A stretch of 64,000 nucleotides of DNA from Macrostomum lignano (GCA_002269645.1 NIVC01001837.1:1-64000); one strand, 5' to 3'; shown: positions 1-64,000, numbered from the stretch's first letter. Notes: generated from the sequence alone by a model not told the origin. Numbers and translations: made by a program.

Positions 1-1425
1 TGTTGTCAGATTCCGATGCCCCAGTGTCAGATTGCCGATACTTTGTGTCAGATCCGATGCCCAGTGTCAGATGCCGAAACTTCTGTGTCAGATGCCGATG
101 CCCCAGTGTCAGATGCCGAAACCCTCATGTCAGATGCCGATGCCCCTGTTGTCAGATGCCGAAACCCTCATGTCAGATGCCGATGCCCCTGTTGTCAGAT
201 GCCGAAACCCTCATGTCAGATGCCGATGCCCCTGTTGTCAGATGCCGAAACCCTCATGTCAGATGCCGATGCCCCTGTTGTCAGATGCCGAAACCCTCAT
301 GTCAGATGCCGATGCCCCTGTTGTCAGATGCCGAAACCCTCATGTCAGATGCCGATACTCCTGTGTCAGATGCCGATACTCCTGTGTCAGATGCCGATGC
401 CCCTGCAGTGTCAGATGCCGATACTCCTGTGTCAGATGCCGATGCCCCTGCAGTGTCAGATGCCGATGCCCTCATGTCAGATGCCGATGCCCCAGTGTCA
501 GATGCCGAAACCCTGTGTCAGATCCCGATTCCCCCGTGTCAGATGCCGATACTCCTGGGTCAGATGCGATGCCCCTGCAGTGTCAGATGCCGATGCCCCT
601 GCAGTGTCAGATGCCGATGCCCCCGCAGTGTCAGATGCCGAAACCCTCATGTCAGATGCCGATGCCAGATTCCGATGCCCCTGTGTCAGATTCCAATGCC
701 CCTGTTGTCAGATTCCGATGCCCCTGTGTCAGATTCCAATGCCCCTCATGTCAGATGCCGATGCCCCAGTGTCAGATGCCGAAACCCTGTGTCAGATCCC
801 GATTCCCCCGTGTCAGATGCCGATACTCCTGGGTCAGATGCCGATGCCCCTGCAGTGTCAGATGCCGATGCCCTCATGTCAGATGCCGATGCCCAGTGTC
901 AGATGCCGAAACCCTGTGTCAGATCCCGATTCCCCCGTGTCAGATGCCGATTACTCCTGGGTCAGATGCCGATGCCCCTGCAGTGTCAGATGCCGATGCC
1001 CCCGCAGTGTCAGATGCCGAAACCCTCATGTCAGATGCCGATGCCAGATTCCGATGCCCCTGTGTCAGATTCCAATGCCCCTGTTGTCAGATTCCGATAC
1101 CCCTGTGTCAGATTCCGATACTCCTGTGTCAGATCCCGATTCCCCCGTGTCAGATGCCGATACTCCTGTGTCAGATGCCGATACTCCTGTGTCAGATTCC
1201 AATGCCCCTGTTGTCAGATTCCGATACCCCTGTTGTCAGATTCCAATACCCCTGTGTCAGATTCCGATACTCCTGTGTCAGATGCCGATACTCCTGTGTC
1301 AGATGCCGATGCCCCTGCAGTGTCAGATGCCGAAACCCTCGTGTCAGATGCCGAAACCCTCATGTCAGATGCCGATGTCCCAGTGTCAGATGCCGATGCC
1401 AGATTCCGATGCCCCTGTGTCAGAT
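1..1425. repeat. Minisatellite, variable ~18-24 bp units with TGTCAGAT core
   Basis: Recurrent TGTCAGATGCCGATGCCCC / TGTCAGATTCCGATAC variants; runs off the window start. The three overlapping ~480-aa ORFs are repeat translations. Confidence 0.97.
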
Positions 1426-1845
1426 AGTGATAGTCATTGTATGTATAGTCATTAGTGGGACTATTGCCGATATGTATTGAAAACAATTTAAAGCACTACT
1501 ATCTAAACCGCGGGTGCAAAAGTTATAGACAAGACACTATCGTTGCCAGGCAAGTGTTTTGGCTATAAAATGCTTGAATTAAAATCCATAACGAAGTTCC
1601 ATGACGAAGTTCGCGTTCATTCTTCTTCGTTCTGGTTCTGCAGCAAAAAGGTCTTGTTGGCTTGGCAAATCTAAAAATACCTTAGCAAAGTCTAATTTTA
1701 ATTCTATTTGATGACCGAGTAGTTTACAGTTTGATTCGCCTGAATGACACTCATGACAAGGATGTGTAGACAGTGCGTATTTTACGCGAACCCCAACTTC
1801 TTGATCTGTCCCGGGACATGGCCCCACTATTAACAGTGATAACCT

Positions 1846-2880
1846 GTGGTCAGATATACTGATGCCTCTGTGTCAGATACCGATGGCTCCTGTGTCAGAT
1901 ACCGATCGCCCCTGTGTCACCCACCTGTGTCAGATACTGTCACCTTGTGTGAGATATTGTCAGATACTGCCACCTTGTGTGAGATATTGTCAGATACTGC
2001 CACCTTGTGTGAGATATTGTCAGATGCTGCCACTGTGTGGGAGATATTGTCAGATGCTGCCACCGCGTGGGAGATATTGTCAGATATTGCCACCGCGTGG
2101 GAGATATTGTCAGATATTGCCACCGTGTGGGAGATATTGTCAGATGCTGCCACCTTGTGTGAGATATTGTCAGATACTGCCACCTTGTGTCAGATACTGC
2201 CACCTTGTGTGAGATATTGTCAGATGCTGCCACCGTGTGGGAGATATTGTCAGATGCTGCCACCGTGTGGGAGACATTGTCAGATGCTGCCACCGTGTGG
2301 GAGATATTGTCAGATGCTGCCACCGTGTGGGAGACATTGTCAGATGCTGCCACCGTGTGGGAGATATTGTCAGATATTGCCACCGTGTGGGAGATATTGT
2401 CAGATGCTGCCACCGTGTGTCAGATATTGTCAGATATTGTCAGATATTGTCAGATATTGTCAGATATTGTCAGATATTGTCAGATATTGTCAGATGCTGG
2501 CACCGTGTGTCAGATATTGTCAGATGCTGGCACCGTGTGTCAGATATTGTCAGATGCTGGCACCGTGTGTCAGATATTGTCAGATGCTGGCACCGTGTGT
2601 CAGATATTGTCAGATGCTGGCACCGTGTGTCAGATATTGTCAGATGCTGCCACCGTGTGGGAGATATTGTCAGATGCTGCCACCGTGTGGGAGATATTGT
2701 CAGATGCTGCCACCGTGTGGGAGATATTGTCAGATACTGTCGCCTTGTGTGAGATATTGTGAGATACTGCCACCGTGTGTCAGATATTGTCAGATGCTGT
2801 CACCGTGTGTCAGATAGTCGCCTTGTGTCAGATACTGATGCTGCGCCTACATGTCAGATACTGTAAATGCACCCCGTGTC
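1846..2880. repeat. Second TGTCAGAT-core minisatellite (10-30 bp units)
   Basis: TGTCAGATATTG / TGTCAGATGCTGCCACCGTGTGGGAGATAT units, including a pure (TGTCAGATAT)n stretch at about 2418-2492. Confidence 0.96.
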
Positions 2881-5032
2881 GGATTACAGTCAGACGTCGC
2901 GATTTGGTGGACATTTGGACCCCAATCCTTAATAACTATTGCGTAAACTGAAGCTGTACCAATACCAAGACGCTAATTTTAAAACAGTTTCGTAAAATTA
3001 TGCCTAAAAGAGTCAATTTGTTTTTGTCAACGTCCACGACAGCGACCCCAAAAAAATTATAGAAAAGTAAAAAAGATTAAACTAAAATCTTTCGATCTGA
3101 CAAATGACTAGCCAGTAGCCACTACTATTTTTTTATCTAAGACTACGACACCCTGTCTGTAACACTCTTCTCTCAGCCTGCAATGCAAACTACGAGTATA
3201 ACTATACAGGCTGATCTTGTACGAGAGTTAATTACACCGCCTATCGTGATAATGCCTTGTACAGCTATTTAGCGGAGAGAGATTATTATGGGGTGGGGGT
3301 TGGCGCTAGACTGAGCCATCCGATTCATAGCCGGCATTCAAGTCAAACAAAAACGCTGACACTGGCCGGCAAGGACGAGCTTAACAAGTGCCCTGGCCGT
3401 CCAAACTCCAAGACCAAAACTCCAGGGCCGGTATTTCAACTTGAATTCTATTCCTTCCTTAATCTTAACTGGCGCAAAATAATTCAGTCAGTCAGTGGCT
3501 GCCTGCTGCGGGCACAGCAGTGGGTTGGTGGGTGCTGCTGTCCTGTGCATGAAAATTCAGATAGAGAGGCTAGATTAGGGAGGAGAGGAGTGAGCTATGG
3601 GGTGTTGGGGCTGCGGACAAACCAACTGATAAGGAAGCCTCCAGTCCGCCCCCCCCCTTAGTTGATGTTGGAAAGGCCTGTAGAGTAGAGAGAAGTAACG
3701 TATTATTGGCCATTGAGTGCAAAACCTGGGCCGACTGTCGTTCTCAATTCGGGCTCCGGCATACATTTAAGACTTGTAGAGGAGCTTTGCAATCTGCTTT
3801 CGCATGCAGCCAGTGAGCCAGCACCCAGTGGAGTTCTTACAACAAAGAGCTTAGAAAGAGAAAGAGCGTGGTGAAGGGTTAAAAAAAACACTTTGAAAGG
3901 CGGAACTGTGCAGTGCGCACGGCACGGGGTGAAGGGTGGACCATAAAAACTGAGGCATAGGCGGTGGGGGTGAGGGCGCGCATTGGTATACTCACTGGCA
4001 GGCCGAGTCATGCCACGGCGTGCAGCTGTGCACATTAAAAAACCGCTCCCTTAGCAAGAAGGATAGGAAACCGGCCTCCGCCACCGGCTCTTTGGGGGTT
4101 CGTCATTCAGCTTAGGGCCGTAGGGCGTCTCTCTCATTCGCGTTTTTATCTCTAATAGTTGAGTTATTACACACATATGAGAGTATTTGGAGCTGGCGCC
4201 ATGTATACAGGGGGGGGGGGGTTGCATCTCAATGCTCAATTTCCTAATTGCCTTCCCAAAACCATATAGGCAGCCAACTAAATTAGCGTAGACTCACTAA
4301 ACTAATTTGATCTTATTATAAAAGTACATCGACAGCCCTGGATTAGCAGTAACAGTTTAGTGATTCACTTATTCACGAATCAATACTAGGAGCTACTTAC
4401 TAGCTAGTTCCGGCGACCCCCCTCGCCCGAACATAACAAGTGTCTAAGGCTAATCAAGTCCGGATCAGCGGCCCAGCAGTCAGTCACTCACTCACTCGCA
4501 TTGTCACAGGGACTTACAGCAGCACAACATTCCCTCCTATCCCTAATTCTTTCATTCTCCTTTCTCTTCCTCGTCCAATGGAGTGTGTGGACGTAGCCTC
4601 TCCGCTCTCCCCCCTTAAGCTATCGGAGCAGGGTGGGGGGAGGGTGCTGGGCCACTGCGGGCGTTCCGCCGCAAACCCCCCTCCCCCCCAAAACCTGACC
4701 CCGCGAGGGTTGGTTTATGATTTAGTATGTTTGTTGAGGGTGCAGTGAGAGAAGGAGAGAAAAGAGCGAAGACACCCCAAAGCCAGCGGCAGCCCGAGTC
4801 CGAAGTGACAGCCGAACGGAGCTAAGGATATCTCGGGCAAGCAATCGCTCTATTGTAATTGTAATGTCCTCAGACCTTGGCCTAAACTGTCTGCTACAGC
4901 CTGTGCCACTTGCTTCTGGCGACTGCGTCTACTTGTCTGCAGTCTAATCTGTGCTTTAACCGCTTAAAGAGTTAGTTCTTCCTGTATAAATTAAGAGTAA
5001 AATTCGAGCCCAAGCTGCTGCGACAGCGCCCA

Positions 5033-6853
5033 ATGTCAGACACAGAAGAGAGCATATGCGTCGATCAAGTCAATGCTGCTGCAGAGGCCCCCACGCTAGC
5101 AGAATTTAATAAAAACAGTAGCAGCGGCCCAATGCCAATGGACCTGAAAGTGCTGCCTGATGACAGCAAGCTGCGCCTGCGCACCGAGTCCGAGCCGGGA
5201 CAAGGCGATGATAATGACGGAGAGGGCGAAATCCATAACAAAAAGCACGATGACAGAGCCGACGAAGGGGCCGACGGTGACATTGATGACGAAGACGACG
5301 GGCCGAGTCATTATCGGAGGCTGGACGGCGCTGTAGACAACAACGCGGCTCTAGCCGACGAGGACAAATCGACGTCCAGCCCTTGCTCGGTGCCGGATTC
5401 CGCCGTCGGCTGCCGCGACCGCGACCTGCACTCGCTGGAGATCGAGCGGGCCTGCATGGAGTCGCAGGGCGAGGTCAACGTCAAATGGGACATCACGCGA
5501 AAGAACAAAACCAGCATAGTGATCAACGGCTATAAGATGACGGAGAGTCGGGCTGGCAAGGACGGCCGGATATTCTGGCGCTGCAGCAAGCGCTTCTGCT
5601 CGGCCACGGCCATCAGCCTCGGCCAGCGGCTGCTGTCCGTACGCCAGGTGGACGAAGCCCGATTTCATAATCATCCGCCGACTGGCCGAGAGGAATTCTT
5701 TCGAGGCGACTTCAGCACGCCGGGAACATCGACCAGCGTCACCGTCAAGTGGCCGGTGCTGCGCGCCTCTTCAGCTAGAGGATCGGCGACGGCGCAGATT
5801 CCAAAGTCGGCGTCGAAGGCAGCGGCGGCGTCAGGTGGTCCGGACGAGCTGCAGTACGCTGACGGAATGGTTCAGGCATCGCAGGCCGACGAAGCCCTTC
5901 CTGCAGCGGCGGCGGCAGCCGCTTCGATGGCAGCAGCCACGGCGGCGATGCTGCCCTCCTCGCAGGCGCAGACGGTCTCTTCGCTGCTGGCAGCTGCGGG
6001 TGCATCGCAGCTGCACCTGGGACAGCAGCAGCAGCAGCACTATCAGCAGCAGCAACTCCAGCAGCACCTGTATAACAGCGCCAAGCGAATGCGCCACGGC
6101 TCAATTGAAAGCGGCGGCAGCAGCACCGGCACCTCCGAGGCCGCCCTGTCCGACCCACTGTGCGCCAGCCAGCAGCGCCAGCAGCTCGGCCAGCTGAGGG
6201 CGGCATCCGGCGGCCTGGTGCCATCAAGCGCCGCCGCCGCCGCCGATGTGCACAAATCATTTTTATCGCTGGCCTCGAGCTTGGGCCTACCCTATTCTGG
6301 CCTGTTTCCCAATTCGCTTCCAACGGAGCCCATTGCTCCACACCAGCAGCACCAGCAGCAACTGCATCGGCTGCAGCACCAGCACCAGCACCAGCAGCAC
6401 CAGCAGCAACTGCATCGGCTGCAGCACCAGCACCAGCACCAGCAGCAGCAGCAGCACAGTTACCAACCAAATGGCAGCAATATGCAGACTATCAAGTCGT
6501 ATCACTCGATATTTAATCCGCCACAGCCAATGCCGATGCTGCACCAGTCGCCGAGGCATCATCAGCAGCCGCTGCCACCGCCGCAGCCGCCGGCTGAAGC
6601 CACAGCCTCGCCGCTGAAGGAGGCCCTATCCCAGGTGGATAACTTCCAGCTGCAGCGCCAGCTCAGACGACTGGACGGCTATTTCCGGTCGGGCATTGTT
6701 GCCCTGACGGACACGCTCACGGGGCACCAGGGCGCCGCAGCTGCCGCCAATGACGCCGATTTTGTAGCCTGGGAGCGGGACAGCATGACCCGCCTGTTCG
6801 CCTACATGGATGGCCTTGAACGGGTACAGAAGCTGGCCAGTGACCTGCCGTAG
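5033..6853 (+). CDS. FLYWCH-type zinc-finger protein with polyQ/polyH/polyA tracts (606 aa, single exon)
   Basis: Uninterrupted GC-rich ORF; motif INGYKMTESRAGKDGRIFWRCSKRFCSATA...FHNHPP fits the FLYWCH W-x-C..C..H-x-H pattern; acidic N-terminus and Q/H-rich middle. Confidence 0.85.
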   Translation: MSDTEESICVDQVNAAAEAPTLAEFNKNSSSGPMPMDLKVLPDDSKLRLRTESEPGQGDDNDGEGEIHNKKHDDRADEGADGDIDDEDDGPSHYRRLDGAVDNNAALADEDKSTSSPCSVPDSAVGCRDRDLHSLEIERACMESQGEVNVKWDITRKNKTSIVINGYKMTESRAGKDGRIFWRCSKRFCSATAISLGQRLLSVRQVDEARFHNHPPTGREEFFRGDFSTPGTSTSVTVKWPVLRASSARGSATAQIPKSASKAAAASGGPDELQYADGMVQASQADEALPAAAAAAASMAAATAAMLPSSQAQTVSSLLAAAGASQLHLGQQQQQHYQQQQLQQHLYNSAKRMRHGSIESGGSSTGTSEAALSDPLCASQQRQQLGQLRAASGGLVPSSAAAAADVHKSFLSLASSLGLPYSGLFPNSLPTEPIAPHQQHQQQLHRLQHQHQHQQHQQQLHRLQHQHQHQQQQQHSYQPNGSNMQTIKSYHSIFNPPQPMPMLHQSPRHHQQPLPPPQPPAEATASPLKEALSQVDNFQLQRQLRRLDGYFRSGIVALTDTLTGHQGAAAAANDADFVAWERDSMTRLFAYMDGLERVQKLASDLP

Positions 6854-7805
6854 TCTGAGCTGAATCCGGAACTTTAGCTTAATACTCGTTTATTTGCGCC
6901 AAAACCGTCTCCGCACTACTCGGTGAGTTTTACTTGGAGTTTCTGCTGCCGCTATATGATGTTGCTCTGGTTATTTGTTTCACTAAGCTCCCCTGCTAAA
7001 CACTACCGCATTGCTGAATAGGGAATTTGTTTTTTGTTGTTGCCTGCCCCTCTTTTTCTTTGCAAAATTTTGTCTCAAATCTTGCAGCATTCACATTCTA
7101 ATTTGTGCTCACTACACTACTACTACTACTACTAGCAGTAGCATGGATTGCGAACTGCATTCTCGTTAAACAATTTAGTTTTTTACACAAATTTTTATTG
7201 AAACGGAATTTTAGCTAAAATCTATCACGAAGAACGCAATTGACAATTAAGTTTTACTGGCAAAGTCGTCCTTATGGTGCAGCTATAAATGTAACTCTCT
7301 TCTATCCTTCTGATGCTCATTGTCCTCAGTTTTTTGCCATTTCGCCTTGCTCCATCGCTTCCCATTTAGCAATGTTTTCAGCGTTTCCGGTGCTTATTTC
7401 TTGTCGAATAACTTATTGTACCCCCCCCGAGTGACCCCAGACTGTGCTCAAAGTCGTTTACTATTTTGTATGTTATGTAGCTCAATGATTATTACCAAGG
7501 AAGGCCTTTGAGGTGCTACAGGTAGCTAACCTAACAATTACATTTATATTTTTCCCATTTAAAAGTAGCTTAAAATTTAGCAACGAACTGTTCAGCTTTC
7601 TGTTCAAGCTCGCACTGAATCAGTCTTCTGCATAACCCGCCTTTATTTATTGCCATATTGCTGCTCGCCCTTTGAAACCCGGTTGGAGTCATGCAATCTA
7701 TTATTGTTTTTGTTGCATTAGTTTACAGGCAATACAAGAAATTCTGTGCTCGTGTGGCATTTTCATTCATTGGCATTGACATATCATTGACATGCTAGCG
7801 CTGGG

Positions 7806-8415
7806 ACTCGGATTCAGAGGATTTCAGGATGGGGATTCGAATTGGGGATTTCAGGATGGGGATTCGAATTGGGGATTTCAGGATGGGGATTCGAATTGGG
7901 GATTTCAGGATGGGGATTCGAATTGGGGATTTCATAATGAGGATTGAATTGGGGATTTCAGGATGGGGATTCGAATTGAGGATTTCATAATGAGGATTGA
8001 ATTGGGGATTTCAGGATGGGGATTCGAATTGGGGATTTCATAATGAGGATTGAATTGGGGATTTCAGGATGGGGATTCGAATTGGGGATTTCATAATGAG
8101 GATTGAATTGGGGATTTCAGGATGGGGATTCGAATTGGGGATTTCATAATGAGGATTGAATTGGGGATTTCAGGATGGGGATTCGAATTGAGGATTTCAG
8201 GATGGGGATTCGAATTGGGGATTTCAGGATGGGGATTCGAATTGGGGATTTCAGGATGGGGATTCGAATTGAGGATTTCAGGATGGGGATTCGAATTGGG
8301 GATTTCAGGATGGGGATTCGAATTGGGGATTTCAGGATGGGGATTCGAATCTGAGATTTCAGGATGGGGATTCGAATTGGGGATTTCAGGATGGGGATTC
8401 GAATTGGGGATTTCA
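7806..8415. repeat. 27-bp minisatellite (GGGGATTTCAGGATGGGGATTCGAATT)
   Basis: About 22 tandem units with a few recurring variants. Confidence 0.96.
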
Positions 8416-9279
8416 CGATTTGGATATAGAATTGAGGATATAAAAGAAATTTAATTAGTTCTAGCTCAATAGTTCCACCGTGCCATGAAAGCAATGATGC
8501 TACAGTTGTCACTAACCGAAATCATGTTAACTTTTATTCATAGCAGTTTTACACTGAAACATTTCTCCTGTTAGAGTAGCTTAAAATGGCTTCAATTTCG
8601 TGGCCAATACATACATACACATTTTTACCAAAACTGCAAAGCTTGTGTGTGCCCAGTTAGTCCAATAGTTTAAACAGCCACCAAAAGGCTCCCGTTAACC
8701 AAGTTGGTGCGCGTTAGCGCACTCAGTGTACACTTTTATTACTGTTACTGCACTTGTTATACCCTGTGTACTTTTTTCTGTCTATGAACTTTTGTCGATG
8801 GCTGATCATTTCTTTTGCGATTTAAATTTGAAAAATTAAATTTTATCCAGCATAGGTGCTGCTGGCACTCTGCAAATCGCACAGGTAAACCGTGCGTCTG
8901 TATCATACATCACGGATACTCAATGTTTTTAGTTGAATTTTCTTATTGATCTGTGCATTGGGGTCACGTCTGCCCATTTTATGGTGGGGGGGGGGACAAA
9001 GCCAATATGTTTAGATGTACATTTTTACATAACTAAATTCCTACATGTACATTATTTTCAGAATCGGTGTTGTCAGAGTTTATTTTGGCGTCGCAGGCAC
9101 TCATTTTGGTGCCATGAAGCAAAATTATTGATTTCCATAACGGGTCCCAACCACAGGGTGGGTTGGGGAGACAAAGCATTGGCAAAAAACCATAGCTTAT
9201 ACTCGGGGGACATGTCATGCCCCCCCGGTGGCCTTGCCCCTGGACATGTTGCAATGACCTGGATCACCTTGATGACTAA

Positions 9280-9629
9280 CTCACTTGAGTGTGACCAACT
9301 CACTTGGGTAATGACCAACTCACTTGGTTAATGAACAACTCACTTGGTTAATGAACAACTCACTTGGGTAATGACCAACTCACTTGGGTAATGAACAACT
9401 CACTTGGGTAATGACCAACTCACTTGGGTAATGACCACCTCACTTGGGTAATGACCAACTCACTTGGGTAATGAACAACTCACTTGGGTAATGACCAACT
9501 CACTTGGGTAATGACCACCTCACTTGGGTAATGACCAACTCACTTGGTTAATGAACAACTCACTTGGGTAATGACCAACTCACTTGGGTAATGACCAACT
9601 CACTTGGGTAATGACCAACTCACTTGGGT
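9280..9629. repeat. 20-bp minisatellite (ACTCACTTGGGTAATGACCA)
   Basis: About 17 tandem units. Confidence 0.96.
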
Positions 9630-10286
9630 AGTTACCTAATTAACGCGAGCCAGCATGTGTGCACTTAAGACTCATGCATTTAAGATTCGCGCTTAATATT
9701 GCGTCCCGGGTGCTGAAGTGCCGTGAGAACCCAAATAAACAATGAGCAAAGAACACAAACGCGTCTCAATAAGCGAGTTTTAAGTGACGAAAAGGTTAGA
9801 AATACGCCGAGGGCACAACTGCGCATAGATGCATCTATTTTTAACAAGGAATAAATAATTCTTAAATAAATTAACTTCCAAAGCACACATGAACATCAGC
9901 TGACTGCCAGCATGACTTCAGAATAGCAGGTCTAGTTAAAATTTGCATGATACATTAGCCATGCATCATAAATAACTGGGCAATTAAAAAATTTACCCAT
10001 TCAAGCCTCATTAGGTGCTTCAACAAGTTTAACGTAGACGTAAAAACGAAATTAATATTATTGAAAAAAAAGTTCGGTATAAACCTAATACTCGTAGCAA
10101 GACGAAAGAAACTAAAAGAAAACTAATTGAAGCATTAGGCGCAACTAACAACATTAAGACATACATATATATTGTAGCTAAATATGAGATTTCGTTCATA
10201 CATCGGCAGATGCCTTTTGAAACAGAGATCGGAAAGCGTCTTCACATTTGCCATATGAGGTCAGGTAAAAAGACCAGTTCATGGCT

Positions 10287-11000
10287 GCAAGCCAGGTGAG
10301 AGGGGAGGGGAGGGGAGAGAGGGGAGGGAAGGGAAGAGAGGAGAGTGGAGGGGAGAAAGAGGGAGAGAGAGGAGAGGGGAGGGAAGGGGAGAGAGGAGAG
10401 TGGAGGGGAGAAAGAGGGAGAGAGAGGAGAGTGGAGGGGAGGGAAGAGAGGAGAGTGGAGGGGAGAAAGAGGGAGAGAGGAGAGGGGAGGGGAGGGAAGA
10501 GAGGAGAGTGGAGGGGAGAAAGAGGGAGAGAGAGGAGAGGGGAGGGAAGGGGAGAGAGGAGAGTGGAGGGGAGAAAGAGGGAGAGAGAGGAGAGGGGAGG
10601 GGAGGGAAGAGAGGAGAGTGGAGGGGAGGGGAGAAAGAGGGAGAGAGAGGAGAGGGGAGGGAAGGGGAGAGAGGAGAGGGGAGGGGAGGGAAGAGAGGAG
10701 AGTGGAGGGGAGGGAAGAGAGGAGAGTGGAGGGGAGGGAAGAGAGGAGAGTGGAGGGGAGGGAAGAGAGGAGAGTGGAGGGGAGGGAAGAGAGGAGAGTG
10801 GAGGGGAGGGAAGAGAGGAGAGTGGAGGGGAGGGAAGAGAGGAAAGTGGAGGGGAGGGAAGAGAGGAGAGTGGAGGGGAGGGAAGAGAGGAGAGTGGAGG
10901 GGAGAAAGAGGGAGAGAGAGGAGAGGAGAGGGAAGGGGAGAGAGGAGAGTGGAGGGGAGAAAGAGGGAGAGAGAGGAGAGGGGAGGGGAGGGGAGAGAGG
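10287..11000. repeat. Polypurine (GA-rich) low-complexity / minisatellite tract
   Basis: Almost only G and A on the + strand; core unit GGAGGGGAGGGAAGAGAGGAGAGT (24 bp). Confidence 0.95.
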
Positions 11001-11266
11001 ATAGAGGCTTCACTTAGTTATAGGGGGCATCGTTCGGCGGATGCAGCGAGGAGGCGGAGAGAGGGAGGGGAGGGAGGAGGGGGAGAAGAGAGCAGACACA
11101 AACCCCGAACAGGCCGGACAGAGGCTTCGCGGGCCCTGATTAAAAGTCTTTTTATAACACAATTTAAAAGATTTGAAAACGAAATCAAACGAAAAAAGGG
11201 CCAGAGTCGAATAAGCAAAGGTTAGGGCTCGAAAAGTTTAGCGAGGTTATAAAAAATTAAATTAAT

Positions 11267-11272
11267 TTTATT
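11267..11272 (-). promoter_or_regulatory. Candidate polyadenylation signal of the malic enzyme gene
   Basis: AATAAA on the minus strand about 60 nt downstream of the TAA stop at 11333-11335. Confidence 0.45.
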
Positions 11273-11332
11273 AAGAAACTACTTGTGAGTAGTTTTCTTA
11301 AATAGTATAAATCGAAAATGACAACCATTATC

Positions 11333-14300
11333 TTAGACAGCTTTGCAGTGATCGGCCGGCCAGTCGTACGGCTCGGGCACAATGTCTGGGTAATCTGTCC
11401 GGTACACTCGGTCGCTGATGTAGGCCGGCAGGTCAGGAGGAGCCTGGCCAATACCGGCTAGTCCGTGGCGCAGGGCGTGCTCAGCTACTTTGACGGCGAT
11501 CTCCAGACTGACTGCCTGAATGTCAGCCAGAGGCGGGTACAGGCGGCCCTCGGCCAGGTGCTGGTCGGTGACCAGGCCGGCTAGGGTCTGCGCGGCGCGG
11601 AGGAACACCTTGTCCGTGATTGGCCGGATTCCGCAGGCCACGATGGCCAGGGCTACGCCAGGAAAGATGTAGGCATTGTTGCCCTGGCCCGGGTAGAGCA
11701 CAGTGCCATTGTCCAGCTTCACTGGGCCGAATGGCGAGCCTGCGGCGGGTGCGGCGCTTTGGCTGATTAGCATTTTGACACATAAATATGAAGGGTGGAA
11801 GCCGAGGGGCTGGAGAGGCTGGCAGCTGAGGCACTGGGAGAGGAGAGGCTGGCAGCTGAGGCACTGGGAGAGGAGAGGCTGGCAGCTGAGGCACTGGGAG
11901 AGTAGGGGCTGGCAGTTGAGGCACTGGGAGAGGAGGTTAATCAGAATAAAAGTGCAGAGCGTCAGGCACAGACCGGAGGCGAAGATGGCACGGCCGCCGG
12001 TGTGCTTGTAGGCCTCTTCGGCGGTGCACTCGGCCTGGGAGGTCGGGTTGCTCAACGCGAACACGATGGGGCGATCGTTGAGCTGCCCCATCTCCTGCAG
12101 CAGCTCGGGTGTGAAGGTGCCAGGCACTGCCGCGGCGCCAATGATGCCAGTGGGCTTGACAAGGCGCACGCACTCCAGCAGGCTCGGCGTGTCCGGCAGG
12201 TCCTTGGCGAACTCCTGCTTGTGGCCGGACAGCCCCGACCGCGTCTTGGTGATCAGACCCTGCCAGGGTTGTCGGGCTGACTCAGTCACTGCTCTAACTC
12301 GTAGTAACACTTCTCTACCTGGGAGTGACACTTCTCTACCTGGGAGTGACACTTCTCTACCTAGCAGTGACACTTCTCTACCTGGGAGTGACACTTCTCT
12401 ACCTGGGAGTGACACTTTTCTACCTGGCAGTGACACTTTTCTACCTGGGAGTGACACTTCTCTACCTGGCAGTGACACTTTTCTACCTGGGAGTGACACT
12501 TTTCTACCTGGGAGTGACACTTCTCTACCTGGCAGTGACACTTCTCTACCTGGGAGTGACACTTCTCTCACTGAGAGTGACACTTTTCTAACTGGGAGTG
12601 ACACTTCTCTAACTGAGAGTGACACCTCTCTAACTGGGAGTGACTCTTCTCTAACTGGGAGTGACTCTTCTCTAACTGGGAGTGACACTTCTCTAATTCG
12701 AAAGGACTTTTCTAATTCGTAGTCACACGTCTCTAAGTCGGAGTGAAACTACTCTAATTCGGAGTGACGCCTCTAATTCGGAGTCCAATTCCGAAGATCG
12801 GAGTGAGTGACACAAAAATTCAAGGTCAGCGACAATTTTCCAAAGAATACCCAGACTATACAAAACAACAGCAACATCAAAACAAAGTATGCTCACCTTG
12901 CTATCCACCATAAAAATCTTCTTAAGTCCCTCCTCCCTCTGCATGCCCTCCTCCTGCATTGCCTCCAGAATGAGCTTGGCGATGCCAATGTTGGCCTCCC
13001 CGGCGCCCTGGAACAGGAACACGTTGTCCGAAACGCGCTTCTTGGTCAATCGGACAGCGGCCAGCAGGCCGGCCACGGCCACCGAAGCCGTGCCTGCGGA
13101 TTTCGGAAGGGTGGCAACAGGTGCTGAGCTGCATTCTACCGTCTCTCCCTGCATTCCATGGTCTCCATCTGTATTCTATCGTCTCTCCCTGCATTCTATC
13201 GTCTCTCCCTGCATTCCATCGTCTCCATCTGTATTCTACCGTCTCTCCCTGCATTCTACCGTCTCTCCCTGCATTCTACCGTCTCTCCCTGCATTCTACC
13301 GTCTCTCCCTGCATTCCATCGTCTCCATCTGTATTCTACCGTCTCTCCCTGCATTCCATCGTCTCCATCTGTATTCTACCGTCTCTCCCTGCATTCTACC
13401 GTCTCTCCCTGCATTCTACCGTCTTTCCCTGCATTCTACCGCCTCTCCCTGCATTCTACCGTCTCTCCCTGCATTCTACCGTCTCTCCCTGCATTCTACC
13501 GTCTTTCCCTGCATTCTACCGTCTCTCCCTGCATTCTACCGTCTCTCCCTGCATTCTACCGTCTCTCCCTGCATTCTACCGTCTTTCCCTGCATTCTACC
13601 GTCTCTCCCTGCATTCCATCGTCTCCCTCTGTATTCTATCGTCTCTCCCTGCATTCTACCGTCTCTCCCTGCATTCTACCGTCTTTCCCTGCATTCTACC
13701 GTCTCTCCCTGCATCCCATCGTCTCCCTCTGTATTCTATCGTCTCTCCCTGCATTCTACCGTCTCTCCCTGCATTCTACCGTCTCTCCCTGCATTCTACC
13801 GTCTCTCCCTGCATTCTACCGTCTCTACCTGCATTCCATCGTCTCCCTCAGTATTCTATCGTCTCTCCCTGCATTCTACCGTCTCTCCCTGCATTCTACC
13901 GTCTCTCCCTGCATTCTACCGTCTCTCCCTGCATTCTACCGTCTCTCCCTGCATTCTACCGTCTCTCCCTGCATTCTACCGTCTTTCACTGCATTCTACC
14001 GTCTCTCACTGCATTCCATCGTCTCCCTCAGTATTCTATCGTCTCTCCCTGCATTCTACCGTCTCTCCCTGCATTCCATCGTCTCCCTCAGTATTCTATC
14101 GTCTTCCTCTGCATTCTACCGTCTCTCCCTGCATTCCATCGTCTCCCTCAGTATTCTATCGTCTCTCCCTGCATTCTACCGCCTCTCCCTGCATTCCATC
14201 GTCTCCCTCTGTATTCTATCGTCTTCCTCTGCATTCTACCGTCTCTACCTGCATTCCATCGTCTCCCTCAGTATTCTATCGTCTCTCCCTGCATTCTACC

Positions 14301-17300
14301 GTCTCTCCCTGCATTCTACCGTCTCTCCCTGCATTCTACCGTCTCTCCCTGCATTCCATCGTCTCCCTCTGTATTCTATCGTCTTCCTCTGCATTCTACC
14401 GTCTCTACCTGCATTCCATCGTCTCCCTCTGTATTCTATCGTCTCTCCCTGCATTCTACCGTATCTACCTGCATTCCATCGTCTCCCTCAGTATTATATC
14501 GTCTCTCCCTGCATTCTACCGTCTCTCCCTGCATTCTACCGTCTCTCCCTGCATTCCATCGTCTCCCTCTGTATTCTATCGTCTTCCTCTGCATTCTACC
14601 GTCTCTCACTGCATTCTACCGTCTCTCACTGCATTCTACCGTCTCTCACTGCATTCTACCGTCTCTCACTGCATTCTACCGTCTCTACCTGCATTCCATC
14701 GTCTCCCTCTGTATTCTATCGTCTCTCCCTGCATTCTACCGTATCTACCTGCATTCCATCGTCTCCCTCAGTATTATATCGTCTCTCCCTGCATTCTACC
14801 GTCTCTCCCTGCATTCTACCGTCTCTCCCTGCATTCCATCGTCTCCCTCTGTATTCTATCGTCTTCCTCTGCATTCTACCGTCTCTCACTGCATTCTACC
14901 GTCTCTCACTGCATTCTACCGTCTCTCACTGCATTCTACCGTCTCTCCCTGCATTCTACCGTCTTTCCCTGCATTCTACCGTCTCTCCCTGCATTCCATC
15001 GTCTCCCTCTGTATTCTATCGTCTCTCCCTGCATTCTACCGTCTCTCCCTGCATTCTACCGTCTTTCCCTGCATTCTACCGTCTCTCCCTGCATTCCATC
15101 GTCTCCCTCTGTATTCTATCGTCTCTCCCTGCATTCTACCGTCTCTCCCTGCATTCTACCGTCTCTCCCTGCATTCTACCGTCTCTCCCTGCATTCTACC
15201 GTCTCTACCTGCATTCCATCGTCTCCCTCAGTATTCTATCGTCTCTCCCTGCATTCTACCGTCTCTCCCTGCATTCTACCGTCTCTACCTGCATTCCATC
15301 GTCTCCCTCAGTATTCTATCGTCTCTCCCTGCATTCTACCGTCTCTCCCTGCATTCTACCGTCTCTCCCTGCATTCTACCGTCTCTCCCTGCATTCTACC
15401 GTCTCTCCCTGCATTCTACCGTCTCTCCCTGCATTCTACCGTCTCTCACTGCATTCTACCGTCTCTCACTGCATTCCATCGTCTCCCTCAGTATTCTATC
15501 GTCTCTCCCTGCATTCTACCGTCTCTCCCTGCATTCCATCGTCTCCCTCAGTATTCTATCGTCTTCCTCTGCATTCTACCGTCTCTCCCTGCATTCCATC
15601 GTCTCCCTCAGTATTCTATCGTCTCTCCCTGCATTCTACCGCCTCTCCCTGCATTCCATCGTCTCCCTCTGTATTCTATCGTCTTCCTCTGCATTCTACC
15701 GTCTCTACCTGCATTCCATCGTCTCCCTCAGTATTCTATCGTCTCTCCCTGCATTCTACCGTCTCTCCCTGCATTCTACCGTCTCTCCCTGCATTCTACC
15801 GTCTCTCCCTGCATTCCATCGTCTCCCTCTGTATTCTATCGTCTTCCTCTGCATTCTACCGTCTCTACCTGCATTCCATCGTCTCCCTCTGTATTCTATC
15901 GTCTCTCCCTGCATTCTACCGTATCTACCTGCATTCCATCGTCTCCCTCAGTATTATATCGTCTCTCCCTGCATTCTACCGTCTCTCCCTGCATTCTACC
16001 GTCTCTCCCTGCATTCCATCGTCTCCCTCTGTATTCTATCGTCTTCCTCTGCATTCTACCGTCTCTCACTGCATTCTACCGTCTCTCACTGCATTCTACC
16101 GTCTCTCACTGCATTCTACCGTCTCTCCCTGCATTCTACCGTCTCTCCCTGCATTCTACCGTCTCTCACTGCATTCTATCGTCTCTCACTGCATTCTACC
16201 GTCTCTCACTGCATTCTATCGTCTCTCACTGCATTCTACCGTCTCTCACTGCATTCTACCGTCTCTCACTGCATTCTATCGTCTCTCCCTGCATTCTACT
16301 GCGTCTCACCCTTAACACTATCGTCTTGCCAACAGTTTTATCTACTCACTCAGCCTTTATTCGATTGTAGCACCCTTTATTCTACCATACATCCTTCGTT
16401 CATTCTATCTCTTATTCTAGCTTTCATTCTAGCCATCATTCTACCCCCTCATCCTAGCCCCTTGAATCGCCCGAGCACTGAATCCTGGATCCCAGCCGTC
16501 AGCGGACCAGCCATGCCCTCACCCTGGATGTCATCGTTGAACACGCAATAGTCGTAGCGGTACTTCTCCAAGAATCTGAACGCATTGGCGTTGCCGAAAT
16601 CCTCGAACTGCACGAGGCAGCTGCGGCCGTAGGTCCTCACCACGGCTTGCATGAAGGCGTCAATGAATTCATCGTACTCGGCGCCGCGGACCCTCGGCAT
16701 GCGCAGGCCGCTGTACATGGAGTCGCTGACCAGCTCTTTGCGGTTGCAGCCAACGTCCAGCGCGATGGGCAGGCAGTTGCTGGGGTTGACGCCGGCCAGG
16801 GCCGTATACAGGCTGAGCTTGCCAACCGGGATGCCCATGCCGTTCGTGCCCAGATCGCCCAGGCCAAGGATTCGCTCGCCGTCTGTCACCACGATGGCGC
16901 GGATGTCGTTCTCCGGCCAGTTGCGCAGAATTTTATCGATGTTGTCCTTGTCGAATATGGTGATGTACAGCCCGCTGCGGGTTGCGGTGCATTGGGGCCT
17001 CAAGGCCGATAGGAAATACCCTCTCATCTGGAAATACCTTCCTATATAGGAGATAGTAGATACCCTCCGTTATGGGAACTACCCCCCGGTGTGGGAAATA
17101 CCCTTCGATTTGAGAAATATCTTCCGGTATGAAAAATTCCCTTCGATCTGGGAACTGCCCTCCGTTCTGAAAAATACCCTCCGGTATGGGAAATACCCTC
17201 CGACATGGGAAATACCCTTTGATTAGGTAAATACCCTTTGATTAGGTAAATACCCTTCGATATGAAAAATACCCTCTGACGTGGGAAATACCCTCCGATG

Positions 17301-17803
17301 GATTAGAGAAACGAATAGGAGAGACACAGAGTCACAGTGAAAGCAACAGATTCAGACAAATATCCTAGTAGCTCAACTAACCGCGGCCGGCGAAAGATGT
17401 GGCCGAACTTCTGGCAGGCGAGGCCAACGGTGGGCGTGTAAATGAGCGGCATGGCCTCTTCAACGCTCTCGGACAGGTAACGATAGAACAGCCGCTCGTT
17501 CCTGTCCTGCAGAGACATCAAGTAGATGTACTTATTCAGCGGATCCTCGTAGCGCTGCAGGTTGTAGCGAATGCGCTCCAGCTGGCTCTCCTGGGTCTTC
17601 ACTGAGGGCGGCAGCAGGCCGTGGATGTTGAGCACCTGGCGCTCGCGCAGAGTGAAGGCCTGGCCGCGGTTGGTGCGCGGGTCTCGCAGCACGTCGATGC
17701 CGCGGGCCCGCCTGGCCAGGCTGGCGAACGGGTCGTGGGTGGCGGATTTTCGGCCGGGGCCGCTGAGTGCGCGCCGGCTCAGGTGGCTGACAATGGACTG
17801 CAT
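11333..17803 (-). CDS. ME1: NADP-dependent malic enzyme (ME1/ME3-like), 5 coding exons, 587 aa
   Basis: Exons 17382-17803, 16523-16974, 12897-13093, 11974-12259, 11333-11739; all GT-AG and phase-compatible (1764 nt). Motifs [47 protein letters not shown] (NADP-type), [19 protein letters not shown]. Basic/Ser-rich N-terminus may be a mitochondrial presequence, so ME1 versus ME3 orthology is not resolved. Confidence 0.95.
11810..11935. repeat. 30-bp repeat x4 in malic enzyme intron 4
   Basis: GAGAGGCTGGCAGCTGAGGCACTGGGAGAG-like units. Confidence 0.9.
12305..12810. repeat. 21-bp minisatellite in malic enzyme intron 3
   Basis: GACACTTCTCTACCTGGGAGT units grading into CTCTAATTCGGAGTGA-like variants. 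Confidence 0.93.
13130..16300. repeat. 3.2-kb 20-bp minisatellite in malic enzyme intron 2
   Basis: About 158 in-phase units of GCATTCTACCGTCTCTCCCT and variants; explains the >1000-aa + strand ORFs. Confidence 0.98.
17005..17305. repeat. Degenerate ~21-bp repeat in malic enzyme intron 1
   Basis: Recurrent GGAAATACCCT(C/T)CG motif. Confidence 0.8.
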
Positions 17804-18302
17804 TACTGCACTGCTGCTGCTGCGGGCTGCAGGCGATTCTAGGCAGGTAAGCCAGGCGAGCTGTCTATATTTGAAAAGTACATTTACAAATGGTACCTTA
17901 CTATAGTATTGGCAATAATATTTGCATGAAGGCTGCGGGTCAGCGCCAATATTGTACGCAGGCACACACTCCTACACACGCTCACGCAAGATGTACAGTG
18001 GCCCGAACTTTCTAATACAAGGCTTCTAATAATAAGGCTTCTAATTTCTAATAAAGGCAAGGTTAAGATCCCAATACCTAATCTTAATCTTATCCTAAGA
18101 TCTTAGATATAATTGGCTACAACTCTCTATTTTGGCCAAGAGTCAAACTGTGCTAGATACTAGATAGTTTTCAAGATTTAAAAGCATACTAGACACTAAA
18201 ATAGCCTAACTGATAAGTATATGGTATACACTTATCAGCCTATAGTTAGGCCTATGCCAAGCATTTTTTCTATGCCAAAGATTGCTACCTATTGAAACAA
18301 TG

Positions 18303-18683
18303 CAGTGGCGGCGCAGTATCTCTAGTTGGGGGGGGGGGGGGCAGTAGTTAGGTGGTCACCCCCTTCCCCTACCAATCATAATTAAACAAAAAAACATTTG
18401 GATTTGTTTTTCAAACACAAATTTTCTAATAATTATGAAGAAAATTTAGTAAAAATTATGAACAATACTTCTGACAAAATGAATGTGCAACACAAAAATT
18501 CTTATAAAAATGCATTTTTAATCATTGATGCAAGTTACATAGAAGGGGGTGACCATCTGCCCTCCCTTCCTAGGGTGTTTTCGAGGGCTGTGGAGATGGT
18601 GAGGTGGTCACCCCTCTTGAGGCAGTGACCTGTGGTTACCCAGGGGCAGCTGCCCCCCTTGTCCCCCCCCTGTGCTACCACTG
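18303..18683. mobile_element. hAT-type MITE (381 bp) with 8-bp target-site duplication
   Basis: Ends CAGTGGCGGCGCAG ... CTGTGCTACCACTG (imperfect TIR); identical AAACAATG at 18295-18302 and 18684-18691; no ORF. Confidence 0.85.
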
Positions 18684-20674
18684 AAACAATGCTTGGTTAC
18701 AGTAAAATAGGCTTAGGATCACTAATAAATAGACAATTATTAAAAATAGCATTATAAATTTTTCTAGAAAATAATTAAAAGATATTAGCATATAATAGTA
18801 ATAATTAGCTCTTATTTAGAAATTAAAACTTAAAAAATTGAATTCCTTGTTCAATTCTAAGCAAATGAATGATATTATAATAGCCTCTAAGCTTGCAAAC
18901 ACCAATTGATAAATAGGGATATCAGGATGTTGATAAAAATATTTATTTACACTTGAATTTTCATGGGGGTCTAGGCCTAGTTGTTAAGTGGGAATTTGTA
19001 TTTATTTATTATACTAAGAAAAGCAATAGTCAAGCCAGTATTTTGGAGGGGATAGTGCGCCAGTGTTTGACAGTATGCTGTGTACATTCAAATAGACTAA
19101 AAATCTAGAAGAGAGCAAATAGTGGCTATCATGTGAATAATAGACGAATAGTGTGATAGGCCACCCTCCCCTGGCTGCGCTACTTGTACTAAGCGTTTTC
19201 AATCAGTAGGACAGTATAGAAAAGTAAGTGAAACATTGCTGTCAGTTGAAAATTAACTAATGAATTTAGTTGCATACAAAAAAGCTGCTGGGTGAGAGCT
19301 GGCTATGAAAGAAGAAAAGTACGAGCACTTAGGGAGACTAGAAAGAAATTTGTGGAGGTCGGAGGATTTAGCTAGATCCAACAATTGCAAAGACGGTGAA
19401 AATGCTTTTGGCCCCAGCTAAGGGGGCGATACCCCCCCCTTGGTCCTGCCTCTATTCGCCAATGCACTGATTAAACATGTTGAACATGTAAGGAAAGGTC
19501 GATGTTACGAGCTAGTTTTTATTGCTAAAGCAGACTTTCTTGCAAAATACGAAAGTTAAAAACTTCATCGTATAACGTTTGTTTTAGTTAAACAAATACA
19601 ATTGTATAAAAGTTGAACAGAAAAAAATAATCTTTTCTTTATCTAAATTTTTTAAAAATTAACTCAAGAAGCATATATTTTTTTATATGATTTACAATAT
19701 AAAGATAAATCATTAGCTTGACACGAAAACCCAAATTTGAAGTTTTTAATTTCTTCGAAAGGTTATCTTTCAGATTAACTTGATACATTGCTCATCGATC
19801 ATGGTGGCTGCATGTCAAAGTGGTAATGTCAAAATGATTACAAATATTTCATGGACGTCTTGAATAAAATAAGGAGCCTCGTCTAATTTATCCTGCTTCT
19901 GAATACTAATAAATGTGTATATTGATATAATGATATATTAATATATATTATATATTATCAATGTTAATGCTATGAAGCTGAGGTCAAGCTGACCTCAGCT
20001 GAGGTATCAGCTGAGGTCAAGAATATGCCTGGTCTCTCAAACAGAAAAGCATCCCTCAAACAGTGCCTGGCCCCACCTCAAATTCACTAGCTAATTTTAC
20101 TTCAATTTTACTTTGGGCTGCCAGTATTACAGCAGTTGTTAAGCAGTAGCAAACCTAGAAATATTTTTTTAATATTGCAATTGCAACTAACAAACTAGAT
20201 AATTATCATTATTCATGATGTTTATAACCTCATGATGTGATTTAAGAATTAATAAATACTAAGGGTTTCCTATATTAAGGCATTTCAAACAATGCTATTC
20301 TAATAGCTATACAGAAAAAAAACTATAAATCTCTTTAGAAAAAACTTTTTTATTTTGTGCCCTAAATAATTGACTCATAGTTGTGTCAATGAGAATCTTA
20401 ACTGGCATAAACATTTAATCTTTTAGTTCAAAAAGGCCTAACATTTCCATACATTTACTAGAATTTATTTAATCATATAGCTCTAAACAGAAAGTTTTTT
20501 TGTGTTGCTAACATACTAATTAATAAAATTTTCTTAACCTTAACTCCTTCATTTGCCTAAGCTGATAGAGACAAAAATGTAGAGACATTATAGAGACATG
20601 GCATAAATTTTATCCTTGCAGCTTGCATCTTACATTCAATAAAGTTTTTTAAAATAATTAAGTTTATTTGCTGC

Positions 20675-21319
20675 ATGCGTGCGGCAAAGCTCATTCTAGT
20701 GGCCATAGTGCCAATCGCTCTGTGCCTGCAGCTGCAGCGAGTGCTCCTGTCTGCTCAGCCTGCCATTAATGAGGCGCTGCTTCACACCGTGGCCAGGAAG
20801 CACGCGGTGCAGCTGCTCAGCATCGAGCGGGCCTACAAAGCTGTGGTGACCGATCTTGAGGCCACTTTCCCAGCTGTAAGATTCCTGCATCCGGAGCGGC
20901 GAGAATGGATCTTCATCAACGCTGGAGGCTGGATGGGGGCCGTACACCTGTTGTACGCCTCCTTCACCGAGTACGTGCTGCTGTTTGGCACCGCTGTGGA
21001 CACCAGCGGCCACTCCGGACGCTACTTTGCCAACGTGTCCGACACGCTTCTGTCCGGCAGCTTCGTCCAGTGGAAGGAGGGCAGTTTGGACACGAACAGC
21101 TACAAGGCTGGGGACACCGTGTACCACACTTGGGGCGAGGCCACTGCTGTACAGTGGTCTGGCGGCACCTGGATGGTCGAATATGGCCGCGGCCTGCTGC
21201 CAACCACCCTGCCGTTTGCGCTGGCTGACTCTGTGTTTTCCACTCTCGACTGGTACTCTGCTTATAAGCTTGTGCGGCTGTACTGCTTGGCACTGCTACG
21301 TTGCTATGGGCTGATGTAG
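20675..21319 (+). CDS. SIGMAR1: Sigma-1 receptor / ERG2 family protein (214 aa, intronless)
   Basis: N-terminal hydrophobic helix; WIFINAGGWMG, YASFTEYVLLFGTA, GHSGRY..VSDT, WMVEYGRG (ligand-binding Glu), LPFALADSVFSTLD match the family. Confidence 0.95.
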   Translation: MRAAKLILVAIVPIALCLQLQRVLLSAQPAINEALLHTVARKHAVQLLSIERAYKAVVTDLEATFPAVRFLHPERREWIFINAGGWMGAVHLLYASFTEYVLLFGTAVDTSGHSGRYFANVSDTLLSGSFVQWKEGSLDTNSYKAGDTVYHTWGEATAVQWSGGTWMVEYGRGLLPTTLPFALADSVFSTLDWYSAYKLVRLYCLALLRCYGLM

Positions 21320-21620
21320 CTAATGGCTGATGGGTTGCTATGGGCTGATGTAGCTAATAGCTGATGCGTTGCTATGGGCTGATGTAGCTAATAGCTGATG
21401 CGTTGCTATGGGCTGATGTAGCTAATAGCTGATGCGTTGCTATGGGCTGATGTAACTAATAGCTGATGGGTTGCTATCGGCTGATGTAGCTAATAGCTAA
21501 TGGGTTGCTATGGGCTGATGTAGCCAATAGCTGATGGGTTGCTATGGGCTGATGTAGCTAATAGCTTATGGGTTGCTATGGGCTGATGTAGCCAATAGCT
21601 GATGGGTTGCTATGGGCTAT
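21301..21620. repeat. 34-bp minisatellite overlapping the SIGMAR1 stop codon
   Basis: About 9 units of TTGCTATGGGCTGATGTAGCTAATAGCTGATG(G/C)G. Confidence 0.95.
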
Positions 21621-22120
21621 GTAGCTGCTAGTAATAACAGCGAACAGTAAGTAGACAGTAAGTATGAAACTTATTCTATTGCTTATTCTATAGATAGATT
21701 ATCTGATATGAGCTGCAATAACTCTTACACAAAGTAAATCAATTTGCCAAAATTAGTCAATTTTTCCATAAAAATTCCCAATCATTGATGGTACTGACTG
21801 AACATGATGTAATTCAATATATTTCATTCACATTCGCATTAATCCCGTTTTAGTAGTTATGAAACATATTATACATTTCGGTTGCAGTGCTGGTGAAATG
21901 TTTTGTAGTACATTTGGCTGATTGACTATTTTACAATCTAGCAAGTTCCAATTGTAGCTTGATTTAAAACTCTTACAATATATATTGACACTATGCATTA
22001 TTTCCATTGTTAAAATTGAACATATAACATTGCAGGCTTTGTCAGTTCAATTCAATCTCATTTTGTTTATTGATTAAACTCATTCATGAGCAGTCGCCAT
22101 TGTCAGATTGCTGTGGCAGT

Positions 22121-22571
22121 TTAAAAGTCCCTCTTCTGAGAGTCGTACCACATGTCGTACTTGTCCTTCACCAGGTGGTAGTGATAGTGGCTGATGGGAA
22201 CCGCCTCGCTGAACTCCACCCTGTTGAACTTGTAAATTGGCTGGTTGTCCTGGAATTTGGTTATGACCTCCTGCAGTCTCTGCAGCTTAGCTAATGGACC
22301 CTCTACGCAACTCTTCACATAGTAGTTATAGTAGAGCTCTTCGAACTGAATACAGCCTCTCAGCGCCAGCTCCACGGCGTACTGGTGGAATACTTTGCTG
22401 AAGCACTCCTGCAGCCAGTGCGCCGCGTCAGGCGTGTTGTCCTCAAAGCTGGCGTAGATCCTCATTCGATAGATCTGACAAACGGCTTCGTCCATTGGTG
22501 AGACCGATTTAGCTGGCTGGCTTGAGGTGGCGCTTGGCTTCAGCTTGTATCGAAAATTATCAACTATGCTG
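22121..22571 (-). CDS. Probable terminal coding exon of an unidentified gene
   Basis: ~150 open codons with GC-rich wobble positions in AT-rich surroundings; NAGNAG acceptor (ACAG/CAG at 22572/22569); TAA stop; no recognisable domain; upstream exons not resolved. Confidence 0.55.
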
Positions 22572-22671
22572 CTGTGTCAAGGTATTTTCACGGCCGCTAA
22601 ACTAAATGGGACTGGCAAGGAAATGCTTTTCGCCATGTTTACATAGTCTATGGTCGGGGGAAAGCGAAGTA

Positions 22672-24470
22672 AATCACTCCTGATTTACCCCTGAGAATCA
22701 CTCCTGATTTACCCCTGAGAATCACTCCTGATTTACCCCTGAGAATCACTCCTGATTTACCCCTGAGAATCACTCCTGATTTACCCCTGAGAATCACTCC
22801 TGATTTACCCCTGAGAATCACTTCTGATTTACCCCTGAGAATCACTCCTGATTTACCCCTGAGAATCACTCCTGATTTACCCCTGAGAATCACTCCTGAT
22901 TTACCCCTGAGAATCACTCCTGATTTACCCCTGAGAATCACTCCTCATTTACCCCTGAGAATCACTCCTCATTTACCCCTGAGAATCACTCCTGATTTAC
23001 CCCTGAGAATCACTCCTGATTTACCCCTGAGAATCACTTCTGATTTACCCCTGAGAATCACTCCTGATTTACCCCTGAGAATCACTTCTGATTTACCCCT
23101 GAGAATCACTCCTGATTTACCCCTGAGAATCACTTCTGATTTACCCCTGAGAATCACTCCTGATTTACCCCTGAGAATCACTTCTGATTTACCCCTGAGA
23201 ATCACTCCTGATTTACCCCTGAGAATCACTCCTGATTTACCCCTGAGAATCACTCCTGATTTACCCCTGAGAATCACTCCTGATCCACCCCTGAGAATCA
23301 CTCCTGATTTACCCCTGAGAATCACTCCTGATTTACCCCTGAGAATCACTCCTGATTTACCCCTGAGAATCACTTCTGATTTACCCCTGAGAATCACTCC
23401 TCATTTACCCCTGAGAATCACTCCTCATTTACCCCTGAGAATCACTCCTGATTTACCCCTGAGAATCACTCCTGATTTACCCCTGAGAATCACTCCTGAT
23501 TTACCCCTGAGAATCACTCCTGATTTACCCCTGAGAATCACTCCTGATTTACCCCTGAGAATCACTCCTGATTTACCCCTGAGAATCACTCCTGATTTAC
23601 CCCTGAGAATCACTCCTGATCCACCCCTGAGAATCACTCCTGATCCATCCTTGAGAATCACTTCTGATTTACCCCTGAGAATCACTCCTGATCCACCCCT
23701 GAGAATCACTCCTGATTTACCCCTGAGAATCACTCCTGATTTACCCCTGAGAATCACTCCTGATTTACCCCTGAGAATCACTCCTGATCCATCCCTGAGA
23801 ATCACTTCTGATTTACCCCTGAGAATCACTCCTGATCCACCCCTGAGAATCACTCCTGATTTACCCCTGAGAATCACTCCTGATCCACCCCTGAGAATCA
23901 CTCCTGATCCATCCTTGAGAATCACTTCTGATTTACCCCTGAGAATCACTCCTGATCCACCCCTGAGAATCACTCCTGATCCATCCCTGAGAATCACTCC
24001 TGATTTACCCCTGAGAATTACTCCCAATCCACCCCTGAGAATCACTCCTGATTTACCCCTGAGAATCACTCCCAATCCACCCCTGAGAATCACTCCGATC
24101 CAACCCCTGAGAATTACTCCCAATCCACCCCTGAGAATCACTCCTGATTTACCCCTGAGAATCACTCCCAATCCACCCCTGAGAATCACTCCGATCCAAC
24201 CCCTGAGAATCACTCCTGATTAACCCCTGAGAATCACTCCTGATCCACTCCTGAGAATCACTCCTGATCCACTCCTGAGAATCACTCCGATCCAACCCCT
24301 GAGAATCACTCCGATCCAACCCCTGAGAATCACTCCTGATCCACTCCTGAGAATCACTCCTGATCCACTCCTGAGAATCACTCCTGATCCACTCCTGAGA
24401 ATCACTCCGATCCAACCCCTGAGAATCACTCCTGATCCACTCCTGAGAATCACTCCTGACCCCCTGAGAA
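22672..24470. repeat. 24-bp minisatellite (AATCACTCCTGATTTACCCCTGAG)
   Basis: About 75 units; homogeneous on the left, increasingly variant on the right. Confidence 0.98.
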
Positions 24471-24944
24471 TTTGCTGAAGGCAAGTACAAATAAATTCAT
24501 GCATATTACTTCAGGTAGACTACGCGAATTTAAATATTTTACTTGTTCATTCTTCAACTTTTGAATCAGTATTGAAATCGGCCCAACAAACTACCATTCA
24601 CTTATAATGCTACCTATTCTGAGTAGTTTATGGATGGCTCAGTAACTCAACGCTCCCGCAAATTTCCTGTTGACCTTCTCATTCTTCTCATTAAGTTCAC
24701 AAAATTTATGGCTAATATTGGTTAAGCCAAAAGTTAAGCTGAAAGACTCTGAAAAGATGATTTTACTCGAGTAGCCTCAGACGCGATGCTTTGAAGTGGA
24801 CGGTGGAACTGCGGTATGCATTGTGCTTCTGTGCATCTTCTTTCTTGGTGCTTAGTAAATAATTTAGGTACAGATATGGGTGCATTACTATAGTGTGGCT
24901 GTCTCAGCAAAGCGACGGCTAAAAGATGTGCTTGTCTAGCAGCG

Positions 24945-25670
24945 CCAGCCTCCCAGATCCTCAGTTGCTGGGCCACCCTCGCAGATCCTCAGTTGCTGGG
25001 CCAGCCTCCCAGATCCTCAGTTGCTGGGCCAGCCGCCCAGATCCTCAGCTGCTGGGCCAGCCGCCCAGATCCTCAGCTGCTGGGCCAGCCGCCCAGATCC
25101 TCAGCTGCTGGGCCAGCCTCCCAGATCCTCAGTTGCTGGGCCAGCCTCCCAGATCCTCAGCTGCTGGGCCAGCCTCCCAGATCCTCAGCTGCTGGGCCAG
25201 CCTCCCAGATCCTCAGCTGCTGGGCCAGCCTCCCAGATCCTCAGTTGCTGGGCCACCCTCGCAGATCCTCAGTTGCTGGGCTTCCAGCCTCCCAGATCCT
25301 CAGTTGCTGTGCCAGCCTCCCAGATCCTCAGTTGCTGGGCCATGCAGCCTCCCAGATCCTCAGTTGCTGGGCCAGCATCCGAGATCCTCAGTTGCTGGGC
25401 TTCCAGCCTCCCAGATCCTCAGTTGCTGTGCCAGCCTCCCAGATCCTCAGTTGCTGGGCCATGCAGCCTCCCAGATCCTCAGTTGCTGGGCCAACATCCG
25501 AGATCCTCAGTTGCTGGGCTTCCAGCCTCCTAGATCCTCAGTTGCTGTGCCAGCCTCCCAGATCCTCAGTTGCTGGGCCATGCAGCCTCCCAGATCCTCA
25601 GTTGCTGGGCTGCCACCCTTTCAGATCCTCGGTTGCTGGGCCACCGCCACCACCCTTTCAGATCCTCAGC
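24945..25670. repeat. ~28-31 bp minisatellite (CCAGCCTCCCAGATCCTCAGTTGCTGGG)
   Basis: About 24 tandem units with length variants. Confidence 0.95.
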
Positions 25671-26284
25671 GCCCATTCATATCAGCGCCTTCGGCAATAT
25701 CGTTGCACAAACAGTGCTGAGACAACTCTACTTATTCCACTGACTCCTGAACATCGACCCCGGCTCTCTAATCGTTAGGCATGTACACTACTCTGGTTAG
25801 GATTAAGGTCAGCACATACCCCGATGACTTCTCCGATACAAATATGAAGAATAAATTTATGACCAGCATCGAAGCTGCCATCAATGCATAATAAAACAAA
25901 TTCAAAGCCGCGCACGAAATCCCAATCTATGACCTCTAGCAGCGCTGCAGCAGTTCCCGAATGTACACACCGATTGCATTATACGATCGCCGCGGATTAT
26001 CTTTATATCCGCCTGAACTGCATCGATGTTGCGAAGCCGCAAAACCTGCTGCTGCTGCTGATTTAATCAGATTTCGTTCGCCCCCGCCACACCGCCGCCT
26101 CGCCCTCGCGTCCCTGTCCCAAAAGTTGAAAGTCTCCCCCCTTCCCGGTCGCCGAGACATCTGCATGCGACTGGAGCCCGGAGCGTGTTAAACTATGGCG
26201 CTGCCCGCCACTCCCGGCTCAGCACTAATATAGCCTACAGCCAGTATATTCCTGTTGTAGGTATTTTTTTTTATTTGAGGCAGG

Positions 26285-26624
26285 GGGTTTGTGTGCACCC
26301 TGGCGCACTTTAAGCGACATTGGCACACAACCGGCGAGAGGCATTACTGCCCATTCCGCCGACTCCCCTGAGCAGGCACACAAGCGCGCGGATACGTACG
26401 CAGGCACACACTCACACAGGAGTGTACAGCGGCCCTAACTTTATATTATCGTTAGGCATGTACACTTCACTGCGCCTTGGGGGGTTGGCTCTCAAGGCCG
26501 TTAATTGCACGAGCAGAGCCAAGCCGAGATTCCAATTCAGCCCCAAATTAATGTGACTGCACTTGGAATCGAGCCTGGGTCGCTGGCACACCAGAGCCTG
26601 CGCTACCGCTGGGCTATGGCCCCC
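26285..26624 (-). mobile_element. tRNA-derived SINE, family 2
   Basis: Minus-strand head GGGGCCATAGCCCAGCGG (A box) ... GGCTCGATTCC (B box-like); body recurs at ~35250-35540 and ~59641-59998, with a fragment near 17955-18010. Confidence 0.75.
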
Positions 26625-29600
26625 TGTTGTAGGTATGGTCCGGGACTTAGCTACCCACTGCCCCCCCCCCCGCTGAACAAGTTGAGAAGGCGCGAGAGAA
26701 GGCGAAGAGGCAGTGTCTGGGATTGTTGGCTGCAGTTTACAGTGATTTACGACAGATGCAAATGGAACTGTGCTCTCGATAGTAACTCCTCTAGGATTAT
26801 CTGCTTCTTTTTTACTTGATTTGCTTTGGCAATCAACTCAGGGAGGGGCAGAGCCGATCTCCACCCACTCTGCGTGCTCAGGAGTTTGCGGAATGGGCAG
26901 ATTTGCATCGCGCCAATGGTGCCCGCCTGCGAATGTGTGTATATTTTTGGTAGCCAACATTCAGAGCCCCTTCCTCGCTTCTCACGGACACTGTAGCTCT
27001 CTACTCTGCTAGCAGTGCTCAATTACGGCAGCAAGAGATGTGAAACAGCTGGAAGAAGGTTTTCTGGAGTGGAAGGGCAAGAAGGAATAGATGGAGGGTG
27101 AGCCACTCGCGCAACAGCTGTGCCCCCCCCCTTGCTCATGAAAGGCCGTTTCTTCGATGCCCCCCCCCAGCCTGGCGGAGCAGCACTTGTCGAGCTGCCA
27201 GACCGACAGCTCGCCTACAATATTTCAGCCCCTCGCCCGGCCCCCTTTCCTCTTGCTGGTAGGCTGGGAGCAATAATCGAATTAGTTGCCGAGCAGTAAA
27301 ACACCATGGGGTCTTCCCCCTCCTCCCGAACCGCAGCCGGGGGGGGGGGGGGCAAACAGGGCCCATAGCAACCGGACTGTTCCCATAGGGCTACTGCTCC
27401 AGGCATTAGCCTCGAAATGTTGCCGGCAGCTCAGCTAATCGAATGAGCAACTATCCGAGCTGGCTGCGTGCCATGGAGAGCTGAGCTAAAAATGCACAAC
27501 GCCAGGCAATCGCTACCTTTTGCCATGTCTAGCGCTTCAAAACTGGCAATGGGGCCTTAGAGATTTGCAGAGCCTTCAAAGCTTCGGCTCTGCATGGGCA
27601 GTTAAGAGTTGCTGTAAACAGTTGCTGATGAGAAAACTTAACGAGAAGAATCGATCGAATCGATTAGATTTCTGCAACTGGGATGGAGAGCAGTTAAGGT
27701 TAGGCCAATGTAAGGGAAGTCAGTGTATTGCTGCAGTATCTGTGACACCATTACAATAAGGCTTTAGCGATAAAATTTCCCTTGCAATATCGCAATAATT
27801 TTTGGTACTAACAGCCTTACCTACTTGGTTTACTGGAAAGGAACTGGAAAGGCACTGATGCCGCTCCCTGATTGGTCCGTTGTGAGAGTGACCTGTCTGA
27901 TTGGAAGGGGAACATTGAAATTCGGTTTCAACAGCTATAAGATGGACACGGAGACTGGCCTGGCCACTTGTCCAATAAGTAGAAAATAGAAATAAAGTTC
28001 GCTGACTCTTTAGCAGAAATTTGAGTCGAAGTCTTCTATATCAACCGATCGAGTTAAACAGGTGAGACTTGAATTTAATCATTGATAATGCCCTGGGGAG
28101 GGTGACAATGACTGCGAGCCGGACAAATTGCAGGGGGTCAAACACTGCGATTTGGATCCTGGACCTGAGCCAGACCTGCCTCAACTGGTCAGGTTCTGCA
28201 TCAAAGGTTTGCAGACAAGCCGAAATATAGTTAATAGCAAATGCAACAACGGGCTGCTTACCGCCAGCAAAACAAATCAATTCTTATTTTTTAGTGGAAT
28301 TTTCTCCAATAGGCACTTGTCATGGACATGCATATCGCATTTGGAGTAGAACTGCCTGGAGCTCTTGTCTGAGCCTCCGCTCAGTCGCTCCTGCTGGAGC
28401 AGCCATGCAGCTGTCATTCAGGGCTAGATCAGTCTTCTGCTCCTTCCTGTGAGCTCTGAGCTCCCCCAGACAGGTATTGAAAACTGCTCAGGCTGCATTT
28501 ACTCAATATAAGCAGTAGCTCGCGTGCTCAGCAAATTTCTGGGTCACGCAACCGCTGACAGGCACTCTGACGGGCGCTCCTGTCCCAGGCCCTGGAAGAG
28601 CTGCAGCTGGCACGGTTTGTTAAGACCGGATTGTGCAAGCATTTTGCAGAGAGTAAAAATCCATTTCCCACAGTCTGGGTCTGGGAGGGGGGGTGCAGTT
28701 TCTGGGAAAGAAACCGGAGCCAAGAGAGAGAGTGGCAGCAGCTAATTCCTGTAAACTCAAGGCTGAGCATTAGGAGATACGAAATTTGCCAAAGGCATTT
28801 TGAGTATCTGCTCGTCAAGCTCCCGGATCAATGCCTCAATGTTTCATCTGGCATCGGTGCTAGAACACAGACAAATTTTTAACACCAACCAACTTAAGGT
28901 GCCGCTGATGCGTCTAACGCAATGGATAAAATGTCGCTCCATCTGTTAGATCGATTGAATTGATTCAAGCCATTGAAGCATGACTGAATCCACCCAGCCA
29001 CGGCTGTTCATTTAGTTTCAAGAGTCTGGGAGGGTATGGACCTGTTGCTTTGGGGACACTGCACAGACTGAGAGCGAGTACTCTCACAGCCACTGACCTG
29101 AGCAGCCTGGCTATCGATCCGTCTCTTGTACTCCACTAGAGAGCGGCTTTGTTTGAGCAGCCAGTACTTTGACTGCCGCATCCCACAGGTTGAGTTCTCC
29201 AGCCTCCCTTATTGTCCGTTGCTATCAACGAGAGAGCCTCATCTACTACATGTAACTATTCAGAATTCGTGTTTTGATGTTCAGACGACTGGAGTCCACC
29301 CTATACCTGCCGTTCCCTTCCTCTCCGCAACCAGCTATTTATGGCTAGCGAAATTCTACTCGCAATCTCTCATATCCCATGCTAATTTCCCATTTTCACG
29401 CACCAGCTTCACCCGAGAGTCGGGAAGAACGGGTGCACTTCTTCAGTCAACAACTTTCGACAAGAGGAATCCTTAAAAGCGAGGCAGTTCGTGCCTACTT
29501 ATTCAAATTACAAGGGCGCGCTTCTTTTTGCAAAAAACATTATTCCACTTTTTCATATTTCATACCAAATCTTATTTTATATAAGCAGTTGCTTGACAGA

Positions 29601-29754
29601 ACTGGGCTTGTGTAAGACCCAATTAGCAATGCGCACCTAATTATAGACGTAGTTTTTTAAGCCTTTCCCAAAAAAGAAACTTGCTGTATTGATTTACTAT
29701 GCAAACTTTTTATAGCCGTGACTACACGGCCTCTGATTGCTGACTCTGATGTTC

Positions 29755-30060
29755 GTTTGACTGCTGTTCACCTGTGCTATCTGACTGCTGTTCACCTGTG
29801 CTATCTGACTGCTCTTCACCTGTGCTATCTGACTGCTCTTCACCTGTGCTATTTGACTGCTGTTCACCTGTGCTATCTGACTGCTGTTCACCTGTGCTAT
29901 CTGACTGCTGTTCACCTGTGCTATCTGACTGCTGTTCACCTGTGCTATCTGACTGCTGTTCACCTGTGCTATCTGACTGCTGTTCACCTGTGCTATCTGA
30001 CTGCTGTTCACCTGTGCTATTTGACTGCTGTTCACCTGTGCTATTTGACTGCTGTTCCCC
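29755..30060. repeat. 24-bp minisatellite (TGACTGCTGTTCACCTGTGCTATC)
   Basis: About 12.5 tandem units. Confidence 0.95.
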
Positions 30061-30061
30061 T

Positions 30062-30568
30062 GTCCCAAACCTGACCGCAATTCACCCCATACCTGACCGC
30101 AATTCACCCCATACCTGACCGCAATTCACCCCATACCTGACCGCAATTCACCCCATACCTGACCGCAATTCACCCCATACCTGACCGCAATTCACCTGTC
30201 CCATACCTGACCGCAATTCACCTGTCCCATACCTGACCGCAATTCACCTGTCCCATACCTGACCGCAATTCACCTGTCCCAAACCTGACCGCAATTCACC
30301 CCATACCTGACCGCAATTCACCCCATACCTGACCGCAATTCACCCCATACCTGACCGCAATTCACCCCATACCTGACCGCAATTCACCCCATACCTGACC
30401 GCAATTCACCCCATACCTGACCGCAATTCACCTGTCCCATACCTGACCGCAATTCACCTGTCCCATACCTGACCGCAATTCACCTGTCCCATACCTGACC
30501 GCAATTCACCTGTCCCATACCTGACCGCAATTCACCTGTCCCATACCTGACCGCAATTCACCTGTCCC
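30062..30568. repeat. 22/25-bp minisatellite (ACCTGACCGCAATTCACC[TGT]CCCAT-like)
   Basis: About 22 units of two length classes, directly abutting the previous array. Confidence 0.95.
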
Positions 30569-31644
30569 TTTGACTGTCATTTCCTGTCGCTCTTTAATCG
30601 TTTCAGTAATTGTTCAGGTTTCCACTTTGCTCTCAGATTTGCTTTCTCACCTGCAACTGCATGCCACCCTTCACAGCCCGGCTCAGTGTGCTCAGGTCTC
30701 GAGCCGGCGTCAAGTCCCAATTTTCGCAAATCCCTTTTCTTGTGTCCCTCTCTCTTACCTGTCCTGGTAAACGACTTCCAGTCTCTTAACGCATGCTTCA
30801 TCAACCGCCGATCGGCCCATCATGAACAGCTTCCCCAAGCCTCATCAACTTAGTCTACTGAGACTCACGCTGCCCGTGTCTGACCTTCATTTGTCTGCAC
30901 CAATTCACCAGCACGGAATTTATAACCCTTCTCTCCTGACGGTCAGCTGACCCCCTTGACCCCCCAGCCATGGACCCCCTAAGCTTTTCCTTGCCTGTGC
31001 ACCCAAAACAAATGTATAGCAAACATACTTTGGGTCTCGAACTTGGGACCTCTCTGAAGCAAGGAAAGCAACTTAACCGCCAGAGGATGAAAGTCTTGAG
31101 ACATCCTGAGCTAAAATTGGCACAATGGACCAGGAGCCCAGGTCCATAGTCCGCATCCAGGAAGCTGCTGAGGCCCCATTTTAAGCAGCGAGTTTCAATG
31201 CCCATTGTGCCGCAGCCGCAGCACTGGGGAAGTGAAATTTCTGGGCTCTGATGGAGCAGCGAGATTACACTGCACACGCAGCCATGTCCGGCTCCCCAGT
31301 CAATCATTTTCCGTCATCGTTCATGCGCCGTTTTTCAAAAAAATTCCAACCAGATCTTATTAGCATTTTTCATCGGCTCATCCATCAGCTCCAGGTGCTT
31401 ATCGATCATCTCAGCTTTGAAAAGCTGAACAACAGAGAAAGTCAAGACAAGCTTTGCTCAAAATATTTGCTGGCCACGATAGAATGCTCGCAAGTCGCTA
31501 CTTTGAGTACGAAAGCTCTCAAGCATCCGGATTTGTTGTTTCTAGAAAATTATTTGGTCGTAAATTATTGCGCAGCCAAGGTGGATCTATTCTAAAGGGG
31601 TAGCGCGGTAGAAATACAGGAAGACGAGGTTGCAACCCCCTTCA

Positions 31645-32910
31645 AGCTGTACACAGCCACCTACAGTGCCAGCAGTGTACCAGCTGTACACAGCCCCTAC
31701 AGTGCCAGCAGTGTACCAGCTGTACACAGCCCCTACAGTGCCAGCAGTGTACCAGCTGTACACAGCCCCTACAGTGCCAGAAGTGTACCAGCTGTACACA
31801 GCCCCCTACAGTGCCAGAAGTGTACCAGCTGTACACAGCCCCTACAGTGCCAGCAGTGTACCAGCTGTACACAGCCCCTACAGTGCCAGCAGTGTACAGC
31901 TGTACACAGCCCCTACAGTGCCAGAAGTGTACCAGCTGTACACAGCCCCTACAGTGCCAGAAGTGTAACAGCTGTACACAGCCCCCTACAGTGCCAGCAG
32001 TGTACCAGCTGTACACAGCCCCCTACAGTGCCAGCAGTGTACCAGCTGTACACAGCCCCTACAGTGCCAGCAGTGTACCAGCTGTACACAGCCCCTACAG
32101 TGCCAGCAGTGTACAGCTATACACAGCCCCCTACAGTGCCAGATGTGTACCAGCTGTACACAGCCCCTACAGTGCCAGAAGTGTAACAGCTGTACACAGC
32201 CCCTACAGTGCCAGCAGTGTACCAGCTGTACACAGCCCCTACAGTGCCAGAAGTGTAACAGCTGTACACAGCCCCTACAGTGCCAGAAGTGTAACAGCTG
32301 TACACAGCCCCCTACAGTGCCAGAAGTGTACCAGCTGTACACAGCCCCTACAGTGCCAGAAGTGTAACAGCTGTACACAGCCCCCTACAGTGCCAGCAGT
32401 GTACCAGCTGTACACAGCCCCCTACAGTGCCAGCAGTGTACCAGCTGTACACAGCCCCCTACAGTGCCAGCAGTGTACCAGCTGTACACAGCCCCTACAG
32501 TGCCAGCAGTGTACAGCTATACACAGCCCCCTACAGTGCCAGATGTGTACCAGCTGTACACAGCCCCTACAGTGCCAGAAGTGTAACAGCTGTACACAGC
32601 CCCTACAGTGCCAGCAGTGTACCAGCTGTACACAGCCCCTACAGTGCCAGAAGTGTAACAGCTGTACACAGCCCCTACAGTGCCAGAAGTGTAACAGCTG
32701 TACACAGCCCCCTACAGTGCCAGCAGTGTACCAGCTGTACACAGCCCCTACAGTGCCAGAAGTGTACCAGCTGTACACAGCCCCCTACAGTGCCAGCAGT
32801 GTACCAGCTGTACACAGCCCCCTACAGTGCCAGAAGGGTACCAGCTGTACACAGCCCGCCCCCTACAGTGCCAGCAGTGTACCAGCTGTACACAGCCCCC
32901 TACAGTGCCA
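31645..32910. repeat. 36-37 bp minisatellite (CCCCTACAGTGCCAGCAGTGTACCAGCTGTACACAG)
   Basis: About 35 units. Confidence 0.97.
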
Positions 32911-33482
32911 GAAGGGTATCGGCTGTGCCGCTGGCTGCCTCACCTGAGGCGCATCCAGCAGGAGGTTCAGGCTAGGCGTAAGAACCATTTCGCCACCGAG
33001 CTCCCATGGGGTAAGAGATAGCGACTGCAGGCTGTATTTATTCGCGAGAAAAGCTGATGAGTCCAACCAAAAGCAAGACGAGAAGATGCAGGCTTGAAAG
33101 GCATGTGCCATAGTCAAGACAGATGAGCCGCGATAAATGAGCCGGTCGGGAGTTCTGCAGCCGATCCGTCAGCGAGTCAATCATTGCGGCTGTCACCCCG
33201 GCTGCACCGTTTGATTGGTTGGTGAAACTTCCCACCAACCGGGATTTCCCCCATTCCATCAGAGACTTGAATTGGCCCAGGCTAACAAATCTGGCGGCTT
33301 GGGTCAGCTGGCCAGACAGCTCTCTGTTGTCGGCTCCCTCTGTCGGTTTGCCTGCTCACATGAAGCGGCTACTCCACCCAGAGCACTGCTCTCCCGATCT
33401 GAGCCGCCTGGACCACTGCTGGCCCTCCGCTTCAGCTGGCATGCGCTCCGGTTTCGCTTGCAGGCGCTCAGCCGGAGCCAGG

Positions 33483-44596
<11,114 letters not shown>

Positions 44597-45295
44597 CAGC
44601 TCAAGAGATTCCAATGCACTGGTGTCCGGAACCCTGAAATTTCACTGCTTTTGTGTTACTGAAGCAAAGCTTAAACTTCTATACTAAATTAGCAATGGTA
44701 ATTCGATAATTCTACTGTAATGCCTCCGTGATTTCTTTGTGCTTCTGTGATTTACATACTTCTACTAAATGCATGGAATGACTTTTCCGGCAAACCGGCG
44801 TATTGATCAAAGTCCTTACGCCTGTAAACTATGCAATGTGAATTATGTCAATCAACACTCTTGAATATTGAGCTTATTGCGATTTAAGTTTGCAGAGCAA
44901 CACGCACGCACACACACACATCCGTACTACGATAAAGTACATTTACTACAAAGTACATTTACTGTAAAGTATACATTCACTGTAAAGTAAATTTACTGTT
45001 AAGTACATTCACTAAAAAGTACATTTACTGTAGCTTGTATATCGAGACGGTGCGGGATAATTGTGTTCAAATATTTTATTTATTCAACGTCACGACCAAA
45101 ATAATAGAAGAGAAAAAGTGTTCTGTGAGCCTATTTTGCTATTTGTGTAGTGCGTAGTGTCAAAAAGAAAACTATCTTTTTTCGGTCAAATTTCTTAATC
45201 AAGATTGAAGTATTTCTAGTAAGTTCTGTACACACTTGGCCCGCTTCTCAGTCAAACAAAAGAACCAATGGCAGTTTGCTATATAATAAGCTCTC

Positions 45296-46797
<1,502 letters not shown>

Positions 46798-47614
46798 GCC
46801 GATTAAGTCTTTGGACAGGATTTCTTTCAGCTGAAAGCAGCTCTAAAAGCTCCTAAGACAAGGCAGACGCGCTCTAAGGCTGCATGAGTTGTAGATGTCA
46901 TGAGTGGAATTGCGCTTTAGTTTGCACAGGTCGGTAGCAAGCTCATTACCGCCCACCAGATCGTGTGCTGCAAGTCGCCTCCTCTTGCCCCCGCTCTCTA
47001 CCCCCCTCCCACTCATTATGAGCTCGCCGCGTGTTTGCGTCTGTCAAACTTTCGCTTTCACTTCTCTCTCCCTTCTGGCCTGGCCAGCACACGCTGGTGC
47101 CTCCCATATGTGCCAGCAACTGCTGCCTGTGGAGAGTGCTGCCCTACCAAATACAAGGCCCTTCAAACTGTATAAGTGTAAGACTCTCTCTTAAACTGCC
47201 GCAACCTGTCGCTCGATGCAAGGCATGAACAGCACGGCAATTATCTGTACGCTTCAGTAGGCCCCCGAGTCTTGCATTGAAAGCTTGGCCATGGACAACT
47301 ACCAGTAGCAGGACGCTACGCTACACTTCATTTCTTAGAAATCAGCCGCATAGATCAGATTTTTCTTTGCCGAATTCGTCTATGGCAAAACCCCATTCAG
47401 CGCTGTGCATTATCTAGCAGAGAATTCAGAACTGATCAGCTGTCTATGGCTTGGACCCAGCTGGAGAATAAGTGCAAATCTACATGTACATGTAAGCTTA
47501 TTCTGTATAATATAGAGAAAGTTGATAATTTTCATTCTCGGCTACTTTCAGTAGTACTACATGGGCAGTCATTTATTTACAGAAGACAAAAGCATGTGTA
47601 ACATTCAACTAAAT

Positions 47615-48172
47615 CAAGGGGTCGGCAAAATCCGCCACATACGTTCCCCGAAGCGAACCCTCTGTATACAGCCCTGCCGCCCCTTTACATCTTCACAATG
47701 GAATCCGGACAGCTCGGGCTCGCCCCCCCCCACCTCTCTTTTCTTTCTTTTCGGCTCTCTCTTCTCCTCTTCACTCTCCTCTTCTCTCTTCTCTTCTCTT
47801 TTACCTCCTATATTCTCTATTCTCTTTTATCTCCTTCTCTCTTCTCTCCTCTCTCCCTCTTCTCTCTTCCCTCTTCTCTCCTATCTCTCTTCTCTCTTCT
47901 CTTTTCTTTACTCTCTCCCCCTCTTTTCTCTACTCTTATCTACTCTAATCTCATCTTTTTCATTTCTTTCCCCCATTCTCTAATCTCTTATCCTAATCTC
48001 ATCTCCTCTCTATTCTTTCCTCTTATCTCTCACCTCTCGCCCTCTCCTCTTTCCTCTCATCACTCCTCTGTTCTTTCCACTTCTCTCTCCTCTATTCCCT
48101 CTCATTTCCTTTCACCTGGCCCGCAGCCACAAGCTGGATTTGGCCTTTAGTAAAAGAGTTTGCCGATCCCTA
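47615..48172. mobile_element. Probable hAT-type MITE enclosing a CT-rich tract
   Basis: Inverted ends AGGGGTCGGCAAA ... TTTGCCGATCCCT; flanks AACTAAAT / AACAAAAT (7/8 match); pyrimidine tract at ~47735-48110. Confidence 0.6.
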
Positions 48173-48389
48173 AACAAAATAGTGTTGCCTCGGGTCTATA
48201 ATCTAAATTGGCCTCTCAAATTGACTATCAGACAAGCGGATTTTTCCTTCAGCTGGCATGCTGCCAATGCCATTTCTTTCTGTGAATAACCTAGTTACTA
48301 CAAAACATGTATCGAATGATCACCCATATAGTAAATGTCTACAATGCAAGACTATTAAATTTTATATTAGTATAAATTACATTTGCGGA

Positions 48390-50265
48390 GCTAAATTGGC
48401 GCTTAAATCTCACCTGCTGAGCTAAAGTGACGCCTAAATCTCACCTGCTGAGCTAAAGTGACGCCTAAATCTCACCTGCTGAGCTAAAGTGACGCCTAAA
48501 TCTCACCTGCTGAGCTAAAGTGACGCCTAAATCTCACCTGCTGAGCTAAAGTGATGCCTAAATCTCACGTGCTGAGCTAAATTGGCGCTTATAGTAATCA
48601 CCTGCTGAGCTAAATTGGCGCTTATAGTAATCACCTGCTGAGCTAAATTGGCGCTTATAGTAATCACCTGCTGAGCTAAATTGGCGCTTATAGTAATCAC
48701 CTGCTGAGCTAAATTGGCGCTTATAGTAATCACCTGCTGAGCTAAATTGGCGCTTATAGTAATCACCTGCTGAGCTAAATTGGCGCTTATAGTAATCACC
48801 TGCTGAGCTAAATTGGCGCTTAAATCTCACCTGCTGAGCTAAATTGGTGCTTAAATCTTACCCTGCTGAGCTAAATTGGTGCTTAAATCTCACCTGCTGA
48901 GCTAAATTGGTGCTTAAATCTTACCCTGCTGGGCTAAATTGGTGCTTAAATCTTACCCTGCTGAGCTAAATTGGCGCTTAAATCTCACCTGCTGAGCTAA
49001 ATTGGTGCTTAAATCTCACCTGCTGAGCTAAATTGGCGCTTAAATCTCACCTGCTGAGCTAAATTGGTGCTTAAATCTCACCTGCTGAGCTAAATTGGCG
49101 CTTAAATCTCACCTGCTGAGCTAAATTGGCGCTTAAATCTCACCTGCTGAGCTAAATTGGCGCTTAAATCTCACCTGCTGAGCTAAATTGGTGCTTAAAT
49201 CTTACCCTGCTGAGCTAAATTGGCGCCTAAATCTTATCCTGCTGAGCTAAATTGGCGCCTAAATCTTACCCTGCTGAGCTAAATTGGTGCTTAAATCTTA
49301 CCCTGCTGAGCTAAATTGGCGCCTAAATCTTATCCTGCTGAGCTAAATTGGCGCCTAAATCTTACCCTGCTGAGCTAAATTGGCGCTTAAATCTCACCTG
49401 CTGAGCTAAAGTGACGCCTAAATCTCACCTGCTGAGCTAAAGTGACGCCTAAATCTCACCTGCTGAGCTAAAGTGACGCCTAAATCTCACCTGCTGAGCT
49501 AAAGTGACGCCTAAATCTCACCTGCTGAGCTAAAGTGATGCCTAAATCTCACGTGCTGAGCTAAATTGGCGCTTATAGTAATCACCTGCTGAGCTAAATT
49601 GGCGCTTATAGTAATCACCTGCTGAGCTAAATTGGCGCTTATAGTAATCACCTGCTGAGCTAAATTGGCGCTTATAGTAATCACCTGCTGAGCTAAATTG
49701 GCGCTTATAGTAATCACCTGCTGAGCTAAATTGGCGCTTAAATCTCACCTGCTGAGCTAAATTGGTGCTTAAATCTTACCCTGCTGAGCTAAATTGGTGC
49801 TTAAATCTCACCTGCTGAGCTAAATTGGTGCTTAAATCTTACCCTGCTGGGCTAAATTGGTGCTTAAATCTTACCCTGCTGAGCTAAATTGGCGCTTAAA
49901 TCTCACCTGCTGAGCTAAATTGGTGCTTAAATCTCACCTGCTGAGCTAAATTGGCGCTTAAATCTCACCTGCTGAGCTAAATTGGTGCTTAAATCTCACC
50001 TGCTGAGCTAAATTGGCGCTTAAATCTCACCTGCTGAGCTAAATTGGCGCTTAAATCTCACCTGCTGAGCTAAATTGGTGCTTAAATCTTACCCTGCTGA
50101 GCTAAATTGGCGCCTAAATCTTATCCTGCTGAGCTAAATTGGCGCCTAAATCTTACCCTGCTGAGCTAAATTGGTGCTTAAATCTTACCCTGCTGAGCTA
50201 AATTGGTGCTTAAATCTTACCCTGCTGAGCTAAATTGGTGCTTAAATCTTACCCTGCTGAGCTGA
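48390..50265. repeat. 31-33 bp minisatellite with ~1-kb higher-order duplication
   Basis: Constant CCTGCTGAGCTAAA core; the ordered series of variants repeats at an offset of about 984 bp. Confidence 0.97.
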
Positions 50266-51260
50266 ATTGCCGCTCAAATCTTTCCGGTACAGGAGATTGC
50301 CGGCCAAAATGGGAAATGGGACTGGGACGGACTCTCTCCCCTGGCAAAAAGTATTCCTTGGCGCCTGATTGTTACAATTACATTGACTATATAGCTGTTG
50401 TGGCTCCGACTTGTTGTGATTTGTGATCCCTCCTCACGTCCTCAGATGAAAATCCTGGCTACGACACTGCGGCAGCGGGGTCACACAGTTATGATGACAA
50501 TAGACAGATGACGCAGGTTTCCACAGGATGGGGGGCTCCACGTCGCATCATAGTCAGGGGCCAGAGCTAGCTAGAATTGGAAGTCCATCTGTAGCTACTC
50601 AGTAATTAATCAGTAGTCATCTAGAATAAGCTAGATGTTCAGTTGATAGTCCAATTAGTGCTCCGTCCAGTCCTACACTACGTAGCTATTACGTTGACTA
50701 TGATCTCATGAATCGTCAAAATGCATCATTCATTTCTTTCTCTACTGCAGCAGCCAGGCACGCACAGTATGCTGTGGGGGCATGGCATTTCATATTGTAC
50801 AGAGGTTGCTAAAAATAACTTTGTTTATCGCTTAGGCTTGAAAGAAAATTGTTCATCACATTTCTACGAGGGCTTAGGGTAAGACAATTCTAAGTTCTAA
50901 CAGTAACGGGCAAGTGATGTGATATTAACCCCAGCGGCCAGCGCTTAATTCTATTTCCAGGAAAACTATTATGTGCGCGTAAATAGCGCTGTTGCCCCTC
51001 CCCGCCGGCTTCAAACACGCCTCTCAATTTGCGTACATTTCCAAATGCACTTAGTGCTCTCTCGGGGGGTGGGATGGCGGGGGTGGGTCGGCCGGATAAG
51101 AGGCCAATGTACACTGGACGTATTGATTTTGTTAGAAGTTCCCTTTCCTTTCAACGCGCCCAGCCAACCGGTTTTACTTTTAACAGCGGGGAACGCTCAG
51201 GTCTCTCTCTGTTCACACCGGGCTTGAAATCCTGTCCAACCTGCCTAACCCCGTTTCGTA

Positions 51261-51290
51261 CATAAAAAGGCCTCGCAAACCTTATTCAGT
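51261..51290 (+). promoter_or_regulatory. Candidate core promoter (TATA-like + Inr) of the DM9 gene
   Basis: CATAAAAA at 51261 and TCAGT at 51286, followed by a putative non-coding exon and a GTGAGT...TTGCAG intron (51351-51602) ending 13 nt before the ATG. Confidence 0.45.
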
Positions 51291-51615
51291 ACTCTCCAGG
51301 AGCCGAGGCCGTTTTGCTTTTAGACATCAGTTCTCATTTCTGCGACTCCGGTGAGTCTATCGTGTTTTTTATTTTATTTTTTATCCGTGCGAAATTATTA
51401 ATAACATCCAGGCCAAATTGATTCTAGATAGGAAGCTTAGTTAGGGTTTGGGGCCAACGCCAAGCAAATATTGAAGGGTGGCGTCTCAGTCAGCTCAACC
51501 TAATCATCTGCCTGTGCGATGATGGCGTGACCCATTCTAAGACTGTGAGTCTTGTTTCAGACTACGTCTACGATTCTTCCCATCTCCCCTTTCCTATTGC
51601 AGTCCGCATTCGAAA

Positions 51616-52152
51616 ATGTACGGCAACCAGCCTTACCCGCAACCGGGCGCCCAGCCTCCGCCGTACGGTGGCGGCGGTGGCAGCGGCAAGCCGGCCCAGG
51701 TGTGCCTGAGCTGGGTGCCGGCCTCCAACGGTCAGGTCCCGCCCAGGGCGGTGCAGGTGGGCACCCAGAGCGACGGCTCGCCAGTGTACGTCAGCCGGGC
51801 CCGCCACGGCAACGAGCTGATCCCGGCCAAGCTGGTGCAGGGCCACGGCCACGTCTGCCTGCCCTACGGCGGCAAGGAGCACCTTGTGCAGCAGTACGAG
51901 GTGCTGTGCGACTCCGGCATGCCCTGCTTCGGCTGCGGCTGGGCCTGGGCCCCCTGCCAGGGCTTCAACGTGCCGCCAAACGCCATCATTGGCGGACACA
52001 CTGACAGGAACGAACCCCTTTACATCGGCAAGGGATTTGTTAATGGCGACGCGGCTGCCGGCAAGGTCTATAGTCCGCATCAGTGCGCCTACTTCAGCTG
52101 GGGCGGCGCTGAGCACTCTAGCAAGCAGTTTGAGATCCTTGTGGCCATGTGA
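51616..52152 (+). CDS. DM9-repeat (DUF3421-like) lectin-like protein, 178 aa
   Basis: Two DM9 repeats (WVPASNGQVPPRAVQVG..SPVYVSRARHGNELIPAK..YGGKEH...YEVL; W...VPPNAIIGG..EPLYIGKG..AAAGKV..WGGAEH...FEILV); P/G/Q/Y-rich N-terminal tail; no signal peptide. Confidence 0.9.
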   Translation: MYGNQPYPQPGAQPPPYGGGGGSGKPAQVCLSWVPASNGQVPPRAVQVGTQSDGSPVYVSRARHGNELIPAKLVQGHGHVCLPYGGKEHLVQQYEVLCDSGMPCFGCGWAWAPCQGFNVPPNAIIGGHTDRNEPLYIGKGFVNGDAAAGKVYSPHQCAYFSWGGAEHSSKQFEILVAM

Positions 52153-53078
52153 ACTCAATTACTGATTATTCTAATACAGACTCTTGTCAGTTGTCACTGA
52201 GAGGCCTATGTTGTTAAGCCGTTTGTTTTTTGTCAAATTTGTGGTCAATTTTCCCTCGTTTGCGTGGATTTTTGTTGGTCATCGAAAAACCTATTATACG
52301 TAGATGTGTCTTCTGTGTTAATTTTCTAGCTAATCTCTTTTTCTATGTTCAGCTGTTCGCGACTCTAACTACACTTTTTAACACAGTACTGGCTCATTCC
52401 GACTGAAAACCACCGGCCAAGTGCGCAAAGGGCAGTGCGGCTCTTTCTCATATTATTTTATCCTTGATGGCCCGCCCTGTTTATTCTCTCTGGAGCTCTG
52501 CTCCCATACTGAAATATCATTCAGCTGTCTGAGCTATTTCTCTTAATACTGCACAGTCTTGGTTAATAATCTACAGAGATGAATTCCTTTGCTCGAAGGA
52601 GGTGCCACCAAACTGGTTTGTCACTGGCCTCTATAGTTGCATAGTAGATCTAGAAAGAACTGGCCAGCTTGTATGCTATTGAGCACCTTGAGTACACTTG
52701 ATGAGCTAGCAGAGATGAGGCTTGAGTTGACTAGGCTAAACGCTTCGCTATTGTGTTCGAAACTGACCGAGTACAGTCAGTCATTCCAGAGAACTAGCAG
52801 GATGAGTCAGCTGGACTCTAGCGCGATTTCTGCCTACTTTGTTATACTAGCAATCCAGTGCTGTGACCATGACAACTATTTTAGCGGTATCTAGTTGTAA
52901 AGGTCTACCTCAATAAAAATTTTACTATAGCTGAGGACTCGCGTTGCGACCTCTGGTTCGATTCCGTGCGCGTCATTTTAAATTAGAAATCAGAAATTGA
53001 CTTAAGGGGCTTGTGCGATTCACAATGAGGGCCCCATGATGGCACCTGGCTCAGTGTACAGTATGTGTTACATGTACA

Positions 53079-53342
53079 GGCGGTTGTAACCTAGTGGTTA
53101 GAGGTCTGACTCGCGACTGAAAGGTCGGGGGTTCGATTCTCTACCCAACTTGGAACAATTTGTGTCCCTGAGCATGACACTTAACTCTGCATTGCTTCAG
53201 TTCACCCAGAATGGGTGCCAGCATTAGCTGGGGTAATTGAGGCTGTGTGGCGACCCCCCAGTCCCTTGGACTGAACAGCCGTACGCAGCCTTCAGAAGCG
53301 CCGCGCAATAGCTGCGGCTGAGCTGTCGGTTGCATATCTGTC
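53079..53342 (+). mobile_element. tRNA-derived CORE-like SINE, family 1 (near full length)
   Basis: TAACCTAGTGG A box, GGTTCGATTCT B box, TGTGTCCCTGAGCATGACACTTAAC...CTTCAGTTCACCCAG CORE-like block, AT-rich tail. Confidence 0.8.
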
Positions 53343-54069
53343 CATTGGGGCAGGTGTAATCAATATTATTAATATTATGTATGCATGAGTGCGTACAGTA
53401 TCCGCGCGTTTAATTGTATGTGCTCAGAATTCAGCGCAATTGGCGCAAAATCGGTTTTGGGACGATGCCGCCGAAGGCGTTGCGCCAAAAAGGTGCTCAC
53501 AACGAAGATCTAGCCAGGTTACCATGGAACCGACATTAATTATGTGTAAGTATACAGTCCCATTTTACAATGCAAAGGTGCAGATCATGTATGGACTATG
53601 AAATGAAGAATGTATAATCTAGGTTCCACATCAACATGTGGCCTAGCTCAGGTCGTCACATCGAGAGCAAAAGTACATTTCTATAAAATCAATGGCATAG
53701 ATACGAGCTTCGAACATTACATTGTCAGTTCCCCCAGTGTATTTTCATTGCAGCATTCTGTATTTGCAATTGCTTCAGCCTTCAGATCAATTGGGTTCAT
53801 CTCAGGCATCCATTGATGAGCTATCGACTCAACACAAAAGAAATACGTCAGTATACAAAGGAATGGAAACGACGCAAAGCTGTCATTAAACATAATAGGT
53901 TGCAATTTTTAAGAGCCTTCTACACTGTTTTTGTGTCGCACGTTACAATTACTGCTTTAATATAAATTGTACTGACGTAATGTTTGATCGTTTAACGCAA
54001 TGATAATTAATTTCTTGGTTTTGCTCGTAAACGGTTTACAGCATCGTCGATTAGTACTGCATCGCAGCT

Positions 54070-55430
54070 TAAAACTTCACAAGTCCGAAGCTTCACAAGC
54101 TCGAAACTTCACAAGCTCGAAACTTCACAAGCTCGAAACTTCACAAGCTCGAAGCTTCACAAGTCCGAAGCTTCTTCACAAGCTCGAAACTTCACAAGCT
54201 CGAAGCTTCACAAGCTCGAAACTTCACAAGCTCGAAACTTCACAAGCTCGAAACTTCACAAGCTCGAAACTTCACAAGCTCGAAGCTTCACAAGTCCGAA
54301 GCTTCTTCACAAGCTCGAAACTTCACAAGCTCGAAGCTTCACAAGCTTGAAGCTTCACAAGCTCGAAACTTTACAAGCTTGAAGCTTCACAAGCTCGAAA
54401 CTTCACAAGCTCGAAGCATCACAAGCTCGAAGCATCACAAGTCCGAAGCTTCTTCACAAGCTCGAAACTTCACAAGCTCGAAGCTTCACAAGCTTGAAGC
54501 TTCACAAGCTCGAAGCATCACAAGTCCGAAGCTTCTTCACAAGCTCGAAACTTCACAAGCTCGAAGCTTCACAAGCTTGAAGCTTCACAAGCTCGAAACT
54601 TCACAAGCTCGAAGCTTCACAAGCTCGAAGCATCACAAGCTCGAAGCATCACAAGTCCGAAGCTTCTTCACAAGCTCGAAACTTCACAAGCTCGAAGCTT
54701 CACAAGTCCGAAGCTTCACAAGCTCGAAGCTTCACAAGCTCGAAGCCTCACAAGCTCGAAGCCTCACAAGCTCGAAGCTACACAAGCTTGAAGCTTCACA
54801 AGCTCGAAACTTCACAAGCTCGAAGCATCACAAGCTCGAAGCATCACAAGTCCAAAGCTTCTTCACAAGCTCGAAACTTCACAAGCTCGAAGCTTTACAA
54901 GCTTGAAGCTTCACAAGCTTGAAGCTTCACAAACTCGAAACTTCACAAGCTCGAAGCATCACAAGCTCGAAGCTTCACAAGCTCGAAGCATCACAAGCTC
55001 GAAGCATCACAAGTCCGAAGCTTCTTCACAAGCTCGAAACTTCACAAGCTCGAAGCTTCACAAGCTCGAAGCATCACAAGCTCGAAGCATCACAAGTCCG
55101 AAGCTTCTTCACAAGCTCGAAACTTCACAAGCTCGAAGCTTCACAAGCTTGAAGCTTCACAAGCTCGAAACTTCACAAGCTCGAAGCATCACAAGCTCGA
55201 AGCTTCACAAGCTCGAAGCATCACAAGCTCGAAGCATCACAAGTCCGAAGCTTCTTCACAAGCTCGAAACTTCACAAGCTCGAAGCTTCACAAGCTTGAA
55301 GCTTCACAAGCTCGAAACTTCACAAGCTCGAAGCATCACAAGCTCGAAGCTTCACAAGCTCGAAGCATCACAAGCTCGAAGCATCACAAGTCCGAAGCTT
55401 CTTCACAAGCTCGAAACTTCACAAGCTGGA
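54070..55430. repeat. 16/19-bp minisatellite (AAGCTCGAAGCTTCAC and variants)
   Basis: About 83 units from five or so recurring variants. Confidence 0.97.
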
Positions 55431-56307
55431 AAGTTCGTAAGCTCAAAACACCCTTTTCATGAGAACCGAGAGTGGCAGCTTTAATCCAGCTCTGTCATAA
55501 CTCTTCACTCTCTTCTCACCAGCCCAAGCCAGGGCCTTGCGATGCAAAACTGCATCACCCAACAGTTGAGACGAGAACCGCGGGCGATTGCAAAAACTTG
55601 AGGCTGAGACCTGGGAAAAGTTGACCGCTTGTTTGACCACTGTAGAAAATCTGACATGTTGCTGCAGAATGAGCGAGCGCACTGCCTGTAGTTGCACACA
55701 AACTCGTGACACATTTACGTATAGATAAAGTTTGCTAACCACTATAGGGACTGCACCGAATTGACATCTCTGTACGAAGCTTCGAGCGTATTTGTCAATT
55801 ATTCCGTCATAGACCCCTATAGGCCTACTTGTAGTAATAAGAAGAATGGGTTCGAGTGGGGCATGGCAAATTATGGCTGGCTGTTCCAAATTTGCCGCTG
55901 ATAGCAGACAATTTTGCTTGTGAAATTCTGCTTTAAATTTAATAACTATAGTAGACGATTAGAGATTTAGTATATTTAGATTAGAATTAGAGTTCATATT
56001 CAGATTTGGATAGAGAAACAGTTCAGCTTTCAAATTGAAGCAACATTCATAAATTAATTAGGGATACAATCTGGTCTTACTACGAGACAATTGAACGCAT
56101 TGGCAACAGAGACCGCTAAAAAAGTTCAAACTTCTGCAGGAGATTTTGTTTCATGCGGCTTCACTAATAAAATCTATTGATTAATCACACAGGCTCAATA
56201 TTATATTATTAGCATATAACTAAGTAAATCAGTAAGCACAGCAGCTCCTCTGGTGGCGTCTTCGACTGTGCCTGGTAGCTTCCAGCTTTCGGCTTTCACT
56301 TCGCAAC

Positions 56308-58807
56308 TCAGGCACAGCTGCCAAAGCGTTTCTTCCAGAACAGCAGCAGGCCGCTGTCGCTCAGCGAGTTGCCGCCCGACTCGCCCCTGCAGCCGACGCC
56401 GGAGCAGAAGGAGCCGCCGCCGCCGCCGGCCTGCGGATACCAGCTACCGGCTCCGCCGCCGCTGAAGCCGCCGCCGCCTCCGGCAGCGCCGCTTTGATGG
56501 CTGCCGCCTCCGCCTCCACCGAAGCCTCCGACAGCGCCCTCGTTGCCGTGTCCGGCGACGCCGCCGACCCAGCCCTGGCTGATGCCCCCTCCGCGATCGC
56601 CGTAGCAGGTTCTGATCCTGGAGATGGCGACTCCCAGCCAGCCGGCTCCCAGGCCGCCCTTGTATGTCCTTGTAGACGGTCCGTAGCTCCCGGGCTGCCC
56701 GTTCGCACCGCCGTAGCCGACGTAGGAAGCCGTGCCGACAGAGTCGGTTCCGTTTGGACCAGCCGATCCGTTCACGCCTGCGTTGAGGCCACAAAGATAG
56801 CAAAGATCGGAGCTGTGAGTCACCTAAATGCACTACGGTGATCACCATTAAAAGTACTTTAGAATCGTTGGTATCGTTAGAAGTGAAATCACGTTAGAGG
56901 TATCATGTTATTCTTAATTCATAGCCTGTATCTGAATTTATACCCTTGTATCCGATGGAGCCACCGCCGCCTCCGCCGGCAGCCAGGTACAGCAGGTTGT
57001 CCGAGCTCCGGTACACGAAGGTGCCGCCGCCGCCGCCAGAAGCTGCGTGGTTGTAACTTTGAGTCGCGTTGCCGCCCCGCTGTCCGATCACCAGGCTGAG
57101 CTGCGTTCCCGCCGTCAGGTTGAAGCTGCCTCCGATGCGGGCGCCGAATCCGCCAGTGTAGACGGGACTGAAGGCCGGGTTGGAGCTGCCGCCTCTGGCT
57201 CCGAGCGCCTCCATGCGGTAGCAGCCGGTCTCGTTCACCGTCAGGGTCTGGATGGAGCCGGTCCTGCCCGAGCTGCTGTCTGGAATGCGGGTCAACTCCT
57301 CTGTGAGCTCCGGTGTCGCTGTGCGATCAAAACTCACACACAAAAAGTTCAGCAGAGGTCTCACTTCTATAGACGATGACGGCTTTGCTCAGATTGAAAT
57401 TTTCTGACACAAGGACCTCCTCGTCCCGTGTGGCTTTGAATTCGTTTTCGATGTCGCACTCCATGATCTTCGCATACAACGCAGGAATCGCGAACCACCG
57501 AACCATTCGACAGACTCCGTCCTTGAAGGCCACAGCCGAGAAGCCGGAGCTGCTGGCCCTCACGGCGCACTCGGTGCTGCTGCGAATGTCCCGGAGAGTG
57601 TGCACTGACTTGCAAACGTTCTTCTCCACCTCGAGCTTGAAGGCGGCTGAGCCAGTTGGCGCTTTCGTCAGATGAAAAGCCTCACCGGAGCTCGGGGCTG
57701 AGCCGATGAGTCCTGGAACAGTTCAGAGCGGAACTGAATGGAGGAGCTGGTCAGTTAATGAATGGTGAAGTCATGAGTCCTGGAACAGTTCAGAGCAGAA
57801 CTGAATGGAGGAGCTGGTCAGTTAATGAGTGGTGAAGTCATGAGTCCTGGAACAGTTCAAAGCGGAACTGAATGGAGGAGCTGGTCAGTTAATGAGTGGT
57901 GAAGTCATGAGTCCTGGAACAGTTCAGAGCGGAACAGAATGGAGGAGCTGGTCAGTTAATGAGTGGTGAAGTCATGAGTCCTGGAACAGTTCAGAGCGGA
58001 ACTGAATGGAGGAGCTGGTCAGTTAATGAGTGGTGAAGTCATGAGTCCTGGAACAGTTCAGAGCGGGACTGAATGGAGGAGCTGGTCAGTTAATGAGTGG
58101 TGAAGTCATGAGTCCTGGAACAGTTCAGAGCAGAACTGAATGGAGGAGCTGGTCAGTTAATGAGTGGTGAAGTCATGAGTCCTGGAACAGTTCAGAGCGG
58201 AACTGAATGGAGGAGCTGGTCAGTTAATGAGTGGTGAAGTCATGAGTCCTGGAACAGTTCAGAGCGGAACAGAATGGAGGAGCTGGTCAGTTAATGAGTG
58301 GTGAAGTCATGAGTCCTGGAACAGTTCAGAGCGGAACAGAATGGAGGAGCTGGTCAGTTAATGAGTGGTGAAGTCATGAGTCCTGGAACAGTTCAGAGCG
58401 GGACTGAATGGAGGAGCTGGTCAGTTAATGAGTGGTGAAGTCATGAGTCCTGGAACAGTTCAGAGCAGAACTGAATGGAGGAGCTGGTCAGTTAATGAGT
58501 GGTGATGTCATGAGTCCTGGAACAGTTCAGAGCGGAACTGAATGGAGGAGCTGGTCAGTTAATGAGTGGTGAAGTCATGAGTCCTGGAACAGTTCAGAGC
58601 GGGACTGAATGGAGGAGCTGGTCAGTTAATGAGTGGTGAAGTCATGAGTCCTGGAACAGTTCAGAGCGGAACTGAATGGAGGAGCTGGTGCGACTGCATG
58701 CAGGCCGAGCGCTGATTATGAGCAATCTGTCGGGGGTAGCAAACGATAGAAGCAGAACTCTTACCTATTAAAAGCAGAGCAAAATGCAGTTGCATAACAG
58801 AGACCAT
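56308..58807 (-). CDS. Secreted PAN/apple-like + ALK/LTK-type glycine-rich domain protein, paralogue A (4 exons, 398 aa)
   Basis: Exons 58765-58807, 57365-57712, 56944-57279, 56308-56777; all phase 1, GT-AG, 1197 nt. Signal-peptide-like MVSVMQLHFALLLIGLIGSAPSSG; QTLTV..TGCYRMEALGARGG..F.L..G..L...IGQRG..GGGGGTFVY..LLYLAAGGGGG resembles the ALK TNF-like/GlyR region; no TM helix or kinase. Confidence 0.82.
57706..58688. repeat. 67-bp minisatellite containing the exon-2 splice acceptor of paralogue A
   Basis: ATGAGTCCTGGAAC recurs every 67 bp from 57706 to 58644 (15 copies). Confidence 0.98.
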
Positions 58808-59640
58808 GTTCACTAGTTGCAGGAACAGAGTTTGGAACTGAGGCTTGGGACAGCAGGCGTATTTCAAGACAACGAGCCGAAGCTTTATTTAAACAGGCAG
58901 CCGGTTTAGCAACCGTTGCCATTGTCAACAAGCAGTGATTCCTTCTCGCGGATTGGCAGCAGTTACCTGCAAACTTCAGCTGTCCAGGTGTGGACACTGC
59001 AGGTACTTCAGTTCTGACAGCGAGTTTTAGGCAAGTGGTGTCAGTCTTTGCTAGTTAAGATGCAGCCCGCGTAAACAAAACGAACTCTTGCATACCTCAG
59101 CTTCTCTGCATGCTTCATCAATCTGTCCATCAACTGGGCAGCTCCCTACCCAGAAAGTGCTTTGTCAAGCAAGCATTTATCGATTTCTTACACGCGTCAC
59201 GTGTATCTCCAGTCTAGTTTTCGCCAGAAATAAGATTTGCAAATTTGAAGTTGCGATTCTTCAAGAATTTTCCTCAAACATTCACGGCCCCGCGAAACAG
59301 GTGCATGGAGTCTGAAGACGCTGTCACGGTGCTTCGGGGGGGGGGCTTGTCAAATCTGCTGTGTAATGCAGCTTGACGAGGCACTCAATGTCGATGAAAA
59401 TGGACAGGACTTGGTGGTAAGAAATCTTGTTTTTGTCGAATAAGAATTTCGAACTGCTGGAGAGAGAACCCCGCAAACTACTTCAAGTAGCTTAATGACC
59501 TCAATCGCGCATACAGTAGCTACATGTAAAACATGTGAACGTCTCGTACTGTTCTGCCCAACTACTGAATGCATGGCGCTTCGACGCAAACTTTCAGTGT
59601 GCTTGTTCGTTTTATCATCGGTGTTGCAGAAGCAGGTAGG

Positions 59641-59998
59641 GCCTTTGTGCACCCTATGGCGCACTTTAAGCGACATTGTCACACAACCGGCGAGAGGCAT
59701 TACTGCCCATTCCGCCGACTCCCCTGAGCAGGCACACAAGCGCGCGGATACGTACGCAGTCATACGCACAGGCACACGCTCACACAGGAGTGTACAGCGG
59801 CCCTAAGTTTATCTATCGTTAGGCATGTACACTTCACTGTGCCTTAGGGGTTGGGCCTCAAGGCCGTTAATTGCACGAGCGGAGCCAAGCCGAGATTCCA
59901 ATTTAAACCCCAAAAAATTAATGTGACTGCACTGGCAATCGAGCCTGGGCCGCTGGCACTAAAAGCGCCGCGTCAGACCACTGGGCTACGGCCCCCCC
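59641..59998 (-). mobile_element. tRNA-derived SINE, family 2
   Basis: Highly similar to 26285-26624; head GGCCGTAGCCCAGTGG...GGCTCGATTGCC on the minus strand. Confidence 0.75.
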
Positions 59999-60795
59999 TC
60001 TGTCATCGTCAGTTATGCTTAGACGAAACGCGGTGGCATTCAATAAACTCGTGTTTAATTCCGTAAGCATTTTTTACCAAAACAGGAAATTCTCTGACAA
60101 ACAAAAAACTGGTTCTTTGACAAAGCTGAAATAAGTTTAATAAGTTACTGCAGCAGCCTTCAGTAAAACGTACAGTTTATATGCAAGTGCTATTCTAAAG
60201 TTTTAAAGAAAATAATTCAACAGTTTATTGCCACAAGGGAAAATATTTTGTTGACAAAAGAGTGGGATCAGATTTCGAAAATACGATCCGTAGAAACAAC
60301 AAGCAAAATTTTAAATATGAACACAGAATTTAATAAATAGTAGAAGTGTTATTAAAATATTATTAAAAATGATAGCATTAGGTTGGCTGAAACCTAATTT
60401 GAAAAATAAGTTTGCGTAATTTGATAACTGAAGGTTTACAGTTTATCATAGAGTATAAAGCAAGGAACGTATATCGTATGCCAAAGCGTATCGTATGTCA
60501 ATAAATATTAACAAGAGAAAAGCCATATTTGATATTAAGTTTTTTTAAACATTAAAAACAGGAACAAAAACATCTCATCAGCTTCAGTAGAGAACACAGC
60601 ATAAATTTTAATCCGTCACGTTAGAACTCGCAAAAGCTTTTTGAAAATAAAAATCCATCTGCTATTCAGTGTCCGCAAAGGTCAGTCAAAAACACGTGTT
60701 GGTCGAAACCTGTCCTAATCTCAAACGCCAAGTTGTCAGAGTCATCCAAACCACAAAATTTTGTCTTTTTGCCTCCAGTAGAAGGCATGGCCGGC

Positions 60796-62212
60796 TCAGG
60801 CGCAGCTGCCAGGGCGGATCAGGCCGAACAGCAGCAGGCCGCTGTCGCTCAGCGAGTTGCCGCCCGACTCGCCGCTGCAGCCGACGCCGGAGCAGAAGGA
60901 GCCGCCGCCGCCGCCGGCCTGCGGATACCAGCTACCGGCAGCGCCGCCGCTGAAGCCGCCACCGCCTCCGGCAGCGCCGCTTTGATGGCTGCCGCCTCCG
61001 CCTCCACCGAAGCCTCCGACAGCGCCCTCGTTGCCGTGTCCGGCGACGCCGCCGACCCAGCCCTGGCTGATGCCGCCTCCGCGATCGCCGTAGCAGGTTC
61101 TGGTCCTGGAGATGGCCACTCCCAGCCAGCCGGCTCCCAGGCCGCCCTTGTATGTCCTTGTAGACGGTCCGTAGCTCCCGGGCTGCCCGTTCGCACCGCC
61201 GTAGCCGACGTAGGAAGCCGTGCCGACCGAGTCGGTTCCGTTTGGACCAGCCGATCCGTTCACGCCTGCGTTGAGGCCACAAAGATAGCAAAGATCGGAG
61301 CTGTGAGTCACCTAAATGCACTACGGTGATCACCATTAAAAGTACTTTAGAATCGTTGGTATCGTTAGAAGTGAAATCACGTTAGAAGTATCATGTTATT
61401 CTTAATTCATAGCCTGTATCTGAATTTATACCTTTGTATCCGATGGAGCCACCGCCGCCTCCGCCAGCAGCCAGGTACAGCAAGTTGTCCGAGCTCCGGT
61501 ACACGAAGGTGCCGCCGCCGCCGCCAGAAGCGGCGTGGTTGTAACTTTGAGTGGCGTCGCCGCCCCGCTGTCCGATCACCAGGCTGAGCTGCGTTCCCGC
61601 CGTCAGGTTGAAGCTGCCTCCGATGCGGGCGCCGAATCCGCCGGTGTAGACGGGGCTGAAGGCCGGGTTGGAGCTGCCGCCTCTGGCTCCGAGCGCCTCC
61701 ATGCGGTAGCAGCCGGTCTCGTTCACCGTCAGGGTCTGGATGGAGCCGGTCCGGCCCGAGCTGCTGTCTGGAATGCGAAGCAGTATGCCGTAATAAGCAA
61801 ATCTTTGAGGAAGTCTTATATCTCATTGAAATCTGAGCATTAGAAGGCAACTGCTCACTTCTATATGTATTATAGGTGATGTTCCACAGGATGTTGATCT
61901 TCTGTGAAACAAAGACCATTTCACCGCTGGTGCCATTGAAGGTTGTGTTGCATTCCGGCCTGGCCAGACGGAACAGCACAGGCTCAACATGAACAGTCCT
62001 GCAGACGCCGTCCTTGAACGCCGCAGCTGCACAGCCTGAGCTGCTGCACCGGAAAAGGCACTCAACGCTGCTGCGGATGCCCTGCAGAACTTCCACAGTC
62101 TTGCAGCTGTTCGTCCCCTGCCCCACGGTAACGACCGAGCCAGTGAGCGACTGTGCCAGACGAAAAACTTCGCTTAAATTTGCCTCTTCGGCTGCTAACG
62201 GGCAGACGAGAC
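60796..62212 (-). CDS. PAN/apple-like + ALK/LTK-type glycine-rich protein, paralogue B (first exon not found)
   Basis: Exons 61859-62212, 61432-61767, 60796-61265 with the same phases as paralogue A; PAN-like C-x3-C-x4-C-x9-C; no in-frame start/signal exon found before the Gypsy element, so possibly disrupted. Confidence 0.75.
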
Positions 62213-62340
62213 CTGGAAGTGTTTTTAGAGCAATGATACCGCTTTTGCAGAAATCATTCGTACGCTCGTAATGTTTTATTCCTTGCCTTAGAGGCAAACT
62301 CGTAGATATTGCTGAATCATTGTCGCTTTAAATATAGGAA

Positions 62341-64000
62341 TGTACATCTCGATCTATATGTACATTGATGTCAATAAATATATCGTTCGCTGCCCCGCAG
62401 GGTTTTCGTGTTTTTGATCTCACACTGCCAAATACCGCGTGTCACAAGTGGTAGCAGAGCTCAGAATGGCAGAGGGCAGCCACCGCGCGATTCCAAGAAC
62501 TTTTGGCGCTCTGGCAACTTTAATGAGTGGCTGCAGCGGTTTGAGCTGTGTGCAGCAGCCAACAAGTGGACAAATGACAAACACCTGCATCTGCCAACGT
62601 TTCTGGATGGCGAGGCTCTGGTGGCCTTCCTTGAGCTCAGCGACAAGGACAGAGCGACTACAGTCAGGTGACCAAAGACAGCACGACTCCGCCAAGATGG
62701 TCCGACAACAGACTGCGACACCTCAGCCGCATCTGGCGGAAGTTGCGAATTCAAGACGGCCTTCTCTGCCCGGCCTTCAACGACGCTGCAAGACCGAGGG
62801 AGGTTCCCGTGATTCCGGAGTTGCTGCGGCGCCAGTTCCTGACCGACATTCACGAGGGCATCGGCGGTCATTTCGGACCGGAGAAAATGGCCGACACGCT
62901 GAAGCAGACCGCGAGTTTCTGCCAGGAGTGCCAGACCTGCCAGCTGAAAAAGGCGCAGCGCCGGCCCGCAGCCCCTCTCGGTGAGATGCCGATCGGCAAG
63001 CCCTGGCAGACGGTGGCGATCGATGTGCTGAAGGTGCCGACATCGGACCGAGGCAACAGCTACCTACTGGTGATGCAGGACCAGTTCTCCAAGTTCCTGA
63101 CCGCCGTGCCGATGCCAGATCCGACCGCCAAAACCATCGCGGACGCTGCAGTGAAAGTCTTCTCTCTGCTCGGAGTCCCGTCCGTCATCCACTCGGACCA
63201 GGGCGCGAACTTCGAGAGCGAGCTGTTCCAGGAGACGCTGAAAACACTGGGCATCAAGAAGATGCGCATTACGCCGTACCATCCGCAGGGAAATGGACTG
63301 GTGGAACGCGGCAACAAGTCGCTGCTGCAGCTGCTGAGGCTGTTCGCCGAGACTGAGTCCAGCTGGGAGGAGCAGCTGCTGCTGGTGGTCCTGTCCTACA
63401 ACTACAGGGTCCACAGCTCAACCAATGTGGCGCCGCTGACGGTGATGACCGGCCGCGACCCGCAGCTCTCGCCGGAGGTGCAGAGCAGCGAGCAGCAGTT
63501 CGACATCGGCACCTACTCAGCACTGCTGGAGCGGCGGCTGGCCCGGATCCGCGAGTTCATCGAGAAGAACCTGGTAGCCGCCGGGCAGCAGCAGAAGGCC
63601 GCTCACAACAAGAAGGCGGCGGACCTGCCGCAGTTCCCGCAAGGTGCCAAGGTGCTGCTCAGCATCGAAATGCGGCGCTCAAAGTCGGCGCCCTACTGGG
63701 AGCCGGGCTGGACGGTGCTTGAGCAGCGCGGTCACTCGGTGTGCATCCGCCGCGCCTTCGGCAGCCGGCCGGTCCGCTGGGTGCACGTGAACCGGCTGCG
63801 CAAGCGGTTCGCAGCCCAGCCCGACTCTGACCAGCTCCGCCAGCAGCCGGTGACCCACCAGGTCGCGCCGGAGACCAGCCAGACCGAGCGGCGGTACCCG
63901 GCCAGGCAGCGGCGGCCTCCGGACTTCTTTGGCGTGAGCACTGAGTGAGAGACAGAGACCGGTGTGGACTGTTCTTTTATTGCATCTGTTGTAGCTGGTT
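62341..64000 (+). mobile_element. Internally deleted Ty3/Gypsy LTR retrotransposon (LTR end, PBS, gag fragment, integrase)
   Basis: Putative LTR end ...TCACA at 62446 with AATAAA at 62373; PBS TGGTAGCAGAG at 62449-62459; frameshifted gag start (ATG 62466; NFNEWLQRFELCAAANKW); no PR/RT/RNase H before the integrase; LTR start and 3' LTR not seen. Confidence 0.85.
62668..63948 (+). pseudogene. Gypsy-type integrase ORF (H2C2 + rve DDE core), N-terminally truncated pol remnant
   Basis: IHEGIGGHFG..CQECQTCQ, PWQTVAIDVL, GNSYLLVMQDQFSKF, IHSDQGANFES, TPYHPQGNGLVER; about 10 residues (the usual YWP segment) appear missing from the H2C2 finger. Confidence 0.9.

Follow-up and report, generated by a model that had tools for sequence, protein, structure and literature searches.

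Two paralogous genes, both intact and with GT-AG introns, were identified on the minus strand of the 64-kb window, the stretch of Macrostomum lignano DNA analyzed here. Each product carries a cysteine-rich N-domain (~115 aa) followed by a 268-aa module of the ALK/LTK type, TNF-like and glycine-rich (TG). We are highly confident of this architecture and of the identity of the two genes. Overall, they probably encode secreted PAN-like plus TG proteins that act in binding, recognition or adhesion without receptor signaling. The functional part of that reading, an extracellular role in binding, recognition or adhesion, is more tentative.

At its two ends, the interval 56308-62212 coincides exactly with the gene A stop codon (TGA, 56310-56308, minus strand) and, at 62212, with the exon-2 acceptor of gene B. 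Gene A (58807-56308) has four exons and a 398-aa product, and gene B extends from 62212 to its stop at 60796, encoding 386 aa without exon 1. All junctions of both genes are canonical (AG/.../GT), the three introns are each in phase 1, and there are no internal stops, with open frames of 1160-1197 nt intact in both copies.

Gene A starts at the first ATG downstream of an in-frame stop, and a putative TATA-like element (TTTAAATA, 58886-58893, minus strand) can be read 79 nt upstream of that ATG. Exon 1 (58765-58807) consists of the ATG and the predicted signal peptide MVSVMQLHFALLLI, then a G split by the phase-1 intron, with the donor AG/GTAAGA. Intron 1 (57713-58764, 1052 nt) is nearly filled by a minisatellite, which TRF resolved into 14.7 copies of a 67-bp unit with 97% matches (57706-58689). 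Every unit carries the acceptor CTGTTCCAG and the first 7 nt of gene A exon 2. Exon 2 (57365-57712) is phase 1-1 symmetric and encodes the PAN/apple-like N-domain, here with four cysteines, the inner pair being absent (RASSSGF). The TG module begins with exon 3 (56944-57279), which encodes its first half and has an in-frame alternative acceptor at 57318; the acceptor at 57279 agrees with gene B and with the annotated protein P0269 (...YK/NSSSGRTG). Exon 4 (56308-56777) holds the second half of the module and the stop codon.

Gene B, on the same strand, is seen from exon 2 onward. Exon 2 (61859-62212) encodes a PAN/apple-like N-domain with six cysteines (C-x14-C-x3-C-x4-C-x9-C-x16-C), and the TG module is divided between exon 3 (61432-61767; first half) and exon 4 (60796-61265; second half and the stop codon, TGA, 60798-60796). 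The protein ends in ...GLLLFGLIRPGSCA, almost the same C-terminus as in M. lignano A0A1I8I3H6 (P0269). No exon 1 turned up within the window, with no exon-1-like ORF in 62213-62420. Where intron 1 or exon 1 of gene B would be expected, there is a retrotransposon fragment on the plus strand (62400-63950) with an integrase ORF at 62668-63948 (Pfam rve, E 2.6e-15; Integrase_H2C2, E 8.6e-06). Since no first exon could be identified and this fragment lies directly upstream, gene B may be 5'-truncated. The annotated M. lignano models likewise begin at exon 2, an indication that annotation readily misses exon 1.

The C-terminal 268 aa of A and B are 97% identical, compared with only ~40% for the N-domains. 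A gapless blastn match of 983 bp with 97.25% identity, which takes in exons 3 and 4 and the intron between them, intron 3 (56307-57289 in gene A; 60795-61777 in gene B), terminates at the stop codon. The TG exons have been homogenized recently between the two copies, whereas the N-domain exons have diverged. Codon differences in the block comprise 13 synonymous and 8 non-synonymous changes, and four of the latter eight are clustered in the C-terminal tail. A and B are tandem paralogues from a Macrostomum multigene family.

One possible explanation for these loci is that one or both are non-functional as modeled, either because gene B is a 5'-truncated pseudocopy held similar by gene conversion or because the transcripts differ from the models. 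The missing exon and adjacent retrotransposon fragment of gene B would fit this, as would the ~15 copies of the exon-2 acceptor in gene A intron 1. The spliced gene A product, the only one of the two looked up, had no exact match in a collection of 15 billion proteins, and the nearest hit to it was only 68% identical. However, the open frames and canonical splice sites in both copies, the mostly synonymous differences between them, the retention of all six N-domain cysteines in gene B, and the start of annotated models at exon 2 make this explanation very unlikely.

The strongest similarity to known proteins lies in the C-terminal module. The homologue search returned 881 matches, most containing PF12810, with M. 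lignano proteins as the best; homologues scored E 3e-135 to 1e-38, a similarity far beyond chance. A family profile built from 122 members, both window proteins included, was compared with the PDB (177,635 sequences) and matched only ALK (E 1.2e-10), SCD-2 (E 2e-8) and LTK (E 4.6e-5). Searched singly against Pfam, the window proteins scored 11.7 and 14.1 bits for PF12810 (E 0.25 and 0.046), under the gathering score of 24.5 bits, with the match spanning profile positions 6-203 of 243. The closest homologue (P0001, 26.8 bits) and coral homologues (32-34 bits) were above it. The shortfall is probably an effect of the compositional bias correction.

The fold of the module was assessed by proxy, using the AlphaFold model of the M. 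lignano paralogue P0002, which is 57% identical to the module in the window. Its pLDDT is 81-96 over the TG module, with long confident stretches that are neither alpha nor beta. With Foldseek, the best 21 matches in the PDB were all ALK/LTK TG domains (E 8e-12 to 2e-6); target-normalized TM scores were 0.39-0.65, and 0.48-0.65 for the 19 ALK/LTK chains. Of the 14 PPII segments tabulated for ALK (PMC13243192, Table 1), 12-14 fall on Gly motifs of the window proteins in the alignment, including GARGG, GQRGG, GGGGG, AAGGGGGG and GFGGGGGG. From the profile homology, the fold match of the paralogue and the PPII alignment, we conclude that the C-terminal module forms an entire TNF-like plus glycine-rich domain of the ALK/LTK type, and the homology is solid. 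This agrees with the original prediction, which had assigned the C-terminal ~270 aa to this pattern and called for an AlphaFold check of a polyglycine-II (PGII) bundle.

The window proteins share the TG supradomain of the ALK/LTK ectodomain (PDB 7N00, 7NWZ, 7NX0, 7LS0; SCD-2 7LIR; PF12810) over its full length, and ALK/LTK/SCD-2 is the sole PDB family matched by the profile, and likewise by the fold search. The order of the Gly runs agrees with that of the ALK PPII helices, and the N-terminal strands are conserved (GxIQxxxVxxTGxYxIxAxGAxGG). The helical insert of ALK (~residues 785-812) is absent. Unlike ALK/LTK, the window proteins lack MAM, LDLa, EGF-like, TM and kinase sequences, carry a PAN-like domain before the module, and are predicted to be secreted rather than membrane-bound.

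Secretion had been predicted for both proteins, along with the absence of a TM segment and a kinase. A putative signal peptide was seen only in gene A exon 1 (MVSVMQLHFALLLIGLIGSA/PSS), where the leader reads as n/h/c-like with a small-x-small site (GSA/P); the part of gene B seen in the window starts at exon 2. Full-length homologues begin with leaders too. The maximum Kyte-Doolittle value of gene A over 19 residues is 1.88 at residues 1-19, and every other 19-residue segment is at or below 0.9. Apart from this leader, neither protein has a hydrophobic segment, and no TM segment was found. The gene A product has 7-9 NxS/T sites. None of the reading frames of the 64 kb contains a kinase motif, no EGF or TM sequence was found within the window, and Pfam gave nothing for the window proteins beyond the weak PF12810 match, neither EGF-like nor MAM nor LDLa domains. 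Both products stop ~13 residues past the last beta-strand of the module (GLLLF in gene A). The annotated homologue P0269 shares the terminus ...GLLLFGLIRYGSCA, and coral and jellyfish proteins end at the same point. Hydropathy, the motif search and the P0269 terminus thus agree with the prediction of neither TM nor kinase. With no EGF-like domain, TM helix or kinase, the protein would be unable to signal as a receptor.

The original prediction also proposed that the proteins may be soluble decoys or co-receptors, which in our phrasing would tune ALK signaling by binding the ligand (a Jeb/HEN-1-like LDLa protein) of a putative flatworm ALK-type receptor. Secreted ectodomain-only paralogues of receptors commonly serve as traps, and the homology of the module, over its full length, to the part of ALK, LTK and SCD-2 that binds ligand is consistent with such a role. 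However, the ALKAL/Augmentor ligands have no homologues outside vertebrates (PMC10605310), and no EGF-like module comes after the TG domain here, as one does in ALK/LTK. The TG module is also joined to many unrelated N-domains; corals and Macrostomum carry dozens of copies of it, and it is widespread in bacteria and phages, which have no ALK. A decoy function is most improbable, and secreted binding or adhesion is the most likely role.

The assignment of the N-domain to the PAN/apple type is weaker than the TG call, as the cysteine pattern and the model core fit but no search gave a significant E-value. The gene B cysteines (C37, C52, C56, C61, C71, C88) include all six of the scaffold C2-x3-C3-x4/5-C4...C5 with outer C1 and C6. 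With MAFFT, the N-domain cysteines align with the bona fide PAN_1 cysteines of coral homologues. The AlphaFold model of gene B exon 2 has a mean pLDDT of 66 and a core at 88-92 with beta-alpha-beta-beta topology. Foldseek with this model gave weak matches (best E 0.21), among which PAN/apple/WSC structures make up 14 of the best 50. On the other hand, Pfam found no PAN match for either N-domain at E <= 10, and hhalign against the coral PAN_1 domains gave the correct register at a non-significant E of 0.25. The PAN-like label is less secure than the original prediction made it.

The known modules used for comparison were the HGF N-domain, the apple domains of factor XI/prekallikrein, apicomplexan microneme PAN lectins, yeast Wsc1 and Kremen WSC. 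These have a C-x3-C-x4/5-C...C core, as does the window N-domain, on a helix packed against a beta-sheet, as its model suggests; its six cysteines would be compatible with the apple disulfide scheme of 1-6, 2-5, 3-4. They differ from the window N-domain in that the latter has no Pfam match and paralogue A is without the inner disulfide. C3 and C4 are lost together in gene A (VRASSSGFSAVAF, compared with FRCSSSGCAAAAF in gene B), while the remaining four cysteines are present in both. This paired loss, noted in the original prediction as a change from RCSSSGC to RASSSGF, is common to gene A and three annotated M. lignano copies, making it a stable subfamily state. The gene A N-domain is 61% identical to that of P0269, and homologue searches detected no relatives of the N-domain outside Macrostomum.

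The original prediction did not recognize this architecture as a characterized family. It is real, but flatworm, coral and jellyfish proteomes already list it: PAN-like plus TG proteins include ~20 M. lignano UniProt entries, several corals and one jellyfish. The M. lignano paralogues are named 'Apple domain-containing protein' (by UniProt label alone, P0002 and P0006) or 'receptor protein-tyrosine kinase'. The proteins of the corals (Porites, Acropora, Stylophora, Pocillopora) and the jellyfish Rhopilema esculentum are uncharacterized and pass Pfam thresholds for both PAN_1 and PF12810, whereas the window N-domain is too divergent for the Pfam PAN models. In the coral, jellyfish and M. lignano entries, the order is signal peptide, PAN/apple domain, TG module and stop, as in the window genes. 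Identity to the window's TG module is 81-85% for the closest Macrostomum copies; it falls to 54-57% for two more distant paralogues of that genus (P0002, P0004) and for the cnidarian proteins. Some of the coral proteins contain inserted modules, EGF or others, unlike the window proteins. The Porites gene has three exons, with no called neighbor within 10 kb on either side, and its TG module is a single exon, while that of the window genes is split in two. No functional description of kinase-less family members, in terms of expression, localization or binding, turned up in the literature searched.

By itself, the TG module occurs in >4000 protein clusters, including bacterial surface and phage tail-fibre/virion proteins. 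The same module as in the window is found in phage tail-fibre, virion and baseplate proteins, giant-virus 'glycine-rich domain' proteins and T9SS-sorted bacterial surface proteins, their function being read from annotation names only. Viral proteins sharing the fold at E <= 1e-3 number 118, and the named ones among the best 50 include tail-fibre, baseplate and virion structural proteins. Fold matches reach E 7e-17, and one has a TM score of 0.65 and an rmsd of 2.9 A over 285 columns. In a homologous bacterial sequence, the motifs follow one another as in the window module. These carriers differ from the window proteins in their prokaryotic or viral context, the absence of PAN and their often multi-copy or very long form.

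Another possible explanation is that these are material proteins, whose flat PGII glycine faces would let them stack or polymerize in mucus, rhabdite content, adhesive or eggshell, with the PAN-like domain cross-linking or anchoring them. Glycine makes up ~31% of the module, and PGII bundles are predicted to offer docking sites for glycine-rich segments (PMC13243192). The many near-identical M. lignano copies are typical of bulk secretory products, and relatives in viruses are structural proteins of the virion or fibre proteins. In ALK/LTK, however, the module is a compact globular domain rather than a fibre, and the window proteins are just ~40 kDa and carry neither repeats nor low-complexity tails outside it. 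A structural role is therefore unlikely.

For the preferred reading as extracellular binding, recognition or adhesion proteins, each gene would yield a secreted protein of ~40 kDa with several N-glycosylation sites. This protein would consist of a signal peptide, a fast-evolving disulfide-bonded PAN/apple-like domain and a terminal, complete ALK/LTK-type TG module, itself predicted to be a TNF-like beta-sandwich with a PGII helix honeycomb. The rigid TG module may serve outside the cell as a binding head or scaffold, as in the ALK/LTK ectodomain and apparently also in phage tail-fibre, virion and bacterial surface proteins. The variable N-domain could provide a further specificity, directed at a glycan or a protein, that changes quickly. 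A binding module is suggested by the tail-fibre, baseplate and virion relatives of the fold and by the extracellular partner domains. Among 57 family representatives, these partners were EGF, C-type lectin, PKD, LamG, PAN and a bacterial T9SS sorting tail (Por_Secre_tail, 6 of 57), and their statistics indicate an extracellular context rather than a particular ligand.

Gene A, at least, is predicted to encode a secretory-pathway protein that joins a PAN-like domain to a complete TG module, the TNF-like plus glycine-rich domain of ALK/LTK type (Pfam PF12810). Gene A and its paralogue, gene B, lie on the minus strand and were modelled by hand using three reading frames and splice sites. The exons of gene A are at 58807-58765, 57712-57365, 57279-56944, and 56777-56308, and its product has 398 aa. 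Gene B was modelled from exon 2 onward (62212-61859, 61767-61432, and 61265-60796), giving 386 aa. The interval given in the original prediction, 56308-62212, was exact, running from the gene A stop codon to the gene B exon-2 acceptor. Splice junctions follow AG/.../GT throughout, all three introns are phase 1, and neither gene has a frame interruption. In both genes, exon 2 holds the whole N-terminal cysteine-rich domain of about 115 aa (the N-domain) and is symmetric, phase 1-1. Phase-1 introns around a symmetric 1-1 exon are the classic exon-shuffling layout, and this agrees with the variety of N-domains that precede the TG module among paralogues from Macrostomum and corals. An exact-sequence look-up of the gene A product found it absent from the protein collection, and both copies appear to be unannotated so far.

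Exon 1 of gene A starts at the first ATG past an in-frame stop and codes for MVSVMQLHFALLLIGLIGSA/PSS. The leader MVSVMQLHFALLLIGLIGSA is the sole hydrophobic stretch of the protein in a hydropathy scan. A TATA-like TTTAAATA was read from the sequence 79 nt upstream of the ATG. A 67-bp minisatellite (57706-58689; 14.7 copies, 97% matches) almost fills intron 1 and extends into the first 7 nt of exon 2. Since every unit repeats the acceptor CTGTTCCAG/GACTCAT, the intron has about 15 tandem cryptic 3' splice sites, and use of any but the last would lead to a stop codon about 10 codons further on. No first exon of gene B was recognised in the window: in 62213-62420, there is no hydrophobic ORF that starts with Met and has a phase-1 donor, and the region upstream of gene B has no similarity to gene A exon 1 or its upstream region. 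Directly upstream of gene B exon 2, at the expected site of intron 1 or exon 1, is a plus-strand retrotransposon fragment (62400-63950). It has an 87-aa ORF with no Pfam match, followed by a 426-aa ORF with an integrase core (rve, E 2.6e-15) and an integrase zinc-binding domain; neither a protease nor an RT was seen in the window.

The TG module occupies the C-terminal 268 aa of both proteins. With single sequences, the PF12810 scores were 14.1 and 11.7 bits, under the threshold of 24.5, probably because glycine bias lowers the score. A phmmer search of PDB with the window proteins returned no ALK chain, and the nanobody matches in the single-sequence PDB search were rejected as spurious. The homologue search found 881 proteins, with E values of 3e-135 to 1e-38 within the best 120 of the 881, and the majority of homologues among the matches listed have a precomputed PF12810 annotation. 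When a 122-member profile that included both window proteins was compared with all PDB sequences, the only matches were ALK (1.2e-10), C. elegans SCD-2 (2e-8), and LTK (4.6e-5). The alignment to these three takes in the non-glycine TNF-like strands besides the glycine runs.

The fold was examined by proxy, with the AlphaFold model of the M. lignano homologue P0002 (57% identity to the module of the window proteins). This model has a pLDDT of 81-96 over the module and contains long, confidently predicted stretches with neither helix nor strand. In a Foldseek search of PDB, its best 21 matches were all ALK/LTK TG domains (E 7.8e-12 to 1.7e-6, target-normalised TM 0.39-0.65), and the 22nd was a cyanophage tail fibre (E 0.03). 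ALK has 14 experimentally defined PPII segments (PMC13243192). ALK residues 707-965 were re-assembled from the profile alignment and compared with both window proteins, and 12-14 of the 14 segments align to Gly-rich motifs in both. The helical insert of ALK (about residues 785-812) is missing from the window proteins. Their last strand, GLLLF, is followed by 13 residues and the protein end, and it corresponds to the last TNF-like strand in coral proteins (GLVQIFEL) and in ALK. By profile and predicted fold, the C-terminal module clearly belongs to the ALK/LTK TG family. The profile matches, the P0002 fold, and the PPII alignment all bear out the TNF-like plus glycine-rich pattern named in the original prediction, and the polyglycine-II bundle it proposed is consistent with the matches of the proxy model.

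The receptor parts of ALK/LTK are missing. Pfam found no EGF-like module in the window proteins, the hydropathy scan found no second hydrophobic segment, and a regex search for kinase motifs was negative in six frames of the 64 kb. The annotated M. lignano homologue P0269 (UniProt A0A1I8I3H6) ends ...GLLLFGLIRYGSCA, nearly identical to the gene B C-terminus, and the coral and jellyfish homologues stop at the equivalent position. In Porites harrisoni, the gene is a lone 3-exon unit with a PAN exon, a linker exon, and a single exon for the entire TG module. Judged from their predicted sequences, the gene A and gene B proteins are not ALK/LTK receptors and have no part able to signal, as had been proposed. 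Kinase-less proteins with this module could instead be decoys for ALK ligands, a role also suggested before. We consider this unlikely, since ALKAL has no non-vertebrate homologues (PMC10605310), organisms that lack ALK have the TG module in abundance, and neither protein has the EGF-like part. The ALK ligands of invertebrates are LDLa proteins, unrelated to ALKAL (PMC10605310).

The evidence for the N-domain is more indirect. In gene B, it has six cysteines, C-x14-C-x3-C-x4-C-x9-C-x16-C, a core that agrees with the apple scheme. The reported loss of the inner cysteine pair in gene A was confirmed: exactly the third and fourth are gone (RCSSSGC to RASSSGF). The loss is also seen in three annotated M. 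lignano copies and is therefore fixed within a subfamily. In a MAFFT alignment, the N-domain cysteines fall on the PAN_1 cysteines of coral homologues, and coral and jellyfish homologues have PAN_1 above Pfam thresholds at this position. AlphaFold predicted a beta-alpha-beta-beta core for gene B exon 2 (pLDDT about 90 at residues 35-77, mean 66). PAN/apple/WSC structures made up 14 of its best 50 Foldseek matches (Wsc1, HGF NK2, the Sarcocystis lectin SML-2, an Eimeria PAN module, Kremen, kallikrein, and factor XI A4), and the best E of this search was 0.21. On the other side, the N-domains had no Pfam match at E <= 10, and hhalign against the coral PAN domains gave the correct register with a non-significant E of 0.25. 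The gene B N-domain as sole query found no homologue, and a 7-sequence N-domain profile matched M. lignano paralogues only, all joined to the TG module and none with annotated PAN. The cysteine core, the coral alignment, and the fold matches thus favour the PAN-like part of the original prediction, while the Pfam, hhalign, and Foldseek scores do not, and we describe the domain as PAN/apple-like rather than as a demonstrated PAN/apple member.

The two copies differ sharply along their length. The last 268 residues of A and B are 97% identical, compared to about 40% for the N-domains. An ungapped 983-bp block (56307-57289 and 60795-61777) is 97.25% identical. It spans exon 3, intron 3, and exon 4, and its limits are 10 nt upstream of exon 3 and the stop codon. 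Outside this block, A and B cannot be aligned in the UTRs, the remaining introns, or the flanking DNA, and exon 2 is alignable over 117 nt only, at 71% identity. Codon differences inside the block are 13 synonymous and 8 non-synonymous. Four of the 8 sit together in a patch of the C-terminal tail that reads WKKRF in A and GLIRP in B, where nine nt differ in 5 codons (56323-56337 versus 60811-60825), compared to about 2% in the remainder of the block. The GLIRP tail is the same as in P0269, so the gene A tail looks like a small replaced patch. The intron appeared more conserved than the exons in the block (1 of 166 nt versus 26 of 806 nt), a difference that is not significant without the clustered tail patch. 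From this pattern, we infer that the duplication is old, that gene conversion has recently homogenised the TG-module exons, and that the module is under purifying selection. The N-domain exon seems to have diverged freely.

The best homologue matches were all from Macrostomum lignano. The closest group (P0001, P0268, and P0269) shares 81-85% identity in the module and about 60% in the gene A N-domain. About 20 M. lignano UniProt entries have the TG module after various N-domains, under the names 'Apple', 'WSC', 'PPC', or the rule-based 'receptor protein-tyrosine kinase'. Other misleading rule-based names for kinase-less TG proteins are 'PE-PGRS family protein', 'loricrin-like', and 'putative lysozyme-like protein'; such names are given in flatworms, corals, and even phages, and are artefacts of the glycine-rich domain. 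The taxonomic survey found the PAN-TG order, PAN or N-domain followed by the TG module, in M. lignano, in four coral genera (Porites, Acropora, Stylophora, and Pocillopora), and in the jellyfish Rhopilema esculentum. The architecture had not been recognised as a characterised family; it is already in public annotation, and the literature searched held no paper describing or testing kinase-less PAN plus glycine-rich domain proteins. In that literature, PF12810 is mentioned solely in a fungal genome paper, which gives it no function. Genes A and B are new paralogues within a family that has been catalogued before but is uncharacterised.

The module itself is far more widespread. A HMMER search of 1.84 billion cluster representatives gave 4033 clusters at E <= 1e-3 and 795 at E <= 1e-10, with lengths of 74-6477 aa and up to 12 matched stretches in some. 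Partner domains in 57 mid-length representatives included the bacterial T9SS sorting tail (6), EGF types (4), C-type lectin, PKD, LamG, and PAN. An Alphaproteobacteria MAG (L001 3001-3500, contig CAVYXX010000110.1) has a clear TG homologue that keeps the motif order GKLQTFTVPTTGTYDIVAEGAQGG ... GGGGGGSFVY ... AAGGGGGAG. This ORF runs off the contig end, and a transposase-like ORF lies upstream. Viral proteins with the TG fold numbered 118 at E <= 1e-3; among the best 50, the matches with names include tail-fibre, baseplate, and virion proteins of phages and 'glycine-rich domain' proteins of giant viruses. Two structural papers treat the polyglycine-II honeycomb of ALK/LTK as a rarity and name two receptor kinases and a handful of unrelated proteins that have it, with only ALK and LTK for the TG fold (bioRxiv 10.1101/2023.11.25.568672; PMC13243192). 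The family described here shows that the whole ALK ligand-binding module is widespread without a kinase in flatworms, corals, a jellyfish, bacteria, and phages, where it occurs joined to adhesion or lectin-type domains. PAN-TG proteins are small, probably secreted, and experimentally tractable versions of the module, open to RNAi and in situ work in Macrostomum, and could help to find out what this fold binds, why it has glycine helices, and how ALK acquired its ectodomain. The gain from genes A and B themselves is modest.

To our knowledge, ligand binding in ALK/LTK is the only characterised role of the TG module. For this reason, and because its other contexts are adhesin-like and the lineage-specific expansion puts a variable N-domain on a conserved scaffold, the gene A and gene B proteins would be expected to work extracellularly in binding, recognition, or adhesion. 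The main rival explanation for a secreted protein of this kind is a self-assembling material such as mucus, adhesive, or eggshell. Within the binding interpretation, there is a small chance that the TG module is an ancient mobile extracellular binding head, with ALK/LTK being binder plus kinase and PAN-TG a soluble recognition class whose N-domains diversify while TG stays constant. The TNF-like/polyglycine-II module would then be common to phage tail fibres, bacterial surface proteins, and animal secreted proteins, and fusion of a secreted binder to a kinase would have produced the ALK/LTK receptors. On this view, the PAN-TG proteins of flatworms and cnidarians would be an unrecognised class of soluble proteins with which invertebrates recognise microbes or glycans, and in which host-microbe pressure would diversify the variable N-domains and gene conversion would hold the TG scaffold constant.

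The window is eukaryotic, with spliced genes, about 30 minisatellite arrays, and the retrotransposon fragment. The interval between genes A and B contains an interspersed repeat of about 370 bp (59629-60007), with further copies at 26277-26624 and 35270-35548 (82-86% identity between copies). By eye, the copy at 59629-60007 is partly tRNA-like; ARAGORN and Rfam scans of it were negative. An ERG2/sigma-1-receptor-like single-ORF gene is at 20675-21319 on the plus strand (214 aa, E 1e-56), and its product was absent from the protein collection in an exact-sequence look-up. A FLYWCH zinc-finger ORF at 5033-6853 on the plus strand (606 aa) is possibly transposon-derived. Both are unrelated to genes A and B. 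Only one long ORF was scanned between genes A and B and the malic enzyme, sigma-1-receptor-like, and FLYWCH ORFs; it lies at 51568-52158 on the minus strand and gave no Pfam match. A malic enzyme gene at 11333-17965 on the minus strand (Pfam malic N-terminal and Malic_M, E 1e-60) was found in three ORF pieces, and a 3.2-kb array that fills one of its introns (20-bp unit, 13129-16312, 159 copies) causes extreme GC and AT skew at 12-16 kb. The minisatellite load is very high, with units of 13-67 bp, and simple repeats are also present, (GTTA)n at 33581-34279 and (TCTA)n at 45634-46512. Together, these arrays produce many spurious long ORFs in the window.
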